IMG/VR virus record: IMGVR_UViG_3300048121_001678
Location: 124,001-188,000 of that record
Length of the DNA: 64,000 nucleotides
Reading direction: 5' to 3' (one strand)
In this document: piece by piece, positions 1 through 64,000 of the stretch
Numbering within the stretch: the first letter of the stretch is position 1
Layout: every line of letters starts with the position of its first letter
The notes under the pieces: model-generated
What the model was told of the DNA's origin: nothing
The model's database searches: none
The model's input: the letters and a program-made list of their open reading frames with translations, nothing else
Program-made: the position numbers and the translations under genes

Positions 1-777
1 TGATGGGTCATAAATTGTGTAAATACCATCTTCCATACTCTTAGTCTGATTACCGTAAAGTGCAATCGCTAATGTATCGATATCATGTTCAGCCATTTCA
101 ATATCTAATGTAATTGGATTAAAATATGTATTAGTAATTATAATGTCTTGGTCAGGTTGACCAATGAATGGTGTTGCGTTAGGTTTGTTTGACGGAGCAC
201 TTGAAGGTGATAACGTACAGAACAATAAATCACTACCATTCTCAACATATCGATATCGAATACTTTTTTGTGAACTATTAGTTAAATTAGTAGTTACTGG
301 CTCACAATAAAATGAAGATGTTACAATTCTGTAAAAGTTAGGTATTTTAGTTCCATTATCGTTTAGATATTCAACTCTAAACCCAACTAATCCTTGTGCC
401 ACAAATTTATTTCTAAACTTGGCATCAACATTATTTAAATCAACAATAATACCTTTAACGTTAGGTAACGCAGATAAAACACCACAATCTGTTATTGTTG
501 TTCTAATCTCTGCAGGACGAATATATAGTGTATATATACCTGTTTGATTAAATTCATTTGCGGGTAAACGTAAATTATACATACCACCCAAAATTTCATT
601 TGTATTCCCACCAGTGTCGTTGTTGTGGAAATAAGGCGTCAATAAAGAAGCCGCATCTAATTCTTTAAGTACAAAGTCTTCAGTCACATCTCTACTTGGT
701 GTGTAGTTCATAATGATTTCAACGTCTTCTGGAGACATATCTGCGGGTCTTGTAATTCCGTAAGTTCCTAATGCCAT
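1..777 (-). CDS. Putative virion structural protein, truncated by the window edge (MALGTYGITRPADMSPEDVEII...)
   Basis: Not in the ORF track. ATG at 777, open frame to position 1, 3 nt after the stop of the upstream gene, co-oriented with the baseplate operon. Confidence 0.75.
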   Translation of the reverse strand, partial: MALGTYGITRPADMSPEDVEIIMNYTPSRDVTEDFVLKELDAASLLTPYFHNNDTGGNTNEILGGMYNLRLPANEFNQTGIYTLYIRPAEIRTTITDCGVLSALPNVKGIIVDLNNVDAKFRNKFVAQGLVGFRVEYLNDNGTKIPNFYRIVTSSFYCEPVTTNLTNSSQKSIRYRYVENGSDLLFCTLSPSSAPSNKPNATPFIGQPDQDIIITNTYFNPITLDIEMAEHDIDTLAIALYGNQTKSMEDGIYTIYDPS

Positions 778-780
778 TTT

Positions 781-1863
781 TTAAGTTTCATTAATTTTAT
801 AGAAACCATAACCATATCTAGTTAGGTCTCCAAGGTTATCAACTTCACCCAATCTTTCTAATCCTTCAAAAGCTGAGTTCTTGCCTCTGTCTATAAATAC
901 TTCACTCTGTATTTCTGGTGAAGAAACCATGTCTAATAATACCTCTTGTTTTGTAATCGCACTAACACTGATGTCATTTTCAGTAATTCCTGAGGATTTT
1001 TGAATATATATTGTCGACCCATCTGGGTAATCATAATAAGTAACCTCATTAATAGTATATGCGGTATATTGTGGGTTTATCTCATCTATCACACCCAATA
1101 AATCACCGTTTTTAAAAATAGGGACGTTAGTTGCGTACCTAATAGAACCATAACTACTTAAAGTTGTTAACTGACTTATAGTATACCCTGAAACTAAAAA
1201 AGGTACAGACACATAATTTGATGAAATTTGCGAATTTATATTATTCTCCGCGTCACCACTAAAAATAAAGTTGTAATTTAATGGTGTTCCTGACCAACTA
1301 CCTCCTTGAGGTGTAAAAGTTATATTACCTTGTTGATTTGATATCGTAACTCCGGTCATCGGAATAGTAATAGTTTTTTTAACTTCAGTTGTACCCCATG
1401 GATTCGTTTGAGTAATGGTTATTTTATAATCACCGCTACTTGCATAGGTGTGCGTTAAGAATGAAGGTGTTGTATCATTAATTGTTTGTGTAGATAACCC
1501 GTCTCCCCAATCAATAACATAGTTGGCTAACTTTAAAAACTTTTTAAAATCCCTATCAGACGTATTAAAGACTTTAATATCATAACCACTTGCAGTACTT
1601 GCAGAATAAACAAAGTTATTGACCACATCTTTCTGTAAAAGATAACCGTCAAATGGTGTGTAGTAACCCAAATCATTAAAGGATTGTGTAAACACTAATG
1701 GTATGGTTAAACCAGTTAATAATGAAGAACCACCCGTACCACCACTAAGTATTTCACTCATACCCGAATATACACCAAAAGTATTACCACTATAAGTTTC
1801 CTGAACAATGTCATCTTTTAACACTTCAGGTGAAATTTTAATATATGTTCTATCGGTCTTCAT
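781..1863 (-). CDS. Putative structural protein with a PKD/Ig-like domain
   Basis: YVIDWGDG...THTYASSGDYKITIT is a PKD-type motif; tail operon context. Confidence 0.65.
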   Translation of the reverse strand: MKTDRTYIKISPEVLKDDIVQETYSGNTFGVYSGMSEILSGGTGGSSLLTGLTIPLVFTQSFNDLGYYTPFDGYLLQKDVVNNFVYSASTASGYDIKVFNTSDRDFKKFLKLANYVIDWGDGLSTQTINDTTPSFLTHTYASSGDYKITITQTNPWGTTEVKKTITIPMTGVTISNQQGNITFTPQGGSWSGTPLNYNFIFSGDAENNINSQISSNYVSVPFLVSGYTISQLTTLSSYGSIRYATNVPIFKNGDLLGVIDEINPQYTAYTINEVTYYDYPDGSTIYIQKSSGITENDISVSAITKQEVLLDMVSSPEIQSEVFIDRGKNSAFEGLERLGEVDNLGDLTRYGYGFYKINET

Positions 1864-2693
1864 TATGGATTAACGTATTCGTAAAACTTCACAGGATTAT
1901 CTGTTGTACCAATTCTTATACCATTTAAATCAGTTAGTTTATATTGATAATTATCATAGTCGAGTACTATTTTACTATAAAACTTATCCTCTTTATTAAA
2001 GGTGAATATGTTTGGCATTAACGTTTGTGGTTCAATCATCATTCTAGTGAATTCACCTGTCTTACCATTAAAATGTTTTACAGACATATAAAATTCATCT
2101 AAATTGATATATCCCCTATCTTTTAACCAATACACAAAGAACCCCTCTTTATCACCTATATAATCTAAATAATATGTTGGTATTCTAACATTCACATTTT
2201 TAGGGACGGTATTTGAACCTATATTAACATTATTAGTTTGTCCCTGATATGAAGGTAGAATTATGGTAAAATATATCTGTTGACTTTGACTCTCATTTGT
2301 GTCATAAAAATCTAATTTAAAAAAACTATTTTTATAAGAATTTGCACTATAATATATTTCTTTATTTGTAAATCCTGCAGCGTTATAGTTATTAACCCAA
2401 TCACTAGATGTTGCACCTGTTACATCCACATTATCAGGTAAAAAATAAAACTGATAATTAACACTTGATTTAAATTCGGTTTGAGGAACATCTGGGTCTT
2501 TATTTACTATTCGATATGATTCATGGTCAAATCTAGTTACTTCAAAATCCTCAGTAGGATTTATCACTTGTTCAACAACATCTTGTTCATATATTTCAAT
2601 AGCGTCTTCACGGCCATTAACATCCCAAAATTGTTCTATTGGTATCTGAAGTTCCCTTTCTACCCCATTATCTGAAAATCTATACTTATTCAC
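1863..2693 (-). CDS. Hypothetical virion protein
   Basis: Long ORF coupled to its neighbours. The likely start is GTG at 2693, overlapping the upstream stop (track start 2702). Confidence 0.6.
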   Translation of the reverse strand: MNKYRFSDNGVERELQIPIEQFWDVNGREDAIEIYEQDVVEQVINPTEDFEVTRFDHESYRIVNKDPDVPQTEFKSSVNYQFYFLPDNVDVTGATSSDWVNNYNAAGFTNKEIYYSANSYKNSFFKLDFYDTNESQSQQIYFTIILPSYQGQTNNVNIGSNTVPKNVNVRIPTYYLDYIGDKEGFFVYWLKDRGYINLDEFYMSVKHFNGKTGEFTRMMIEPQTLMPNIFTFNKEDKFYSKIVLDYDNYQYKLTDLNGIRIGTTDNPVKFYEYVNP

Positions 2694-4386
2694 AATTATC
2701 AATTATTGGTTGTACTATCATATTTAAACCACTGTATCTTACTTGTGGTGACATCTGATAAAAGTTTATGTCTTTAAAGGGATAATGAGCACCATTTAAA
2801 AATGGGTAATCAACACCAACACCTTCACTATCAACATATCCGTAAGGATAAAGGTCTCTCCATCTCCATCTCTCCTCAAAATTTGAGTAAAACGCATAAT
2901 CAGGAATATTATCAACATCCTTTACGTTACCCGTTTCAACATATGACGAAAATTCTTTTACGTTAATTTTATGATAAGGGTAATAAACATAACCAATAGG
3001 AACCGCAGGATTATTTCTCATAAAAAAGTGGTCAACATTAAAACTATATTTATGTAAAAGTGGCGATATTACATTTTCAGTCATTAAAAAGTCATTCCAT
3101 TCACAAAAATCACCTAATAGTTCGTCACCATTTGATAAATTTTCATTATAATAAAATTGTTTACCATTTTTGGTGTATGTTGATAATGGTATATTATCTT
3201 TATTGTTACTATTAGTTGGTAACCACCAATTATCCACCACATTTTCAAGACGATTAAATTCCCAACCTATATTAATTGAGGTGTTTTGATTTGTTGGAGA
3301 CGGCTTATTAAACCAACCCATATAACCCTTATTAAGAATCGTTACAAATAATTCAGTTAAGGGCCTATCTTGGTTATCCCTATATTTCGATATATCAATG
3401 TCTTTTTCGAACGTATAGGATGCTGTTTGTGAACTATTTCTAACTGAAACTCGTTGTACATTATTTGGCGTTAGTGCCGAATACTCTAATTTTGAATTAT
3501 TATTAAATGGAATGTTTTCAAAACCCATTCTAGCTAAATTATAATCCTTAATATCTGTTAATATTTTGTGTTTTCTAACATAATACTTTGATGTGGTTTC
3601 GTCTGAGTTATTTTTATTAATAACCCTTTTAAGTGTACCCGTTACACCATCACCAAACGTAGTTCCCGTATACCCTAAATCATATATAGAAAAAACATTT
3701 AAATCACTTTTATATTCCTCATCACCCAATTCATAAACTTGAAAATAATATTCTCCATTGTAGTCAAATGATAATTTAGCGTACTCCCCAACACTTAAAT
3801 TATGATTTCCACCACAGTAAAAGGTAATCAGTTCTTTACCACTCACCTTCCTTTTTTTCATTACGAATGGAATACCGTCACTTACATTAAATAATGTCGT
3901 AGCACTTAATCTTTCATTGGTGTAGGACATTGTCTGAGCAGTTACATTTTCAAACGCGTATGAGAGATACATAGTCCAATTATATGTCGTTGCACTTTTT
4001 GTGACTAAATCAACATGACCATCTATACCTTCAGTCCTTAAGAAACTAAACTCATCATATTGTGGGTACCCTCTCCAATCATTACTAGTGACTGAGTTAA
4101 GAGCATCTACATAATATAAATCATTTCTAAATGGAGAATATGTTGTTTTACCAGTATATATATTATCAAAAATATTACTTAATTTACCCGTAATTCTTAT
4201 AGTGTTAGACGATTGACGTTCTTTATCAAACCTTTCAGCTAAATTTACTATAACTGTACGGTCACCTTCAACCATTTGTCTTTTCTGACCTTCTAAAGTA
4301 ATTGGTAATCCACTATCTAAAGTGGGTGCCCCTTTATACTGTTTTTCGCTCGGAACTATTCTTATATTGTTTGGTTCCTTACTCAT
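2686..4386 (-). CDS. Hypothetical virion/baseplate-associated protein
   Basis: 566 aa, aromatic and beta-rich, ATGA overlap with the upstream gene. Confidence 0.6.
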   Translation of the reverse strand: MSKEPNNIRIVPSEKQYKGAPTLDSGLPITLEGQKRQMVEGDRTVIVNLAERFDKERQSSNTIRITGKLSNIFDNIYTGKTTYSPFRNDLYYVDALNSVTSNDWRGYPQYDEFSFLRTEGIDGHVDLVTKSATTYNWTMYLSYAFENVTAQTMSYTNERLSATTLFNVSDGIPFVMKKRKVSGKELITFYCGGNHNLSVGEYAKLSFDYNGEYYFQVYELGDEEYKSDLNVFSIYDLGYTGTTFGDGVTGTLKRVINKNNSDETTSKYYVRKHKILTDIKDYNLARMGFENIPFNNNSKLEYSALTPNNVQRVSVRNSSQTASYTFEKDIDISKYRDNQDRPLTELFVTILNKGYMGWFNKPSPTNQNTSINIGWEFNRLENVVDNWWLPTNSNNKDNIPLSTYTKNGKQFYYNENLSNGDELLGDFCEWNDFLMTENVISPLLHKYSFNVDHFFMRNNPAVPIGYVYYPYHKINVKEFSSYVETGNVKDVDNIPDYAFYSNFEERWRWRDLYPYGYVDSEGVGVDYPFLNGAHYPFKDINFYQMSPQVRYSGLNMIVQPIIDNCE

Positions 4387-7300
4387 AATATTTCTTGGTT
4401 AAGTATAAATTTATCAATATATTTGTTCATCGCAGATTTACCCGACCTAAGACCAAAATAAAAATGATAGGGTGCACCAACTAACAACTTATCTCTATAT
4501 TTTCCTTGACTATTATACGTAATATTAGTACCAGTTAATTTTGAATTATATATAAATCCTGGTTTTTCACTAGTTGGTGTCTGTATTGAAGATGGAAACG
4601 TATGTGGGTTAGTTAATCTATCAATAGATTGGTAGTTTACCGTATATATACTACTTGTAGTATTTTTATATGACCAATCATTATCCTCATCTCCAAAAAT
4701 AACACCGTTATTTTTAACCGTCCATGGGTGGAACGGTATTTCTTGGTCTTTAAAACCATAGTAATTAAATAACGGACTAGACACTTGATTGTCTCTAAAT
4801 GTTACTCTACCTGGTGTTATTAAGTCTCTATCAATAGTATTTCCCTCAAAGAATATCCCAATATTTGGGTCGTTTGAATTCACATCGTAATATATTGCAT
4901 CTCCAGAGTAATTATTACCTAAGAAAGGTGTAACACCAAATTCTGAGTTAATACTAATTAATTGGGATAAATCACCGTCTAATCTTTGGTTTTCTCTACT
5001 GAATAATTTTCTTATTGATGCATTACCAAGACCAGTTATTTGACCAAGCCAGGTAGTGTTTGATAGTCTACTTATAATAAAAACTTGTAATAAATCTGAG
5101 GTATCTTTATAGGACGTCGAACTAACACTATCAATAATATACCCCTGATAGTCATCATTAAAACATATCTCCTGTAAAAATTCGTCTCTAGGTCCCAAAT
5201 CCATAATAGTCGTAGGGTTACCTAACATCACATTATTTTGACCAGGGTAAGTATTACCGTTATTTTTAAGTGGCGGTAATTTACCTGTGAAACTACCATT
5301 GTTAAATGGTGATGCTCTGTAGAAAAATGAATTATTTATTTCTTGGTACGAAATCGTGTCTTTACAATAATCATAATCTGGTGATGTTAAGAATTTTGTA
5401 TCGTTAATATCATTACTATAAACATCTTGTTTTTGAAAAGAATACATATATAATGTACCGTTTACCCAGTTATTTACAAATGTTAATGACATTACATTAC
5501 GGCATATACCAAACATCATTCTAAATCTAGCCTTCCACTCAGTAAAGTTACCAATATCTCTACCAATCGAGAAATATGGTTTCTGTAATAAAGTATAACA
5601 CCCATTCTTAACTAATGTTGGATTAGTGTTACTCGGACAATTTGGTATAACTATTATGGTATTATTTGGACCCGGTTGGTAACATTCTAGTGGTACCATA
5701 TTTGCACATGAAAAAGAATCCGTAACACTATTGATTGATGCATTATTGTTAAACTCATCATCTAAAGATTCCGCACCATCACTAGTATCAAAACCATTTT
5801 CACTTAACGATTCACCGCCGTCAGCGTCAACTTTAAATACCGCAAAATCTCTATTCAAGTGAAAAGCCATACTATTATGGTTACTAATACCAATAGTCTC
5901 ATTATCCGATGTCGGTAAATTATCACTCCTAATAATTAATTTTGGATTTGGACCACTAATATTTACATTTATATTACCGTATTTTGGTGAAATAGCATTC
6001 CCTTGTGGACTTGCAGCCGGTCCATTGAATCCAGGCGATACTAATAGTGTACCACCATTTACTATGTTTTGACTAACATTAACTGTGGGATTAGAAGAAG
6101 CAAATAACCTAATTTTATTTATATTATCATTTGATGTTACAACATTACCCGCAGATGAGGTGGCGTAAGTACTTAGATTCCAGGTTCCGTTAAAATTCTC
6201 GCCTAATGACGAATAATATTTTATCTTATTTGACGTTACCGTAGAATATGCAGATGGGTCAACCGCAAAATTATAAGGTTCGTGATAAAGTTTTTGGTTT
6301 GGGTCTGTGTATGATATTGTATGAGATGTATTACTATATCTGTTACTCGTAATTTCTTGAATGGGGACATTCATATAAAAGTCACCACTCACTACTTCAG
6401 TACCATAACCTTGACCAGATAATTTTGATAAATCATATTTAATATTTTGTTTATCTGTCCAAACATCAACACCCCTAACCATAATAACCAATTTAAAATT
6501 ATTTGTTAGGTTAGAACCCATCAAGGTAAATGGGTTACCCACCACATAACCTACACTATTATTATCCGGATTAAAATAAGGTATTTCAGATTGAGGAAGA
6601 TTAAAATGTCGATTTATTATACCACCATTTGTGTTTTGTATATCAGTAAATGTTTTAGTAGTGATGACCTGAAAATACTCAACACCTGTCTTAAATTCAT
6701 ATTCTTTTTCAGTTGTTGACGCACTTACGGCAACTGTTGCGTTGGCTAGTCCACCATTTTCATTAATATAGTTAATAGTTTTTGTGGCGGTTAACATCGA
6801 TGTTCCTGTAATTGATTGAGAACCAAATTGATTTATTGGGTTTGTACTTCCACTATAATTTGTGTCATTTATATCACCTACATCGTTGAATGTGACGATA
6901 TCTCCCTGATTGAATGAACCGTTAGACACTAACATCATAACAACATTATCTGTATATTCTGGTCCCCCATTAACTTCAGTTTTAATTATATTTTGACCAT
7001 TAGTCGTATTATATGTCGAATTAAAGTATCTTGACCTAACATTCATAAGATTCATTGACTGAGCAACTGTCGCCTGACTTGTCAAAAAATATTGTGAGGG
7101 GAGTGTTGGAAATGTTAGGTCCAAACCAGTATAGTCTCTAGTTATTGGTAATCCGTAATGTGGTGAATTTAAATCTGCATATCCAGCAAGCCCATATCTA
7201 AAACCGAATAAATTAGCCTGATATTTTTCATTTTTCTTACTTTGACTACCTGAATAATTATCTGGGTCCATACCAACAGGTTTTTCATTAGCTGGGTCAC

Positions 7301-9593
7301 CAGCTAATTTAGACCATGTAGTAGTATTTGTAAGTGGAGCCAAAATACTTTCACCACTATTATCCCATACTACATATGATTGACCTATATTTACACCACC
7401 ACTACCACTACTACTCTTACCTGTTAATATATTTGTAGTTATCTCATCACCATCTAAATCATCAACATCGCAATCGCAAGTTAGACAATCAGGATAACTC
7501 ATCATTGGTAAATTAAAACTTTTAAACTTAAATTTAACAAGGAGTGGTGACACAACAATAGCGAACGCCGTCGCAGCAGCCGCGAATACAAGCGCCAATA
7601 ACGCATTGACCACTATCAAACCAACCGCCGGAAATGAACTAACTGCCGCGATACCAAATTGAACCGCCTGAAACGCTAAAAACGCCGGAAAAAATATCGC
7701 TAAAAACCATTTAAGTATCGGCCAAAGTCCCGCGATTACATGTAATAGAACTATCAATGGTATCGCCACAAAACCAATTATCGTAATTATTATATTAAAT
7801 AAAAGAAATAAGAAATCAAAATTTCTAACTCCGTCATTCGTTGGAAATTTATTAGTTGTTGACTCACATCCTCTATCAAGTATCTCTTTAATACCCATAA
7901 ATTTAGCACGACCCGAACCTTTTCTATGTTCGTCAATCATTTGAGCAGTAGTATACACCTTATTGTATACCATATCATAAAAGAAATCTTCACATTTAAC
8001 ACCGGCTTCTTTATCCGCATATTCATTCCAATTTAATGAAAACCCATAACTCTTTTGAAACTGTGAATATCGGTAATCATATAATGTGTAACTAACATTT
8101 ACAGGTACAATGAACCCACCTGTAGAATTTTGTTTTTTAGTAACCCGTATCTCTAATGTACCACCCGATGGAAAATCTATCCACTTCTCAGTTCTTAGCT
8201 GTCCATTAACATAAGTTTCTATTTTTTCCGCATCAGTATTTTGTAATACTTCAACACTACGATTAAATGGTATAGTGATAAATGATGTTTGAACTTCGTT
8301 ACTATTGTTAAATACTTCAACTAAATTACCAACAGGTGTAGATAACGTACTAGGGTCAACACCAGGATTTGACGCATTTCCTTGCCAACCGTACTCACGA
8401 ATTTGTGGGACCAGGAAATTCGCTCTAATAATATCACCTTTAATAAAATTAAGAGTACCATCAGTGATAGCAGGTCCATTTTCCTCAGACTGATACTTAA
8501 CCTTAAATCTATATTTACCTTTTGTCGGTATACCTATTGAAGGGTCATTAGATGTCACCTGTTCACCAAACTCATTAGTAATTACATAATCTAAATTCAT
8601 TGGAATATCAGTGACAAACGTACCCTCATCATCAATAACTTTACCCCCATTAGGTAGTAAGTATTGTTCCAATACTGGATATCCATCCTCATCCAAATCT
8701 ATTGATTGTCTCACAGATAAAACCTCACCCGGTCCTGTAACCAACCCACATAAATCACCCTGCTCTGTTCTTGGCTTACAATTCTTCTTTAACATCTGAC
8801 TATCCGATGACGAAAAAATAGAACCCATAAAGACTGCGGTCGGCTGAATCTCAATGTTTATATCCCTTAAATCGAAATCAGTTCTTGTTATCCCAATATT
8901 ACATAAATCCTCTTGACCCCAAAAAGAGGCAACATCAATATCTTTAACTTGATTTATAATTTGAGGTAATGAATTAATATCTTGTGATGATTTAAATTGG
9001 GAACCATTGAACTGTGATGACACACCTCTACCCATTCTAATCAAATCTTGAGGTCTCAAAGAAAAACACCCCATATTAGATAAATCTAAATCTAACACTA
9101 ATTTTTGATTACCGAGTGGGACCCCTGTTATCATAAAATCACCAGAGTCATTTGTCTTAACAGTATACCTATAGTATTTTTCGTATATTTCTAAAACCTC
9201 ACTTCGGGTCATTACATCAGACCTTGATGGGAATGTTCCTGTCGGCGTATGTCCTCCGTATTGTTTTTCGTATGGAAGTAAGTTATATCTATACCCATCC
9301 TCATTCTTATCTGTAACAGACTTATATGGATATAATGTAGATATTACTGGGTCTTGTAAGTCTATTTCGTCTATTGGTACGAATATCGATACCGTAGCAT
9401 TAGGTATACCAAATCCACTGTTAGCCACCACACGACCAACAACAACACCGTAATCGGCACAAAATCTTGAGTACACGTCTTCTTGTCTTAACTTTAAAGA
9501 AAGTATCTCTAAAAAGTCAAAATCTTGTTCAACCGTAACATTAATATTTTGGTCGGTTCCTAACTTGGTTCTTATTCTATATGATTTAGACAT
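4383..9593 (-). CDS. Large tail/baseplate-associated protein with an N-terminal carboxypeptidase-regulatory-like beta domain and an internal multi-helix hydrophobic segment
   Basis: GVVVGRVVANSGFGIPNATVSIF...TNDSGDFMITGVPLG prealbumin-like motif; about 100 aa hydrophobic stretch near aa 590-690; directly downstream of the gp6-like gene. Confidence 0.6.
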   Translation of the reverse strand: MSKSYRIRTKLGTDQNINVTVEQDFDFLEILSLKLRQEDVYSRFCADYGVVVGRVVANSGFGIPNATVSIFVPIDEIDLQDPVISTLYPYKSVTDKNEDGYRYNLLPYEKQYGGHTPTGTFPSRSDVMTRSEVLEIYEKYYRYTVKTNDSGDFMITGVPLGNQKLVLDLDLSNMGCFSLRPQDLIRMGRGVSSQFNGSQFKSSQDINSLPQIINQVKDIDVASFWGQEDLCNIGITRTDFDLRDINIEIQPTAVFMGSIFSSSDSQMLKKNCKPRTEQGDLCGLVTGPGEVLSVRQSIDLDEDGYPVLEQYLLPNGGKVIDDEGTFVTDIPMNLDYVITNEFGEQVTSNDPSIGIPTKGKYRFKVKYQSEENGPAITDGTLNFIKGDIIRANFLVPQIREYGWQGNASNPGVDPSTLSTPVGNLVEVFNNSNEVQTSFITIPFNRSVEVLQNTDAEKIETYVNGQLRTEKWIDFPSGGTLEIRVTKKQNSTGGFIVPVNVSYTLYDYRYSQFQKSYGFSLNWNEYADKEAGVKCEDFFYDMVYNKVYTTAQMIDEHRKGSGRAKFMGIKEILDRGCESTTNKFPTNDGVRNFDFLFLLFNIIITIIGFVAIPLIVLLHVIAGLWPILKWFLAIFFPAFLAFQAVQFGIAAVSSFPAVGLIVVNALLALVFAAAATAFAIVVSPLLVKFKFKSFNLPMMSYPDCLTCDCDVDDLDGDEITTNILTGKSSSGSGGVNIGQSYVVWDNSGESILAPLTNTTTWSKLAGDPANEKPVGMDPDNYSGSQSKKNEKYQANLFGFRYGLAGYADLNSPHYGLPITRDYTGLDLTFPTLPSQYFLTSQATVAQSMNLMNVRSRYFNSTYNTTNGQNIIKTEVNGGPEYTDNVVMMLVSNGSFNQGDIVTFNDVGDINDTNYSGSTNPINQFGSQSITGTSMLTATKTINYINENGGLANATVAVSASTTEKEYEFKTGVEYFQVITTKTFTDIQNTNGGIINRHFNLPQSEIPYFNPDNNSVGYVVGNPFTLMGSNLTNNFKLVIMVRGVDVWTDKQNIKYDLSKLSGQGYGTEVVSGDFYMNVPIQEITSNRYSNTSHTISYTDPNQKLYHEPYNFAVDPSAYSTVTSNKIKYYSSLGENFNGTWNLSTYATSSAGNVVTSNDNINKIRLFASSNPTVNVSQNIVNGGTLLVSPGFNGPAASPQGNAISPKYGNINVNISGPNPKLIIRSDNLPTSDNETIGISNHNSMAFHLNRDFAVFKVDADGGESLSENGFDTSDGAESLDDEFNNNASINSVTDSFSCANMVPLECYQPGPNNTIIVIPNCPSNTNPTLVKNGCYTLLQKPYFSIGRDIGNFTEWKARFRMMFGICRNVMSLTFVNNWVNGTLYMYSFQKQDVYSNDINDTKFLTSPDYDYCKDTISYQEINNSFFYRASPFNNGSFTGKLPPLKNNGNTYPGQNNVMLGNPTTIMDLGPRDEFLQEICFNDDYQGYIIDSVSSTSYKDTSDLLQVFIISRLSNTTWLGQITGLGNASIRKLFSRENQRLDGDLSQLISINSEFGVTPFLGNNYSGDAIYYDVNSNDPNIGIFFEGNTIDRDLITPGRVTFRDNQVSSPLFNYYGFKDQEIPFHPWTVKNNGVIFGDEDNDWSYKNTTSSIYTVNYQSIDRLTNPHTFPSSIQTPTSEKPGFIYNSKLTGTNITYNSQGKYRDKLLVGAPYHFYFGLRSGKSAMNKYIDKFILNQEIL

Positions 9594-9606
9594 AAAGTAG
9601 TTTTAA

Positions 9607-9624
9607 GATAAATACTTATTTATC
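9607..9624. promoter_or_regulatory. Palindromic double copy of the late-type motif (GATAAATA-CT-TATTTATC)
   Basis: Perfect 8-bp inverted repeat; TATTTATC on the coding strand lies 13 nt before the ATG at 9593. Confidence 0.55.
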
Positions 9625-9669
9625 CGTTTTACAATGATAAACCCATAAGTAAGTTTTGTAAAACGTATA

Positions 9670-11508
9670 TTACTTGTAGTCCACGTTTTTAAGGTTTTTA
9701 ACCCTAACTTTGATATCTTTTTCTGGAAACCTAACTTGATAAATTTGAGATGGTTCTGCAAATATTGTCTCATCAATTAACGCAATTTCTCTTGTTTTTG
9801 GGTCAGAATATCTTTGAGAGGTTTCAGAAGAGGAGTATTGACCACCTACCTTATTAAAAACTTTTAAATCGGTCACAGATATCACACCCGCAACATCTTG
9901 TATGTTTTTCTTAACCTCAGATATAAACACGTTCTCACCCATCGTACTATTAATTGGTGACATGATACTTGTTACCTCATCAATTATTTTTGTGATTACA
10001 TTACCTTGGTTTTGACCCGAATCAATAACAACAGAAATATCGTACTCTAAATCAATCACTAAACCAACATTTACAGATATATAATCATTTATCATTCTAT
10101 ATTTTGAAAGGTAGTTAGCAATATTTTGTTTTAATGTATTAGACACTGTCTGTGTTAAACTTCCATTTGAATCGTATGATAAAACATTAATATTAATTTT
10201 ATTATCTTTTTCAGTGATTGCTGTTTTAGCAGGTGCACCGTATTTTCCTGGCATTTTTCTAATTAATGCATTATAATCATTAATTGTAACGGCCCTATTT
10301 TGAGAAGCATAATTAAATGTTACCATATTTCTAACCTCTTCAATAGATGGTTGGTTAGCACCACCAATAGCAGCAGTGACATTGTTAACCGTTAATGAGT
10401 TAGTTACCGTTTGATTAATAGTGTTAGAGGGACCACTCACAAAGAAGTTTACCGTACCTACTTGATTAATCGCATTAACACCAATATTCGATTGTGCACC
10501 TCCACCAACTCTATATTTAACAAATAAAGTTGTGTTAGCAGTAACTGTCCTACCTAACCCAATATTGTTTTGATATTCTTGTATTCTTAATGATACCCCG
10601 TTTCTAGCAAACTCAGCTAATTGGTCATCAGGTGTTGTTGTACCTCCACCAAACTGTACTTTCATAAAACCCTGTGGTGTATATTCTGTTATAAACCTTG
10701 TTTCGGTATCTATGTATTTACCAACCTTTAATCCCGGTAAGTCAGAAGGTTTTGTTGTGTCCTCAATGAAAACAGTACTCTCAGCCAATGAGTCCACTTC
10801 ATACCACTTATCTTGAGCATTAACAAATTCTGAATACGTTGGTGTGGATTGGAAGGATGTCCCATCTTTTTGTATGATGTCCACAACCTCTAAAACGTTT
10901 TGTTCAGGTAAGAAAAACTCGTAAAATGGTTTAACATCATTAGGGTTAACCGTTTTCTTAAAAACTTTTGTTATACCATTAACAACAACCTCTCTTTTAG
11001 TGATAGTGTAGTTTATTAATACATTGTTAGAATCAAAGTTAGGTATCTTAGTTCTATTAGGAAAACCCTCGTTGTTATATTGAGAGGCGAAATCAATGTC
11101 GTAAACATTTTCAAATACTTGACCTGCACCAATAACTTGAGAACCGGCTCTTAAGATACCTAAATATCTTGTATCTTCTTGGTCACCAGATGCTGGTACC
11201 ACAATAGAAAAATCAACAATACCTACTGAAGGTCTATTACCAGGTATTTTTAAACCGTAAGTTCTGGCGATGTTAAAAATAGATGAACGTTGTTGAGCAT
11301 ATTGTAAAACAGTTTCTTGAACACTTCTATCAATATGATAGTTTAGATTATCACCAATGGCAGCATTTAGGTCCATCAATACTGAATAAACCGCAGCGTC
11401 ATTAAAGTTATCTATCAATTCAGGATAATATTGTTTAGTGTAGTTTACTAAATCTTGTCTTAGTCCTTCAAAGTCTCTTTCTGTATATGAAATCTTTTTA
11501 CTTGCCAT
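9670..11508 (-). CDS. Baseplate wedge subunit (T4 gp6 / baseplate J-like)
   Basis: N-terminal RDFEGLRQDL...YYP..DFNDA; LNYHIDR...ETVLQYAQQRSSIFNIARTYGLK; YRVGGG; QNRAVTINDY; adjacent to the gp25-like gene. Confidence 0.85.
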   Translation of the reverse strand: MASKKISYTERDFEGLRQDLVNYTKQYYPELIDNFNDAAVYSVLMDLNAAIGDNLNYHIDRSVQETVLQYAQQRSSIFNIARTYGLKIPGNRPSVGIVDFSIVVPASGDQEDTRYLGILRAGSQVIGAGQVFENVYDIDFASQYNNEGFPNRTKIPNFDSNNVLINYTITKREVVVNGITKVFKKTVNPNDVKPFYEFFLPEQNVLEVVDIIQKDGTSFQSTPTYSEFVNAQDKWYEVDSLAESTVFIEDTTKPSDLPGLKVGKYIDTETRFITEYTPQGFMKVQFGGGTTTPDDQLAEFARNGVSLRIQEYQNNIGLGRTVTANTTLFVKYRVGGGAQSNIGVNAINQVGTVNFFVSGPSNTINQTVTNSLTVNNVTAAIGGANQPSIEEVRNMVTFNYASQNRAVTINDYNALIRKMPGKYGAPAKTAITEKDNKININVLSYDSNGSLTQTVSNTLKQNIANYLSKYRMINDYISVNVGLVIDLEYDISVVIDSGQNQGNVITKIIDEVTSIMSPINSTMGENVFISEVKKNIQDVAGVISVTDLKVFNKVGGQYSSSETSQRYSDPKTREIALIDETIFAEPSQIYQVRFPEKDIKVRVKNLKNVDYK

Positions 11509-11514
11509 ATATTA

Positions 11515-11979
11515 TTAAATATTTATAATTATGAAATCTTTAGATTGAAAAGTACTATCTGTGATTGTATAATCTATCCTTAATTTTGCTGTATACTCTT
11601 CGACACCCCTACCAGGTAATCTATATATCCCCCCAACACCTAATTTATCCATGTTTAATTCACCTTGAGACTCTAAGTCATCTAAATAAGGTGTAATTGT
11701 AATTTCATTAATTGTTAGGTTTGGTATATATTTTTCAACTGAATTTGTGATATCTGTTTTTATCCCTTCGAATGTTGTACCATCCATAGGTTCAAATATA
11801 AACTCATATATTCTAGTACCAAAGTCAGGTAAATAATACCTACTACCCTTTCTAGTTAGAATAAGATGTAACAAATCAGTCCTTATCTCCTCATCAGTTG
11901 TTTGAGAGAGTGAGACGTATTTTCCATCCCTACTATCTTGAAAAGGAAAATTAATACCATATGTTTTACCGTTTGCCAT
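11515..11979 (-). CDS. Baseplate wedge protein gp25-like
   Basis: GINFPF...LLHLILTRKGSRYYLPDFGTRIYEFIFEP is the GPW/gp25 signature. Confidence 0.9.
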   Translation of the reverse strand: MANGKTYGINFPFQDSRDGKYVSLSQTTDEEIRTDLLHLILTRKGSRYYLPDFGTRIYEFIFEPMDGTTFEGIKTDITNSVEKYIPNLTINEITITPYLDDLESQGELNMDKLGVGGIYRLPGRGVEEYTAKLRIDYTITDSTFQSKDFIIINI

Positions 11980-11983
11980 TATC

Positions 11984-11991
11984 TATAAATA
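11984..11991 (-). promoter_or_regulatory. Putative late promoter TATTTATA
   Basis: 4 nt upstream of the gp25-like ATG; recurring motif. Confidence 0.6.
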
Positions 11992-12010
11992 TCTTAACAC
12001 TATAAATTAT

Positions 12011-12038
12011 AAAAAAAAGAGGACCGAAGTCCTCTTTT
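12011..12038 (-). terminator. Intrinsic terminator with a cUUCGg loop
   Basis: Minus strand reads AAAAGAGGAC-TTCG-GTCCTC-TTTTTTTT, just after nrdA. Confidence 0.9.
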
Positions 12039-12065
12039 ATATTTATTGTATGTTAATTTTAACAA

Positions 12066-13772
12066 TTATCCCTCACATGCAACACATTGTAAATCATTCA
12101 GCCCTAACTTCTTTCTTGAGAAAGCTTGAGCGGAATTCATTGAGTGTTGGTAGTATAATGTTTTAACCCCTAATTTCCAAGAATCAATAAGAAGTTTGTT
12201 AACATCTTTTGTTGGCATATCAGGTGACACCATTAAATTTAACGACTGTGATTGGTCAATATATGTTTGACGTACTGCCGCTTGATTGATAATTGATGAT
12301 TGGTTAATTTCCGCAAAAGTTCTAAATACATCTTTTTGTTCATCATTTAAAAAATCTAAATGTTGTACTGAACCATCTGCCTGTTTAATACTATTCCACA
12401 CTTCTTTAGTATCCTTATCCATAGTTACTAATAACTCTTTAAGAACAGGATTCTTAATTGTGACTTTCATCTTAGCAACATCCTTTACATAACAATTAGA
12501 CCATATGGGTTCGATTGATTGTGAAACCTGTCCAAGAATAAACGCCGATGAGGTTGTGGGTGCAACTGCGTTAAGCGTTACATTTCTTCTCCCATACCCT
12601 TTTAAGTATTCAGGTTCCCCAAACATTTCAGCTAATTGCTCCGATGCTTTATATGACTTTTCTTTGATGTTTTTAAATACCTCAACATTCAGTCTTGCCG
12701 TTTCTCTTGTATCGAAAGCCAATCCTTTAGATTGAAGTAATGAGTGCCATCCTAATACACCTAATCCTAGTGCTCTTTGTCTTTTAGAGAAGTTATATGC
12801 TTTCTCTAAGTAGAAGAACGCTCTTTTACCCTCAATTGTTCCGTTGTCTCTTAACTCTTCAATTTTCGTCAATAATTCAGTAACTACAGCATCTAAGAAC
12901 ATAGTCATCACTTCAACAGCGTCTGTGTCTTTCCACTCATCATAATGAAGAACATTCATTGATGATAAAACACAAACAAATGATTCTTCCTCTGAATTGT
13001 GTAACGCAATCTCAGAACAAAGATTTGAATTATTAATTGTCGCTCCTTTGTCTTTATAAACGTCAACAGTACCATTGTTCATTGTGTCATGGAACATAAT
13101 ATATGGATACCCAATCTCACCTCTTCTTTGAATTACCTTAGCCCATATTGCTCTCTTATCTTGGTCACCAGCAATCATATCATTCATAAACTCATCAGTT
13201 ACTGTAACTGCGTGTGTTAAATCTTGGATAGGGAACCCTTCTGTACCTATTTCTAAGAACTCCATAATATCTGGATGTTCAACAGGTAGGTATGGTGAGA
13301 AACGACCTCTTCTAGTCGAACCTTGTGATATATTATCTACAACACTCTCAAAAAGATTCATAAAGTGTACTGCACCTGGTGCCAATCCGTTATCTGTGAT
13401 TTCAGCACCACGTCCTCGGATATTACCGAAGTAACCTGAAGTACCTCCACCCATTTTAGACATTTCACCAACCTCAGCTTGCGTATATAAAATTGATTCA
13501 ATATTATCACCAATATTAGAACCAAAACAACTTACAGGTAAACCTCTCTTTTTTCCGAAGTTTGCCCATACAGGTGATGATAGGGAATACCAACCCTTAC
13601 CCATATAGTCATAAAATTTATCAGCAAAACCTTCTATACCTAAAAGTTTTTCTGCGTGGTTAGCGATTGTTCTAATCCTTTCTAATGGTTCCTCTCCCTC
13701 ACTTAGATATCCTCTACGTAGGAAGGTAATTGATTCTTCATTAATCCAATCAAATGGTTTTTTATTATTCAT
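12066..13772 (-). CDS. nrdA: Class I ribonucleotide reductase alpha subunit, short form without ATP-cone
   Basis: PVSCF, SNLCSEI (catalytic N/C/E), APTTSS, KTLYY and the C-terminal CVAC redox pair; 568 aa. Confidence 0.95.
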   Translation of the reverse strand: MNNKKPFDWINEESITFLRRGYLSEGEEPLERIRTIANHAEKLLGIEGFADKFYDYMGKGWYSLSSPVWANFGKKRGLPVSCFGSNIGDNIESILYTQAEVGEMSKMGGGTSGYFGNIRGRGAEITDNGLAPGAVHFMNLFESVVDNISQGSTRRGRFSPYLPVEHPDIMEFLEIGTEGFPIQDLTHAVTVTDEFMNDMIAGDQDKRAIWAKVIQRRGEIGYPYIMFHDTMNNGTVDVYKDKGATINNSNLCSEIALHNSEEESFVCVLSSMNVLHYDEWKDTDAVEVMTMFLDAVVTELLTKIEELRDNGTIEGKRAFFYLEKAYNFSKRQRALGLGVLGWHSLLQSKGLAFDTRETARLNVEVFKNIKEKSYKASEQLAEMFGEPEYLKGYGRRNVTLNAVAPTTSSAFILGQVSQSIEPIWSNCYVKDVAKMKVTIKNPVLKELLVTMDKDTKEVWNSIKQADGSVQHLDFLNDEQKDVFRTFAEINQSSIINQAAVRQTYIDQSQSLNLMVSPDMPTKDVNKLLIDSWKLGVKTLYYQHSMNSAQAFSRKKLGLNDLQCVACEG

Positions 13773-13791
13773 TGTATTTTTAATTTTTTTG

Positions 13792-15054
13792 TTAAAATAA
13801 ATCGTTAGATGTAATTGATTTCGACTTCTTACTGTAGTTAATACTTCTCTTATTAAAGAAATCTGTGTGTTTTGTAGTTAATATCTCATCATCAAACCAC
13901 TCTGTAGTTTCCAACAAAGATTCGTTAACTTCGAAGATACCATCTACACCAATAGAGTTTAATGATACATTAAATCTATGTTTAATAAATTCCATAGTTT
14001 GGTTTTTAGTTAAGAAATCTAAATCTCCCTCCTCAAAAATCCATTCTACGATTTCTGACTCCGCCTCATATGCTTCCATAGTTGCAACAATTAAGTCTTC
14101 TTTTAGTTCGTCTGTCCACCAACTTGGGTTTTCATTTTTAATTAAGTTTACCAAATCAAAACCAAATCCAGCATGTATGTTTTCTTCTTTTGATGTCGCT
14201 TCAACAGCGTTACTAATACCTTTCAACATATTCTTATGTTTATTGAATGACATAATAACTAAAAATTGTGAGAATAGTGACACATTCTCTACGAACATTG
14301 AGAATAGAACAACCGATTCGAAGTATTCCTTGTCTTCAACTGCCTTTGAATTTGTAATTGCTTTCTCTAAATACTTAATTCTTTTACGAATAGCAGGTAC
14401 TTGTAAAAGTGTTTCAAACTCATTATTTAATCCCAACAATTGTACTAAATGTGAGTAAGCATCAGCATGTCTCACCTCTGACTCTGCAAAAGTAGCACCA
14501 ACGTTACCAATCTCTGGTTTTGGCATTCTTTTGTATATGTCACCCCAAAATGATTTAACAGCAACCTCAATTTGTGAAATCGCCAACATTGCTCTTTTAA
14601 CTGCAGTTCTTTCTTTTTTGTCGAGATTCACTTTAAAGTCCTGAATATCAGAAGTAAAATTAAATTCTGTATGTACCCAATATGAGTGTCTAATAGCGTC
14701 AACATACTCATTAAGATTAGGGTACTCGTAAGGTTTTAAGTTCGTTCTTTTTGTAAAGATATTCGGACCATTATCCTTACGGTAAATGATGTATTCTTTT
14801 GCAACGTCATTTAGACCGTTATCCATAAGTTTATTCTCTACCATATCGTGTATTTCATCAACGTGAGGAACTCTATCTGGTTCCCCTCTGAAAATCCCTT
14901 TTCTCGTTATTCTTGCAATTTTTTCAGCCATATCATCATCAATATTACCGACACTCTTCATTGCTTTTAATACCGCATATTTTATTTTTTCGGACTGAAA
15001 CTCTACTTTCTCCCCGCTTCTTTTAATCACATAATTAGTTTCTTTACTGTTCAT
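13792..15054 (-). CDS. nrdB: Ribonucleotide reductase beta subunit with N-terminal ATP-cone (class Id-like)
   Basis: ATP-cone VIKRSG...EKIKYAV...VDEIHDMVENKLM...VAKEYIIYR; ferritin-like ligands QIEVAVK, ESEVRHADAY, VENVSLF, KEENIH. Confidence 0.92.
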   Translation of the reverse strand: MNSKETNYVIKRSGEKVEFQSEKIKYAVLKAMKSVGNIDDDMAEKIARITRKGIFRGEPDRVPHVDEIHDMVENKLMDNGLNDVAKEYIIYRKDNGPNIFTKRTNLKPYEYPNLNEYVDAIRHSYWVHTEFNFTSDIQDFKVNLDKKERTAVKRAMLAISQIEVAVKSFWGDIYKRMPKPEIGNVGATFAESEVRHADAYSHLVQLLGLNNEFETLLQVPAIRKRIKYLEKAITNSKAVEDKEYFESVVLFSMFVENVSLFSQFLVIMSFNKHKNMLKGISNAVEATSKEENIHAGFGFDLVNLIKNENPSWWTDELKEDLIVATMEAYEAESEIVEWIFEEGDLDFLTKNQTMEFIKHRFNVSLNSIGVDGIFEVNESLLETTEWFDDEILTTKHTDFFNKRSINYSKKSKSITSNDLF

Positions 15055-15090
15055 ACTAGTAATTCTATTTTAGTTTATTTATATTTTATT

Positions 15091-16467
15091 TTAAATGTTC
15101 TCACGTTGCTTTCGCTTTTCCATGAGCTCCTTAATTCTATCCCTTTGTTTTTCTTCTTTCTGTTCTTCCAAACCTAAGAATGTCATACTTTGTTCAGTAT
15201 CAATTACCAACATTTCATTATCATACTTACAATTCTCAAACACAACACCATCTTTCCCGATACGAGACTTAGTGATTGCGATAGTTGCCAAGTTCATTTC
15301 TTTCTGTTGTAATGATTTAGCAACAGAAATGATTACGTGACCTACTTGAGCCTTCTTAATAGAACCACCCATTTGGTCTGTTGTTACAACTTCTGAAGAA
15401 ATCGATGAACGGTTACCTTGAGTTGCTGTCCATCCAACAATGTCCAATTCATGACACATCGCTTCAAACGCTCTCATTACTGAACCCTCACTCTTCCATT
15501 CATCACCTAAATTCTTATCAGGTGTAATACAATCAATATAATCTATAACTATCATATCAATCTTATTTCCTTCAGCAATCATCTTCCTAACTTGATTTTT
15601 TATCTGATTCATGGTCATCGTATCAGAAGGTAGTTTTTTCAAAGTTAAAGAGTTATTTGTGTTCTCCTTAATCTGTCTAACTTTCTCCATTACGTCATCC
15701 CTATGATTAGATAAATTATCAGGTGCAATTTCAGTCCATAGTGTGAAATGCTTACGTTGGATAATTTTCGGGTTATCCTCAAAGAAAATCTGTAACACAT
15801 TGTAACCCAAGTTAAATGCGTGATTCGACATCTTTGTTAGGAAAGTAGTTTTACCCACACCTGTTGGTGCCAATATAACACCGATTTCTCCCTTAGCTAA
15901 CCCACCTTTCATTAGATTATCAATACCTGGTACCCCCATCGGAATAGGGTGACGATAGTCATCGTCTAAAACCACATCTAAATTTGAGAACACATCTGCT
16001 GTTCCGGTATCAACTTCACCAACTTGTAACGCTTCTCTAACCATCTCTTCTAAATGGTCATACGATTCGAAATCACCCTTATCGATGATTTTCTGAGCCT
16101 TTGACATTACTTTCTGTAACTCTTGTTGTTTACAGAATTTAAGTGATTTTTCCTGTACGAAATCTGAACCTTCAATAGGTGAGTCTTTAACACTCTCTAT
16201 CATGTCAAAAACCATCTTCTGAGCCATAGGTGAACTAATTTCACTCTTCGTAAGTTGTTCCAATGTTGCAAATGTTGGAGTATGTTCGTACTTACTATAG
16301 TACTCCTTAATCATTTGCATTATGATTTTAAAATATTGATTATCAAAATACTTCGGGTCAATAACATCAACAATCGAATTGGCAAAATCCTTGTCAATAA
16401 CGATGTTGTTTATAAGTTGTATTTGAAATGAGTTACCTAAGTAACCGAAGTTTTTTTCTTTTGACAT
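15091..16467 (-). CDS. Replicative DNA helicase (DnaB / T4 gp41-like)
   Basis: Walker A APTGVGKTT, Walker B IVIDYID, WTATQGNR, KSRIG. Confidence 0.92.
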   Translation of the reverse strand: MSKEKNFGYLGNSFQIQLINNIVIDKDFANSIVDVIDPKYFDNQYFKIIMQMIKEYYSKYEHTPTFATLEQLTKSEISSPMAQKMVFDMIESVKDSPIEGSDFVQEKSLKFCKQQELQKVMSKAQKIIDKGDFESYDHLEEMVREALQVGEVDTGTADVFSNLDVVLDDDYRHPIPMGVPGIDNLMKGGLAKGEIGVILAPTGVGKTTFLTKMSNHAFNLGYNVLQIFFEDNPKIIQRKHFTLWTEIAPDNLSNHRDDVMEKVRQIKENTNNSLTLKKLPSDTMTMNQIKNQVRKMIAEGNKIDMIVIDYIDCITPDKNLGDEWKSEGSVMRAFEAMCHELDIVGWTATQGNRSSISSEVVTTDQMGGSIKKAQVGHVIISVAKSLQQKEMNLATIAITKSRIGKDGVVFENCKYDNEMLVIDTEQSMTFLGLEEQKEEKQRDRIKELMEKRKQRENI

Positions 16468-16504
16468 ATCAATTAATTTTCTTTAGGGTAAAATATAAAT
16501 ATGG

Positions 16505-16957
16505 TTATACTAAGCTATAATCCATGTACTCGTAAGTTAAATTTTCAGATGAGAAAATATCCGTTAGACCCCTAAGTACACTTTTTAGTTGCGGACGTAT
16601 GTCTACGGTGTATCTTATTTTAGGTGGGTATAATTTTCCGTTAAATACTCTATGACAAATTGTCTCATCACCAAGTCTAATTTTAATGTGGAAATTCTCT
16701 TCACCATCAGTATTTGAAGTGTCTAAGATTGCCGGGTCCAACGCAATTTGATTGTAGTGGTCTAACAAATACATGTTAGTTCTATCTTTCAAAATGTCGG
16801 TTAATTGACTCGTAAAATCATTAACAAATTCAAGTACATCAATACTCTTTCTTGCTTTAGGATTGTAACCTCTAACGTTGAAGTATCTTTGAACAACTAT
16901 GTTCTCATTCAACATCATTACAAACTCCATTTTTGTTACGTCATTTTTTTCTTTCAT
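16505..16957 (-). CDS. Hypothetical protein in the replication cassette
   Basis: 150 aa ORF packed tightly between the exonuclease and helicase genes. Confidence 0.7.
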   Translation of the reverse strand: MKEKNDVTKMEFVMMLNENIVVQRYFNVRGYNPKARKSIDVLEFVNDFTSQLTDILKDRTNMYLLDHYNQIALDPAILDTSNTDGEENFHIKIRLGDETICHRVFNGKLYPPKIRYTVDIRPQLKSVLRGLTDIFSSENLTYEYMDYSLV

Positions 16958-16961
16958 TTTT

Positions 16962-17969
16962 TTAAATTTTGTTTTTGTAACGTTTTTTTTCTTTTCTTGT
17001 TAGTTTCATAAAAGGTGTTATAAACTCTACCCAATTATCGTCTTTTTTGGGTAAATATTTGAAGATTCCATCACTCATCATCATTCTCATTAGATTCTGA
17101 TATCCTCTTCCTTCAGGGTCTAACTCTTCCGTATAGTAGAGTTCAACCATTTCCATACCTTCATTACTTATCATTGGTGAGGACAAATCTACAACTTTTT
17201 TGTTAATATCAAAGAATTCTTTTCCTAAAACCCCTCTTTTAGTTTTTCCTTCTTTGATACTTTGTAAAATCTTTCGATTATCTCCCTCCGATTGTAATTC
17301 TTTAGTACGTTGTATAATATCGTCAACAGATATGACATTGTCCAATATCTCAGGAAATATCTTAACAAATGTTTTCTCCCCTAATAAATAAATACCATCA
17401 ATATTGTCAGACTTATCACCTGACAAGATTTTAAATGTAGTAATATTATAGTGTGGTATTGAAATGTCTTTAAGGGGTATATTATCTCCTTCCTTATAGA
17501 CTCTTCTGTGGTTAGGTGAGTAAACCTCTACTTTGTCTGAGATAAGTTGTGTAAGGTCCTTATCTGATGAAAATATAGTTTTGTATTCATCATGAGATAT
17601 ATTACAATAGTGAGCAATTGCGTCATCAGACTCACACCCATCTATGGATACTTGTCTAATGAACATCTCTTCTAAATACTTCTTAACTCTCGACAACTGC
17701 CATTCAAATGAAATCTGTTGTTGTTCGTTAAGACTTCTTTTTCTATTTCTTTTGTATTGTTCGAGTATGTCTCTTCTCGAATTAGAATTATTCTCAGCAT
17801 CCCAAAATACAATTACTTTATCATAATTGTGGTCAACTAAGAATTTTTTCAATGTATTCACAAAGTGGAAAATACCACCAATATGGTTACCCTCATGGTA
17901 GAATTCCCTTACTCCGTGAAACCCAATTTTAAATAAGTTATTTCCGTCTACTAATAATGTTTTTGTCAA
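16962..17969 (-). CDS. 5'-3' exonuclease / flap endonuclease (T4 RNase H / PolI N-domain-like)
   Basis: LLVDGNNL, VFWD, YKRNR, ESDDAIA, SSDKDLTQL, GDKSDNIDGI. Confidence 0.93.
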   Translation of the reverse strand: MTKTLLVDGNNLFKIGFHGVREFYHEGNHIGGIFHFVNTLKKFLVDHNYDKVIVFWDAENNSNSRRDILEQYKRNRKRSLNEQQQISFEWQLSRVKKYLEEMFIRQVSIDGCESDDAIAHYCNISHDEYKTIFSSDKDLTQLISDKVEVYSPNHRRVYKEGDNIPLKDISIPHYNITTFKILSGDKSDNIDGIYLLGEKTFVKIFPEILDNVISVDDIIQRTKELQSEGDNRKILQSIKEGKTKRGVLGKEFFDINKKVVDLSSPMISNEGMEMVELYYTEELDPEGRGYQNLMRMMMSDGIFKYLPKKDDNWVEFITPFMKLTRKEKKRYKNKI

Positions 17970-17986
17970 AATACCTTTATTATAGG

Positions 17987-18988
17987 TTAGACTTCTTTTA
18001 CTTCTTCCAATTTGTAGTCACCATCAGTACCGATGACTTTTTTCCAATATTCCGCTTGTTCTCCTTTATATTGCTCAATAGACTTCTTTTCTTCAGTAGA
18101 TTCCTTACCAGCAAGGAAACCATGTGGTGTTACAATAATTTTACCGTCTTCATAACCTAATCCATTGATATGGTTTTTCATTACCGATATTTTTGTTCTT
18201 ACCGCAAACTTAACCTTTCTCTTGTCTTTAACCGCAGCAATCTTGTTGGTTCCCGCATTTTTCTGATTACCAAATAAAAACACTAAAGATGAGTTTAACC
18301 AAATTGCCTCACCACCCTTAGCTTTAATCTTTGGTTGACCAAATGGGTTGTCAGGTAATTCCACCCACGGTTGATTAACAATCAATAAGGTGTTTTCGTA
18401 TTTTGATGTCGCCTTACGTGAACCCGCAATTCTTTGGTTGATACCCATACCAATCTTATCCGCTAATGTTGCGGCATTGTGTTGTTTACCTCCCTTACCA
18501 TCAAAAGTCATCTTACAAGGGACAGAACCAACAGAGTCCCACAAGAATAGTAAGTCATATTCTAACTCACCTTTTTCTTGTGCATCTAATAGTTCGTTGA
18601 TATAGTCGGTAATTTGTTCGATATACTCGAAGTTGTTATTGAATAGGAAGAATCCATCCCAATCCAATTCACCTGTTTCTTCATCGACAACTTCCTCACA
18701 TTCGAAACCCATTGTTCTTGCATGGTCAAATGACCACTTTTGTTCAGTTATAATGAATACGGGTAACACTCCTTTATTTTGTGCATCAACAGCTGCCTTT
18801 ACAAGTGCCGTTGTCTTGCCTGTATCAGAATGACCTAAGAACATATTTAGATGACCAATAGCAGGACCTGGTACACCAACCGCATCTAAAAATGCTTCAC
18901 CCAAATCAAAGAACCTTTGTGGTTTATATTTTGCAGAAGTAGAATACTTCTTCTTCAGAGAACTGAAATCTGTTTTTTTAATTGCCAT
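17987..18988 (-). CDS. RecA/UvsX-like recombinase
   Basis: Walker A GHSDTGKTT, LWDSVG, IVNQ, KGGEAI, KNHING. Confidence 0.9.
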   Translation of the reverse strand: MAIKKTDFSSLKKKYSTSAKYKPQRFFDLGEAFLDAVGVPGPAIGHLNMFLGHSDTGKTTALVKAAVDAQNKGVLPVFIITEQKWSFDHARTMGFECEEVVDEETGELDWDGFFLFNNNFEYIEQITDYINELLDAQEKGELEYDLLFLWDSVGSVPCKMTFDGKGGKQHNAATLADKIGMGINQRIAGSRKATSKYENTLLIVNQPWVELPDNPFGQPKIKAKGGEAIWLNSSLVFLFGNQKNAGTNKIAAVKDKRKVKFAVRTKISVMKNHINGLGYEDGKIIVTPHGFLAGKESTEEKKSIEQYKGEQAEYWKKVIGTDGDYKLEEVKEV

Positions 18989-19005
18989 ATTTTTTTAGTG
19001 ATAAA

Positions 19006-19033
19006 GATGGTACCGATAAATATCGGTACCATC
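19006..19033. repeat. Perfect 13-bp inverted repeat (GATGGTACCGATA-AA-TATCGGTACCATC)
   Basis: Seen directly between the ssb and recA-like genes. Confidence 0.85.
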
Positions 19034-19046
19034 ATGTTAGTTTTAG

Positions 19047-19904
19047 TTAAAACGGTAAGTCCTCATCCACATCCATTTTAGATTGTGGGTCCTCAGTTTT
19101 TTCTGTTGTTGACTCAGTTGTAACACTACTTCCGAATGTTGTTTCAGTATTGTCACCGTATACGTATTTCTTAAGTTCTGTATCCCAAACAGGTGTCTCA
19201 CCTCTTGCGATTGCCTCTAAATACTCAACAGGTTTCTGTGCGTAAACATCTTGCCAAGTTAACTCATCTTCAACCCATTCCGTCATCTGACTCTTATCAG
19301 AGTGTATCGGTGCAGGGTCATCATACATAATAGTCTTAACTACTGTATATTCAATTCCTGAAGGTGTTTTTGCCTTAGACAAATCAACAATCAAGTCACG
19401 ACCTTCGTTAGCGTCAGTCACATCACCTTTTTGTCTCCAAATTGGAATGATTTTATCCAAGATACCCTCTTGTTTGTAATTATCTTTGAATCTCCAAAAC
19501 TTTGGTCCGTGGTCTTCATTCTCACGGTCAATAACCTTAACGATGTAGAATTTACGTGGACGGTACTGACGAGCCAATTCCTTATCTGAGTCTTTACCTG
19601 TTGACATCAATTCTTCGTAAACCTCAGTAAGTGGTGAACGCTCACCGTCATTTTTACCTGGGTCAAATAATTTAGTCCATTTACCGTCGATTTGAACTTC
19701 GTGATACCATACTTCTTTGAATGGTGATGAACCGTCTGGTGTTGGAAGGATACGAATAACCTTTTGTCCTGACTTAGTTCCTTTTGGGAGATACGTTGTA
19801 AAGTATCTTTTTAATCTGTCTTCTTGAGAGATTCTGTTACCTCCACCCGTGTTTTGGGTGTTCTTTTCATACTGCGATAACACAGCATCTAATGCATTTG
19901 CCAT
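19047..19904 (-). CDS. Single-stranded DNA-binding protein (T4 gp32-like)
   Basis: IRILP...PFKEVWYH; YIVKVIDR; GRDLIV; acidic tail ending DEDLPF; adjacent to the recombinase. Confidence 0.85.
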   Translation of the reverse strand: MANALDAVLSQYEKNTQNTGGGNRISQEDRLKRYFTTYLPKGTKSGQKVIRILPTPDGSSPFKEVWYHEVQIDGKWTKLFDPGKNDGERSPLTEVYEELMSTGKDSDKELARQYRPRKFYIVKVIDRENEDHGPKFWRFKDNYKQEGILDKIIPIWRQKGDVTDANEGRDLIVDLSKAKTPSGIEYTVVKTIMYDDPAPIHSDKSQMTEWVEDELTWQDVYAQKPVEYLEAIARGETPVWDTELKKYVYGDNTETTFGSSVTTESTTEKTEDPQSKMDVDEDLPF

Positions 19905-19954
19905 AATTTTTCTTTTTTTACTCTGTTAATTGTTTTCTCTTAAACTCAATAATA

Positions 19955-19982
19955 AAGATAGTAATTATGTCAATAAAGTCAA
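19955..19982 (-). promoter_or_regulatory. Sigma70-like promoter TTGACT-N16-TATCTT
   Basis: Upstream of ssb; same -35 hexamer as the other replication-gene promoters. Confidence 0.5.
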
Positions 19983-19993
19983 ACTCTATAAAC

Positions 19994-20019
19994 AAAAAAA
20001 ACCACTCTATTTGAGTGGT
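19994..20019 (-). terminator. Intrinsic terminator
   Basis: Minus strand ACCACTC-AAATA-GAGTGGT followed by a T run. Confidence 0.8.
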
Positions 20020-20023
20020 CTTT

Positions 20024-20052
20024 ATTATAGTTGTAAAATTTAATTAAGTCAA
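20024..20052 (-). promoter_or_regulatory. Sigma70-like promoter TTGACT-N17-TATAAT
   Basis: Near-consensus, at the head of the replication cassette. Confidence 0.7.
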
Positions 20053-20062
20053 ATGATTAATT

Positions 20063-20680
20063 TTATTCTGTTGGTCCGTTGAATGATTTACGAATGTCGG
20101 AATCAGAATAATTCTCAACCTCATCAGAAGTTAAAATATATTCATTCTTACCCGTTTTTTCCATATCGTCTTCTTTATCTGCAAAGAAATCGGTTAACTT
20201 TTGATTATAAGGATAACTATCTAAACTTCTTAGTTGTAGTTTCTCCTCAGGTGATTTTTGACGATACTTCTCGACTTTAGTTTCAATATCATTAATCTTA
20301 GTGAAAATTTGGTCCATCTGAGAAAGTTTACCTTCTAAATCAGATAACTTCTCGAACATTGTATCCATATACTCGTCTTGTTTATCTGATATCTTGTTCT
20401 GTGTATTCACTAAATCAGTTATATCTAACTCTTCAGTGTCCCCACCCATGTCTTTATCAGACTCAACATTTCCTTCGTCGTCAATTTTTTCAACTTCAGG
20501 GTCAGTATCAACATCAACTGGTTCCGCAATTTCTTCAGCACCACCTTCGACATCCATATCTAACTCTAAATCATCACCAGCCTCATCAGCGGTGTCTGTG
20601 GGTTCTTCTTGTTCAATAAGGTAACGATTAATAGTATTGTGTCTATTAAGTTCCTCAAGTATTTTTTTATCTATTGACAT
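20063..20680 (-). CDS. Acidic coiled-coil hypothetical protein (possible head-internal/scaffold protein)
   Basis: Very D/E-rich middle, heptad region, N-terminal KKILEE...YLIEQ leader. Confidence 0.6.
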   Translation of the reverse strand: MSIDKKILEELNRHNTINRYLIEQEEPTDTADEAGDDLELDMDVEGGAEEIAEPVDVDTDPEVEKIDDEGNVESDKDMGGDTEELDITDLVNTQNKISDKQDEYMDTMFEKLSDLEGKLSQMDQIFTKINDIETKVEKYRQKSPEEKLQLRSLDSYPYNQKLTDFFADKEDDMEKTGKNEYILTSDEVENYSDSDIRKSFNGPTE

Positions 20681-20691
20681 AATTTTTTATT

Positions 20692-20916
20692 TTAACCATT
20701 AAGTAATGTCTTAACACCATGAGGTGTTTCAACCTTTAAGGTTCTATTAACTTGTCTAGTATTATCAACTCGCTCAATAAGTCCGTCTCTCATACTAACT
20801 GTATAACAATCACCTGTATCTAAGTCACAAACCTCTTTGTAACCATTTCCGGCATCTCTTTCAGTAATTCTAGTGTCTTTTGACAAATACTGGTCTAATA
20901 ATGATTTAACATTCAT
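20692..20916 (-). CDS. Small hypothetical protein (74 aa, MNVKSLLDQYL..., CDLDTGDC)
   Basis: Start moved to ATG 20916 because TATTTATA lies at 20932-20939 and the longer track ORF overlaps the upstream gene. Confidence 0.65.
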   Translation of the reverse strand: MNVKSLLDQYLSKDTRITERDAGNGYKEVCDLDTGDCYTVSMRDGLIERVDNTRQVNRTLKVETPHGVKTLLNG

Positions 20917-20959
20917 AATATTACTTTTATATATAAATATACGTTTATTATCGTTTTTC

Positions 20960-23900
20960 TTACAATCCGTTATTTTTAGACCATCTAAAGGCCTGTTTAA
21001 ATATTGGGATTGAATTATCATACGTCTTTTTTATTAATTTTTCATCGTCAGTGGTAGGGTTATTTAATATATCATTAAGTTCATTATCGGTATTAATTCT
21101 TCTAAACCAATTTCTAATATATACCTTAGAATACGCAACAGCATAATTATCTTCACTAAAGTCAGAACCTATATAGTCTGTCAGTTGAGTACGTACTGAG
21201 TTACTATTATATCTAACCAATAATGGGTCAAAAGACCCGTTAGGGTCACTGAATGAAAAGTAACTTCTAGCCCTACCGTCAGATGTTGATGACACACAAA
21301 ATTGTCCACTAACTTTATCATTATCTAAACCTGACCACCGACCACTATCAGTAGTTAACCCAACGTAGTTATTATTAATTCCTTTAACATAACCATTTTT
21401 ATAACCTTGTTCTCTCCAAACAGTACCAATTGTTAATCTTTTAACATCAAAATTAGTAGTTTTAGTATTAACATACGTTATAATATCATTATAAGAATAC
21501 TGTGTGTTTTGTTTAGTTATAAAATCTAAACCTTGGTAAGCACTTACTGGCGAACAATTACTTGAACCCACACTTGAACCATTAGTTGAGTTAGTACTAA
21601 CACCATTAGAGTTTGAAGACCCATTCTGTAATGTTGGTGTGGTAGAAGGTGTTTCACTTGTTGGTTTTGCTTCTTTAGGTTTTTTATATGATTTATTAAT
21701 TCTCTTTAGTAAATCAATATTAACACTCATTGTTAGTTCGGTAATACTCGGGAATGAATATTTAGAAATTCTAACACCACTAAATGTAGTGATAAAATTA
21801 CCAGGACTAATACTGTGAGACACATCTGTAATCCAATACGGACCTGTGAACATTGGTACGTATCTTAGGTTAAAATACATTGTCGGCTGTATCATCATAT
21901 TACCCATTGACATAATCTGACAATTATAACTTCTATTTTTATAGATATTATATAATGAAGTTGATTGTTGAGATGTTTTCGAACCTTTACTCTGATTCGC
22001 CATGTCTGTTAATATACGGAACGATTCTGAGGTATCTTTAAATTGTGATTGGTCTAAACTTACGGATTTAAATATCCCTTGATTTCTCACACCAAAGTCA
22101 ACATTGAAACCAACCACTTTATTTGAGAAAGCATAATCTGTTTTATTTGTTTGATTTTCCCTAAGAACCTGTGCCTTGTACATATCAAAGCTATCATCAC
22201 CAAACCTATAATCTATATTTTCTGTTTGTTTTAAATGTTTCGACACTTTATCTGTGTATAAACATAAAAACCGAGGTCTACTTTTATTATCGTCAACCTC
22301 TAAGAACGTACCAAATACGTCGGACGCTGAGTTTTCAAAACCTTCTTCAGGTTTCGCGTTTTTAGATGGTTCATTAACACCATAAAAATTCGTATAGGAT
22401 GGTAATGCCATAAATAATAGGTTATTACCCTTAAATAAATGACCTATCAATGTGTAAATAGAATTAGAACCTGACTTATCATTAATAAATCCTGTTAGTG
22501 TACTAACATCCACAATAAGCTTATCACCAATATCTCTGTTCGCCCTATCTAAAAATAAAAATTCCTCAAATAATGTTCTATTTTGAAAGTCACCCCCTGC
22601 AATCCATTTATCATTTAATGTTTTAAAGAATTCATACAACTCTAACTTAGCCACCTCTCCCGACATAGACGTTTTAATCTGTTCAGTCTCTTCAGTAATT
22701 TTAGGTAAGTCTTTATTTAGTTTGGTAAATAAATTGTTTTGTACCTTCTTTTGTGAATTATCCATCAATGTCAAATATTGATTAAACAGCGACATAAACT
22801 TAGTACTTGTCATTGTTGGGTCTTGATATTTTTGAGTGGCGTAAATTTGTATGATTGGACCCAATTGTCTAACATTATTTTCACTAAATAGAATATCCAT
22901 TTCAACAAAGAAATCTGTAATTGTTGAACCACTATCACTATACTTCATTCTATCCTCATCATACACACCGACCACTAATCTTAGGGCGTTCCACGCATCG
23001 GGGTATTGTGATTCACTAATAGCTATTGTTGTTAAATTACTTGCAGTGGGTAGTGAGTCATTAATATAGTTACCAAAATTAATTTTTTGATTCTGAGTTT
23101 GATATTTTGTATCATCAGTGAATGAGTACCAAACACGTCTATTAAAATTAGAAGGATTACCCTGTTTAAAAATAAAAGTTTCTGATAATAAATTTTGAAC
23201 AGTATTTCTTAAACTAATCATTTGTTGATTGGCTATTATTTGTCCGTCTAAATCAGATTGACCTGTTAATGTTGGTCTATTAATAAAAAACAAACCATTT
23301 AAACTTGTCATTAAATTTGGTTTAAGAATATCTTCAGCGGGTATATTATCACGAACAGGGTCTTTACAGAACTCTAAAAATTCAGTCTCAAACATATCCA
23401 TAATACCCTCATTAAACACCGCCAGTATTTCATCAATTGATGAGTATTCAGATACCGACTCTAAACTAAATGCCGTTTGGTTGTTAGTTGTATTATCAAT
23501 TGTTTTTATATATTGTCTATATGTTGGTTTTTTAATTAAAGACGTATCAAAATACCCATAGTGTGAACCACCCCAAAGAGTTTTTATTGAACCATCATAT
23601 AACGATTGTCTTAACGGCTCCCCCTCATATATGCCAGGAATTTTACATATTTCAAACTCATACTGATTAAAATTACCACCACCCGCAGAAGGATAACATA
23701 GTAACTTTTCTGTATTATTAGTATTATCATAGGTTTTAGGTTTATCGTAAAAAGTGTAATATGAGGACACGCTATACGTAGTGTTTCCTGAAGACATATT
23801 AATAATGGAATCCGAATTACTCGCAATCTTTAAACCATTACCATCAAATTGTGTATTACCACTAAAATAATTATCAAAGTCTGACTGGGTCGTACCACTA

Positions 23901-26900
23901 ATAAACTCATCATAACCAAATAAATAATTAACATCATTAACCAATTTAGGATAAAATCCAACGTTAGATGTGTTAAAATTAAAGGTAAATAAAGGCGGTA
24001 TTGATATTAGTGATGGGTTCATACTGTATGTTGTATTACCACTTCCACCATAGTTTGGGAACGTATATGTCTTTGTCTTTGATGGTGTGGTACTAAAAGG
24101 GTCGTATAAGTCGTCTTCATTGACACTATTCCAAACACTATCTAATATATCCACGTTTTCATTAATGTATTTTTTATACCTATGCCATATTGAACCGTAT
24201 TTAACAACCCATGCGTACGGCATCTTGTGTAGTGCACCGAACTTATTATAAATTGCAAAATTATAATCATTAGACTTACCACCAGTACCATGATTCATCT
24301 TTTCTTTTAACGTCTGAAGTGGTAATGAATTTAAATACATATAACCCATCGTAACATATGGATTATCCACATTATTTTTTCTGTTTTCGACAGACTCACT
24401 AAGTGAGTTTATAAAATATGGACTGTTCAATAAAGAGGTTGTCTGATATCTAGACGTGAAACCTGAATAATTATTTCCGTAATCTATTTTTCCTTCCGTA
24501 GCAAAATAATCATTATTTGTGATTGTTTTATCAAACTTAGTCTTAATTGAAGAATAACCAGGTATACTTATAGTCGCGTCTGTATTGTTCACCCACGAAC
24601 GGTTCAAACTAGGGGTGTCAGCAAAATCACCAAATAACCTATTCTCATTAAATGATGTTATTGTCATTTTACTATTTGAAAAGTACATGGAATTAATTGT
24701 TGAATTAGCCCCATTAACACTTGTTACACCACCACCTTTAGATATGTTTTTTCTTAACCAAGTTAGGTCTGTTAGAGGATAAACATCCGTAAAACTTATA
24801 GCATCAGTGTCTGATGACGACTTTAAAAAGTCGTTCATTTTTTGTTGACTCTCATCTGAAACGTCAATCACAGGTGAGTTTGACTCATAAGTTAATAAAT
24901 CATATAAACCATAATATTTTTCATTATATTCCCTAATATATGGTGTTACGAAAACATCGGCCAAATAAGTATTCCATAACTCACCAGTACCATTATTAGA
25001 AATATGAGATAGAACATTTTCAAAGTTTGACGAGTTTATTCCAAGTTTCTTAAGTTTCATCTTAAGATATGGGTCACTTTTAATTGAGTTTTTTATTGTT
25101 AACGTTTCGAAATCTGCGACCACCTGAAATAAATTCTGTGACGAGTTTTTTTCTCTATATATTTTACTGTAGTTTGATGATAGTAACGTCCTTTCCCATA
25201 ATTCATATAAGAAATTCACTTCACTTAAGTTGATATAAGGTGGGTTGTCATAAGGGAACTCCGTAGCATTTACGGGTATGGTTTTAATTTCTTTTTTTTC
25301 ATTTGTGAAATTAGCACTTCTTTGTTCCTCTTTTCTTTGTAGTTTACCTTTTATAAATTCTTCAATGAATTCTACTTCAGGCCACTTATCATACAAATAC
25401 GCCTTAGTTCTAGACTCAACTTTTGGGTCACCAACATATTTTACGACATATTTCTCATTACCGTCTTCGTCAGATTCTGTTTCGAAATATTGTGGCCATG
25501 GGTATATAATTTTTTCACCATCGTTAGTTGATAGAACACTATCCTTTGAATCAACACCATTAGCTGTTGACTCACTAATAATGACATTTTGTCTAATTGG
25601 GTCCGCTTTAACGTTCCACGCATCTCTATGTACCTCATCCATTAACCTATAAAACGCATCAACATTTGCCATCAACATACCCATAACATTTCTAATTGTC
25701 GGCTTAAACCCTAACCCTCCATCAGGACTTTCAATTTTTTGAGCCAATGCGGTAGATAACTCTTTCTGTATAGACTCGGCCTTATCGGTATATATTCTTT
25801 CAATCTTATCTAACTTATTTAAAAATGAACCAGGTAACGTCTTTTGAGAACCACTTACCTGACCAAAACCATAAAATTTAGAACTCAATTCTTCATCTAC
25901 CGTTAAGTCTTTGTTGTAATATTTGTCTTTAATTTCAAAATAACTAAGTGTCTCCGCAGAAAATTTAGTCAATTCAATTTCTGTGGGTGTCGCCTTTTTT
26001 TGTAACTCATAAGTCTTTTCAAGATTTAAATCATCATATTCTAAATCAAACATAAGGTCACTACTAGAAATAGTTACAGGTATGTTTGAAGATTGTTCTT
26101 TACCTAAAATACTATAAGTACCTTCGTCACCAAAAGTACCATTAGTCGTCAACTTATTATTATACTCATTAATTTTGGCGTCTAATAATGCTTGAGCAGA
26201 CTCTTGACCTTGTAACCCGTCAGCCCCCTTTTTTAGCCCATAATATAAATTACCTTCATTATCAACAAAAGTTTTACCTACATCTAAATTTTCAAAAGGC
26301 CATCTTTTAGACCTAAAAAGAGTAATATACTCTCTATATTGATTTAAAGTTTTTCTATATAATTCAATATCATTTAATACCGATAAATCCTCCTTACTAA
26401 ATTGTTGTCTTACATACTCTTCTAAACCATTTAGTCTCGAAGCAAGTGCAGATAGATTTAACCTTGGTATTGAGGGGTCTATTAGTCCCTTAGAGATATA
26501 TGTAGAATACACATCATTAATAACCTTACTACCTCTGGTTACTGTAACAGGTGTTGTTTGAACATCATTATTACCCGCAGCCATTTCTATTAGTCCTTGA
26601 ACATTTAACTGACTTTCTAATGAACTTAAATCTCCATTATAATCAGAAGGGTCTTCATTACTATCAATTAATAAATTCGTTTCATACATATGAGGTAACG
26701 CAAATAGTGCACCTAAAGATAAATCTGAAAGTATTGCGGCAGTACGACCAATAAATGAAACTGAAACTTTATAATTACCATCTGTAGGGTCAAATCGAGC
26801 GTTAAAACTTTTCATCATTAACTCATATTTGACAGCTTTACCGTAGTATCCTTTAACCGTTAGAAAGAATAATGGGTATGGTAATTGTAAAAATGCGGAA

Positions 26901-27439
26901 TATGGTGATTTTTCACCTAACTCAAATAATGTTCTTCCTTGGACATCCACCATTTCAATATCTACCTGTGGTATGTATGAACTATTATTTTTAATATTGA
27001 TACTTGTAATACCTAAAAGTTGAGTATCTTTAGAGTTGTTAACAACAGTACCCTCTTCAGTTATTTGTGTTTGATTAATTCCTTTACCATTCAACGAATC
27101 TTGTCCCGTTAATTGGTCAGTATATGAAGTATCTAAATAACTCTTACCTTGTGGTTTTAGAAAATTAATTTTACCGTCTTCATTACCACCAAAATTAGCA
27201 ATCTTAAGATTTTTAGACATTTGGTCAGTATTTTCACCTAACGCTAATTTTGTTCTTGGAATCATTCTAGCTTCTAAGTTAGCGTACATAACCAAATTTT
27301 CGTGGTCAACCAACCTTTCAATTTGTTTACCATCTGAATCAACAACCTTATTTGGGTCGACTAACACGATATTATCAAACTGGTCAAAGGCAATCTTCTC
27401 ACCTCCATAGAAACTTCTGAAATTTTTATTAACGGCCAT
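20960..27439 (-). CDS. Giant baseplate hub-like protein with a putative C-terminal lysozyme-fold/GH73-like domain
   Basis: Hub-like N-terminus (GITSINIK...VDIEMVDVQGRTL); MGNMMIQPTMYFNL...FTGPYWITDVSHSISPGNFITTFSGVR resembles the gp27/gpD end; S/T/N linker, then WREQG...NNNYVG. Confidence 0.65.
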   Translation of the reverse strand: MAVNKNFRSFYGGEKIAFDQFDNIVLVDPNKVVDSDGKQIERLVDHENLVMYANLEARMIPRTKLALGENTDQMSKNLKIANFGGNEDGKINFLKPQGKSYLDTSYTDQLTGQDSLNGKGINQTQITEEGTVVNNSKDTQLLGITSINIKNNSSYIPQVDIEMVDVQGRTLFELGEKSPYSAFLQLPYPLFFLTVKGYYGKAVKYELMMKSFNARFDPTDGNYKVSVSFIGRTAAILSDLSLGALFALPHMYETNLLIDSNEDPSDYNGDLSSLESQLNVQGLIEMAAGNNDVQTTPVTVTRGSKVINDVYSTYISKGLIDPSIPRLNLSALASRLNGLEEYVRQQFSKEDLSVLNDIELYRKTLNQYREYITLFRSKRWPFENLDVGKTFVDNEGNLYYGLKKGADGLQGQESAQALLDAKINEYNNKLTTNGTFGDEGTYSILGKEQSSNIPVTISSSDLMFDLEYDDLNLEKTYELQKKATPTEIELTKFSAETLSYFEIKDKYYNKDLTVDEELSSKFYGFGQVSGSQKTLPGSFLNKLDKIERIYTDKAESIQKELSTALAQKIESPDGGLGFKPTIRNVMGMLMANVDAFYRLMDEVHRDAWNVKADPIRQNVIISESTANGVDSKDSVLSTNDGEKIIYPWPQYFETESDEDGNEKYVVKYVGDPKVESRTKAYLYDKWPEVEFIEEFIKGKLQRKEEQRSANFTNEKKEIKTIPVNATEFPYDNPPYINLSEVNFLYELWERTLLSSNYSKIYREKNSSQNLFQVVADFETLTIKNSIKSDPYLKMKLKKLGINSSNFENVLSHISNNGTGELWNTYLADVFVTPYIREYNEKYYGLYDLLTYESNSPVIDVSDESQQKMNDFLKSSSDTDAISFTDVYPLTDLTWLRKNISKGGGVTSVNGANSTINSMYFSNSKMTITSFNENRLFGDFADTPSLNRSWVNNTDATISIPGYSSIKTKFDKTITNNDYFATEGKIDYGNNYSGFTSRYQTTSLLNSPYFINSLSESVENRKNNVDNPYVTMGYMYLNSLPLQTLKEKMNHGTGGKSNDYNFAIYNKFGALHKMPYAWVVKYGSIWHRYKKYINENVDILDSVWNSVNEDDLYDPFSTTPSKTKTYTFPNYGGSGNTTYSMNPSLISIPPLFTFNFNTSNVGFYPKLVNDVNYLFGYDEFISGTTQSDFDNYFSGNTQFDGNGLKIASNSDSIINMSSGNTTYSVSSYYTFYDKPKTYDNTNNTEKLLCYPSAGGGNFNQYEFEICKIPGIYEGEPLRQSLYDGSIKTLWGGSHYGYFDTSLIKKPTYRQYIKTIDNTTNNQTAFSLESVSEYSSIDEILAVFNEGIMDMFETEFLEFCKDPVRDNIPAEDILKPNLMTSLNGLFFINRPTLTGQSDLDGQIIANQQMISLRNTVQNLLSETFIFKQGNPSNFNRRVWYSFTDDTKYQTQNQKINFGNYINDSLPTASNLTTIAISESQYPDAWNALRLVVGVYDEDRMKYSDSGSTITDFFVEMDILFSENNVRQLGPIIQIYATQKYQDPTMTSTKFMSLFNQYLTLMDNSQKKVQNNLFTKLNKDLPKITEETEQIKTSMSGEVAKLELYEFFKTLNDKWIAGGDFQNRTLFEEFLFLDRANRDIGDKLIVDVSTLTGFINDKSGSNSIYTLIGHLFKGNNLLFMALPSYTNFYGVNEPSKNAKPEEGFENSASDVFGTFLEVDDNKSRPRFLCLYTDKVSKHLKQTENIDYRFGDDSFDMYKAQVLRENQTNKTDYAFSNKVVGFNVDFGVRNQGIFKSVSLDQSQFKDTSESFRILTDMANQSKGSKTSQQSTSLYNIYKNRSYNCQIMSMGNMMIQPTMYFNLRYVPMFTGPYWITDVSHSISPGNFITTFSGVRISKYSFPSITELTMSVNIDLLKRINKSYKKPKEAKPTSETPSTTPTLQNGSSNSNGVSTNSTNGSSVGSSNCSPVSAYQGLDFITKQNTQYSYNDIITYVNTKTTNFDVKRLTIGTVWREQGYKNGYVKGINNNYVGLTTDSGRWSGLDNDKVSGQFCVSSTSDGRARSYFSFSDPNGSFDPLLVRYNSNSVRTQLTDYIGSDFSEDNYAVAYSKVYIRNWFRRINTDNELNDILNNPTTDDEKLIKKTYDNSIPIFKQAFRWSKNNGL

Positions 27440-27746
27440 AGTAATAGAAATGTGTGTCTAAAGCATTTTTATAATCCTGTAAAGATTGTACCAATGGAAA
27501 TGGAACAATCAAAACAGACCCATCAGGTATGTCTTTTTCTAAACTACCATATTGAGGATTAGCCATTTGTATTAACCAACCAAAATAAGGTGTTTGGTAA
27601 AATTCAAAACTAATTTTATCTAATCTACTCACATCTGCTTTATAAACATACCTCTTATCTGTAGTTTTTGAAGGCAAAACTATATTTGGGACCACAGTTT
27701 GTTGCCCATTTAATAAAAACTTTTGATATCTATCGTAGTATCTCAT
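27429..27746 (-). CDS. Baseplate wedge gp53-like / LysM-like (tail X) protein
   Basis: SRLDKISFEFYQTPYFGWLIQMANP...IPDGSVLIVP. Confidence 0.8.
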   Translation of the reverse strand: MRYYDRYQKFLLNGQQTVVPNIVLPSKTTDKRYVYKADVSRLDKISFEFYQTPYFGWLIQMANPQYGSLEKDIPDGSVLIVPFPLVQSLQDYKNALDTHFYYYGR

Positions 27747-30700
27747 TATTGTAGTTTTACTTTATTATTCCATTTTGTTGGGTCACCTTCATTACCACCT
27801 GTGTATAATATATCAATTAAATCTTTATCTAAAGCTGATGGTGATGGATTATTAGTGAATGTAAATTCTCTTATTTTACCCTTAGTATATGGTATGTCAT
27901 TAAATTCACTTTTTAATTTAGTCTCATTTTCGTAAGCTTCAAATAATTTTTTAATTTGTGTTTCACCCTTTTTAAAATCCGATAAAAGATTGTTTATGTT
28001 ATCTGTAATTGATTTCACCCATATCTCAGTGTTTTTAAACTTGTTCTCTTTAACAAATTTTGTTAACTCATCAATTAAGTCATTACTATTATCTAACATA
28101 TATCGATAAAAAGTTAAGTAAAATCTTTTAAATTCTGCGTCTGAAAAATCTGAAACCATTATTGTCATACTCAAATCTTTTTGGTAAGTAGTGTTTGTGT
28201 TTTCAAGTGACAAAATTTCAAATCCATTATTATTAACATTATAAACTTTAGTTTTAGTAATAGTATCTAACTCATTTAATTTATCTTGTATTATAACTAA
28301 GTCCCCATTTAATTCATCTAAGGTGTTAGCGTAGTTTGAACTATAAACCTCAGTAGTTGCTGTTAAATCATACACCACGGTATTACCACCTTGAATAAAA
28401 CCATCAATTTCTTCATTAATAACATTCATCTTATCAATGACTCTCGTTAAATCGGTTTCATATTTTGTTAATGTCTGAAGGTTTGTAACCATTTCAGATT
28501 CAAAATTATTAATTCTTGAATTAATTATTTGTTTTAGTTTATTGTTATATTTTCTAACATCTTTTCTTTTAAAATCATTACCCTCACTAAAAGTTTGTGT
28601 TTTATTAGCAAACTGCAATGGATGTTTATCATTATCAACATCAATTAATGATTGTTCAAATTGGTAACTTACTTTTTCTGTAATCTTTTCTGACTTACCA
28701 AACAATTTAGTATTACCATTTGCAACATACGCCACCGAAGCAATATTACCTTCAATTAAATTTCTATCTTTAGTGAATAATCTTAAACCGATTTCCCCAT
28801 AGTTTTCAGCAACACTTTGTAGTGATGGACCTATCGAGTCCCTATATGTTTCATACTTAACTATTAAATCATCCATTATTGTTTTATAGTTGATTACCCC
28901 ACTAATTGATGTCCCACTATTGGATATCTCTTTACTCGTAATTTCACCAATCGTACTACCACCATCTTTAGTATCTAAATTACTAATATCATCAATACTA
29001 AATGGTACCTCAGGTCCTAACGCCTCAATAGTTTCTAAATCAATCTTAGTTGTGTCTTCTGTTGCCACTGCCCTTTCATCATACATTTCAGTATTAGCGT
29101 AATAGTTAAACGACAACGCATTTTGTAATCGTGCTACAGGACCCTTTAATCCATGTCCACCAATAAAGTAGAATGATAAAGTAACATCCGCAATCATTGG
29201 TTGAACACCAATACCTTCAGGGTTTATATCTAACGTCAAAGGCTCATACCTTATACTCATCTGATTTATGGCAATTTTAGTATGAAAGAAATCCCCAACC
29301 CTTAAAATACATATTGGTGGTGAACCAAATGAAGTATTTAACGCATTGTTTTCTAAAGGTTGACCATCAGGACCAATAGTCGGTATAGTCTCACCCGGTC
29401 TCATACATTGTTGTAAGAACGTTAATCTACTGTTTAACCCTTCAGGTGTCATTGAATGGAATGTAGGATTAAAATATTTAATCTTTTCTTTTATTCCTTG
29501 ATATAAAAAAGATGTGTCCTCAGCAACACTTTCAAAATAATCACATTCTGATAATAACTTTCTTAACACCTTTTTAGTTATTCCCTCTCTTAATGAAACC
29601 TCACTCGTTGTTCTTGGTGCCCCTTTTCCTTTTTCAATCACAGCAACCTTATCATCACCAACACTAACACTTGTAGTTTCTTCCTCAACGGGTGGTGTTT
29701 CCTCTACAGGTGGTGAAATAATATTAATTGATTTTATTGTCGTTCTACGACATTTCATAGCTTGTGTTGAATATATTTTAGCTACTTTATTAGTTATTTC
29801 CTGAGAACAATCTGTACCACCAATAGTTATCGATTCACCACTAAATGCACTCTGAATACCAATATATCCTTTTTCGTTAACTTTTTTAATTCTAGGGTCA
29901 TTTAAAATTTGTTTTTTAACTGAATCTACCCTTCTTTTAGATAGGTTAACATTATAACTTTTATCGTTAGGTGAAGATGCAGAACCCGTTAATAAAATAT
30001 TAACACCAAATTTATTGGTCGCCGCGTCAACTAACTTATCAATTAAACTATCAAGTTCATTCTTACCTTTCTCAATGTTATTTTCAAAAAATGTTTCAAC
30101 CTGTTGTTCTTCATTAATTGTTTTGGCTTTTGTTAAATAATCACTTTTTTTCGCAATATAATTATTATAAGTTACATCATAATTAACTGATGAGGTTGTC
30201 CCTCTAGACCTTGAATCTGGCTTATCATTATCAAAATATAAATTTACACCTTCAAATTGATTGAAATTTGGTTTTTGTATCGTTTCTGTTTCGACATTAT
30301 CAGGTTCAGGGTTTTGTTTAGGTATTTCCTTAACAACTTCTCTAAAAACATCAGGATTATTAGTTTTACTAACAACCTCATAGATGTCGTTAAAACTTAA
30401 CTGACCATACTTTCGAGCCAATTCATAGATATCTAAAGTTTTACACCCAGAAAAGAAACTATCAACAATCTTAGTAACCTCAGAGTCGGGTGTCACATTC
30501 GCTAATTCCTTATCAACTAACGTATTTAATACCGATGGATGGTCAACTATTATTTTAAAACTTAATGAACCCTGTCTTTGGGTATTTGAGTATGTATATA
30601 TCGGTTCAGGTCTACCTAAAAAATCATTAGTTGTCCAACTTGCAGACACGTTCTCATCAACTCTTAAATCATAAGGGGGGAACCACATTACACGTCCACC

Positions 30701-32383
30701 ATTAGGTCCTTTCTCACACTCAGCTAAATCTTGAGTCATATTTGACGTTCTCCAAGCAAGGTTCTCAAGTGATAACATATATTTAGTCATGTTTTCACCT
30801 TTATCATTTACCCCAAAATTTGTTGGTATTCCTCCTGATTTTTGTGGTGCAATATTTAAATTATATGTGTTATCCAAAACAGAATTGGTAAATTTACGTA
30901 TGTTACCATCCCTTTTTTGTAAGTCAGCCATTGTATAGTATGGTGTGTCTTTTGTGAATACACGACAATATTCCTCACCAACAAACGCACCATTTTCATT
31001 AACATATCTTTTAACTCTTGAACCCTTAGTTATCTCACGTGTCCCGTCAAAAAATACTTTAGACACTTGATTAATTGCGGTACCAACGTGACTTAAACGT
31101 GCTTGACCCTGTAGTCCATCCGCAGAATCAACTAATCTCTGTGTATCATCAAGTATTGACCCTTCAGTTAATTTATAACTACTTGAAGATGATGAGGTAA
31201 ATTGTGAACTAATAGGTCCAAATCCAGCATCTCCTGACTTGATATCACCACCTACACCAACTTTTTTACCCGCAGCCCCACTGCTTTTTGGTGATACCCA
31301 TGTGAATCCACCTTGGATATCGGGGTTATCCCCTGGCTCAACTGTGTTTAATCCAAATTTAAAATTTTGTTCACCTTCATATAGTTTAGCCAATTCTCCA
31401 TAACCTCTAACTGCCGTTTGAACTCTCTCACCATCCATATTAACAGGTAACTCATCAGGTGGAGAAATTATATCGTTAGGGTCCTGAGTTCGTTTACCAA
31501 CATAGTAGTTACCGTTAGGTGCACTTAAATTAAGGTCAGAAATAAAGTTTGCTTTATAGTCAGGTCTAAATCTATTATACTCAAGTGATTTAAACATTGT
31601 TGATGTCTGACCACCACCAGTATTATTTAGGAATATATCAGAACCACTTTTTCTCTCAGGTAGCAGTTTACCACCACCAAATAAATTAGAAATTTTGTTT
31701 ACCGCAATGTTTGAGTATACTTTTTTACCACCAAAATAATCACCTGGTATCCATGAAAAAGGAACATAAACACCAGTAATTCTACTTATAAAATCTAATC
31801 CCTTCCCAACTATGTTTGTTGGTGAGGATATTACCCAATCAGGCTCTATTAACTCTTGTCGTCCTGTTAAAATATCTGCGGCAATGAAAGGGTCTTTTAA
31901 GGCATTAAGGAAGTTTGCTCGACCTAATGTCTCTTGTCTAATCTCCTCATCAACACGGTACTGAAATTCATCTTTCAATGATTTTGCACCAATCTGAATC
32001 ATTGCAGAATCTTGTGTTAACGAACCATTAGTTCCCTGTGGGTCTTTATTAAATAGTATATCAGCGCTTGTATATGTTGATGAAACAAACTTAAAATAAG
32101 TGTCCCTATCAGTGATTAACTGTTGTACATCTTGTACACTATACCTATTATCATATCCCCCTGCTGGTCCATATTGATTCTGTAAAAATAATTTTACTTC
32201 TTCAACATCACCAATATCCTCAACCTCGGCACTATCAACAACTGCGTAGTTTGAAAGTATTAATTCAGACTGTCCAGGATTTGTAGAAGGGGCAAAACCA
32301 TCACTATTAAAAGGTGGTAAGTTTTTGACCAACAGTTTTTTTCTGAAGTTTTCTGTAGAATTAAATGATAATGGACTTGGCAT
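27746..32383 (-). CDS. Large baseplate/tube-initiator (gp48/gp54-like) protein with an inserted OmpA-like domain
   Basis: WFPPYDLRVDENVSASW...GRPEPIYTYSNTQRQGSLSF and PPICILRVGD...ADVTLSFYFIG flank YFDND...GSASS...YNVNLSKRRVDSV...CRR; lies between tape measure and gp53-like genes. Confidence 0.7.
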   Translation of the reverse strand: MPSPLSFNSTENFRKKLLVKNLPPFNSDGFAPSTNPGQSELILSNYAVVDSAEVEDIGDVEEVKLFLQNQYGPAGGYDNRYSVQDVQQLITDRDTYFKFVSSTYTSADILFNKDPQGTNGSLTQDSAMIQIGAKSLKDEFQYRVDEEIRQETLGRANFLNALKDPFIAADILTGRQELIEPDWVISSPTNIVGKGLDFISRITGVYVPFSWIPGDYFGGKKVYSNIAVNKISNLFGGGKLLPERKSGSDIFLNNTGGGQTSTMFKSLEYNRFRPDYKANFISDLNLSAPNGNYYVGKRTQDPNDIISPPDELPVNMDGERVQTAVRGYGELAKLYEGEQNFKFGLNTVEPGDNPDIQGGFTWVSPKSSGAAGKKVGVGGDIKSGDAGFGPISSQFTSSSSSSYKLTEGSILDDTQRLVDSADGLQGQARLSHVGTAINQVSKVFFDGTREITKGSRVKRYVNENGAFVGEEYCRVFTKDTPYYTMADLQKRDGNIRKFTNSVLDNTYNLNIAPQKSGGIPTNFGVNDKGENMTKYMLSLENLAWRTSNMTQDLAECEKGPNGGRVMWFPPYDLRVDENVSASWTTNDFLGRPEPIYTYSNTQRQGSLSFKIIVDHPSVLNTLVDKELANVTPDSEVTKIVDSFFSGCKTLDIYELARKYGQLSFNDIYEVVSKTNNPDVFREVVKEIPKQNPEPDNVETETIQKPNFNQFEGVNLYFDNDKPDSRSRGTTSSVNYDVTYNNYIAKKSDYLTKAKTINEEQQVETFFENNIEKGKNELDSLIDKLVDAATNKFGVNILLTGSASSPNDKSYNVNLSKRRVDSVKKQILNDPRIKKVNEKGYIGIQSAFSGESITIGGTDCSQEITNKVAKIYSTQAMKCRRTTIKSINIISPPVEETPPVEEETTSVSVGDDKVAVIEKGKGAPRTTSEVSLREGITKKVLRKLLSECDYFESVAEDTSFLYQGIKEKIKYFNPTFHSMTPEGLNSRLTFLQQCMRPGETIPTIGPDGQPLENNALNTSFGSPPICILRVGDFFHTKIAINQMSIRYEPLTLDINPEGIGVQPMIADVTLSFYFIGGHGLKGPVARLQNALSFNYYANTEMYDERAVATEDTTKIDLETIEALGPEVPFSIDDISNLDTKDGGSTIGEITSKEISNSGTSISGVINYKTIMDDLIVKYETYRDSIGPSLQSVAENYGEIGLRLFTKDRNLIEGNIASVAYVANGNTKLFGKSEKITEKVSYQFEQSLIDVDNDKHPLQFANKTQTFSEGNDFKRKDVRKYNNKLKQIINSRINNFESEMVTNLQTLTKYETDLTRVIDKMNVINEEIDGFIQGGNTVVYDLTATTEVYSSNYANTLDELNGDLVIIQDKLNELDTITKTKVYNVNNNGFEILSLENTNTTYQKDLSMTIMVSDFSDAEFKRFYLTFYRYMLDNSNDLIDELTKFVKENKFKNTEIWVKSITDNINNLLSDFKKGETQIKKLFEAYENETKLKSEFNDIPYTKGKIREFTFTNNPSPSALDKDLIDILYTGGNEGDPTKWNNKVKLQ

Positions 32384-32428
32384 CTATTTTAGTTTACTAT
32401 ATAAATAGACGAATTACTTATTTTATAA

Positions 32429-34231
32429 TTAATAAGTCGTTCCTTGTCTAGCAATTTCTTGTTGTATCATATTAGTTAAGTTTGACAAAGCCGCTGGGTC
32501 TGTTTGTAATGATTGTATTGTCATTCCTGCACCCTGTAACTGTATGGTTCCTGTATGGTTTACATTTAGGTCCTCATGTTTTTGTATTGCGGTTTCAACC
32601 TTCATCGGAGTATTCGTTGTTATTTCCGCAATATTAACAGGTGATAAACTTAGTGGTGTAGGGTTACTCATTGTACCCATAGTATTACTCGATGAGGTAT
32701 TTGGATTTATTGGTACATTAGTATTACTTGCAGGTCTTGGGGTGTTTTGAGTACTTCCTGATGACGAACTAAAAGAAGGTAATGTATATGTTGGAAGCGG
32801 TACACTTGGTAGATTTATACCTTGAAGCAAATCATTAAATCCAACAGCAATTGATTTACCAAGACCTATTGCCCCTTCATTTGCATACGTGGTAAAAGCG
32901 TCACTAAAAATACGTCCGGCGTCTTTGAAGACGTCGTCTGTTACTTCAAATGCTTTTTGTACGTTTTCAGGTGTTAAAGATTTCTCGATAGTCCCACTAA
33001 TTGTCTCGGCGGTGGATTTTAACCTAGTTTCTAACTTATCAAATTCATCAGTTGCTGCAACTCCGGCGGTAATACCTTTAGCACCTTGTTTAAGGGTAGT
33101 TTCTATTTGTTCTAAAACCGTAAGTTGTTCTACTGCAACTTCTTTTGAACTCAACTGACCTTTTTGAAAACTGTCTTTTAATGTAGCAATTTCTTCAGTT
33201 GTCAAGTCGGTTGCTGACTTCAACACTTCTTGACCAGGTATTTTAAATTTTAACTCACCCCCCTCAAACTGACCAATATTTGATAAAAATTCTTTAGTAT
33301 CGTCATCATAGTTACTACTAAAATCTAATTGTGATAGTGCCTCCTGTTTTTGTGCAGATTTCACTGCAGTATTAGCTAATTCTTCATAGTCCATACCAAG
33401 AGCACTTGCCTGAGCCCTTAATCTTCTCATCTCAGTCGCTGAAATAGCAAAACTACCTGTTTCTGAATTAAATGATACCGTAGCACTCGCAGCGTCAATA
33501 ATCGATTCTTGGAGACCATCAATATCATTCTGAGCCATGTTCATTAACTGAAATGGGTCCGCTAAAGCACCAACAGCACCACCTAACATTTGGAACTCAG
33601 CAGCTAGATTGATTGCTTCAGAAGGGTCGAGTAGTTTACCCGCCAAACTAGTTACATCCGCCATGTTAATTCTTAATGCCTGAGAACGAGCAACCATATT
33701 AGTAAATCCTTCTACACCATTTCTAAAATTATAAGAGTTGATAAGTTTTACATTAGCACCAACAGTTTTTAAGAATTGTCCTGTATTAAGACCTAAAGAC
33801 GCCGCCCTTTTACGTGATAACTCTATTTGTTCAGCAGCTTGAGTCGGCCCAACACCTATCGAGTCAAAACCCTCAACTAAGGAACCCATATCTTCACCAG
33901 TAAGATTCGCGGCTTTTTGAATTGCTACAAAATTTTCAAGTTGTTCATTAGTTAGATAAACATTTCTTTGTAATGAAGTGGTAATTGAAGCGTAGACAGA
34001 ACCAACCTCAGACGCAGTAACACCTAATTTAGCCATATTACCCACCGCCTGTGCAATTTCTTTTCTCATCTCCTTCGCGGAATCTGCACCTTGACCGAAG
34101 ACATCGGCGGAAACTGATTTAGCAACTTTATCGAATTCTAAAATTGCTGATTGTAACTGAGTATAGGCCTGAGCGGCACTACTAAATGCCCCTTTTAAAT
34201 CTGATGGTCCACCTGTGTCTTGTAAAAACAT
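32429..34231 (-). CDS. Tail tape measure protein
   Basis: Ala/Gln-rich helical 600 aa protein downstream of the tube and chaperone genes; S/T/P-rich segment near the C-terminus. Confidence 0.75.
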   Translation of the reverse strand: MFLQDTGGPSDLKGAFSSAAQAYTQLQSAILEFDKVAKSVSADVFGQGADSAKEMRKEIAQAVGNMAKLGVTASEVGSVYASITTSLQRNVYLTNEQLENFVAIQKAANLTGEDMGSLVEGFDSIGVGPTQAAEQIELSRKRAASLGLNTGQFLKTVGANVKLINSYNFRNGVEGFTNMVARSQALRINMADVTSLAGKLLDPSEAINLAAEFQMLGGAVGALADPFQLMNMAQNDIDGLQESIIDAASATVSFNSETGSFAISATEMRRLRAQASALGMDYEELANTAVKSAQKQEALSQLDFSSNYDDDTKEFLSNIGQFEGGELKFKIPGQEVLKSATDLTTEEIATLKDSFQKGQLSSKEVAVEQLTVLEQIETTLKQGAKGITAGVAATDEFDKLETRLKSTAETISGTIEKSLTPENVQKAFEVTDDVFKDAGRIFSDAFTTYANEGAIGLGKSIAVGFNDLLQGINLPSVPLPTYTLPSFSSSSGSTQNTPRPASNTNVPINPNTSSSNTMGTMSNPTPLSLSPVNIAEITTNTPMKVETAIQKHEDLNVNHTGTIQLQGAGMTIQSLQTDPAALSNLTNMIQQEIARQGTTY

Positions 34232-34259
34232 TTAAATTACTTTTATTATAAATACCTTA

Positions 34260-34448
34260 TCAAGACTTTTGTCTGCGTTTTTCATTTAAGTTTTCCATAT
34301 CAGATATGAATTTATTAATAAAATACTTTCTTTCAAAAGTGGGCATTTTGAGCACGTCTGAGTATGAGAAACCTAATTCCTTAACGGAATAGTAAATCTC
34401 ATCGAGCATAGCTTGCCTGTAATCAGAAGAAAGGACGAAAAAACTCAC
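34260..34448 (-). CDS. Small tail assembly chaperone C-terminal ORF (gp51 / 'T'-like), possibly made by frameshift
   Basis: EIYYSVKELGFSYSDVLKMPTFERKYFI; overlaps the 3' end of the upstream chaperone in the +1 frame. Confidence 0.7.
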   Translation of the reverse strand: MSFFVLSSDYRQAMLDEIYYSVKELGFSYSDVLKMPTFERKYFINKFISDMENLNEKRRQKS

Positions 34449-35175
34449 CCCCGAAGGCTATACGAGTAGTAACCTTTTCTCCTGACGGGGCGTTAAAGAC
34501 GCGTGTCAAGTCTAATCTTGGCTCCGCACCTTCCATTGTTTTTTTAATATGTTTAGAATCTGCGATTGGTAAATTAGCAATTATTGATGAAATTTCTGAA
34601 AGGTCTTTTGACCCGTCAAATTCAACAATAGTTCTTTCAAGACGTTTTGTTACTACTGGTGTAACAACTCCATCAGGATATGATTCCATCATTTTTTGAA
34701 GTTCTTGAGTATCTCTTTGATTTAATAATCTACATTTTACCATTTTTTTAGAAACGGGTAACATTATTTCAAAAAGACCTTCTGTGTTTGGTTCGATAGT
34801 TGCCGCCTTAACTGAAATCTCGTCTAAGGTGATTGTACTTTCAAAATCTTTAAGTGTTTTTGGGTCTTTTAAATTAAAGGTATAACTACTACCAAATGAA
34901 GTGTTTCTTAGAAATATTAAAATCGCTTCAACATCACATTCAAGTAGTTCCATTGGGTCAAAATTTGGCTCGTATATTTTATTCCTCAAAAGAGTCATAA
35001 TTACATTGTCATTTTGCCTTTGACCACCTAATAAGGTGTTTTCATCAGAAGCAGTTAAATAACCAACTTTAATTGATGATTTACCATTTGCATAAAATTT
35101 ACCTTTAGAGGGTAACTCAACCACGTCATGTGGTAGGTTAAAATCTTGTTGTCCATATTGTGCTGATGTATCCAT
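34423..35175 (-). CDS. Baseplate hub / tail assembly chaperone (T4 gp26-like)
   Basis: VELPSKGKFY, LTASDENTL, DVEAILIFLRNTSFG, C-terminal FFRP; lies between tube and tape measure genes. Confidence 0.8.
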   Translation of the reverse strand: MDTSAQYGQQDFNLPHDVVELPSKGKFYANGKSSIKVGYLTASDENTLLGGQRQNDNVIMTLLRNKIYEPNFDPMELLECDVEAILIFLRNTSFGSSYTFNLKDPKTLKDFESTITLDEISVKAATIEPNTEGLFEIMLPVSKKMVKCRLLNQRDTQELQKMMESYPDGVVTPVVTKRLERTIVEFDGSKDLSEISSIIANLPIADSKHIKKTMEGAEPRLDLTRVFNAPSGEKVTTRIAFGGEFFRPFF

Positions 35176-35187
35176 ATTTTGTAAATT

Positions 35188-35220
35188 AAAAAACCATAGA
35201 AAGTTTCCCTTCTATGGTTT
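35188..35220 (-). terminator. Intrinsic terminator with a GAAA loop, after the tail tube gene
   Basis: Minus strand AAACCATAGAAGG-GAAA-CTTTCTATGG-TTTTTT. Confidence 0.8.
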
Positions 35221-35221
35221 A

Positions 35222-35249
35222 ATTATAGTTGAACTGATTTTAACGTAAA
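35222..35249 (-). promoter_or_regulatory. Sigma70-like promoter TTTACG-N16-TATAAT
   Basis: Perfect -10 box in the same CAACTATAAT context as the 20024 promoter. Confidence 0.5.
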
Positions 35250-35258
35250 TAGTATTTC

Positions 35259-35747
35259 TTAATAAACTAAAACACATCTATCAGGACGTAATGTCGCCGT
35301 AATAGTTGCAATACCATCGTCAGAGTAACCTAACGAATCAAAGTTCACATCAGTTAAGAATGTTCCTTGTAATATCCACTTTTCGACAGCTACACCTGTT
35401 GGGTCTAACATTTCTAAGTTGATATTCTTTTTATATCCTGCTGCGTATCCCATACGACCAGTTACAGATTCTGCGTGTAAACGAACCCACTCCATTAATG
35501 CTTGTGAAGCTGAAGGACCGATTGGGTCACGGAATGTCACGTTAAGTGTACTCCATGTGAACCTACCTGCCACATATGTTGAAGTGTTTAAAAAAGGAAC
35601 CTCAACAGGGTTAATTGATACTTGTGGACGTGAAGTTGACTCTACGTACCAAGAGTTGATACCTAACGACGAATCGAAAGTCATTATAAACCTGTTCTTT
35701 CTTTTTGGTTCGTAAGGTACCGGCATTTTCATTAATAAATCAGCCAT
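35259..35747 (-). CDS. Tail tube protein (T4 gp19-like)
   Basis: EPKRKNRF, RPQV, YVAGRFTWSTLNVTFRDPI, GYKKNINLEMLDPTG..VEKWIL.G, LRPDRC. Confidence 0.9.
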   Translation of the reverse strand: MADLLMKMPVPYEPKRKNRFIMTFDSSLGINSWYVESTSRPQVSINPVEVPFLNTSTYVAGRFTWSTLNVTFRDPIGPSASQALMEWVRLHAESVTGRMGYAAGYKKNINLEMLDPTGVAVEKWILQGTFLTDVNFDSLGYSDDGIATITATLRPDRCVLVY

Positions 35748-35865
35748 TGTATTTTAATTTTAATTGTTTTTTAGTTTATTACTTATAAATAGTTGAAGTC
35801 TTAAAATTTTTTCTATTTACTTTTAATCTTAATTTTCCATAATATATAAAAATATCTAGAAAATT

Positions 35866-36720
35866 TTATACTTCTATTTTATCTCCTCCTTTAGTTAAAT
35901 AAGTTTTAACTGGTTTTTCATCTTTATATTCTTTATCTAGAAAATCTTTAATAGAATCAATATTTCCTGGGTCATCATCAGAAAATCCAATCATTGGTAC
36001 AAAGTTATTTTTTACATCATTTTTGAAAAAAGCTCTTTGATTAAGTTTTGATGACATTTCTTTCACATATGAGATAAATCCTCTTAATGCCTTTATCTTA
36101 CCCTCCTCAGGATTCGCAGCACTACCTTCACCATATGTCACAGGGTGGAACTTCAACATATCTAAGTATTTTTCAATCATATCTTCACTAGTCATTTCTT
36201 CTTCACCAGCAAATTCACGAAATCTTTTAAGATTACCTATTAACTCTTCCTTACTTATACCCTTGTGGTTCGTCATAATCATATTATAGACCGCATCTCT
36301 TAATACTGAGGGTGTGTGTCCACGTGCGGTGATGATTGAGAATATAGACCCCCCATTTACCGCTTCAACAAAATCTTCCCATGATGGACCAACATCAGCA
36401 ACCATAGAATCAACTATAAATTGTGAATCACCCTTTACGGTAAAGTTTCTATACGGGTCTTCAGCATAACCAACAATTGTTTCACCATTATAGTTAAAAG
36501 GTTCTTTACCCAATATACCTCTATATTCTGCAAAATCTTCAGTAGACATACCAATTTCTTTACCTTCATCATTCAACACAATAATTTGTGTTGGCATATA
36601 AAGTATGTTGTCGTCCCAATCGAAAGCATAATACTTTAAATTAGGGTTACCGACATCATCAAAACCCTCTTTGAGTTCTTTTTCTTCGATGTACTCTTTT
36701 AATATTTTACGAAATATCAT
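35866..36720 (-). CDS. HAD-superfamily phosphatase-like protein
   Basis: Motif I YYAFDWDDNIL, motif II SIITARGH, Lys in EEGKIKAL, motif IV IGFSDDD. Confidence 0.75.
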   Translation of the reverse strand: MIFRKILKEYIEEKELKEGFDDVGNPNLKYYAFDWDDNILYMPTQIIVLNDEGKEIGMSTEDFAEYRGILGKEPFNYNGETIVGYAEDPYRNFTVKGDSQFIVDSMVADVGPSWEDFVEAVNGGSIFSIITARGHTPSVLRDAVYNMIMTNHKGISKEELIGNLKRFREFAGEEEMTSEDMIEKYLDMLKFHPVTYGEGSAANPEEGKIKALRGFISYVKEMSSKLNQRAFFKNDVKNNFVPMIGFSDDDPGNIDSIKDFLDKEYKDEKPVKTYLTKGGDKIEV

Positions 36721-36860
36721 TTCTTGTTGTTTAATTTTTCGATTAGTCTTTCAAGTTGTTCTTCAGATATAATTACATTTTGTGGTTTTTCTGAAAAAGT
36801 CTTAACCCCATTATCTTTCACATTGAGGTGTTCTGTTAACATGTGCTTTTTAAATTCCAT
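36717..36860 (-). CDS. 47-aa protein MEFKKHMLTEHLNVKDNGVKTFSEKPQNVIISEEQLERLIEKLNNKK
   Basis: Not in the track. Fills the gap, has an A-rich leader and an ATGA overlap with the HAD gene, and follows the TATTTATA at 36925-36932. Confidence 0.75.
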   Translation of the reverse strand: MEFKKHMLTEHLNVKDNGVKTFSEKPQNVIISEEQLERLIEKLNNKK

Positions 36861-36894
36861 TTCTTTAATTTATTTAAACGTTTAATTAAGGCTA

Positions 36895-36919
36895 ATGGGG
36901 ACCACTATGTAGTCCCCAT
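36895..36919 (-). other. GC-rich RNA hairpin (ATGGGGACTAC-ATA-GTGGTCCCCAT)
   Basis: 11-bp stem with one G-U pair and no U-tract; 5 nt downstream of the late-type motif. Confidence 0.6.
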
Positions 36920-36939
36920 ATTAATATAAATATACCGAA

Positions 36940-39900
36940 TTAGATATCTTCGAAAGATGCTCCTGTTGGAGTTATCAAGAATTCAATATCGATGAATTCA
37001 AGTGCTCTCGTTGGTTTAAGATAAATCTTACCCGTTAACGTGTTATTATCCAAATCTTCAGGTGTGTTTTCTACAACCACACGGAAGTCAATAAGACCTC
37101 TATCTCTTCTAATTGAGTCTAAGATTGGATTAACCGCATCTAAGAAGTCTTGTCTTACTTGGTCATCATTCTGTTCGAACAATAATCTTACCGCCACCGC
37201 AGAAATCAATTTACGTGCTTGTAACAATAATCTTCTTACGTTAATTCTATCAAGTGCAGATTCTCTAAGTTGTAGAGTTTTATTACCCCAAATTACGGTA
37301 CCGACATCAGAGAAGGTTGCAATTGGGTTTAATCTACCTTGATATAGTGTATCTCTATCTTCTTGTGTTAGCTTCTTACGTGCTTTAACAGAATTAACTA
37401 AACCTCTTGTGTAACCCGCAGTTGCGAACCAAGGGAAAGCTACGTTATCCGTTAACGCCAAGTTTTTAACTACCTCAGATGTTGGTGGAATATAAACTTG
37501 TGTGTTATTTACACCATCTCTTGTTAAAATCCATGGGTAATAAGTTGCAGTGTAGTTAGAATCAATATCTGATTCCTCTAAATTGTCAACCGCTTCATCA
37601 GGATAGATAAAGTCCGTATCAAATGACGATGTGTTAGGTACAAACATATTGTAATCAGGTGTTGTACAGATGTAGATAGAATCTGCTCTATCTGTTTCAA
37701 TCATATCAATTGCATCCTCAACTAAGTTTGAATGATTAGTATAATCAATACCTGGTGTTACAAAAATATTAATGTTTACCGCTTCAGGGTTTTCAAAAGT
37801 TTTCTGACCCATTAAGTAAGCGTAGTAATCAGTATTTGCCCAATCAGTTGAATCTTCACCTACTGTGATTTGTTTAAACTGTCCCCATCCTGATGCTGTT
37901 GGGAATGTAGGTGAAGGTGTAGCACCTAATAAGTAACCTGTACCACCTAATCTAAACGAGTCTTGATTAGAACGGAATTCTCTGTAAACATCCCATCCGT
38001 CAAAACCACCTTTAGCTAATAAAGTGAATTTACGTGCATTTAATTTATAGTAAGGATTAGTTTGGGATGTTGGTTCACTTGTGAAATCCGCGACACCGAC
38101 ATCAAACGCTGACGTACCTGAACTAATATATTGACCAGAAATTGTAACAACAGTTGCTCCTGAATCCATATGGAAACCTTTTGTAAGGTAAGACCAATCA
38201 CTACTTTCAGTTGCTGTTCCTAAGTTAGATGGGTTTTGTTTACCACCATAGTTAAAGAAGTCTGGGTCAATTCCAACAGTATTAGAAATACCTAAATAAG
38301 TTTTTCTCACTTTATCACCTGAACTTCTCGTAGCGTTACTACTTCCTGCGGTTGTACCGAATGGTGGGTTATAAATAACTTCTCCTGGTGTGTTATATTT
38401 TGTTTTAAATTCAACAAAAGGACTCCTTGCCCCTGAGTATTCTCTCATCACATAACCTTCAAATCCACATGGTAGTGCATCTACAGGTGCGTCTTCATCC
38501 ATATCTAACATTATGAATCTTGACTTAAGTTCAAACTCACCGTTAGAAGTACCAACTTTCTTAGCCACGTAACCATTCTCACCTGGACTCATAGTACAGT
38601 TTGTGAATTTTTCTAAAACTACCGGATTTGCATCTGTATCAAAATAATCACGAACGATTATATCAAATGTGTTATTTGAGAATGACATATTTGTCAATGA
38701 TACTTTTACTAAATTATTAGCCGCGTTACCATCAGATATTAAGATAAACCTAAATAACCTATCTACTTTACTACCTCTTAGTTCTGAAACCACAAACGGT
38801 GTTGATGGTGTTTGATACTGTTCTAAATACCAACCAATTGAAGTATTGCTAGCATTATCTTCTCTAGCTGAAGGTAAATTAATTAATTCACAATTAAGTC
38901 CACGAACTTTACCAAGTCTATATCCTTGTGTTAGTAATGAGTAATATGTTTCTTCCACAAATAATGGGAACTCACTACTTGTTTTACCGAAATTAGTAGA
39001 ACCAAAAACTTTAGTTAGGTAGTTTGTATCTGATAGTGAAAAAGATGTTTTAAATGTAAAAACATCACCACCCGACGTTAAACCTGATATTCCAAATGGT
39101 GAGTAAGGATTTTTCTGTACATCAGCGTATGAACCTGAACAATCCATTACTACATCAGTTAACCCTGTTACGTTGTAAACGGGTCCACCATCAGAGTTGT
39201 CATTAACACCTCTTGAACGAAGTGTTGCAACAACAACATCATTATATTCAGTGAATGCCGTTGCGTTGTATGTTAATACAGTACCACTAATCGTACCTGC
39301 AAAGACACCAGGACTTGTTTCTGTAAATGTTCCCGGTTCCATAACTGCATTAAATGACATACCCGAATAGTTGTCCCCTGAACCAGGTTCAAAACACCCG
39401 TAATACCAAGGGTCCATTAATGAGTCATCATAATCTGCAACTGAATTGTATAAACCATCAACACCTAAGTTATTAGTAACTGTTGTATAACCGTTACCAG
39501 TATACGCAGAATATACTGAATCTGTTAATACTCCCCATTGAGAAGAGGTTGTTGCTGATGACGGATTATCTAACATTAAATTGAGTACAAAAGTTTGTAA
39601 CTGACCTTTAATAGTTGCTGAATCACCGTTATATAAGGTAATGTCATCATCAAAGTAATCACTAATTGGTGATGGGATAGTACCAGTAAATTCAACAGTG
39701 TCTGTTGAACCTGTACTACCCGTAAATGTTACCGACCAAGTGGTTTCTACAGGTGTAGATAATGTTGCCGGGTCTAAGTTTGCTTGAGTCGTTATAGACC
39801 AAGACGGACCCGCATCATAACCTGATAAACCTAATACTCTGGTTACAAATAATTGATTTGATTGTTGTAAATATGCTTTCGCAATATATGCCGCTTCATA

Positions 39901-40122
39901 TTTTGGAATTTGTGTGTTCACAAATTTAGTTGGATTTGTTCCCCCGAAGTAGGATTGAAACTCGTCAAAGTTTGTGATAAAAATTGGTTCAAATGCGGGA
40001 CCTGTTAATGTCTCCCCTACTAAACCTAAAGTTGTTACCCCAACACTTTGTGCTACGAAACTCAAATCTCTTTCTGATGTATATACACCTGGTGAAACGA
40101 AGACTGTGTTTGAACTTGCCAT
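36940..40122 (-). CDS. Contractile tail sheath protein (T4 gp18-like)
   Basis: VSPGVYTSERDLS, GETLTGPAFEP, YYPW, PWFATAGYTRG, INVRRLLL, FEQND, PTRALEFIDIEF. Confidence 0.95.
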   Translation of the reverse strand: MASSNTVFVSPGVYTSERDLSFVAQSVGVTTLGLVGETLTGPAFEPIFITNFDEFQSYFGGTNPTKFVNTQIPKYEAAYIAKAYLQQSNQLFVTRVLGLSGYDAGPSWSITTQANLDPATLSTPVETTWSVTFTGSTGSTDTVEFTGTIPSPISDYFDDDITLYNGDSATIKGQLQTFVLNLMLDNPSSATTSSQWGVLTDSVYSAYTGNGYTTVTNNLGVDGLYNSVADYDDSLMDPWYYGCFEPGSGDNYSGMSFNAVMEPGTFTETSPGVFAGTISGTVLTYNATAFTEYNDVVVATLRSRGVNDNSDGGPVYNVTGLTDVVMDCSGSYADVQKNPYSPFGISGLTSGGDVFTFKTSFSLSDTNYLTKVFGSTNFGKTSSEFPLFVEETYYSLLTQGYRLGKVRGLNCELINLPSAREDNASNTSIGWYLEQYQTPSTPFVVSELRGSKVDRLFRFILISDGNAANNLVKVSLTNMSFSNNTFDIIVRDYFDTDANPVVLEKFTNCTMSPGENGYVAKKVGTSNGEFELKSRFIMLDMDEDAPVDALPCGFEGYVMREYSGARSPFVEFKTKYNTPGEVIYNPPFGTTAGSSNATRSSGDKVRKTYLGISNTVGIDPDFFNYGGKQNPSNLGTATESSDWSYLTKGFHMDSGATVVTISGQYISSGTSAFDVGVADFTSEPTSQTNPYYKLNARKFTLLAKGGFDGWDVYREFRSNQDSFRLGGTGYLLGATPSPTFPTASGWGQFKQITVGEDSTDWANTDYYAYLMGQKTFENPEAVNINIFVTPGIDYTNHSNLVEDAIDMIETDRADSIYICTTPDYNMFVPNTSSFDTDFIYPDEAVDNLEESDIDSNYTATYYPWILTRDGVNNTQVYIPPTSEVVKNLALTDNVAFPWFATAGYTRGLVNSVKARKKLTQEDRDTLYQGRLNPIATFSDVGTVIWGNKTLQLRESALDRINVRRLLLQARKLISAVAVRLLFEQNDDQVRQDFLDAVNPILDSIRRDRGLIDFRVVVENTPEDLDNNTLTGKIYLKPTRALEFIDIEFLITPTGASFEDI

Positions 40123-40211
40123 GTTTTTTTAATTTCTTTTAGAATTTATTTTATTATAAATATTTAGAAAAAACGCAAAAAACTTTCACTGAGGGGACAT
40201 ATTTATAAATT

Positions 40212-40236
40212 AGGCAGTATTTATTCTGCCTTTTTT
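40212..40236 (+). terminator. Terminator-like hairpin AGGCAG-TATTTATT-CTGCCT-TTTTT
   Basis: 6-bp stem plus U-tract just upstream of the small RHH-like ORF. Confidence 0.5.
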
Positions 40237-40248
40237 CTACCTTTATTT

Positions 40249-40398
40249 ATGAAAGAGATAAAAAATATTAAAATATCGACAGAAGTTCACACTACCTTAA
40301 AAACCTATTGTGAAGAAAATGGTCTAAAAATGTATAAGTTTTTGGAAAAGATGATTATGGATAAATGTTCCAAACCAAAAGACATCTACGGAGAGTAG
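40249..40398 (+). CDS. Small ribbon-helix-helix-like DNA-binding protein (49 aa)
   Basis: Not in the track. MKEIKNIKISTEVHTTLKTYCEENGLKMYKFLEKMIMDKC fits the beta-strand/helix/G-turn/helix pattern of CopG/Arc proteins. Confidence 0.7.
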   Translation: MKEIKNIKISTEVHTTLKTYCEENGLKMYKFLEKMIMDKCSKPKDIYGE

Positions 40399-40399
40399 A

Positions 40400-41446
40400 T
40401 TATAGTAACTTTGCAGTTGTAAACATCTTTGATTCACCCGATGTGTTTTTAGTAACTACGAACCTTACTAAATCATTAGTATTAATTTGTACTTTGTTTT
40501 CGTCCTTATTTAGTTCACCGACATAGTCATTATTAATATAAACATCACAAGTTTTTATGTTTTCTGTTCTGTCTAAATATAAATCTATAGTGTATCTGAA
40601 AATTTCACTCAATTCGTCATTACCATCTACAAATAATAAATCAACAGGAAACTCATTTGGGTTCTCAGGTTGTGGGTCAACTTTTCTTGATTTATTTAGT
40701 AATGGTACTTCGTACATTGTAAGTGCTCTTGATATACCAGGGCTAACCTCAAACTCATCTTCATCCATTAAGAACCCTAACATTGTAAACTCGTAGTTTT
40801 GAATGTAGTATTTTCTTTTATCAATATCTAAAACAGATTCATCAGAAATGTTATTTAATACAATTGGTATATAGTGTCCTTTAATGTTAGTATATGCCTG
40901 ACGAGACGCAAAATTTTGAAGAACGTTTTTGTTGAACTCATTCAACGACCTCATTCTGTTTACAAACAGTTTAACATTATAAGTAATATCAACAGGAATA
41001 GGTTGAGGAATTTTATAGACATCGACACCTTTTCTTTGTCCGTCCCAAGTTGGTACTTTAGCATAATAAAATTGTTTTCTATTTGGAATTGTATATTGTA
41101 ATGATGGGTTAGAACCATAAGGAACTTCAGGTTGTCTAACTGTAGACACAAAAGGGGGTTTTACATTCTTATCTAAATCTTGAAAGTTCCAAGTCTCAGT
41201 AAACTGTGCCCAATTCTGTGTTGTTATAATAATATCAACAGTAGGTATAACCTTACCATCCATAAATGTTTTTAAATCATTTTTAACAAAATCCAACATA
41301 CCACGGTCTAAATCCGCGTGACCAATACCTTTCGGCAAATAAGTACCATCCCTTTGAATATCCTCCAAAAGTTCTATCCTTCTATCTAAACCTGTTTTTT
41401 TAGGTATAAGATTAATCGTTTTCTTTATTTTTTTTGGTAATGCCAT
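40400..41446 (-). CDS. Tail terminator / sheath stabilizer (T4 gp15-like)
   Basis: DLDRGMLDFV, PQPIPVDITYNVKLF, YEFTMLGFL; lies between neck and sheath genes. Confidence 0.65.
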   Translation of the reverse strand: MALPKKIKKTINLIPKKTGLDRRIELLEDIQRDGTYLPKGIGHADLDRGMLDFVKNDLKTFMDGKVIPTVDIIITTQNWAQFTETWNFQDLDKNVKPPFVSTVRQPEVPYGSNPSLQYTIPNRKQFYYAKVPTWDGQRKGVDVYKIPQPIPVDITYNVKLFVNRMRSLNEFNKNVLQNFASRQAYTNIKGHYIPIVLNNISDESVLDIDKRKYYIQNYEFTMLGFLMDEDEFEVSPGISRALTMYEVPLLNKSRKVDPQPENPNEFPVDLLFVDGNDELSEIFRYTIDLYLDRTENIKTCDVYINNDYVGELNKDENKVQINTNDLVRFVVTKNTSGESKMFTTAKLL

Positions 41447-41961
41447 TATACTCCGTTGAATTCATCATTTGATACCGGCGACGCAGTGATACTGCGGTAA
41501 TATGGTTTATAACCACCATAAGTGTGCCTGTTATCCGAGGTGATACGTCCGTCATCAACAACGGAATAATACCTAACTCTATCTTCTTTTTCATAATAAC
41601 CAATATAGTCTCCGAACTCAACATCTACATCCATCTCATCTAAATAAGACTGATAAATACCAACCTTGAGATTACCAGGTTCTAATTGTTCAATTCTTGA
41701 AGACCCCATATACGCATTTGTCGGTGCTTCAACCTGAACATATCCTTTGAGTTCCACAGGTGCGTGATATTGTACCCCTTCGGAGACCACCTCACCATAA
41801 ACATCATCTTTTTTTGTTCGTTGTTTATCAACACGATACAATACAAACGTAAAGTTCATATCCCCGTGTAACCATTCTTGGCCGAGAGATATGTCTAAAT
41901 CAAAATCTTCTTCTGCGAAGAATTTATTTAATCGTGTTATTGGAACTTTTCTTTGACTCAT
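41446..41961 (-). CDS. Neck / head-closure protein (T4 gp14-like)
   Basis: LYRVD...DDVYGE, GDYIGY...YYSVV. Start moved to ATG 41961 (MSQRKVP), 5 nt after TATTTATC; the track extension overlaps the SNF2 gene. Confidence 0.7.
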   Translation of the reverse strand: MSQRKVPITRLNKFFAEEDFDLDISLGQEWLHGDMNFTFVLYRVDKQRTKKDDVYGEVVSEGVQYHAPVELKGYVQVEAPTNAYMGSSRIEQLEPGNLKVGIYQSYLDEMDVDVEFGDYIGYYEKEDRVRYYSVVDDGRITSDNRHTYGGYKPYYRSITASPVSNDEFNGV

Positions 41962-42010
41962 CAATTGATAAATATCTATAAAATGATTATATTTAAATGT
42001 ATTTAAGTTT

Positions 42011-43765
42011 ATGCAAGAAAATAAAGTGGTATCAAAGATACCCGAAATTAAGGCAACACGTATTTTAGAAGAATACGAAGGGTACAACAATTATATACTT
42101 TTGTTGAAAAAAAAGATGCAAATAAAAAAGCATTTTAAAATGACCCGAGCACAGGCTGACTATATTATTGATTTTCATAAACGAACACCAAAAGTTGCAA
42201 GAAAGTGGGTTGAGTTAGATGAATACTTTGCTAATAAAATGAAAGAAGAAAAATTACTTTCTAAAAAACCAACTCAAATTTATGTTGAAAAAATATTGGT
42301 AGAGAAGGACAAATCATTTCATATTTATGGGAAATTATTTGAAACAGAGGAACTCCACGATTTTTGGTTACCCAAGGCAGCAGTAATACAAAATAAGGAA
42401 AGAAAGGTTGAGGTTGACTACACTAAATATTCAAACAGACCGCCACTAGAACATCAGAAACTTGCCGTCGAAAAACTAGTTGGTAACGATAAATACATTT
42501 TAGCAGATGACATGGGTCTTGGTAAGACGACCGCAACTGTAATGGCGGCATTAGAGTCAGGAGCAAAAAAAATATTAATCATATGTCCCGCATCTTTAAA
42601 AATCAATTGGCAAAGGGAAATTGAAAACTACACGGATAAGTCAATATCGATAGTAGAGGGTAAAAAATGGGAACCCGCCGATTTTATGATAATAAACTTC
42701 GACATATTAAAAAACTTTCACAACCTAAAAAAAATAAAAGAATCTGTTATCCTTAATTATGGTTTTGATTTAGTGGTAATAGATGAGGCACATTACATAC
42801 AAAACAAACAAGCACAGAGAACAAAAATAGCAAATGATATTTGTAAAAAGGTTGGTAAAGTATGGTTACTAACGGGAACACCAATGACCTCAAGACCAAT
42901 TAATTATTACAACCTACTGGACTTGGTCGACTCACCAGTCGCATATAATTGGATGGCATATGCAATTCGATATTGTGAGGGTTACCAATTTAGTGTGGGG
43001 AATAGAAGAGTGTGGAATGTTAATGGTGCATCAAATCTATTAGAACTTAGAGACAGAACAAAAACACACGTACTAAGAAGATTAAAAGAAGATATTTTAG
43101 ACTTACCTGAAAAAATATTAACACCTGTTTACCTCAGACTTAAATCTAAACAATACGAGGCAATGATGGGTGAATATTTTGAGTGGTATGATAATTCAGA
43201 GGAATCGTCCTCATTAACAGTGCAATTCTCAAAGCTGATGAAAGTAAGACAAATCATCGCAGAAGAAAAAGTTAGAAACACAATAGAAATTGCACAAAAC
43301 ATTATAGAACAAGGAAAAAAAGTTATTATTTTTACAAACTTTACAGATACATTAAATCAAATAAAAACTCATTTTGGTAAAGAGGCCGTCACTTTAGATG
43401 GACGAATGAGTAAACCTAACCGACAGCACTCCGTTGACGAGTTTCAAACAAACGACAAGGTCAAAGTATTTGTTGGTAATCTTAAAGCTGCGGGTGTTGG
43501 TATAACACTAACAGCCGCGGAAGCGGTTATCATGAACGACTTATCTTTTGTACCTTCGGACCATTCACAGGCCGAAGATAGGGCATATAGATATGGTCAA
43601 AAATCCAATGTGTCTGTCTTTTACCCAATTTTTGAAAATACTATTGAAGGTGCAATATATGATATCTTATCAAAAAAGAAAAATGTATTTGAAACAGTTA
43701 TGGGTGATAATGAAGATAAAGGGAATATTGTAGAAGAAATATTAAACTCAATCACAAGAAGATAG
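42011..43765 (+). CDS. SNF2-family helicase/ATPase (SMARCAL1/HARP-like)
   Basis: LADDMGLGKT, ICPASLKINW, DEAH, LTGTP, LRRLK, GVGITLT, QAEDRAYRYGQ. Confidence 0.93.
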   Translation: MQENKVVSKIPEIKATRILEEYEGYNNYILLLKKKMQIKKHFKMTRAQADYIIDFHKRTPKVARKWVELDEYFANKMKEEKLLSKKPTQIYVEKILVEKDKSFHIYGKLFETEELHDFWLPKAAVIQNKERKVEVDYTKYSNRPPLEHQKLAVEKLVGNDKYILADDMGLGKTTATVMAALESGAKKILIICPASLKINWQREIENYTDKSISIVEGKKWEPADFMIINFDILKNFHNLKKIKESVILNYGFDLVVIDEAHYIQNKQAQRTKIANDICKKVGKVWLLTGTPMTSRPINYYNLLDLVDSPVAYNWMAYAIRYCEGYQFSVGNRRVWNVNGASNLLELRDRTKTHVLRRLKEDILDLPEKILTPVYLRLKSKQYEAMMGEYFEWYDNSEESSSLTVQFSKLMKVRQIIAEEKVRNTIEIAQNIIEQGKKVIIFTNFTDTLNQIKTHFGKEAVTLDGRMSKPNRQHSVDEFQTNDKVKVFVGNLKAAGVGITLTAAEAVIMNDLSFVPSDHSQAEDRAYRYGQKSNVSVFYPIFENTIEGAIYDILSKKKNVFETVMGDNEDKGNIVEEILNSITRR

Positions 43766-43809
43766 TAATTTTTCCCATATGGTGTTATTTATAAATAAAA
43801 CACAGACTT

Positions 43810-45348
43810 ATGGAGTTTAAAAAGAGCCAGGAAAAAATCCGTGAAATAGAAAACAAAATTACGGAATCAGAAAGAAAAGATATCGTTACCGAGAATAAAA
43901 AAGGTAGTAAAATGATAACGGCAATAAAGTTACCATATTCATATTCGTCGTTAAAACGATTCATAGATAAAGAAACAATGAATGTTCATTATAACCAACA
44001 CTATAAAGGTTATATTAGAAAACTTAACAAAGCGTTAGAAAATGTTAAAGATAAAGACCTTGATTTAGAGTCTTTAATAAAGGGTGTTTCAAGATATAGT
44101 AATACCATCAAAAATAATGCTGGTGGGGCATATAATCATGAGTTATTTTGGCAGATGTTATCACCAAAACAACAACAACCAAATGGTCCAGTATTAGATA
44201 AAATTAAGAAGAAGTTTAAAACATTTTCAAATTTTAAGAAAACATTTAAAAACAAAGCTTTAGGTCAATTTGGTTCAGGATGGGTATGGTTAGTACTCAC
44301 AAAAAGTGGTGACGTTAAAATTGTAACTACATCTAATCAAGATAATCCGTTAATGAACACTATTAAATTTGGTGGAATACCATTATTAGGTTTAGATTTA
44401 TGGGAACACGCATATTACTTAAAATACAAAAATAAAAGAAACGAATATATTGATAATTTCTTTACAGTTATTAATTGGTCTTTTGTTAATAGACAATTTG
44501 ATTCACATCAAAAGGGTAAACTTAACGAATCAAAAGTTGTAAAGAGCTTAATTAGTGAGGGTTTATCTAAAGGATGTTCACCACAACAGGTAAACACATA
44601 TAGAATGGTCTTTAACAGAAATCCGCAAGTTAAGAAAAAGTTTATGTACGCAATTATGGATATACTTAAAGAAGTTTATTCTGAATTTCATTACGAAAAA
44701 AATCAATACGCAGATGGACAAATGTCAGGAATATACGATTTTGAACAACCTGGTCGTTCAGTAATTAATAAATTAAACACTAACTACTCCGCATTTTGTA
44801 TTTTAGTTAATGACCTTAATGCAGTATTAAAACACTACGGGCAGAATCCATTAAATTTTGTAGGTGTTAATGATAAACAACAGTTGAGGGAGGTACAAAG
44901 AATGATAAAACTTATGGTTGAATTCAGATATCGTATTTTTAATCAAGAATCAGGAACATTCCAAAGCATTATGGCGTCATTAGACAAAACAAATAAATTT
45001 GGTGATGAAAGGGAAATAAAGGCAGTTGTTAATATGAAAGATATCTTTAACACTAAAAAAGTATTCAAAGTAGGTGAACTAGGTGGGAAAGATGATATGA
45101 TTGGAGGTATTGATGCGACAGTAGAAATAAATGGCGAAACTAAAACAATACAAATAAAACCATTTAATAATACTGAAGAAAGTGAAGGTAGAGTCACTGT
45201 ATTTGGTACAGGTAATGTTAAACCCTATAAAACCGACTATATGTGTTTTCATGATAACTCTAAAGGTACGTTAGTTTTTGAAAATAATGATACAAAAATT
45301 GTTAACGGTAGATACACTTTCCCTATCGATAGTTTAATAAAACAATAA
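43810..45348 (+). CDS. Fe/Mn superoxide dismutase (Mn-type signature) fused to a C-terminal PD-(D/E)xK nuclease-like domain
   Basis: LPYSYSSL, HYNQH, NNAGGAYNHELFW, FGSGWVWL, NQDNP, DLWEHAYY (all four metal ligands); C-terminal GDERE...GIDA...IQIKP. Confidence 0.85.
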   Translation: MEFKKSQEKIREIENKITESERKDIVTENKKGSKMITAIKLPYSYSSLKRFIDKETMNVHYNQHYKGYIRKLNKALENVKDKDLDLESLIKGVSRYSNTIKNNAGGAYNHELFWQMLSPKQQQPNGPVLDKIKKKFKTFSNFKKTFKNKALGQFGSGWVWLVLTKSGDVKIVTTSNQDNPLMNTIKFGGIPLLGLDLWEHAYYLKYKNKRNEYIDNFFTVINWSFVNRQFDSHQKGKLNESKVVKSLISEGLSKGCSPQQVNTYRMVFNRNPQVKKKFMYAIMDILKEVYSEFHYEKNQYADGQMSGIYDFEQPGRSVINKLNTNYSAFCILVNDLNAVLKHYGQNPLNFVGVNDKQQLREVQRMIKLMVEFRYRIFNQESGTFQSIMASLDKTNKFGDEREIKAVVNMKDIFNTKKVFKVGELGGKDDMIGGIDATVEINGETKTIQIKPFNNTEESEGRVTVFGTGNVKPYKTDYMCFHDNSKGTLVFENNDTKIVNGRYTFPIDSLIKQ

Positions 45349-45387
45349 TAAACGGGTAAAGCCAGATATTTATAATAAAAGTTAACG

Positions 45388-46500
45388 ATGTCAATAATTT
45401 TAGAACCACAAAGAACCAAGCTATACACTAGAATTCGTCATCTTTTAGGTGCACCTTTAAGGGGTATTGAAATAGAAGATGAAATGATGGATTCATTATT
45501 GGAATTATCTATTGAAGATTACTCACAATATGTAAATGATTGGTTAATTGAATCACAATGGACATCACTATATGGTTTGAATCAGGATACTCAGTCCGTT
45601 GCCAAAGCATTAATAACACGTTCTTTAGATTGGGAAACACAGTACACTTACGCATATTCTAAAATTGTTGGTTTACAAGCGGGTGGTGATTCTGAATTAA
45701 AAAAGGACTATTTTGACCTTAAGGCTAACCAACAAATTTATGAAATACCTGCAGGTAGGGAAATAAATGAACTTTTATGGTTTACACGTGCCGAACTTGA
45801 TGCCGCTTTCTTTGACCCATTTATGGGTGGATTTGGTGGATTTGGTGGTATTGGTTTAGGTGGTGGTGCCGGTTTCTCACAAATGGGTGGTCAGGGCAAT
45901 TACTTTGTTTCACCAGGTTTTGACATCTTACTTAGAATGCAAGATATTAACATAAAAAGAAGACTTATAGGTGGAGAGCTAACTTATAGAATAACTGCAT
46001 TACCTGAGGGTAAAAAGGCTATACATCTTTATAATGTTCCTGGTGGTAAGTTTGATTTTGGTAACATGGCTAACAACAACTATAGAGTGTGGTATTGGTA
46101 TTATGAAACAGACGATAGAGAAAGTTGTTTAGCTAAAAATCCTGATATTGTTAGATTACCATCAGACGTTAATATGGAAAATTTAAATTGGGCGGAATTA
46201 AATTCACCCGCACAAACATGGGTTCGTAGATGGTTTACCGCATATGTTAAAGAGACACTGGGTCGAGTAAGAGGTAAATTTAGTGGTAACTTAAAAACAC
46301 CTGATTCAGAATTACAATTAGAATACGATTCTTTATTGAGTGAATCTAAAGATGAGAAGTCTAAACTAGAAGAAGAATTAAAAATGAGACTAGAAAGACT
46401 TCGTCCTGATAAAATGATGGAAGTTAAGGCCAATCAAGCAGAAAGTTTAAACAAATCACTACAATATAGAGCACTTCCTCGTCAAATCTATATAATATAA
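45388..46500 (+). CDS. Neck / head-tail adaptor protein (T4 gp13-like)
   Basis: LGAPLRGIEIEDEM, WVRRWFTAYVKETLGRVRGKFSG...P, LLSESKDEKSKLEEEL. Confidence 0.85.
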   Translation: MSIILEPQRTKLYTRIRHLLGAPLRGIEIEDEMMDSLLELSIEDYSQYVNDWLIESQWTSLYGLNQDTQSVAKALITRSLDWETQYTYAYSKIVGLQAGGDSELKKDYFDLKANQQIYEIPAGREINELLWFTRAELDAAFFDPFMGGFGGFGGIGLGGGAGFSQMGGQGNYFVSPGFDILLRMQDINIKRRLIGGELTYRITALPEGKKAIHLYNVPGGKFDFGNMANNNYRVWYWYYETDDRESCLAKNPDIVRLPSDVNMENLNWAELNSPAQTWVRRWFTAYVKETLGRVRGKFSGNLKTPDSELQLEYDSLLSESKDEKSKLEEELKMRLERLRPDKMMEVKANQAESLNKSLQYRALPRQIYII

Positions 46501-46832
46501 TGGGAATATTTAAATCATACCCCGTTACTAAAATAATAAATGGGGTTGAAATAAAAACTTCAGATGCAATAATATGTACTAACTCTAGTCATACCACAAA
46601 TGGGGAGTCTGCAATAATTGTTAAAAACACCGATAGTTGTGTGGTTACATTAAATGAAAATACAACAGACCACATAACAATTAAATCTATGACTAATGTT
46701 ACTATCAAAAGTGACTTACTCATTGATGATGAATATAATCAGATTGAAACTGAAAGAGGTGCGTCTGTTGAATTACGTTTCATCGGTAAAGGATGGTATA
46801 TAATGTCTTCTGATGGATTAAAAAACTCTTAA
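46500..46832 (+). CDS. Small beta-rich hypothetical protein
   Basis: Coupled to the gp13-like gene; ends GASVELRFIGKGWYIMS, similar to tail-fibre accessory modules. Confidence 0.6.
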   Translation: MGIFKSYPVTKIINGVEIKTSDAIICTNSSHTTNGESAIIVKNTDSCVVTLNENTTDHITIKSMTNVTIKSDLLIDDEYNQIETERGASVELRFIGKGWYIMSSDGLKNS

Positions 46833-49672
46833 CCAAATAGTGATTGTTGATTAGTTTCAATCTTCTTTTTAACTACTTTTCTCTTTTCTGCGATATAAGG
46901 TTTTTCTTCATTTCTAACATTCTCAACTTCAAGACCTAACATTATATCACTATTTTTCTTAATGTAATCACCATCAACAAGTTCCATTGTACCATCAACA
47001 TACATATAGTATGGGTCAATACCAACCTTCTGCCAAAATGTAATCTCAGTATCTGATAATGTTAAAACTTCTTCAAGAGTATCTTGGTCACCTTCTCTAC
47101 GAGGGAAACCACGAACTAATTTTGATTGTGTTTTAGTAAAGACAGGTCTATCTTTTGGGTCATCAATTAAAATATCGGGTCTAATGTCTGGTGAGAATAC
47201 AACTAAAAGTGGTTCGATTCTTTTATTAAATGCTGCTAAGTAACGTGCGACATTATATTCACCTAACATATCAGGACTTTCTGTGATATATTTTTCGTCA
47301 ATATGATAACAATTTAATACCACCTCATCTTTTTTCTTTTGTACGTCACCATGTGATTTTCTCTCACCATTATTTACGTAATATATGGTGTCACCTAAAC
47401 CGATGGGTAAATTGTGTTTCATTGCCAACTCCATATGTGCTTGACGAGACATTAATGAACCAGATTTAGTTCTTTTTGTAATGTGTTTTTTGTATTCTTC
47501 AATACTTTGTTTTACACGGGCTTTATTGGCTATTTTAGAAATAGGTATTTCTCTGTTGTATATGACCTCAACATATTCATAATAGTAATCTAAAAATTCA
47601 TGACCCTTACCGTCCAATAACATACGAAGACTTTTATCTAAAAATTCCGCCACATATGTTGGTAATTTTTTTGACTTAATTGTGTTACCTGTAAGTTTAA
47701 CTTTCCCCTTATCTGTTAATAGTGCGTAGTTCTTACGTGCCACATTTATAGTTGCTGGCCATTGACCATCAGTATCTAACCCCATTTCATTTCTCATAAA
47801 AAGGTCGTTATACTCGGCAACATCCGCTTCTGAACCATAATAGGTTTTACCTTTTTCAACTAAACCATTAAGACCAATACCAACATAACTATGATTTTCC
47901 TTACCTTCAGGAACTGAAAAGTTAACACCATCCGTATCCATGACTAATGGTTTATAATCCCTTTCCATGAACCACATAATCATCTGTCTTAAGTATTGTC
48001 GACCAGTACAGGTTATCTGCTCACCCATATCCATATCACCCCACGGAAATACATGAGGTGCAGATAGTGAACCAAAGAACGCATTAATAAAAATCTTAAT
48101 AGGTAATTGTTTACGGTTGTATTGTGAAGAAAGTTTAGGGTCTGTCTTTGAATAGTCAGCAGCTAATTTCTTATATTTAATACGAGTATCACGGAAATAC
48201 TTTAACATACTCTTCATTGCCCCTGTAACATCACATTTAGGGAACACATCATGAACTAATTGAATAGATGGGTATAGAGAGGAGTAATCGAGTTTTAATA
48301 CGTTTGTAGAGTAACCCACAGCTAATAGTCTCGATAGACCTCCCGTGAATGGTCTTTTCTCACCTTTCTTAGGTATTGCTAATCCGTGCTTGTATGACCA
48401 AGACGCCATAATCATTTTCCATAAAGTTGCAGTACCCATTGTTGATAGTCTCTCATATGTTGTTGGTACTAACTTTGCAAGAAGAAAGTTTGCTTGGTTA
48501 AACTCCTCATCAACCACCATGGTCTCCCAAATATCATCATAAAGATATCTTTCTACAATATACTTACCCGTTACCTTTTCATAATGACCAGGAAACTTAC
48601 CCATCAAGTTTTCAGTACCTTTTGAACCAACTTCTTTAAACCCACCTGTTTTTGGGTTAAAGTAGTAATCTTTATTGTCGAAATAAGTTTTACCAATCTT
48701 ATCACCCTGAACGTACACACGATTTTCTTTCCCAGCACCGATAAACTGAGTGATATATTTAAGTCCCCAACTCTTAATGTCAGAGTTAATTGCCTGTGCC
48801 CTACGTACCGCATGTGCAATATCAACAACATTATAACCCCACATTTGCATCTGAGTAAAATCTTCCATCTCATTTGCAAGTTTGAGTATACTATCTTTTT
48901 GTCTAAACTTAACTTCGGGATTTAAGGTCCTAATTATCTTTTTAGGGTCTAATCCTAATATTTCTGCTCTACGAATTAAAAACGGAAAATCGAAGAATGC
49001 CGAGTTATACCCACCAATTAGTGTTGGTTTTAATTGATTAACAATCTTAAAAAACTCAATAATAAGTTGTCTTTCTTCTTCATCGTTGTTGGCTGAGATA
49101 ACTTTTTCATATCCTTTATTGTCTTTCATACCAATAAGAAATATACTACTATCTTCAGGTGAAAGACCTGTGGTCTCAATATCGAATACAAATCTATGTA
49201 CCTCATCATATTCATCAAAACCTTTGAATAACCTCTTTCCCTTTTGACAGAGATATTGTTCAACAGGTGACATTATCATTATGTGTTCTGAATTACCCCT
49301 TTCCCATGGGTCTAAACCACCACCTTTAAAGAAGTTAACTAAGTTGGAGTAAGACTTCGTAGTCTTAACCATATATTTTAAACCTTTTTCCATTCTATCG
49401 TCACCATGAGTATCTAACTTTTCAATTAATATACCATGTGTTGACATTGCTTGTTTTTGTGCAGCTTTAGACCCACCATAAAACTTTTTACCGTGAAGGT
49501 CACCAACCCAAGCAAATGGAATAAATGTGTCTGATTTTATTTGTTTACCCTGAATCGGGTCTTGAATTACTTTAAATACTTTTCCTGAGCGATAGTCGTA
49601 TTCTAACGCAACAATGTACTTTTCAGGGTCTTCCCCTAATAGGAACTGTTCGATTACTTCTTGTGATACCAT
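46829..49672 (-). CDS. Family B DNA polymerase with 3'-5' exonuclease
   Basis: FDIETTG, GYNSAFFDFPFL, YLYDD, LDYSSLYPS, KIFINAFFG, MDTDG, KNYA. Confidence 0.95.
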   Translation of the reverse strand: MVSQEVIEQFLLGEDPEKYIVALEYDYRSGKVFKVIQDPIQGKQIKSDTFIPFAWVGDLHGKKFYGGSKAAQKQAMSTHGILIEKLDTHGDDRMEKGLKYMVKTTKSYSNLVNFFKGGGLDPWERGNSEHIMIMSPVEQYLCQKGKRLFKGFDEYDEVHRFVFDIETTGLSPEDSSIFLIGMKDNKGYEKVISANNDEEERQLIIEFFKIVNQLKPTLIGGYNSAFFDFPFLIRRAEILGLDPKKIIRTLNPEVKFRQKDSILKLANEMEDFTQMQMWGYNVVDIAHAVRRAQAINSDIKSWGLKYITQFIGAGKENRVYVQGDKIGKTYFDNKDYYFNPKTGGFKEVGSKGTENLMGKFPGHYEKVTGKYIVERYLYDDIWETMVVDEEFNQANFLLAKLVPTTYERLSTMGTATLWKMIMASWSYKHGLAIPKKGEKRPFTGGLSRLLAVGYSTNVLKLDYSSLYPSIQLVHDVFPKCDVTGAMKSMLKYFRDTRIKYKKLAADYSKTDPKLSSQYNRKQLPIKIFINAFFGSLSAPHVFPWGDMDMGEQITCTGRQYLRQMIMWFMERDYKPLVMDTDGVNFSVPEGKENHSYVGIGLNGLVEKGKTYYGSEADVAEYNDLFMRNEMGLDTDGQWPATINVARKNYALLTDKGKVKLTGNTIKSKKLPTYVAEFLDKSLRMLLDGKGHEFLDYYYEYVEVIYNREIPISKIANKARVKQSIEEYKKHITKRTKSGSLMSRQAHMELAMKHNLPIGLGDTIYYVNNGERKSHGDVQKKKDEVVLNCYHIDEKYITESPDMLGEYNVARYLAAFNKRIEPLLVVFSPDIRPDILIDDPKDRPVFTKTQSKLVRGFPRREGDQDTLEEVLTLSDTEITFWQKVGIDPYYMYVDGTMELVDGDYIKKNSDIMLGLEVENVRNEEKPYIAEKRKVVKKKIETNQQSLFG

Positions 49673-49742
49673 AATATTTGTTTTTCGTTTGAGACATTTT
49701 ACTCACACCACAATGGCATGATTTCCCTTAACATTCAAACAA

Positions 49743-49771
49743 ATAATAGTGTATTAATAAATCTAAGTCAA
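49743..49771 (-). promoter_or_regulatory. Sigma70-like promoter TTGACT-N17-TATTAT for the DNA polymerase
   Basis: Same -35 hexamer as the ssb promoters; 70 nt upstream of the ATG. Confidence 0.65.
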
Positions 49772-49807
49772 ACTATTTGTTTTGATTCTTTTCTTGTATC
49801 CCCATAA

Positions 49808-50161
49808 TTAAATAATATTGATATATAAATTTTCTCTGATTGGGGTAATGAGTTCACCCATTGAATTAATTATCGAGAATTCACCCAAAAAACGACCTTT
49901 TCTTTTAGTGTCCCTCAATAACCACTTATAATATATGTAGTATGTGATTGGGGCGTTAGGGTTGTCTTGTGTTTTTTCAGTTATAAACGCATTGTTCATA
50001 ATAATCTTTGGAATGCCAGTCGACTCTTCTTTCATTGAAAAACGGATTGTTGCGTTGTCTAAATCAGCGTCGAACAATTTCCAAGAATCTGTTCGACCAT
50101 CTCTTACAACTTCCATCTTTAAGATTGGTAACTCACTGTTTTGTTTTATAAAGAATTCCAT
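49808..50161 (-). CDS. Small BppU-N-like adaptor domain protein
   Basis: MEFFIKQNSELPILKM...ATIRFSM...YKW...DT...G.F.GEF; paralogous to the N-terminus of 53640..58664. Confidence 0.6.
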   Translation of the reverse strand: MEFFIKQNSELPILKMEVVRDGRTDSWKLFDADLDNATIRFSMKEESTGIPKIIMNNAFITEKTQDNPNAPITYYIYYKWLLRDTKRKGRFLGEFSIINSMGELITPIRENLYINII

Positions 50162-50180
50162 AATTATAAATATATCAATA

Positions 50181-50208
50181 AAGAAAAACCCCTCCGAAGA
50201 GGGGTTTT
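50181..50208 (-). terminator. Intrinsic terminator with a cUUCGg loop
   Basis: Minus strand AAAACCCCTC-TTCG-GAGGGG-TTTTTCTTT. Confidence 0.9.
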
Positions 50209-50231
50209 ATATTTTATAGGTTTTTAATTTA

Positions 50232-53200
50232 TTATAATGCCTGTGGTACAAAGTCGTAACTAATCGTTATATTGTTGTTACCAAGTGTGAACGACCTTGA
50301 AGCATTTCCAGGATTTATTCCACTATTTGCAGAAATCGATGATACACTTTGTCCTGTTACTGATGCGACACCTTGTGTTTCTCCGTATATCTGACATCCC
50401 GAACCTAACACACCTTGAGATTCAATGTAGAATAGGATTGTATCACCAGCTACCGCTTGGATTGAATCTGTTGAATCATTTCCACTACCAGTCGCTTGGT
50501 ATGAAGATTGTAACACTCCGTTCACATAAATAGAACCTGAACCTCTAGCACATGTCGCACTTGTGAAATTGAGATTAATTGTTCTCAGTGTTACCGAGGT
50601 TGACGGTGTTGGTGTTGGTGTCTTAGTTGGTGTACGTGTTGGTGTTGCCGACCTCGTTACTGAAGGTGTTGGTGTTGGTGAAGCAGGTGCCGGAGTACCT
50701 GTTGGTGTTCTCGTTGGTGTACTCGTTGGAGTCGGTGTTGGTAGTGCACAGAATGAACAAGTGTCCCCAACGGCAGTAATTGTATACGGCGGTGGTTCAG
50801 GGCTTTCATCAATAGCCACAATCTGCCAACAACCCGTTGTCTCTTTAACAGAACAGTAATCACCGATTGACGGTACTGATGAGAAACCAGAACCTAATAA
50901 TGCACTTGCTTGTGTTCCACCTGGTTGACAATTACCGTCAACGTAATTTATTGACTGTAATATGAATTTATATTCTACACATGGATGCTCTTGTAAACAT
51001 GATGTACATCCTTCATAGAACGAACCTCCTGGTGACCATATACCCTCTTGATTCCTAAATGTTCCGTCAATTATACCTAAATCGGTTACGTCGTCACCAC
51101 CATAGCTCTGTCCAATAAACTTAACACAAGTATCAAGAATACCTGTTTGTTCTTCTAAGTATAACGACACGTCACTACTCTCTTCGAGTGCGGATAAAAT
51201 GGAACCTGTCTGACTTTGATTTAAGGATATTCTATATACTAGTGCTGGTGTATTACAACATTCTGAGAAGTACATTGGGTAATATACCGTAGATGGTGTT
51301 ACTGATGGAGTAACAGACGGAGTAACACTAGTAGATGGTGTTATCGTTGGCTGTGGAGTTTGTGTTGCCTGTGGAGTATTAGATGGTGTAACCGTTTGTG
51401 TAGGTGCCGGTGTTTGTGTTGCCTGTGCCGTTGGAGTAACTGTTGAAGTTGCCGTAGGTTCAGGTGTTGATGTCGGAGCCGGTGTACCTGTTGGTTCAGG
51501 TGTTGACGTAGGTGCCGGTGTACCTGTTGGTTCAGGTGTTGACGTAGGAGTTACACTTGAAGTTTGAGTTGGTGTATTAGTCGGTGTTTCTGTAGGTGTT
51601 GGGGTTACACTTGCAGTTGGAGTTACACTCGCTGTTGGAGTAGGACTCGATGTTGGAGTATTAGTTGGTGTATATGTTGGCGACGGTGTCACTGAACTTG
51701 TAGGGGTTACAGACGATGTCGGTGTAACCGTTGATGTCGGAGTGTTACTTGGTGTTACTGTATTAGTAGGTGTTGGTGACTGAGTAGGTGTGTTTGTCGG
51801 TGTTCTTGATAGAGAAACCGTTGGAGTCACTGTACTTGTTGAAGTAACGGTTGGAGTAACTGTCGGTGTTACTGATGACGTTACTGAAGGCGTTGGTGTT
51901 ACTGAGGCAGTTACTGTTGCGGTAACTGTAGGTGTTACGGTCGATGTAGCCGTCGGTGTGAATGTTGACGTTGGTGTTACTGTCGATTGAGGGGTAACAG
52001 AAGGTGTTACTGAAGAACTTGGAGTTACTGTAGGTGTTACCGTTGATGTGTTTGTTGGTGTAACGGAAGGTGTTACTGAAATTGTTGGTGTAACTGTAGA
52101 TGTGTTTGTTGGTGTTATTGTTTGAGTAGGGTCAGGTGTTGAACTTACTCCTGGCGTTTGAGATACTGATGCAGTTATCGATGGTGTCGGTGTAACATCT
52201 GCGGTTGGAGTCACACTCGATGTTGGTGTAACTGGTGGTGTTGAAGTTTTAGTCGGCGTTGGTGTTGAAGTAGATGTTGATACAGGTGTTGCTGTTGTTG
52301 TTGGTGTTACTGTAGATGCTGGTGTTGATGTCGGTGCAGGTGTGGATGTTGTTGTTGGCGTAGAAGTACCACCTGGTGTTGACGTAGGTTGAGGTGTAGA
52401 TGTCGGTGCCGGTGTACCTGTTGGTTCAGGTGTTGTAGTTGCCTCAGGTGTGGATGTCGGTTCAGGTGTTGTAGTTGCCTCAGGTGTTGTAGTCGCCTCA
52501 GGAGTAACTGTAGACGCTGGTGTACCTGTTGGTGTTGGAGTAGCACTTGAACCTGGTGTATTTGATACTGAAACCGTTGGTGTTACAGTTGGTGACGGAG
52601 TTGCTGTCACTGATTGTGTTGGAGTGTTTGTAGGTGTAGACTCAGGAGTCAATGTAGGTTGTGCTGTCGAAGTAGGTGTTGGAGTCGATGTACCACCTGG
52701 TGTTTGTGTAGGGTTAGGTGTTAATGTAGCTTGTGGTGTTTGACTTACACTAGCCGTAACTGATGGTGTCGGAGTTGCCGTACCACCTGGTGTTTGTGTA
52801 GGAGTATTAGTTGGTGTTGCAGTTGCCGTGTTAGACGGTGTAACTGAACTACTTGGCGTATTTGTTGGGGTAACATCAGGTGTTGATGAAATGGTAGGGG
52901 TTGGTGTTGCACTTGCACCTGGAGTATCAGATACTGAAACTGAAGGTGTCGGTGTACTTGTTGTTGTTGATGTTGGAGTAGATACCGGTGTACCCGTTGG
53001 GGTTGGCGTCCCTGTAGACTGTGGAGTACTTGTTGGAGTTGCAGTTGTTGTAGAAGTTGGTGTTGAAACAGGTGTACCTGTTGGAGTTGCCGTCGTTGTC
53101 GATGTCGGTGTTGTTGTTGGTAACGGTGTACGAGTTGGAGTAGTCGTTGTGGTTGGCTCTGGTGTTGAAGTAACAGTAGCCGTAATAGTTGCTGTTGGCG

Positions 53201-53585
53201 TTGAAGTGGATTGTGGAGTACTTGTTGGTGTTCTTGTTGGAGAAACCGTTTGAGTAATCGTTGCCGTCATCGTAGGTGTTACCGTAGATGTTATCGTTGC
53301 AGTGATAGATGGTGTTACCGATGGTGTATTTGACGGGGTAATTGTTGGGGTAACTGTCTGTGTTTGTGTTGGGGTTGGTGTTGGATGACCAATTACATAA
53401 GTGTAAGATGCTTCGTATGTTTCAGAATAGATTGTGTAGGTACCGTAAAAATAATCAGTAACTAAATCAGCCGGCATAGTAACAACACCAAAGTCCGTTA
53501 CAGTCGAACCTGTATCCGCAGTAAAAGTAATGTGAACACTTTCACCTACTAAATTATCACTCAAAAATCTAATTCCATCTGCCAT
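50232..53585 (-). CDS. Mucin-like Thr/Pro/Ser-rich surface or fibre protein with Cys-rich and C-terminal beta domains
   Basis: About 700 aa of TPT/TVTP/TSTP repeats, a Cys-rich globular region, a second TP linker and a beta-rich tip; two TATTTATA copies upstream. Confidence 0.75.
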
Positions 53586-53639
53586 TGTGTATAAATACTT
53601 TAATATATTATTTTATAAATAGTTTATCTTATGAGAATA

Positions 53640-56600
53640 TTATGGGTAAGGTGTGGTAGTATTAAAGTTGTTTAATATTTGTGACGATGTTAACGCGGTA
53701 TTGTATAATCTAATAATACCGTACTCACCCCTAAAGTCACCAGTATTATCCGCACCTGGATTCTGTTGACCAAAGAAGATGTTATTATCAACACCACTTG
53801 ATAAGTATGATACCCCCGCTTCTGAGTCATTTAACACACCATTGATGTATAAACTTTGTGTACCACTTGAGAAATCCCAAACCAATACCACCTGATACCA
53901 CTGACCTTGATTAAATGGTGATGTTGAGTAAAGATAGTTATTCTGCCAAATCTTACCTCTAAATCTACCATCTTCAGCAGCTATTGGTGGCATGTTCCAT
54001 CCCGTTTGTGGGTTTGATTCCGACATTGACATAATGTTACCATTAGTATCATCGGGATTAATCCACAATTCATAAGTGAATGATTGAGTGGCGTTACCTG
54101 TACCCGCAACATTACTTAATAATATGTAATCGTCAATACCATCTGTGACTATAGACTTATCTGTGGAGTTATATGTTGGTCCATTAACTAAAGTACCATT
54201 ATAGTTACCTTGTAAATCCGTCCATAGAGTTCCGGTACCCAGATATGAATTTGAATTTCTGGCGTCTAAATAGACTAATAAATTAGATACTATTGGAGAT
54301 GTCCCTGATGGTGTTACTGTTTGTGTTGGCGTTATTGATGGAGTAACAGAAGATGTTACAGATGGTGTTGGAGTAGATGTCACCTGTGGTGTTTGTGTAG
54401 GTGTTGGTGTAGGCGTAATACAATCATCCGCAAAATAACCTGAAACCCCACCGTGGTTATCTTGGAAAATGTTTCTTAGTGTTACAAAACTTGGTTTAGT
54501 TAAAACTGGTGCGAAATAAGAATTAAATAAGTTATAACCTAAAATATTATTTGTTTGAATACCCGATGGAGTTCTCATATTATCATTCCACTCAGGAGAT
54601 AAAGAACCTCCCGCCCAAAACTCAGACATCTCCCACATACTCCAGTTAAGTAAATACATATACTCTTTATATGCTAATTGAGCCTGTTCTGTATCACCTG
54701 ACCAATTAGGTGCGTATTCACTAGGGTCAAACATACTATTGTCAATAGCTTGTTTCATAGCCAAATGTAAGTCAGTTGTTTGCCAATTCGGATTTTGTTC
54801 CGCCATCCAGTTTACTGCGGTTGACGAACCAGGAACCGCACCCATTATACCAAACAAGTGAACCGTATGGAAAATATGTTCAAATACTTCTCCAATCACA
54901 GTATCTCCACTTGTGGAGCCACTACTGTACCACACCATGTCATTAGTTGCGTGAGTATCTAAGAATTCTTGGTATCCTGTATACCCTGTTATACCTTCAT
55001 CGGTCAACCAATTAGGGTCATAGTCGTCCCCACTACCATAACCAACTCTTTGGGCTGTAGGTATTCCCTCATGTATTGTGCCTACATCACCTCTTAAAGT
55101 GGCTACTAAATTATTTTGATATGACAAAGTAATCCCTGTTGCTGATGGGTCCATTATTAATTGGAATGAACGGGCAACTTTTTTAGAGAATTCATCAGGT
55201 ACAGCAACATTACCACCAACCGCACCGGCTATAACTTCTAACATACCACTAACATTTATACTTCTATCGAATACTGCCCCATTACTGGTATCGGCAGTTA
55301 AAGGTCCTGCGACATAACAACTAAGAAGAGATGCTGCGGATGGGGTCGGTGTTGGAGTTACAGATGCTGTTGGTGTATATGTCGGAGTTGTTGTTGGTGT
55401 AGGTGTATTAGATGCAGTAACTGTAGGTGTTGGTGTTACGTATGGTAAAGGTGATAATGAATATCTCTGTCTGTATTGGTCATAGAATGATGTGATATCT
55501 GAATCAGATATTGCACTATCATATAATGCAACAATACCCATATCTCCATCAAAGAAGTCATCAGCAGCCCAGTTACTATCACCAATGTAATTATTATTTC
55601 TTGTAATTACGTTTGGTAACACACTTGTTAAACCAGATACCGAAGTCGTTTGATTAAACATCGTGTATGTTGAACCGTCAAGACGACCCACATAGAATCC
55701 CCAACCATTGTTTGTTATACCATTAGTAATTGTTTGTGTGAATGCTTGAGTGGCCCCTTGTCTAATCTCAAACCATAGATTATTAGTAGAGCCATTCCTA
55801 CCAAATATGATATTATCACTCTCATCTCCATTACCAAAGTCTATTATTCTCTCCCAATTAGATACCCCATTGAAATTAACAAAGGCTAATATTGTAATAC
55901 CATTACTAAAGTTGTCAAAGCCTGAAGGTACTTCACCATATTGAGATGTTCCGTCAAATGTTACAATACCACCATTAGATGATGACACTGTTGGAGAATT
56001 ATATAATGTGGCATCGTTTCCACCACCACTTGTATCTGTCCATGTTGATGATGTTGCATTCGCACCATCAAGTAATAATATTGGTGAACCTACAACCGAT
56101 GTAGGTGATGGTGTTGGTGTCAATGTAGGAGTTGGAGTGGCTGAATTAGCAAATGGTGTTGCGGTGAAGTCCATTGTCGGTGCTGGTGTATCAGTTGGAG
56201 TAACTGATTGAGTGACCGTAGGTGTTACCGTTGACTCAGGAGTGACTGAAGGAGTTACAGATTGTGTCAATGTTGGAGTTACCGTCGATGTCTTAGTGAC
56301 CGTAGGTGTGTTTGTCGGTGTATTAGATGGTGTTAATGTTTGAGTAACAGAAGCGGTTACTGTTTGTGTTGGGGTGTTTGTATTTGTTACAGTCGGAGTA
56401 ACAGTAGAGGTAACTGACGGAGTTACTGTATTTGTTGGAGTACTCGTTGGTGTTACACCCGGTGTTTCAGATGCGGTTACTGTTTGTGTTGGGGTGTTTG
56501 TATTGGTGACAGTTGGTGTTACTGTTGATGTCACTGACGGAGTTACTGTATTTGTTGGTGTGTTAGAAGGGGTTAATGTTTGAGTAACCGAAGGACTTAC

Positions 56601-58664
56601 TGTCTGTGTTGGCGTATTTGTTGGAGTAACCGTAGGTGTACTTGTTGAAGATGATGTTGGTGTTATGGTGTTTGTTGGTGTGATACTTGCAGTCACCGTT
56701 GGTGTAACCGTACTCGTAGGTGTCGATGTAGGACTTGATGGTGGAGTTACCGAAACTGAAATACTTGGGGTATTTGTTGGTGTGTGTGTTGGAGTAACTG
56801 TAGAAGTGACAGTCGGTGTTACTGACGAAGTAACCGATGGTGTTAATGTTGCAGTCGCAGATGGTGAAACCGTTTGAGTCGGAGTGTTTGTGTTCGTTAC
56901 TGTTGGTGTTACCGTTGAAGTAACCGAAGGTGTTACTGATTGTGTTGGTGTATTTGTTGGTGTCAATGAAGGCGTAACAGATGCCGTTACCGTTTGAGTC
57001 GGAGTATTAGTTGCCGTCACTGTTGGTGTAACAGATGAGGTAACCGAAGGAGTAACCGTCTGAGTTGGGGTGTTTGTCGGTGTTAATGTTGGGGTAATTG
57101 ATGCCGTAACTGTTTGAGTAGGTGTATTTGTGTTCGTCACTGTTGGTGTTACTGACGAAGTGACTGATGGCGTTAAACTTGGACTCACTGAAACCGAAGG
57201 TGTGATACTTACAGAAACCGTGGGTGTTGGAGTATTAGTTGCGGTTTTAGATATCGTAATTGTGGGGTTAGGTGTGTTAGTGGTAGAAGGTGTAACTGTC
57301 GGTAACGGAGTCGTCGATACAGAAGGTGTTAACGTATTTGTTGGCGTGGGCGTCGAAGACCCGATAGGTGTTGCGGTAACATCTGAAGTTGGTATAGGTG
57401 TAGATGTCATAGTAGGTGTTGCAGTACCAATAGGTGTTGCGGTAATATCAAAAGTGGGTATCGGAGTATCCGTAGGGTTTGGTGTATTTGTTGGTGTTGG
57501 GGTAACATCTATAGTTGGAGTAACTGTCGGTGTTGATGTATGACTAATACTTGGTGTGTTTGTTGGAGTTAATGTATTACTAACAATAGGTGTGTCAGTA
57601 GGGTTTGGTGTATTTGTTGCCGTTGGGGTAACATCTATAGTCGATGTAGGTGTAACAGTTGGGCTTTTACTAATAGTTGGTGTGTTTGTTGGAGTTAATG
57701 TATTACTAACAATAGGTGTGTCAGTAGGGTTTGGTGTATTTGTTGCCGTTGGGGTAACATCTATAGTTGGAGTAACTGTCGGTGTTGATGTATGACTAAT
57801 ACTTGGTGTCTGAGTAAGACTAACAGAAATGGAAGGTGTTACACCAATTGTTTTTGTAACTGTTGGTGTTGATGTGATTTGTAAAGTGGATGTGGGTGTG
57901 ATTGATGTTGTCGGAGTTACCGTTGGTGTTGGTGAAGGTGTAGATGTTGGTGTCGGAGTAATCGTAGTATCAAAGTTAGACTTTGGCTCAACCACAAACC
58001 TATATTTACCTGAAGAACTTATATTGTCAACTTTAATATCTTCATAGTAACTTTCACCAGTAATTAAATTATAATTGTATGGGCTTATAATTTTATATGT
58101 GGCATTTTTCTCACCCTTATTTATGGTTAATTTAACTTCATTAACTATTTGACGACCATCAACCATTAAAAGTACATTTTTAAAGGTGATATTCACTTCA
58201 GTATCCACAGGGTATGTTGCGTTGGCTGCGTAGTCAGAAATTACAGAGCCACTACTGTGTGTGTCAGTAAGTGATATTTGATTTGATATCTTATTTCTAC
58301 GACAACACATTTCAGAGTCGGCAAATGATTCCGCAACCGTAATAAATAAACTACTCTCTATCGGTACTCGGTATACTCCCCTTTCATTAGTTATTGTGAA
58401 AAAACCATTGTAACTACCGTTTTTATTAGTATTCTTTTTAGAGAATTGATAAGACAAGATGTAACCTGAATCATCTTTATTTGGTAATACTTGTGCTTTT
58501 GAATTTGCAATCTTATAAATACCTGTTTCGACATCCTGCATTGAAAAGGTAACAGTGGATGCATAGATAAGTGGGTCAAGTTGGTTGTAACCATTTCTTG
58601 ATTCATTTAGAACCTCAACTTGTAGTTTAGGTAACGTACTATTCTTTTTTATAAAAAACTCCAC
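53640..58664 (-). CDS. Mucin-like fibre protein: BppU-like anchor, Thr/Pro stalk, LamG domain, zincin-like domain, second LamG domain
   Basis: LLLDGAN...WTDTSGGGNDATL...FDGTSQY...WERIIDFGNG and LLVYLDARN...WTDL...TYELWINP...WYQVVLVWD...LYING are LamG/ConA-like; EVFEHIFHTVH...KEYMY lies between them. Confidence 0.75.
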   Translation of the reverse strand: MEFFIKKNSTLPKLQVEVLNESRNGYNQLDPLIYASTVTFSMQDVETGIYKIANSKAQVLPNKDDSGYILSYQFSKKNTNKNGSYNGFFTITNERGVYRVPIESSLFITVAESFADSEMCCRRNKISNQISLTDTHSSGSVISDYAANATYPVDTEVNITFKNVLLMVDGRQIVNEVKLTINKGEKNATYKIISPYNYNLITGESYYEDIKVDNISSSGKYRFVVEPKSNFDTTITPTPTSTPSPTPTVTPTTSITPTSTLQITSTPTVTKTIGVTPSISVSLTQTPSISHTSTPTVTPTIDVTPTATNTPNPTDTPIVSNTLTPTNTPTISKSPTVTPTSTIDVTPTATNTPNPTDTPIVSNTLTPTNTPSISHTSTPTVTPTIDVTPTPTNTPNPTDTPIPTFDITATPIGTATPTMTSTPIPTSDVTATPIGSSTPTPTNTLTPSVSTTPLPTVTPSTTNTPNPTITISKTATNTPTPTVSVSITPSVSVSPSLTPSVTSSVTPTVTNTNTPTQTVTASITPTLTPTNTPTQTVTPSVTSSVTPTVTATNTPTQTVTASVTPSLTPTNTPTQSVTPSVTSTVTPTVTNTNTPTQTVSPSATATLTPSVTSSVTPTVTSTVTPTHTPTNTPSISVSVTPPSSPTSTPTSTVTPTVTASITPTNTITPTSSSTSTPTVTPTNTPTQTVSPSVTQTLTPSNTPTNTVTPSVTSTVTPTVTNTNTPTQTVTASETPGVTPTSTPTNTVTPSVTSTVTPTVTNTNTPTQTVTASVTQTLTPSNTPTNTPTVTKTSTVTPTLTQSVTPSVTPESTVTPTVTQSVTPTDTPAPTMDFTATPFANSATPTPTLTPTPSPTSVVGSPILLLDGANATSSTWTDTSGGGNDATLYNSPTVSSSNGGIVTFDGTSQYGEVPSGFDNFSNGITILAFVNFNGVSNWERIIDFGNGDESDNIIFGRNGSTNNLWFEIRQGATQAFTQTITNGITNNGWGFYVGRLDGSTYTMFNQTTSVSGLTSVLPNVITRNNNYIGDSNWAADDFFDGDMGIVALYDSAISDSDITSFYDQYRQRYSLSPLPYVTPTPTVTASNTPTPTTTPTYTPTASVTPTPTPSAASLLSCYVAGPLTADTSNGAVFDRSINVSGMLEVIAGAVGGNVAVPDEFSKKVARSFQLIMDPSATGITLSYQNNLVATLRGDVGTIHEGIPTAQRVGYGSGDDYDPNWLTDEGITGYTGYQEFLDTHATNDMVWYSSGSTSGDTVIGEVFEHIFHTVHLFGIMGAVPGSSTAVNWMAEQNPNWQTTDLHLAMKQAIDNSMFDPSEYAPNWSGDTEQAQLAYKEYMYLLNWSMWEMSEFWAGGSLSPEWNDNMRTPSGIQTNNILGYNLFNSYFAPVLTKPSFVTLRNIFQDNHGGVSGYFADDCITPTPTPTQTPQVTSTPTPSVTSSVTPSITPTQTVTPSGTSPIVSNLLVYLDARNSNSYLGTGTLWTDLQGNYNGTLVNGPTYNSTDKSIVTDGIDDYILLSNVAGTGNATQSFTYELWINPDDTNGNIMSMSESNPQTGWNMPPIAAEDGRFRGKIWQNNYLYSTSPFNQGQWYQVVLVWDFSSGTQSLYINGVLNDSEAGVSYLSSGVDNNIFFGQQNPGADNTGDFRGEYGIIRLYNTALTSSQILNNFNTTTPYP
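57472..57809. repeat. Near-exact 126-bp tandem repeat (about 2.7 copies, 42 aa unit)
   Basis: About 90 nt starting ttggtgtgtttgttggagttaatg are identical at 57551 and 57677; the block at about 57472 recurs 252 nt later. Confidence 0.85.
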
Positions 58665-58683
58665 AGACTATAAATACATTTAA

Positions 58684-60717
58684 TTAATCATTAACTTCAA
58701 TACCAACATCACAGTTAGGATTGGAAACACTGAATCCTACACCACAATCAGTATCTACAACATCAAAACCAAATGCACAACCTTCATCGACAACATCAAA
58801 ACCAAAATTACATGACACATCATTCATAATGAAATCAAAATCACAAGCATTCAAATCAATGTTAAAATCGAAGAAACACTCCGATAATATTTCTAAACAA
58901 TTAGGACACCAAAAATCAAATAAATTATATGTGTCTCTTTCAACTCTAAAATTATGTTGTACCTGTGGTGAATTTAATGGTTCTGTGTAAAATCTCATTT
59001 TAGAAATCCCACCCATAAAAGTCCCACCAAAATTAGGTTCCATCTCAATATTAGTGACAAGTATTGGCTCATATGTTGTACCTGAAATCATTTCATTTGG
59101 CATACATTCAGGGTCTTGTATATATGGTCCGTTTATGTTAGTACAAGATGTTGGTATTAAACTCTCTCTTAAACCTTGTGTACCACCACCCCATGAAATC
59201 GTATATGGTACACCTATTTGTTTTTCTTTCTCAGTGTTTAATTCATGTGGTATAATTTCTTCAAAATCTTCAATAACCATAAACAAATATCCGTTTACGT
59301 ATAATTTTAAAGAACCACGCCTATCACTTACCTCATCCAACCATTTTTGAGTCCATTTAATGTTACCAACTTTTTCATCGTTAGCACCACTTGGACCTAT
59401 TAGTTTAACAGTGTCACCTGCAGTAGATGCCGTATATGTTTCGGTACGGATATCCCCTAATCCACCGACATTTAATAAATCACAATTTTCTAAGTACCTA
59501 TATCTTTCAAAAACGGCAGATAACATAACCCACCTTTCTTTAGTTTTTTCAGACTCGTTAATCGGGTATCCACAAACATCGTATATACCTGATGTCGAAC
59601 ATATCTCATTAATACAATACCCTGATGAGTATGTTGTCCCTGTATTTTCACATGTTCCTGTTGTAATACAACTACCAGTATATTTTATATATTTGACACA
59701 TAATTTAGGATTTTTTGGGTCACCACTTAATCGTAGTGAAACGGCATTTGATAATAAATCAAGTACGGGGTCAGACTCCTTATTAGGGTATATGGTGATA
59801 TTACCACAAGTTTTAAAACAACTAACTAATCCGGCGGTAACCCTTTTATAGTCTTCGACAGATGCACTACTAATCACTTCATTTGAACCACAGATAAACA
59901 AACCATTGTAAATTACAGGTATACCTGTGGCTTTATGGTAAAATTTATTTTCAGAGCGTGTACCAAGAAAAAAGAATGTACCAGAATTACCTGAATAAAC
60001 ATCATTAAGATATTCTTGACTATCACTTAATTCATATTCATCGTACTGTCGGGGTTTGATAAGTGTTTCCATTGACCATCCTTTGTTTACTCTCTCAGGA
60101 AAAATTTCATAGTCATAACCATGTAATTTATAAAATCCTTGAAAGAATCCACCATATAATTCTTGGTAGTAACCTACAGAACTATCTATTTTGTTAACAA
60201 TATTATAAACAGTTTCTTTTGTTTTACCCGTAAATCTTTGGTTTGGGTTTTTGGCAAATGTATTTACAGGGTGTAATTTCATTCTCCTATCGTGATATAG
60301 TGGGTCGTGAGTTTTACTTGGAAAAACACCCATAGAATAATATAATGTATTACCCGATATCTTATCAAACATACCTACATCAATCATTGTAAGACCTACA
60401 TCACAAATACCAGTGAATCCTGTATAACAAGATAAATCGACATTATTAGGGTTATAATAATTTAAAGATGTAAAAGTGTTCGCTGTATTTGCAACATTCC
60501 AGTAAAGGTTTGGTTTCGTAGTTGTACCCGATTGAGTTAAATCAAAATTAATTGGTAAACGATTACCATCATCATATGCAATGACTTTATCTGAAAAAAC
60601 AACTTCGCTGTCGTAGTCGCTCTCATCAGATGCCAAAGTAATATCAAAATACTCACTGGTATCCAACTTAACCTTAAATCTTTTGGAGTTATAACTATTA
60701 ATACTCTGACCTGCCAT
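58684..60717 (-). CDS. Cys-rich LamG-like structural protein with C-terminal 11-aa Cys repeats
   Basis: GWSMETLIKP, LKLYVNG, GGISKMRFYTEPL...VQHNF are dispersed LamG-like strands; C-terminal C-x-[FV]-x-[FI]-x-[VIM] repeats. Confidence 0.6.
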   Translation of the reverse strand: MAGQSINSYNSKRFKVKLDTSEYFDITLASDESDYDSEVVFSDKVIAYDDGNRLPINFDLTQSGTTTKPNLYWNVANTANTFTSLNYYNPNNVDLSCYTGFTGICDVGLTMIDVGMFDKISGNTLYYSMGVFPSKTHDPLYHDRRMKLHPVNTFAKNPNQRFTGKTKETVYNIVNKIDSSVGYYQELYGGFFQGFYKLHGYDYEIFPERVNKGWSMETLIKPRQYDEYELSDSQEYLNDVYSGNSGTFFFLGTRSENKFYHKATGIPVIYNGLFICGSNEVISSASVEDYKRVTAGLVSCFKTCGNITIYPNKESDPVLDLLSNAVSLRLSGDPKNPKLCVKYIKYTGSCITTGTCENTGTTYSSGYCINEICSTSGIYDVCGYPINESEKTKERWVMLSAVFERYRYLENCDLLNVGGLGDIRTETYTASTAGDTVKLIGPSGANDEKVGNIKWTQKWLDEVSDRRGSLKLYVNGYLFMVIEDFEEIIPHELNTEKEKQIGVPYTISWGGGTQGLRESLIPTSCTNINGPYIQDPECMPNEMISGTTYEPILVTNIEMEPNFGGTFMGGISKMRFYTEPLNSPQVQHNFRVERDTYNLFDFWCPNCLEILSECFFDFNIDLNACDFDFIMNDVSCNFGFDVVDEGCAFGFDVVDTDCGVGFSVSNPNCDVGIEVND

Positions 60718-60729
60718 TCCCTTTTTTAA

Positions 60730-60757
60730 GATAAATACTTTCTTTGTTGTATTTATA
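60730..60757. promoter_or_regulatory. Back-to-back divergent late-type motifs (TATTTATC minus, TATTTATA plus)
   Basis: One copy faces each of the divergent genes starting at 60717(-) and 60765(+). Confidence 0.7.
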
Positions 60758-60764
60758 GTTAAAA

Positions 60765-61469
60765 ATGAGTATGATAAAGCCCGATATCTTTAGAAAAGAA
60801 AAAGCTGCAGAAAAAAAGGCACTAGAAATAGGATGTAAAGGAACTCACAAACATGACAACGGTTTTATGCCTTGTGGGTCACACAAAGAGTTTGAGGAGG
60901 TGACTTCAAAAACAGAAGGTGAAATTGATGAATTAGTTGATTTTGATGGTACTATGAATAACTCAAAAATACCAATTATTGACCCACACGTATCACCAAA
61001 GAAAACTACTGACCAAACAGTCGCAGCTGCACGTACAAAACAAGACCCATATGCATTAGGGTTCAGAAGATATATAGGTGAGGAAGATATGTCCTCAGCA
61101 TTTGGATGGGAGGAGACAGAAGATATGAGTTTTGATGATACCATAGAGTATCTTGAAGACGAATTAGGGGTTGACAACGCAGAAGAAAGAGCTGAAGAAA
61201 TGGGTAAGGACCCAAAACTTGAAAAGAGAAAAGTAGATGGGGCATTTACGAGGATGAGACTTCAAGAAAAAGAAAAAATGTTCACTAAAGAACAAATAAT
61301 TAAAATGAAAGAAGATTTGTTAGTTGATAAAGGTAGTGATAACGATATCAGTATTTCTGATGATTCAATTTCAAAAATAATTATGAGAAATATTAAATCA
61401 CTTAAGAAATTGGCAGATAAAGAGGGTATAAGTGTAAAACAGTTATCAAGGTTAATGAGTAATGAATAG
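60765..61469 (+). CDS. Acidic hypothetical protein with an N-terminal Cys/His metal-binding motif
   Basis: ALEIGCKGTHKHDNGFMPCGSH. Confidence 0.65.
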   Translation: MSMIKPDIFRKEKAAEKKALEIGCKGTHKHDNGFMPCGSHKEFEEVTSKTEGEIDELVDFDGTMNNSKIPIIDPHVSPKKTTDQTVAAARTKQDPYALGFRRYIGEEDMSSAFGWEETEDMSFDDTIEYLEDELGVDNAEERAEEMGKDPKLEKRKVDGAFTRMRLQEKEKMFTKEQIIKMKEDLLVDKGSDNDISISDDSISKIIMRNIKSLKKLADKEGISVKQLSRLMSNE

Positions 61470-61917
61470 TAATTTATACGATAGAAAAGCAAAGTTACCT
61501 AAATCACTAATTAAGTATTTAGAAGAGTGCGGTGGTATGGTTGAGGCTGACTCAAACACAGAGGGGTTTAATAGAAATAAGGAACTCAGGGAATCGGGTG
61601 TGGTTAGTTATCAACAAATCAAAAGAATTAAGAATTTCTTTGATTCTTTTGATGGTAAGAAAGAAGACGCACCATTCGTATTAAACGGAGGTGATAGAAT
61701 GCAAAAATGGTGTGACCACGTATTAAACCATTGGAGGTCAGTAGAACAAGGTGGTAAAAAAAGAAAAGCCGATGGGGGAATGGAAAACCAATTCATAGAT
61801 AACCATGAAAAAAATGGTATAGTTATGAATCCACATGATAAACATGAAAAAGGTATTAATAAGTTTGATACAACCGTAAGAGAAAGTATCATTAAAAGAT
61901 TTAAAAGATTAACATAA
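61462..61917 (+). CDS. Hypothetical protein (possible head-morphogenesis domain)
   Basis: RNKEL...VSYQQIKRIKNFF...LNGG...KW; overlaps the upstream stop. Confidence 0.6.
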   Translation: MNSNLYDRKAKLPKSLIKYLEECGGMVEADSNTEGFNRNKELRESGVVSYQQIKRIKNFFDSFDGKKEDAPFVLNGGDRMQKWCDHVLNHWRSVEQGGKKRKADGGMENQFIDNHEKNGIVMNPHDKHEKGINKFDTTVRESIIKRFKRLT

Positions 61918-61918
61918 A

Positions 61919-62215
61919 ATGGCAGAACAAAACGACAGATTAGATTTCTCACAACCAAAAAACACTTTGAGTGAAATCGCAGAAAGAGAAAGAGCAAGAC
62001 TTTTTCCACGTAATGACTATTCACCTGTTTCAGACAAGTATTCAGCAGAGCACCCTGACGCACTTGCGGATGGTGATGATGAAGGTAGAGGTACCGGAGT
62101 ATTCTTAGACATCCATAACTTAGGTGGTGGAACAAGTACTGATATCAACGAAAGAAACGATGATATAAAAATTAATAAGTATAACTACAAAAACGGTTAT
62201 AAAGTAGAAGAATAA
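61919..62215 (+). CDS. Hypothetical protein
   Basis: Coupled ORF; YSAEHPDALADGDDEGRGTG. Confidence 0.65.
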   Translation: MAEQNDRLDFSQPKNTLSEIAERERARLFPRNDYSPVSDKYSAEHPDALADGDDEGRGTGVFLDIHNLGGGTSTDINERNDDIKINKYNYKNGYKVEE

Positions 62216-62610
62216 TGAATTTACAAGATACTCTAAGGTCAGTTCTTTTAGAAGTTGCATCAATGGACGATGTTCAAAATGCAATTAGAAAAAAACAGGT
62301 TGTCACTATTTTTTACGATGGTGATGAACCAGGTGGTCGTGGTTTAAGAACCATAGAACCCGTTTGTTTAGGGACCTCAAAATCGGGAAATAGAGTATTA
62401 AGAGCGTGGGACATGGAAGGTGCTTCCCACACTGCCAAAATAGGTGAACAACCCTTACCAGGATGGAGACTTTTTAGACTAGATAAGGTTATGACAATTA
62501 AACCTACAAATGATTACTTTACATCTCCTAGACCTGGCTATAACTTTAATGGTGATAAGAGTATGACTAACGTCATCATTAACGCACAATTTAATAATAA
62601 CGATGAATAA
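62215..62610 (+). CDS. Stand-alone WYL-domain protein
   Basis: AIRKKQVVTIFYDG...RTIEPVCLG...LRAW...WRLFRLDKV. Confidence 0.85.
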   Translation: MNLQDTLRSVLLEVASMDDVQNAIRKKQVVTIFYDGDEPGGRGLRTIEPVCLGTSKSGNRVLRAWDMEGASHTAKIGEQPLPGWRLFRLDKVMTIKPTNDYFTSPRPGYNFNGDKSMTNVIINAQFNNNDE

Positions 62611-63181
62611 CGACTTAATGCAAAAATTGGCAATGTCTAAAAAAATTATGGACGCCTCTGACAATATTAAACCAGGACAATCAGGTGCCGGATTACCTAT
62701 GACTGAAAATGTAAATGCGACATATAACATACCGCCAAATATGATTCAACAATCATCACCACAACAAATGTCTCAACCACAACCAGTGACTGAAGATAGA
62801 ATTCAAAACTCTAAATTACCTGATGAAATCAAACAATTAATGATGGAACACCCAATCCAACAACCAGGTTTTGGTGCAGGTGGACCAGTACTTTCTAATG
62901 ATATTATTGAAGGTGCTCAGAGATTAATGGGTAATAACCAAAAAAGTTCAGTTAACGAAACAAAAACAACAAATAGTGTTGCTACACCAAACTACGATTC
63001 GGACCTCAAACAAATGATTAGGGATGTTGTACGTGACACAGTAAGAGATGTTGTTAGAGAAGAACTACAAAACTCAGGAATGTTAACTGAGAGTGGTGTG
63101 AAAACAAATGAATCATTACAACTTAAAGTGGGTAAACACGTTTTTGAGGGAAAAGTTACTAAAATTAAAAAAGTAAAATAG
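62603..63181 (+). CDS. Hypothetical Q/P-rich protein
   Basis: Coupled ORF; NSKLPDEIKQLMMEHPI and IRDVVRDTVRDVVREEL...LTES. Confidence 0.65.
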   Translation: MNNDLMQKLAMSKKIMDASDNIKPGQSGAGLPMTENVNATYNIPPNMIQQSSPQQMSQPQPVTEDRIQNSKLPDEIKQLMMEHPIQQPGFGAGGPVLSNDIIEGAQRLMGNNQKSSVNETKTTNSVATPNYDSDLKQMIRDVVRDTVRDVVREELQNSGMLTESGVKTNESLQLKVGKHVFEGKVTKIKKVK

Positions 63182-63236
63182 TCACCCCCTTTTCTTATTA
63201 CTATTTTTATCTTATACTTTTTAATAAATTAAAAGT

Positions 63237-64000
63237 ATGTCAAAGATAAAAGTATTAGTTTTACCATCTGACCGTACAGGTGTTGGTAAATTCCGTTCAG
63301 TAGAACCCCATATATTCCTACAACAATCATATCCTGAAGATTTTCATGTCGATATTGACTATGAACCAAAACTCAACGATTTAGAGTATTGGAAGAACTA
63401 TGATATGGTGGTTTATCATCGCTCTATTGGTCGTAATCCGAGCCAATCGATAGAGATTATTAAGATGTTAAATAGTATGGGTATTGTTACCGTAATGGAT
63501 TTAGATGATTATTGGTTACCAACAAAAGACCACCCCGCACATAATATTGTAAAGCAAAATAAGATACATCTTTCGATTATTGAGAATTTAAAAGTTGCAC
63601 AACACGTCACAACAACAACTACAATTTTTGCAAATGAAATTAAAAAATACAATAAAAGTGTTTTTGTACTACCAAATGCAATTAACCCTAAAGAACCTCA
63701 ATTCATGGAGGAAACAAAACCATCAGACAAATTAAGATTTGGATGGTTAGGTGGGTCATCTCACTTGGAGGACCTAAAACTACTTAAAGGCTCATTCAAT
63801 AGATTAAAATCGGACAAAGATAAATTTAGGTTATTTTTATGTGGGTTTGACATTCGTGGAACTGTAACTGAAATTAACCAACAAACGGGAGAACAAAAAC
63901 AAAGACCTATCAAACCACATGAAACTGTGTGGTCTGAGTACGAAAATATATTCACAGAAAGAGGTTCATTAATCACACCTGAACATAAGGAGTTCTTATC
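63237..64000 (+). CDS. GT-B fold glycosyltransferase (GT4-like), truncated by the window edge
   Basis: Not in the track. MSKIKVLVLPSDRTGVGKFRSVEPH...VMDLDDYW...VTTTTTIFANEI...VLPNAI...RFGWLGGSSHLEDL. Confidence 0.8.
   Translation, partial: MSKIKVLVLPSDRTGVGKFRSVEPHIFLQQSYPEDFHVDIDYEPKLNDLEYWKNYDMVVYHRSIGRNPSQSIEIIKMLNSMGIVTVMDLDDYWLPTKDHPAHNIVKQNKIHLSIIENLKVAQHVTTTTTIFANEIKKYNKSVFVLPNAINPKEPQFMEETKPSDKLRFGWLGGSSHLEDLKLLKGSFNRLKSDKDKFRLFLCGFDIRGTVTEINQQTGEQKQRPIKPHETVWSEYENIFTERGSLITPEHKEFL

What the first reader, a model, noticed from the sequence alone, without database searches (positions are those of the whole stretch)
43810..45348. Mn-type superoxide dismutase fused to a restriction-like nuclease domain
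Seen: a 34-aa charged leader, a full SOD (43912 to about 44500) with intact His/His/Asp/His ligands and NAGG plus NQD Mn-type signatures, an LNE/ISE linker, a helical region, and a C-terminal E...GID...IQIK pattern. Known: phage SODs are mostly Cu/Zn type, and D...QxK is a PD-(D/E)xK variant. I know of no described SOD-nuclease fusion, but could not search. Inference: a polyprotein cleaved in the head, or a redox-coupled nuclease. The SOD is unusually Lys-rich and may bind DNA. It could also tune the superoxide that the phage's class Id-like RNR needs, making a phage Mn/superoxide circuit.
Basis: partly seen in the sequence, partly recalled or inferred. Interest (0 to 1): 0.8.

Follow-up and report, generated by a model that had tools for sequence, protein, structure and literature searches.

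The report
Phage nuclease carrying an inserted superoxide dismutase
A common gene of uncultured large marine phages joins an intact manganese-type superoxide dismutase to a previously unnamed restriction-fold DNA nuclease; related phages carry the same gene with the dismutase split off or missing, which makes this unusual pairing easy to test.

Summary
ORF 43810-45348 (+, 512 aa) holds a conserved N-terminal helix, a complete Fe/Mn-family SOD with Mn-type signature residues, a flexible linker, a helical domain and a C-terminal core with an invariant E...D...D...QxK site.

A confident AlphaFold model of the C-terminal 273 aa matches PD-(D/E)xK nucleases (I-Ssp6803I, archaeal Hjc, phage resolvases). 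No Pfam, PHROG, NCBIfam or PADLOC family covers it, so it is an unnamed family of at least 356 clusters, mostly stand-alone phage proteins of 240-300 aa.

The fusion is not an assembly artefact. At least 475 IMG/VR stretches encode relatives, the 80 best are all fused, and independent marine runs span both junctions.

The SOD is an accessory module inserted between an ancestral leader helix and the nuclease body. Sister lineages at the same locus (SNF2 helicase, this gene, gp13-like neck gene) lack it or encode it as a separate overlapping ORF, and an AU test rejects a single fused clade.

The SOD domain is strongly cationic (pI 9.8, against 6.7 for its cellular relatives). The gene shares a promoter-like motif with tail and neck genes.

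The phage also encodes a class Id (superoxide-activated) RNR.

The function, probably late DNA processing or virion cargo, is inferred and not shown.

The parts
43786..43797 (+). Promoter-like motif TATTTATAA(A)TA, 13-24 nt upstream of the ATG
   Evidence: The 9-mer is enriched in the window (12 found vs 4.6 +/- 1.9 expected; 0 of 100 shuffles reach 12). It lies 13-44 nt upstream of the sheath, tube, gp13-like, 600-aa and 1117-aa ORFs and of this gene, and upstream of none of 8 replication genes. The core TTATTTAT is conserved upstream of the gene in 48 of 53 distinct related loci.
43810..45348 (+). Whole ORF, 512 aa: leader - SOD - linker - helical domain - nuclease core
43810..43878 (+). Conserved N-terminal amphipathic leader helix (residues 1-23), followed by a variable low-confidence linker (24-38, nt 43879-43923)
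   Evidence: Helix 2-23 in the full-length model, with pLDDT below 50 for 17-33. The pattern M-x-F-K-K...(K/R)-I-x-E-(I/L)-E..I is conserved in fused proteins and also starts stand-alone members such as P0053 and the 294-aa group.
43924..44493 (+). Fe/Mn-family superoxide dismutase, Mn-type signature, strongly cationic
   Evidence: Pfam PF00081 and PF02777. PDB E 4e-56. NCBIfam SOD[Mn] 171 bits vs SOD[Fe] 159 bits, both below the equivalog cut-offs. Ligands H60 (43987), H110 (44137), D196 (44395), H200 (44407) are invariant. Lys 13.4%, net charge +15, pI 9.78, against 6.6%, -3 and 6.7 in 79 cellular relatives.
44512..44565 (+). Flexible linker (residues 235-252) with two conserved (L/I)-x-E sites: L238-N-E240 and I248-S-E250
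   Evidence: pLDDT below 50 for 235-252. E240 is present in 45 of 45 and E250 in 44 of 45 fused proteins; position 238 is L/I in 42 of 45 and position 248 is I/L in 41 of 45.
44566..45048 (+). Helical domain of the ancestral body (residues 253-413), including the most conserved family motif G307-IYD..E..GRSVINKLNTNY..FC330 (nt 44728-44799)
   Evidence: Model pLDDT 85.5, helices as listed. Invariant columns. S317 and N320 are kept in at least 90% of 64 divergent members. No structural or family match of its own.
44953..45345 (+). PD-(D/E)xK-type nuclease core (residues 382-512). Putative site: E402 (45013), D429 (45094), D435 (45112), Q448 (45151), K450 (45157)
   Evidence: Foldseek against PDB: I-Ssp6803I (E 2.6e-3, prob 0.99), Hjc resolvases, MGME1, tRNA-splicing endonuclease. 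BFVD: PD-(D/E)XK endonucleases and Holliday junction resolvases. ESM Atlas neighbours: RE_TaqI, RE_MjaI, Mrr_cat, Hjc. G398, D429, D435 and K450 are invariant, and E402 and Q448 are kept in at least 90% of 64 sequences with about 20-30% mean column identity.
42011..43765 (+). Upstream neighbour: SNF2-family helicase, conserved partner in synteny
   Evidence: Pfam SNF2-rel_dom and Helicase_C. PADLOC best hit ZorD, 'SWI2/SNF2 helicase, Mrr-like nuclease', E 2e-46. Adjacent in all related loci examined.
45388..46500 (+). Downstream neighbour: T4 gp13-like neck (head-tail adaptor) protein, with the same upstream motif
   Evidence: phrog_211 head-tail adaptor Ad2. PF26809 Phage_T4_gp13 on the orthologues. 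Motif.
12066..15054 (-). Class Id ribonucleotide reductase: NrdA 12066-13772, and NrdB with N-terminal ATP-cone 13792-15054. Relevant only to the superoxide hypothesis
   Evidence: Pfam. NrdB vs PDB: 5olk (L. blandensis ATP-cone NrdB) E 1e-157, then the F. johnsoniae class Id structures 6cwo/p/q. Found on the same contig, about 28-34 kb from the SOD gene, in 5 IMG/VR contigs.

Best explanation
Anatomy. The gene encodes a modular, probably bifunctional late protein of a lineage of uncultured large myoviruses that probably infect Bacteroidota. The ancestral unit is a widespread but unnamed phage protein. It has a short N-terminal amphipathic helix, a helical domain, and a PD-(D/E)xK (restriction-fold) nuclease core. 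That core would cut DNA by metal-ion catalysis through E402, D429, D435 and Q448-x-K450.

The SOD module. A complete Mn-type SOD of Bacteroidota-like origin was inserted between the helix and the body. It keeps every catalytic and second-shell residue and has become strongly cationic. It is an accessory: at the same locus, sister phages have no SOD, or encode leader+SOD and nuclease as two overlapping ORFs.

Most likely working (inferred, not shown). The protein is made late, together with tail and neck proteins. The nuclease processes phage DNA at the packaging or head-completion stage, a functional analogue of T4 gp49 or gp4. The basic SOD stays on or near the DNA and removes superoxide locally.

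Possible processing (inferred). The conserved (L/I)xE sites in the two flexible linkers make it plausible that a T4-type prohead protease separates the modules, so that SOD and/or nuclease travel in the capsid.
For: Shown here:
- A real ORF and a real fusion.
- An intact SOD site under purifying selection.
- A confident model of the C-terminal body (pLDDT 85.5, pTM 0.76), whose only consistent structural neighbours are PD-(D/E)xK nucleases.
- Independent language-model neighbours: RE_TaqI, RE_MjaI, Mrr_cat, Hjc.
- The motif E...D...D...QxK is invariant or nearly so across 64 members at about 20% column identity.
- The family has 356 representatives at 50% identity, mostly stand-alone proteins of 240-300 aa.
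- The leader is shared by fused and stand-alone forms.
- The AU test rejects a single fused clade (p 0.001).
- A natural split form exists, leader+SOD next to nuclease, on 8 contigs.
- The synteny SNF2 - X - gp13-like holds in every close relative examined.
- The promoter-like 9-mer is shared with sheath, tube and neck genes and is absent from 8 replication genes.
- The SOD domain has pI 9.8 against 6.7 in cellular relatives, while the other window proteins average 5.7.
- The linkers are low-confidence in the model and carry the conserved (L/I)xE sites.

Precedents from the literature:
- T4 gp4 is a virion-associated restriction-fold nuclease needed for morphogenesis (PMC7824862).
- The PBCV-1 SOD is a late gene product packaged in the virion (PMC7019647).
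Against: - No enzymatic, expression or virion data exist.
- The fold matches are weak in absolute terms (best PDB E 2.6e-3, TM 0.3-0.47 on the target). After beta-3 the model is all-beta, not the canonical alpha-beta.
- No profile match to any named nuclease family, and none to T4 gp4 or gp2.
- Q replaces the usual acidic residue of (D/E)xK.
- The core TATTTAT of the promoter-like motif also precedes DnaB and the RecA-like gene, so 'late' rests on the extended 9-mer and on few genes.
- (L/I)xE motifs are common in Lys/Glu/Ile-rich sequence. I did not locate a prohead protease of this phage.
- In the split form the leader stays with the SOD and not the nuclease, which complicates a simple targeting-signal reading.
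- Neighbourhoods of distant family members are uninformative.
Confidence: 0.55

Rival explanations
1. Recombination or replication nuclease that works with the adjacent SNF2 helicase: a translocase plus a junction- or branch-cutting nuclease, like RuvAB-RuvC, Hel308-Hjc or the ZorD helicase-nuclease. The SOD would be merely a co-expressed auxiliary metabolic module with no virion role.
For: - SNF2 is the invariant upstream neighbour on the same strand.
- Its best defence-library match is ZorD, an SNF2 helicase fused to an Mrr-like nuclease.
- The Atlas lists helicase plus Mrr_cat_2 fusions among the structural neighbours.
- The closest solved folds include Hjc resolvases.
- The window encodes gp32-like, RecA-like, DnaB-like and FEN proteins but no recognised junction resolvase.
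- Iyer et al. propose that Snf2 helicases replace UvsW in jumbo-phage recombination (PMC7824862).
Against: - The gene has its own promoter-like motif shared with structural genes, and SNF2 lacks it.
- gp13-like is an equally constant neighbour.
- There is no profile similarity to Hjc.
- The extra 140-aa helical domain and the QxK site differ from known resolvases.
- This model does not explain the cationic SOD or the conserved leader.
Confidence: 0.3
2. Capsid-targeted cargo polyprotein. The leader acts like a T4 capsid-targeting sequence. A prohead protease cuts after E240/E250, and after a Glu in the first linker. Free cationic SOD and/or nuclease are then packed with the DNA and ejected into the next host, where the SOD quenches an early superoxide burst.
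For: - The N-terminal leader is conserved down to 39% identity.
- Two nearly invariant (L/I)-x-E-(S/G) sites lie in a linker with pLDDT below 50.
- All 45 fused SOD domains are basic (pI 9.5 +/- 0.2), as DNA-associated internal head proteins typically are (from memory).
- The motif is shared with structural genes, and the gene sits next to a neck gene.
- Natural split forms show that the modules can work as separate polypeptides.
- Virion-packaged late SODs are known in PBCV-1 (PMC7019647).
Against: - No virion proteomics, and no prohead protease identified.
- The T4 cleavage rule is recalled from memory, and such motifs are frequent in this composition.
- Stand-alone family members occur in varied, non-structural neighbourhoods.
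- Packaging an active nuclease next to the genome needs an explanation.
Confidence: 0.25
3. Mn/superoxide circuit with the phage's class Id RNR, or a redox-coupled nuclease. The SOD would tune the superoxide and Mn pool that the RNR needs, or gate the nuclease by redox state.
For: - NrdB is class Id with an ATP-cone (E 1e-157 to 5olk).
- Class Id beta is activated by Mn(II) plus free superoxide (PMC8463856).
- The SOD gene and the NrdB co-occur about 28-34 kb apart on 5 contigs.
- Tethering the SOD to DNA or to the capsid could keep it from quenching the RNR's oxidant.
Against: - SOD inhibits class Id cofactor assembly in vitro, so the simple relation is antagonism.
- The co-occurrence may be shared ancestry only.
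- SOD-less and split sister lineages exist, and their RNR class was not determined.
- No conserved Cys pair or other redox relay links the domains. C256 and C330 are invariant but lie in the helical domain, and nothing ties them to redox chemistry.
Confidence: 0.1
4. The C-terminal core is catalytically dead and serves as a DNA-binding or structural (neck or head-completion) domain that merely anchors the SOD.
For: - Gln stands in place of the canonical acidic residue.
- The fold similarity is weak, with an all-beta C-terminus.
- No named nuclease family matches.
Against: - E402, D429, D435 and K450 are invariant or nearly so across very divergent members, including all stand-alone forms. That pattern is typical of an active site.
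- QxK and relocated acidic residues are known variants among PD-(D/E)xK enzymes (established knowledge, from memory).
Confidence: 0.1
5. A free-standing homing endonuclease or other selfish nuclease (the best PDB match is I-Ssp6803I).
For: - Top Foldseek hit 2ost.
- One weak PDDEXK_5 hit.
- Presence of the SOD module is patchy.
Against: - The gene itself sits at a fixed syntenic position in all relatives, fused or not.
- It is a core gene that diverges with its genome.
- It is not associated with an intron or intein.
- It is twice the size of I-Ssp6803I.
Confidence: 0.03

Closest known systems
Bacterial Fe/Mn superoxide dismutases (Mn-type, e.g. solved structures 6gsc, 3tjt, 1d5n)
   Same: Both Pfam domains are present. 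The alignment is full length at about 45-53% identity. All four metal ligands, the gateway His/Tyr, the Mn-position Gln and the dimer-bridge Glu/Tyr are kept.
   Different: It is embedded inside a larger protein between a leader helix and a nuclease body. Net charge is +15 and pI 9.8 instead of about 6.7. It is found only on viral contigs, apart from one probably mis-binned MAG contig.
Minimal PD-(D/E)xK nucleases: archaeal Hjc resolvases, homing endonuclease I-Ssp6803I, phage Holliday junction resolvases
   Same: They are the best structural neighbours. The layout is shared: an acidic residue on the first helix, Asp at the start of beta-2, and x-K on beta-3.
   Different: No profile similarity. 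Gln replaces Glu/Asp in (D/E)xK, and there is an extra invariant Asp (D429). A 140-aa helical domain precedes the core and an all-beta extension follows it. TM-scores are only 0.3-0.47.
T4 gp4 head-completion nuclease (TnsA-like restriction fold, virion-associated; PMC7824862)
   Same: A restriction-fold nuclease of a T4-related myovirus, encoded among head-tail joining genes. This is a plausible functional analogy.
   Different: No detectable sequence relation (hhalign probability below 1%). The size and domain make-up differ. The role is inferred only from the neighbourhood and the promoter-like motif.
Virion-packaged viral SODs (PBCV-1 A245R, Megavirus chilensis; PMC7019647, PMC10583209)
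   Same: A virus-encoded, catalytically intact SOD, with the gene apparently co-regulated with structural genes.
   Different: Those are Cu/Zn SODs of eukaryotic giant viruses and stand alone. This one is Fe/Mn-family, in a bacteriophage, and covalently joined to a nuclease. Packaging is not shown here.
ZorD and other SNF2-helicase plus Mrr-like nuclease proteins of defence systems
   Same: An SNF2 translocase is paired with a PD-(D/E)xK nuclease. The window's SNF2 gene matches ZorD models at E 2e-46.
   Different: Here the two are separate adjacent genes of a phage. The nuclease module itself matches no PADLOC model.

Membership tests
Fe/Mn superoxide dismutase (Pfam PF00081 + PF02777) | Both domains score above Pfam's gathering thresholds | tested here: met
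   73.3 bits (cut-off 27) and 132.5 bits (cut-off 20.9). PDB E 4e-56.
Fe/Mn superoxide dismutase (Pfam PF00081 + PF02777) | His, His, Asp, His metal ligands plus second-shell His/Tyr/Gln and the dimer-bridge Glu/Tyr | tested here: met
   H60, H110, D196, H200, H64, Y68, Q177, E199 and Y203 are present and invariant in 45 homologues.
Fe/Mn superoxide dismutase (Pfam PF00081 + PF02777) | Superoxide dismutase activity and metal specificity (Mn vs Fe vs cambialistic) | not testable with these tools
   Only signature residues are available (Gly-Gly at 105-106, Gln at 177: the Mn pattern, from memory). NCBIfam SOD[Mn] 171 bits vs SOD[Fe] 159 bits, both below the equivalog cut-offs.
PD-(D/E)xK nuclease superfamily | Restriction-endonuclease-like core fold (helix, then three or more strands of a mixed sheet) | tested here: inconclusive
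   The model is confident (pLDDT 85.5). All consistent Foldseek hits are PD-(D/E)xK enzymes, but at E 2.6e-3 to 1 and TM 0.3-0.47. All Atlas neighbours belong to the same clan. The region after beta-3 is all-beta.
PD-(D/E)xK nuclease superfamily | Conserved catalytic residues: an acidic residue on helix 1, Asp before beta-2, and (D/E)-x-K on beta-3 | tested here: met
   E402, D435 and Q448-x-K450, plus D429. D429, D435 and K450 are invariant, and E402 and Q448 are kept in at least 90% of 64 divergent members. Gln instead of Asp/Glu makes this a variant of the motif.
PD-(D/E)xK nuclease superfamily | Significant profile match to a named member family | tested here: not met
   No hit in Pfam, PHROGs, NCBIfam, PADLOC or PDB profiles. 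There are only isolated weak hits: Mrr_cat_2 at 0.0045, RE_EcoO109I at 0.0045, PDDEXK_5 at 0.2.
PD-(D/E)xK nuclease superfamily | Metal-dependent nuclease activity | not testable with these tools
   Needs biochemistry.
Hjc-type Holliday junction resolvase (PF01870) | Profile match, a size of about 120-140 aa, and an E...D...ExK site | tested here: not met
   No PF01870 hit in any of 64 members. The module is 270 aa and has QxK.
Homing endonuclease of the I-Ssp6803I type (PDDEXK_5) | Mobile, patchily distributed gene, often in an intron, with a profile match | tested here: not met
   Fixed syntenic core gene. PDDEXK_5 appears at E 0.2 in one member only.
T4 gp4 head-completion nuclease / T4 gp2 end protector | Sequence homology | tested here: not met
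   hhalign probability 0.3% (gp4) and 0.1% (gp2).
T4-type capsid-targeted, protease-processed internal protein | N-terminal targeting peptide and (L/I)-x-E cleavage sites | tested here: inconclusive
   The leader and two (L/I)xE sites in flexible linkers are conserved. The rule is recalled from memory and such motifs are compositionally frequent.
T4-type capsid-targeted, protease-processed internal protein | A T4-like prohead protease in the same genome, and the protein present in virions | not tested
   Only 64 kb of the 297-kb contig was available, and no proteome data.

The most novel reading that the evidence does not exclude
The protein is a capsid-targeted cargo polyprotein. A prohead protease cuts at the conserved (L/I)xE linkers and releases a DNA-hugging MnSOD and a nuclease, which are packed with the genome and injected into the next host. 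This would be the first phage shown to deliver an antioxidant enzyme. It would also keep the SOD away from the free superoxide that the phage's own class Id ribonucleotide reductase needs during replication.
Probability: 0.2. Interest if true: 0.8.

Novelty: new variant of a known kind. Interest (0 to 1): 0.6.

Why it matters
Three reasons.

1. It defines a large, unnamed family of phage PD-(D/E)xK nucleases: at least 356 clusters at 50% identity, with no Pfam, PHROG, NCBIfam or PADLOC model. In one abundant aquatic phage lineage this is a fixed core gene between a helicase and a neck protein. Current pipelines call the fused form simply 'superoxide dismutase', which hides half of the protein.

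2. Nature supplies the controls. The same locus exists fully fused, with the leader split off, with the nuclease split off, and without the SOD. The question 'why tie a superoxide scavenger to a DNA nuclease?' can therefore be asked by comparison and by simple biochemistry.

3. The same phages carry a class Id RNR, which needs free superoxide and is inhibited by SOD in vitro. How one virus reconciles the two, by timing, localisation or packaging, is a concrete and testable question about reactive-oxygen management during infection of marine Bacteroidota.

Tried and rejected
- DNA and protein searches of 50,697 deposited phage records. There is no near-DNA match. Only the SOD half finds relatives, and the C-terminal half finds nothing even at E 1.
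- Family libraries for the C-terminal module (Pfam, PHROGs, NCBIfam, PADLOC), including every member of a 64-sequence alignment at E up to 5. No consistent family.
- Profile searches of PDB sequences with the whole module and with the nuclease core alone. Only chance-level hits.
- Homology to T4 gp4 or gp2: rejected.
- Assembly artefact: rejected.
- A single origin of the fused form: rejected by the AU test. The first tree was contaminated by truncated gene calls and by a regex miss, and was redone.
- Neighbourhoods of distant family members (P0204, P0187, P0205, P0129, P0206): too short or too varied to inform function.
- Other long architectures (576-1109 aa): their extra regions match nothing.
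- Atlas search with the helical sub-domain alone: scores of 0.64 or less, leads only.
- The generic sigma-70 promoter and terminator scan gave nothing above chance.
- A GIY-YIG reading of the 'GIYD...GRSV' motif was considered. I dropped it because no fold or profile support appeared.
- Literature searches found no description of an SOD-nuclease fusion. The library does not cover most subscription journals.
Full report
OBSERVATION. The ORF exists exactly as described: 43810..45348 on the + strand, ATG start, 512 aa. Pfam places Sod_Fe_N at residues 39-118 (E 2e-20) and Sod_Fe_C at 125-228 (E 6.5e-39). Nothing significant covers residues 240-512, and PHROGs gives nothing either. The SOD part aligns over its full length with solved Mn and cambialistic SODs (best E 4e-56). 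An alignment of 45 full-length homologues reaching down to 39% identity keeps H60, H110, D196 and H200. It also keeps H64, Y68, Q177, E199, Y203 and the Gly-Gly at 105-106. The leader, the LNE and ISE linker motifs and E402...G-I-D435...I-Q-I-K450 are all present.

IS THE FUSION REAL? Yes.
- A search of 5.8 billion proteins with residues 240-512 found 337 clusters, most of them 510-521 aa and carrying both SOD Pfam domains.
- IMG/VR holds at least 475 stretches that encode relatives. The 80 best (46-100% identity, contigs up to 322 kb) all have the SOD in frame.
- The window comes from IMGVR_UViG_3300048121_001678, 297,164 bp.
- At least 16 marine or seawater sequencing runs from different studies hold the stretch.
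- In a 2017 marine run one contig of 1,376 nt (31 substitutions, no indel, depth about 58) spans 43337-44712. That covers the helicase end, the leader, the SOD and the SOD-to-body linker. Contigs of two more runs tile both junctions.

WHAT THE C-TERMINAL HALF IS.
- An AlphaFold model of residues 240-512, built on 21 homologues, is confident (pLDDT 85.5, pTM 0.76). It shows a helical domain followed by a beta-rich core.
- Against the PDB, the only coherent set of Foldseek neighbours is small PD-(D/E)xK nucleases: I-Ssp6803I (E 2.6e-3, probability 0.99), several archaeal Hjc resolvases, MGME1 and tRNA-splicing endonuclease.
- Against viral models, after its own homologues come proteins named PD-(D/E)XK endonuclease, Holliday junction resolvase and restriction endonuclease.
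- The ESM Atlas, which uses a different principle, returns phage clusters carrying RE_TaqI, RE_MjaI, Mrr_cat and Hjc domains of similar length.
- A profile search of 1.84 billion representatives found 356 family members, mostly stand-alone proteins of 240-300 aa.
- Across 64 divergent members (mean column identity 20-30%), G398, D429, D435 and K450 are invariant, and E402 and Q448 are kept in at least 90%.
- In the model, E402 lies on the long helix, D435 at the start of a strand, and Q448-x-K450 on the next strand. That is the classical arrangement with Gln in place of the second acid.
- Caveats: the absolute fold scores are modest, the part after that strand is all-beta, and no named family is matched by profile in Pfam, PHROGs, NCBIfam, PADLOC or PDB sequences.
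- I therefore file it as a new, unnamed branch of the PD-(D/E)xK superfamily, at about 85% confidence for the fold class. Catalytic activity is inferred from the conservation pattern.

THE SOD IS AN INSERT, AND AN OPTIONAL ONE.
- The 'leader' is not a mere fusion artefact. Its pattern, M-x-F-K-K...(K/R)-I-x-E-(I/L)-E..I, is conserved among fused proteins and also opens stand-alone members such as P0053 and the 294-aa group. The ancestral protein was therefore leader + body, and the SOD with its two linkers sits between them.
- The full-length model shows well-folded modules joined by low-confidence segments at 17-33 and 235-252 (pTM 0.53).
- On a tree of the body rooted with distant stand-alone members, fused and SOD-less forms interleave. 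The 294-aa clade and P0053 nest inside well-supported fused groups. The AU test rejects a single fused clade (delta lnL 254, p 0.001).
- Two further natural states exist. In one abundant sub-lineage the leader is a separate 46-aa ORF, out of frame at a C5 run (L008), and 3 of the 80 IMG/VR loci look the same. In another, leader+SOD (248 aa) and the nuclease body (266 aa) are two ORFs overlapping by 29 nt, seen on 8 contigs from independent assemblies (L253, L254).
- These fused-versus-split states argue for a functional link between the two modules. They also show that each module can exist as its own polypeptide.

ORIGIN AND PECULIARITY OF THE SOD.
- Its nearest cellular relatives are almost all Bacteroidota (Chitinophagaceae, Crocinitomicaceae, Flavobacteriales, Saprospiraceae), at only 43-53% identity.
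- The one 73% hit lies on a 15,888-bp contig of a 'Polynucleobacter' MAG. That length equals the longest contig of the phage protein P0026, so it is probably a mis-binned phage contig.
The domain has 13.4% Lys, net charge +15 and pI 9.78. Seventy-nine cellular relatives average 6.6 +/- 2.3% Lys, net -3 +/- 5 and pI 6.7. All 45 fused phage SOD domains are basic (pI 9.5 +/- 0.2).
- Sixteen other proteins of the window average pI 5.7, so codon bias is not the cause.

CONTEXT.
- The window belongs to a large myovirus with no cultured relative. Its PolB is about 24% identical to that of Salinibacter phages, the best match in GenBank.
- It encodes a tail sheath, a tube, a T4-like baseplate hub, gp32-like, RecA-like, DnaB-like and FEN proteins, and an RNR.
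- In every close relative examined, fused or not, the order is: sheath (-) ... SNF2 helicase (+), this gene (+), gp13-like neck protein (+), a 110-aa ORF (+), PolB (-).
- Directly upstream of the ATG lies TTATTTATAAATAAAAC. The 9-mer TATTTATAA is enriched in the window (12 found vs 4.6 +/- 1.9 expected). It lies 13-44 nt upstream of the sheath, tube, gp13-like, 600-aa and 1117-aa ORFs and of this gene, but upstream of none of eight recognised replication genes, SNF2 included.
- Its core TTATTTAT is kept at the same place in 48 of 53 distinct related upstream regions, although the flanks have diverged.
- It contains TATAAATA, which I recall as the T4 late-promoter consensus. A shorter core also precedes DnaB and the RecA-like gene, so 'late gene' is a reasoned inference and not a result.

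MECHANISM.
- Shown: two intact catalytic modules, an ancestral nuclease body, an optional SOD, a fixed position between a helicase and a neck gene, a promoter-like motif shared with structural genes, and a cationic SOD.
- Inferred: the protein is made late; the nuclease processes phage DNA around packaging or head completion; the SOD stays close to DNA.
- The literature offers two precedents. T4-type phages need a virion-associated restriction-fold nuclease, gp4, for morphogenesis (PMC7824862); I found no sequence relation to gp4 or gp2, so this is analogy only. PBCV-1 packages a late-expressed SOD into its virion (PMC7019647).
- The linker between SOD and body carries K-(L/I)-N-E240-(S/T/G) and (I/L)-x-E250-(G/S). 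E240 is present in 45 of 45 and E250 in 44 of 45 fused proteins. These fit the (L/I)-x-E cleavage rule of the T4 prohead protease as I remember it. The stand-alone proteins keep the second site just after the leader.
- The main rival is a recombination nuclease partnered with the SNF2 helicase. That helicase's best defence-library match is ZorD, an SNF2 helicase fused to an Mrr-like nuclease, and the window lacks any recognised junction resolvase.

THE RNR IDEA.
- The NrdB at 13792-15054 (-) has an N-terminal ATP-cone. It matches the Leeuwenhoekiella blandensis class Id NrdB over its full length (5olk, E 1e-157), followed by the Flavobacterium johnsoniae class Id structures. This also supports a flavobacterial host.
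- Class Id beta is activated by Mn(II) and free superoxide, and SOD inhibits that assembly in vitro (PMC8463856).
- The two genes lie about 28-34 kb apart on five IMG/VR contigs.
SOD-less sister phages exist; their RNR class could not be checked with the flank limits.

NOVELTY. SODs and PD-(D/E)xK nucleases are both well known, and Fe/Mn SODs already occur in a few deposited phages. The fused sequences are in public databases under the name 'superoxide dismutase'. Four things appear to be new:
- the architecture (leader - SOD - helical domain - nuclease);
- the recognition of the body as a large unnamed nuclease family;
- the insert, loss and split series at one locus;
- the strongly basic SOD.
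Four literature searches found no description of this, within the limits of that library. I rate it a new variant of known kinds, of moderate to good interest (0.6).

Noticed in passing
window 12066-15054 (-): The phage encodes a class Id ribonucleotide reductase. Its NrdB carries an N-terminal ATP-cone and matches the Leeuwenhoekiella blandensis enzyme over its full length (5olk, E 1e-157). This points to a marine flavobacterial host. It also means the phage carries both a superoxide-dependent enzyme and a superoxide scavenger.
   Followed up: partly
L008:6880-7020 and 7001-8443 (also L058, L059, L064): In an abundant sub-lineage the leader helix is a separate 46-aa ORF, out of frame with the SOD-nuclease ORF. 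The frame change lies near a C5 run. The other frame reads on into the sequence seen in fused relatives. It could be a detached leader or a programmed frameshift.
   Followed up: partly
L253:5283-8693 (same in L254): A split form: a leader+SOD ORF (248 aa) overlaps a 266-aa nuclease ORF by 29 nt. In the same lineage an IS605-type TnpB (OrfB_IS605/Cas12f-like, 400 aa) and a small HNH gene are inserted between the nuclease and the gp13-like neck gene.
   Followed up: partly
window 34246-34254, 35783-35791, 40154-40162, 43786-43794, 45367-45375, 53613-53621: A conserved motif TATTTATAA(A/T)(T/A)AAA lies 13-44 nt upstream of tail, neck and large unknown ORFs. It resembles the T4 late promoter TATAAATA and may be this lineage's late promoter.
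   Followed up: partly
window 50000-58700 (-): Two giant ORFs (1117 aa, and 1674 aa with two C-terminal Laminin_G_3 stretches) lie in a region of 42-43% G+C with strong positive GC skew. The rest of the window is about 32% G+C. Three further giant ORFs (1736, 2159 and 1545 aa) have no Pfam match.
   Followed up: no
L173 (CAYVBV010000039.1, 15,888 bp, labelled uncultured Polynucleobacter MAG): This contig carries an SOD 73% identical to the phage's, while true cellular SODs reach at most 53%. Its length equals that of the longest contig of the phage protein P0026. It is probably a phage contig binned into a bacterial MAG.
   Followed up: no
window 46829-49672 (-): The family-B DNA polymerase is only about 24% identical to its best match among 50,697 deposited phage records (Salinibacter phages). 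No near-DNA match exists, so the lineage has no sequenced cultured relative.
   Followed up: partly
window 42011-43765 (+): The SNF2 helicase's best match in the defence library is ZorD (SWI2/SNF2 helicase with Mrr-like nuclease, E 2e-46), followed by DpdE, DrmD and BrxH. The upstream ORF 41446-42090 (-, TTG start) overlaps its first 80 nt, so one of the two starts is probably mis-assigned.
   Followed up: no
L010:8538-9686 (same in L011): In one fused sub-lineage an extra 382-aa ORF without any Pfam hit sits between the SOD-nuclease gene and the gp13-like gene.
   Followed up: no
P0205 (1109 aa; L006:6001-9330), P0268 (829 aa), P0201, P0239 and P0252 (576-597 aa): The nuclease module also occurs at the C-terminus of much longer phage proteins. 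Their N-terminal parts match nothing in Pfam or PHROGs. P0205 is followed by an M16 peptidase and a peptidoglycan-binding protein.
   Followed up: partly

What the first reader, a model, noticed from the sequence alone, without database searches (positions are those of the whole stretch)
50232..64000. Mucin-like virion stalks plus a phage glycosyltransferase: possible viral glycocalyx
Seen: two adjacent late-motif genes encode roughly 700 and 620 aa of almost pure T/P/S/V repeats carrying lectin-like (LamG), Cys-rich and zincin-like heads, and a GT-B glycosyltransferase begins at 63237. Known: Pro/Thr-rich linkers are typical O-glycosylation targets that become stiff and protease-resistant, and some phages glycosylate virion proteins with their own glycosyltransferases. 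Inference: long glycosylated bottle-brush filaments that extend capture range, penetrate capsule or mucus, or shield the particle.
Basis: inference. Interest (0 to 1): 0.72.

Follow-up and report, generated by a model that had tools for sequence, protein, structure and literature searches.

The report
Mucin-like phage fibres with sugar-adding genes
A 297-kb freshwater-type jumbo phage spends about a tenth of its coding capacity on long threonine/proline "mucin-like" tail-fibre proteins, and it also encodes a relative of the enzymes that start mucin-type sugar coating in protists, so a self-made sugar coat on phage fibres is plausible but not yet shown.

Summary
P0001 (50232-53585, minus strand) carries a 720-aa Thr/Pro/Ser array and P0002 (53640-58664, minus strand) a 647-aa one. 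P0002 also has two LamG_3 domains, P0001 a Cys-rich head, and the gene at 63237 models as a GT-B glycosyltransferase. The "zincin-like" head is unsupported, and the upstream motif reads TATTTATA on the coding strand, not T4's TATAAATA.

The genome is a 297-kb jumbo myovirus resembling the published "moraphages". It has six such TP-rich proteins and two sugar-gene islands. One island starts at 63237 and runs about 13 kb past the window. The other lies beside a 2,499-aa TP protein and contains a PF11397/GT60-type polypeptide GlcNAc-transferase homologue (E 4e-68).

Three findings link the fibres to the sugar genes:
- In most related contigs the GT60 island sits inside the finding's own locus, between the P0003 homologue and PolB.
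- 74 of 80 GT60 loci have TP-rich ORFs within 10 kb.
- P0002's N-terminal Ig-like domain is always N-terminal across its 150 best-scoring relatives (of about 770 clusters matched), and is usually followed by a TP linker.

Xanthomonas phage XacN1, which has a 47%-identical GT60 homologue, has Schiff-positive virion proteins. Glycosylation here is inferred, not shown. The GT at 63237 is not specifically tied to the TP genes. DNA glycosylation is unlikely.

The parts
50232..53585 (-). P0001, 1117 aa. It has a short N-terminal domain (1-53), a 720-aa PTS array (54-773), a Cys-rich head (774-926), a second TP linker (927-1014) and a C-terminal beta-rich domain (1015-1117).
   Evidence: The N-terminal domain is conserved in L010 (74% identity) and L028-30 (38%), and the Cys-rich head has a paralogue at genome 115681-116022. 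No signal-peptide-like or transmembrane segment was found.
53640..58664 (-). P0002, 1674 aa. It has an Ig-like anchor domain (1-~115), a second beta domain (~126-218), a 647-aa PTS array (219-865), LamG_3 (~866-1062), a TP linker, an unassigned 280-aa domain (1122-1404), a TP linker and a second LamG_3 (1462-1674).
   Evidence: Searches give the sequence, domains and homologues. The anchor domain is modelled as a beta-sandwich (pLDDT 80-92 for residues 1-110). Its closest structures are BppU N-terminal and baseplate proteins. In all 150 best-scoring relatives of the family the domain is N-terminal. The second LamG domain is 34% identical to a Synechococcus phage S-PM2 'virion structural protein'.
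58684..60717 (-). P0003, 677 aa. It is the conserved first gene of the block, probably ConA/LamG-like, with a C-terminal run of Cys-containing ~11-aa repeats. In many relatives it is extended by a TP linker and an extra domain.
   Evidence: One search gives the sequence. There are 23 related loci at 41-98% identity. In relatives the protein is 837-1420 aa with 63-367 TP residues. The Atlas gives a lead to Laminin_G_3 clusters.
49808..50161 (-). A 117-aa stand-alone paralogue of the P0002 anchor domain. It is conserved next to PolB in relatives.
   Evidence: 31% identity to P0002 residues 6-110; alignment A2; HMM E 5e-54.
63237..64000 (+). The first 254 codons of a 405-aa GT-B (GT4-like) glycosyltransferase. 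It is the first gene of sugar island B, which runs to about window coordinate 76200 (genome 187237-200184).
   Evidence: Searches cover the glycosyltransferase. The downstream genes are listed: a GT2+GT4+pyruvyl-transferase fusion (824 aa), a TylF-like methyltransferase, a DegT-like fragment, a PglD-like acetyltransferase, a GT-D-like protein, a UDP-glucose dehydrogenase-like protein, a GT1-like protein and a GT2.
53590..53597 (-). Promoter-like motif TATTTATA, 5 nt upstream of the P0001 start. A second copy lies at 53614-53621.
58669..58676 (-). Promoter-like motif TATTTATA, 5 nt upstream of the P0002 GTG start.
60731..60737 (-). Promoter-like motif core TATTTAT, 13 nt upstream of the P0003 start.

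Best explanation
P0003, P0002 and P0001 are late-expressed virion proteins of a jumbo myovirus, most likely attached at the tail or baseplate. They are built as 'beads on a string'. A small N-terminal Ig-like anchor holds the protein on the particle. Long Pro/Thr/Ser arrays act as extended spacers, and lectin-type (LamG/ConA-like) and Cys-rich heads bind ligands at a distance.

The PTS arrays are the probable acceptors of a phage-encoded, cytoplasmic, mucin-type O-glycosylation pathway. A GT60-type polypeptide alpha-GlcNAc-transferase homologue (genome 102103-103371) would place the first sugar on Thr/Ser, or possibly on hydroxyproline. A strain-variable set of glycosyltransferases would extend it, and methyl- and carbamoyl-transferases would decorate it. 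Sugar island B, which begins with the GT-B enzyme at 63237, would supply activated or modified sugars or further transfer steps.

The result would be stiff, protease-resistant, glycan-coated filaments. At about 0.25 nm per residue, the 647- and 720-aa arrays would span roughly 160-180 nm and the 2,029 TP residues of the largest paralogue about 500 nm. Such filaments would widen the capture radius and present a variable glycan and lectin surface.

Shown here: the sequences, domains, enzyme families, synteny and co-occurrence. Inferred: virion location, glycosylation, acceptor identity and function.
For: The proteins are mucin-like in composition.
- P+T+S is 67-72% over the two arrays of 647 and 720 aa, with almost no charged or aromatic residues and 94-120 TP dipeptides each. 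The underlying repeats are degenerate, with periods that are multiples of 3.
- The genome holds six such proteins, 9.5% of its coding capacity.

The context points to the tail.
- The genome has a tail sheath and baseplate wedge subunits.
- TP cluster 2 lies between a 'minor tail protein' gene (phrog_13892, E 8e-44) and the baseplate wedge genes, on one strand.
- The TATTTATA motif is shared with the sheath gene.
- The anchor domain's best structural matches are TP901-1 BppU N-terminus (4v96 Z 8.6, 3uh8 Z 7.7), the 80alpha baseplate (Z 8.6) and the NF5 baseplate (Z 8.1), plus a phiM12 'BppU N-terminal domain' protein in BFVD.
- The anchor family has 770 representative clusters. The domain starts at residue 1 (by residue 7 at the latest) in all 150 best hits. 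Of the 102 members of 180 aa or more, 85 carry TP-rich segments, usually directly after the anchor.
- The second LamG domain resembles an S-PM2 virion structural protein.
- None of the TP proteins or the sugar enzymes has a signal peptide or transmembrane segment.

The enzymes fit protein glycosylation.
- The GT60 homologue scores 230.9 bits against PF11397 (cut-off 21). DSH and HGEEISI are invariant across homologues 51-78% identical to it.
- GT60 enzymes start mucin-type O-glycosylation on Ser/Thr-rich domains in protists, and Gnt1 acts in the cytoplasm on hydroxyproline (PMC8724618, PMC6939170).
- Its neighbours are a NodU-like carbamoyltransferase and an FkbM methyltransferase + HtrL/YibB fusion, directly upstream of the 2,499-aa TP protein.

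The enzymes and the TP genes are linked in relatives.
- 74 of 80 GT60 loci (72-92% identity) have TP ORFs within 10 kb, and 139 of 142 of these ORFs are on the same strand.
- The genes between GT60 and the HtrL-like gene vary from phage to phage: GT1, GT10, GT34, sugar O-methyltransferases and a DegT aminotransferase.
- In relatives the island lies between the P0003 homologue and the anchor gene plus PolB, which is the finding's own locus. Within the flanks, PolB is present in 50 of 80 loci, an anchor ORF in 55 and P0003 in 34.
- In a separate lineage related to XacN1, about 10 of 18 loci have TP ORFs nearby. In the three most divergent loci a TP ORF lies immediately upstream of GT60.

There is experimental precedent.
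- XacN1 ORF334 is 47% identical to the GT60 homologue and is followed by a carbamoyltransferase. XacN1 virions contain at least two Schiff-positive proteins (PMC5852040).

No phage-encoded lipid-carrier route was found.
- There is no Bac_transf hit and no Wzy_C/O-antigen-ligase hit.
Against: - There is no direct evidence for glycosylation, virion incorporation or expression timing.
- The anchor-to-BppU match has Z values only slightly above generic Ig folds. Pfam, PHROGs and PDB sequence searches find nothing for the anchor, and it has no BLAST match in cultured phages. A head or neck location is therefore not excluded.
- The 80 GT60 loci are related to each other, so conserved synteny inflates the co-occurrence count.
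- Stenotrophomonas phage RAS14 and about half of the XacN1-like loci keep the GT60 module with little or no nearby TP sequence. The enzyme's acceptor may therefore be something else.
- The Schiff-positive bands in XacN1 were not identified.
- Pro/Thr linkers can work as extended spacers without any sugar.
- The GT at 63237 sits in a run with an exonuclease, dUTPase, HAD phosphatase and PhoH. It is conserved in relatives that lack TP genes at this locus.
Confidence: 0.5

Rival explanations
1. The TP arrays are plain, unglycosylated extended linkers in virion fibres, like Pro/Thr linkers in bacterial cellulases. The two sugar islands serve another purpose, such as remodelling host LPS, capsule or other surface glycans during infection to block superinfection or aid release.
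For: - Island B is organised like a polysaccharide-building locus: a UDP-glucose dehydrogenase-like gene, a DegT-like gene, a PglD-like acetyltransferase, a pyruvyl transferase and GT2/GT4 genes. It lies among early-type metabolic genes (dUTPase, PhoH).
- HtrL/YibB proteins are known from LPS-core gene clusters (plus family knowledge).
- GT405 is conserved whether or not TP genes are present at the locus.
- Some GT60-bearing phages have almost no TP sequence nearby.
Against: - The only activities reported for GT60 enzymes are on polypeptide acceptors.
- Island A is embedded in the tail and fibre gene block, on the same strand.
- The phage encodes no priming phosphoglycosyl transferase and no Wzy or ligase.
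- XacN1 virions do contain glycoproteins.
Confidence: 0.3
2. The glycosyltransferase at 63237, and perhaps others, glycosylates phage DNA to evade restriction, as the T4 alpha- and beta-glucosyltransferases do.
For: - T4's DNA glucosyltransferases also have the GT-B fold.
- The neighbouring genes are an exonuclease, dUTPase and HAD phosphatase.
- The 796-aa island-A protein has a weak TET-associated glycosyltransferase hit (E 0.0011, below cut-off).
- The genome has three 2OG-Fe(II) oxygenases.
Against: - The only ThyA-family gene passes the thymidylate-synthase equivalog cut-offs (345.5 bits against 108), so no dCMP or dUMP hydroxymethylase is evident.
- The dUTPase is canonical.
- There is no Tet_JBP hit, although this search had no positive control.
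- The top structural matches are GT4 enzymes, not DNA glucosyltransferases.
Confidence: 0.07
3. The TP-rich proteins are not virion parts. They would be phage-encoded adhesins or decoys that are released at lysis or displayed by the infected cell.
For: - No virion proteomics exists for this lineage.
- Two proteins of this gene block, the 1884-aa TP protein and a neighbouring 461-aa non-TP protein, carry SprB repeats, and the 1884-aa protein also a DUF642 domain, both typical of bacterial surface proteins.
Against: - The proteins have no signal peptide or membrane anchor.
- The genes lie between tail and baseplate genes and share an upstream motif with the sheath gene.
- The architecture has a constant N-terminal adaptor and a variable C-terminus, which is typical of phage fibres.
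- The LamG domain has a homologue in an S-PM2 virion protein.
Confidence: 0.08

Closest known systems
Mycobacteriophage virion glycosylation (Freeman et al. 2023, cited in PMC12619734)
   Same: Phage-encoded glycosyltransferases lie next to structural genes. O-glycans are placed on Ser/Thr-rich stretches of virion proteins in the cytoplasm, and the coat acts as a shield.
   Different: In mycobacteriophages short C-terminal tails of the capsid and tail-tube subunits are modified. Here the candidate acceptors are arrays of hundreds to 2,000 residues in fibre-like proteins, the candidate initiating enzyme is GT60-type, and nothing has been shown experimentally.
Xanthomonas jumbo phage XacN1 (also Xoo-sp13 and Stenotrophomonas phages CM1 and RAS14)
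   Same: These phages carry a 45-48% identical GT60-like gene followed by a carbamoyltransferase and a ~545-aa gene. Giant baseplate-adjacent proteins with Pro/Thr linkers lie nearby. XacN1 virions have Schiff-positive proteins.
   Different: The lineage and hosts are different (Gammaproteobacteria). There is far less TP sequence: 62-279 residues per protein in the regions examined. The glycoproteins were never identified or tied to ORF334.
GT60 polypeptide alpha-GlcNAc-transferases of protists (Dictyostelium, Trypanosoma cruzi) and cytoplasmic Gnt1 of the Skp1 pathway
   Same: Same Pfam family PF11397, with conserved DxH and Gal/GalNAc-T-like motifs. The protist enzymes start mucin-type O-glycosylation on Thr/Ser-rich domains, and Gnt1 works in the cytoplasm.
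   Different: The protist mucin enzymes are Golgi membrane proteins, whereas the phage protein has no membrane segment. Its donor, acceptor and linkage are untested. Whether one of the phage's three 2OG-Fe(II) oxygenases supplies hydroxyproline is unknown.
Glycosylated fibrils of Mimivirus and the chlorovirus PBCV-1 capsid glycans (from my own knowledge; PBCV-1 is also cited in PMC5852040)
   Same: In both, a virus-encoded, host-independent glycosylation machinery decorates surface structures. It includes aminosugar synthesis, acetyl-, methyl- and pyruvyl-transferases.
   Different: Those are eukaryotic giant viruses with different carrier proteins. No homology of carriers or enzymes was tested here.
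TP901-1 BppU and other baseplate proteins with a BppU_N Ig-like adaptor
   Same: A small N-terminal Ig-like domain is followed by variable distal modules, and the folds match best (Z 7.7-8.6).
   Different: There is no sequence-level match to Pfam BppU_N, the Z values are close to generic Ig matches, and the host phage is a myovirus.
'Moraphages' (Perez-Hernandez et al. 2025, PMC12619734)
   Same: These are aquatic jumbo phages of 200-307 kb. The paper reports four putative glycosyltransferase orthologous groups among its core groups, an Hc1 histone-like protein and, in some members, glutamine synthetase. Predicted hosts are Bacteroidota. This genome has the Hc1 and glutamine-synthetase-like genes and the right size.
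   Different: Membership was not tested by phylogeny. The terms threonine, fibre and LamG do not occur in the paper's main text, and it offers only generic roles for the glycosyltransferases.

Membership tests
Mucin-like (PTS) domain | Long region dominated by Pro, Thr and Ser, built from tandem repeats | tested here: met
   P+T+S is 72% over 720 aa and 67% over 647 aa. The tandem repeats are degenerate, with periods 18-126 nt.
Mucin-like (PTS) domain | Dense O-glycosylation of the array | not testable with these tools
   This needs glycoproteomics or staining of purified virions.
GT60 / Pfam PF11397 polypeptide GlcNAc-transferase (genome 102103-103371) | Score above the curated family threshold over most of the model | tested here: met
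   230.9 bits against a cut-off of 21, E 4e-68, model positions 96-350 of 352.
GT60 / Pfam PF11397 polypeptide GlcNAc-transferase (genome 102103-103371) | GT-A metal-binding DxH motif and Gal/GalNAc-T-like motif conserved (motif identities are from my own knowledge of GT27/GT60) | tested here: met
   D97-S98-H99 and H207-G-E-E-I-S-I are invariant in six phage homologues 51-78% identical to the query.
GT60 / Pfam PF11397 polypeptide GlcNAc-transferase (genome 102103-103371) | Transfers GlcNAc from UDP-GlcNAc to Thr, Ser or Hyp of a polypeptide | not testable with these tools
   This needs an enzyme assay.
GT-B glycosyltransferase (gene at 63237) | Two Rossmann-like domains of the GT-B fold | tested here: met
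   The AlphaFold model (pTM 0.65) matches GT4 enzymes at Foldseek E 7e-8 and TM 0.45-0.5. The C-terminal domain is modelled poorly, with pLDDT below 50 for residues 277-356.
GT-B glycosyltransferase (gene at 63237) | Sequence membership in a curated GT family (Glycos_transf_1 or Glyco_transf_4) | tested here: not met
   No Pfam or NCBIfam hit. The only hit is phrog_7162.
Laminin_G_3 / ConA-like lectin domain | Pfam PF13385 match above threshold | tested here: met
   P0002 scores 123.5 bits against a cut-off of 27.6, in two stretches. P0003 has only an Atlas lead.
Zincin metalloprotease | HExxH (or inverted HxxEH) zinc-binding motif | tested here: not met
   No such motif occurs in P0001, P0002 or P0003, and there is no family hit.
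BppU_N-type baseplate adaptor domain | Sequence match to Pfam BppU_N | tested here: not met
   No Pfam hit at E <= 0.01 for P0002 or the 117-aa paralogue.
BppU_N-type baseplate adaptor domain | Ig-like fold closest to BppU N-terminus, placed at the N-terminus of proteins with variable distal parts | tested here: inconclusive
   The top VIA-align hits are BppU and baseplate chains (Z 7.7-8.6), but generic Ig domains score 7-8. The N-terminal position holds in all 150 best-scoring relatives.
T4-type late promoter | TATAAATA on the coding strand upstream of late genes | tested here: not met
   Upstream of P0001, P0002 and P0003 the coding strand reads TATTTATA or TATTTAT. Genome-wide, 46 genes have TATTTATA upstream against 18 with TATAAATA.
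Moraphage lineage (PMC12619734) | 200-307 kb aquatic jumbo phage with an Hc1-like histone, several core glycosyltransferases and often glutamine synthetase | tested here: met
   The genome is 297 kb. Hc1 hits at E 7e-19 and a glutamine-synthetase-like gene at E 7e-16. Two glycosyltransferase islands are present.
Moraphage lineage (PMC12619734) | Placement inside the clade in TerL, MCP and PolB trees | not tested
   The published genomes were not available to the tools.
DNA-glycosylating phage system | A source of hydroxymethyl-pyrimidine (dCMP or dUMP hydroxymethylase, or Tet/JBP) | tested here: not met
   The only ThyA homologue is a thymidylate-synthase equivalog. There is no Tet_JBP hit, though that search had no positive control.

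The most novel reading that the evidence does not exclude
A widespread lineage of freshwater jumbo phages (at least 529 IMG/VR contigs carry the enzyme) runs its own complete, cytoplasmic, mucin-type O-glycosylation system. A GT60 polypeptide GlcNAc-transferase, a family whose characterised members are all from protists, would start glycans on fibre proteins with arrays of hundreds to thousands of Pro/Thr/Ser residues. A strain-variable cassette of glycosyltransferases, methyltransferases and carbamoyltransferases sits in the same hypervariable locus as the fibre genes and would diversify the glycan. Each phage strain would then display its own 'glycocalyx' on lectin-tipped filaments 0.15-0.5 micrometres long.
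Probability: 0.35. Interest if true: 0.85.

Novelty: new variant of a known kind. Interest (0 to 1): 0.68.

Why it matters
Glycosylation of phage particles has been demonstrated in very few cases. If these fibres are sugar-coated by the phage's own enzymes, several things follow:

- Bacterial viruses would have a mucin-like surface layer with a strain-variable glycan, made without any secretory pathway.
- A eukaryote-type initiating enzyme family (GT60) would be tied to phages.
- The function of core glycosyltransferases in a newly described, abundant group of aquatic jumbo phages would be explained.
- The coat would bear on how large phages find hosts on particles or in polysaccharide matrices, and on how they resist proteases and grazing.
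- The enzymes could be used for cytoplasmic O-glycosylation of designed Pro/Thr-rich carriers in bacteria.

The hypothesis is directly testable. A cultured phage (XacN1) carries the homologous module, and the enzyme and acceptor peptides can be made recombinantly.

Tried and rejected
- blastn of window 58684-64000 against cultured phages found no match.
- PDB sequence searches of the P0002 anchor, the P0002 middle domain, GT405 and the GT60 homologue found nothing meaningful.
- Foldseek of the anchor model against PDB returned mostly antibodies and generic Ig domains. VIA-align and BFVD were more informative.
- tblastn of the anchor domain against cultured phages found no match.
- Atlas search of the P0002 middle domain returned only unnamed clusters, plus a sub-threshold metallopeptidase lead at score 0.84. 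I rejected this as support for 'zincin'.
- HSP70, a moraphage trait in some members, is absent.
- ThyX is absent. Tet_JBP gave no hit, but that search had no positive control.
- The weak TAGT hit in the 796-aa protein (19.4 bits against a cut-off of 27.5) and the weak intein/Hint hits in the 2,499-aa protein (17.9 bits against 35.8) are below threshold. I treat both as leads only.
- The three 2OG-Fe(II) oxygenases could not be assigned as prolyl hydroxylases.
- phrog_15511 hits fall on the TP linkers themselves, so I disregarded them as compositional.
- I did not run a complex prediction of a glycosyltransferase with a disordered array. No read mapping was attempted either.
- A single-genome co-location statistic was not convincing. 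About 27% of the genome lies within 10 kb of a TP gene, so two islands landing there has a chance probability of about 0.08.

Full report
**What is in the window**

The stretch 50232-60717 holds three co-directional minus-strand genes.
- P0001 (50232-53585, 1117 aa) has a 53-residue N-terminal domain and a 720-residue array of Thr/Pro/Ser/Val (residues 54-773). These are followed by a Cys-rich domain (774-926, 9 Cys), an 88-residue TP linker and a small C-terminal domain.
- P0002 (53640-58664, 1674 aa, GTG start) has two N-terminal beta domains (1-218) and a 647-residue array (219-865). It then has a LamG_3 domain, a TP linker, an unassigned ~280-residue domain, another TP linker and a second LamG_3 domain.
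- P0003 (58684-60717, 677 aa) has no family hit. It is probably ConA/LamG-like (Atlas lead) and ends in Cys-containing ~11-residue repeats.

The arrays are 67-72% P+T+S and have almost no charged or aromatic residues. T+P content of P0001 and P0002 is 31-45%, against 9.6 +/- 2.9% in the rest of the proteome. At the DNA level the arrays are degenerate in-frame repeats with periods of 18-126 nt.

The ORF at 63237 runs past the window to 405 aa. Its AlphaFold model is of medium quality (pLDDT 67.5), with a GT-B fold closest to GT4 enzymes.

No zincin motif exists. The upstream motif reads TATTTATA on the coding strand, not T4's TATAAATA. It is nonetheless a real signal: it lies within 50 nt upstream of 46 of 313 genes, 18-fold over expectation.

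**The genome**

The window is bases 124001-188000 of a 297,164-bp IMG/VR virus record, 99% complete by CheckV, 34% G+C.
- It is a myovirus. It has a 1060-aa tail sheath, baseplate wedge subunits, a minor tail protein, PolB, DnaB, ribonucleotide reductase and a UvsX-like recombinase.
- The sheath is only about 30% identical to the nearest records, an uncultured 484-kb phage and Microcystis phage Mel-JY01.
- Size, an Hc1 histone-like gene, a glutamine-synthetase-like gene and multiple glycosyltransferases match the 'moraphages' described in 2025. These are freshwater jumbo phages with predicted Bacteroidota hosts (PMC12619734). Membership was not tested by phylogeny.

**The finding is part of a larger pattern**

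The genome has six TP-rich proteins, 8,774 aa in total and 9.5% of coding capacity.
- They include a 2,499-aa protein with 2,029 TP-rich residues (genome 89222-96721) and an 1,884-aa protein with SprB repeats and DUF642.
- Glycosyltransferase genes found here (GT1/GT2 scans of the whole genome plus annotation of these blocks) lie in two islands, each next to a TP cluster.

Island B starts with the gene at 63237. After an exonuclease, a dUTPase and a HAD phosphatase it continues with these genes:
- an 824-aa GT2 + GT4 + polysaccharide-pyruvyl-transferase fusion
- a TylF-like methyltransferase
- a truncated DegT-like protein
- a PglD-like acetyltransferase
- a GT-D-like protein
- a UDP-glucose dehydrogenase-like protein
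- PhoH
- a GT1-like protein and a GT2

Island A (genome 96768-103371) sits in the tail-gene block, directly upstream of the 2,499-aa TP protein and on the same strand. It encodes:
- a 422-aa PF11397 'Glycosyltransferase (GlcNAc)' protein (230.9 bits, E 4e-68)
- a NodU-like carbamoyltransferase
- two small proteins
- a 796-aa FkbM-methyltransferase + HtrL/YibB fusion

**Why the PF11397 protein matters**

PF11397 corresponds to CAZy family GT60. Its characterised members are polypeptide alpha-GlcNAc-transferases that initiate mucin-type O-glycosylation on Ser/Thr-rich domains in Dictyostelium and Trypanosoma cruzi. The family also includes the cytoplasmic Gnt1, which glycosylates hydroxyproline of Skp1 (PMC8724618, PMC6939170).

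The phage protein keeps an invariant D-S-H and an H-G-E-E-I-S-I block across homologues 51-78% identical to it. From my own knowledge these correspond to the DxH metal site and the Gal/GalNAc-T motif of the GT27/GT60 enzymes. It has no membrane segment, as expected for an enzyme acting on virion proteins in the cytoplasm.

The genome encodes no priming phosphoglycosyl transferase and no Wzy or O-antigen-ligase family protein. Three 2OG-Fe(II) oxygenases are present. They leave a hydroxyproline route open but could not be assigned.

**Comparative evidence linking enzymes and fibres**

Relatives of P0003:
- There are 23 related IMG/VR loci at 41-98% identity. The frame GT405 - four small genes - P0003 - [variable] - 117-aa gene - PolB is conserved in most of them, while the [variable] slot changes from phage to phage.
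- P0002/P0001-like genes occupy the slot in L008 and L010.
- Other TP-rich proteins occupy it in L011, L025 and L028-30.
- In L013-L027 a TP linker is fused to P0003.
- L009 and L012 have no TP gene there, only a 125-aa stand-alone homologue of the P0002 N-terminus.

Relatives of the GT60 protein:
- It has at least 529 relatives in IMG/VR. Among the best 80 loci, 74 have TP-rich ORFs within 10 kb, and 139 of 142 such ORFs lie on the GT60 strand.
- Between GT60 and a conserved ~556-aa HtrL-like gene lies a variable set of sugar genes: GT1, GT10 fucosyltransferase-like, GT34, FkbM and rhamnosyl-O-methyltransferase-like proteins, and a full-length DegT aminotransferase.
- In most of these relatives the island lies in the finding's own locus. 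In L046 the order is GT405 ... P0003 homologue (1305 aa, 367 TP residues) - GT60 - three small genes - HtrL-like - 133-aa anchor protein - PolB.
- Within the flanks, PolB is present in 50 of 80 loci, an anchor-domain ORF in 55, P0003 in 34 and GT405 in 23.
- In the genome studied here the island has been moved about 70 kb away, and P0002/P0001 fill the slot.

The slot between P0003 and PolB is therefore a hypervariable cassette. It holds TP-fibre genes, the glycan island, or both.

These loci are related to each other, so the counts are not independent. A second lineage was therefore sampled with XacN1's protein as query. About 10 of 18 loci have TP ORFs nearby. In the three most divergent loci (35-37% identity to XacN1's protein, one with 59% G+C) a TP ORF lies immediately upstream of GT60.

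**Where the proteins sit**

P0002's first ~115 residues fold as an Ig-like sandwich (pLDDT 80-92).
- In an exhaustive alignment against 48,161 PDB chains, the first, second, fourth and ninth matches are the 80alpha baseplate, TP901-1 BppU, the NF5 baseplate and the isolated BppU N-terminal domain (Z 7.7-8.6). Generic Ig domains follow closely behind.
- BFVD hits include a 'BppU N-terminal domain' protein and tail or tail-fibre proteins.
- A profile of this domain finds 770 representative clusters. In all 150 best hits the domain begins at residue 1 (by residue 7 at the latest), in proteins of 95-1632 aa. Of these, 48 are stand-alone. Of the 102 longer ones, 85 carry TP-rich segments, usually straight after the domain.

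This is the signature of a constant adaptor carrying exchangeable distal modules on a TP string.
- Mosaicism is visible. The middle domain of P0002 is 97.6% identical in L010, while its anchor is only 67% identical.
- The second LamG domain is 34% identical to an annotated virion structural protein of Synechococcus phage S-PM2.
- No TP protein has a signal peptide.

I therefore place them on the particle, most likely at the baseplate. A head or neck position is not excluded.

**Experimental precedent**

The only cultured phages with a GT60 homologue (45-48% identity) are the jumbo phages XacN1, Xoo-sp13, CM1 and RAS14.
- In XacN1 and RAS14 the gene is followed by a carbamoyltransferase and a ~545-aa gene. 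It lies near a >3,000-aa baseplate-adjacent protein with Pro/Thr stretches.
- The XacN1 paper reports at least two Schiff-stained glycoproteins in purified virions and suggests the phage's own glycosyltransferases make them (PMC5852040).
- The bands were not identified.

**The rivals**

- DNA glycosylation is unlikely. The single ThyA homologue is a thymidylate-synthase equivalog, the dUTPase is canonical, and no Tet/JBP domain was found.
- GT405's cultured-phage homologues (27% identity) sit in the uncharacterised four-glycosyltransferase cluster of phi92-like phages, which does not settle its acceptor.
- Unglycosylated TP spacers would also work mechanically.

**Verdict**

The 'viral glycocalyx' reading is plausible and now rests on specific, testable evidence:
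- a GT60 initiating enzyme
- a hypervariable fibre-plus-glycan cassette
- an N-terminal adaptor family with TP strings
- glycoproteins in XacN1 virions

It remains inference. I put about 0.5 on glycosylated virion fibres, about 0.8 on virion fibres as such, and about 0.25 on the gene at 63237 acting directly on them.

Noticed in passing
window 53590-53597, 58669-58676, 50165-50172, 40155-40162 and genome-wide: The motif TATTTATA lies 4-33 nt upstream of start codons on the coding strand. It is found before 46 of 313 genes, 18-fold over expectation, and 75 genes have the core TATTTAT. It precedes the sheath gene, large structural genes and five of the six TP genes, but also DnaB and a UvsX-like gene. 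It is the reverse complement of the T4 late-promoter box.
   Followed up: partly
L002:15750-16721 (-) = genome 95750-96721: The N-terminus of the 2,499-aa TP protein looks like a Hint/intein-type autoprocessing domain that ends in ...YIVHN. The Pfam hits to Intein_splicing and Hom_end_hint are weak and below threshold (E 0.003 and 0.02). It could mean self-cleavage or covalent attachment.
   Followed up: partly
window 54441-55313 (P0002 residues 1118-1408) versus L010:14630-15502: The unassigned middle domain is 97.6% identical in a relative whose anchor domain is only 67% identical and whose P0003 is 73% identical. This indicates recent exchange of head modules between phages.
   Followed up: no
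window 58687-58908 (P0003 residues ~604-677): The C-terminus is a run of five or six ~11-residue repeats, each with one Cys (pattern C-x-F-G-F-D-V-V-D). Its function is unknown.
   Followed up: no
L006:8807-9451 (genome 193807-194451): The DegT/PseC-like aminotransferase in island B is only 214 aa and matches just positions 23-88 of the 360-position model, so it is probably a remnant. A relative (L055:7771-8865) has a full-length DegT in island A.
   Followed up: no
genome 61247-61414 and 45482-46612 (outside the window): An Hc1 histone H1-like gene (E 7e-19) and a glutamine-synthetase-like gene are present. Both are traits reported for the recently named 'moraphages'.
   Followed up: partly
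L134 (phage phi92, record 102200-105376): The cultured-phage homologues of the 63237 glycosyltransferase lie in a conserved run of four glycosyltransferase genes in phi92-like phages. One is annotated as having a polypeptide GalNAc-transferase fold. The function of the cluster is apparently unknown.
   Followed up: no
window 36940-40122: The tail sheath protein is unusually long at 1060 aa. The model positions of phrog_23 are spread over the whole length, which implies large inserted domains.
   Followed up: no
window 50000-58000: G+C rises to 43% and GC skew to +0.34 to +0.47 over the TP arrays, against 31-37% G+C and negative skew in most other 2-kb bins of the window, because of the ACN and CCN codons on the minus strand. 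The same bias creates spurious GTG-start ORFs of 97-141 aa on the plus strand.
   Followed up: yes
genome 84884-86269 and 115276-120930 (outside the window): SprB repeats, the repeat unit of the Flavobacterium gliding adhesin, occur in two structural-block proteins. This fits the Bacteroidota host predicted for moraphages.
   Followed up: no
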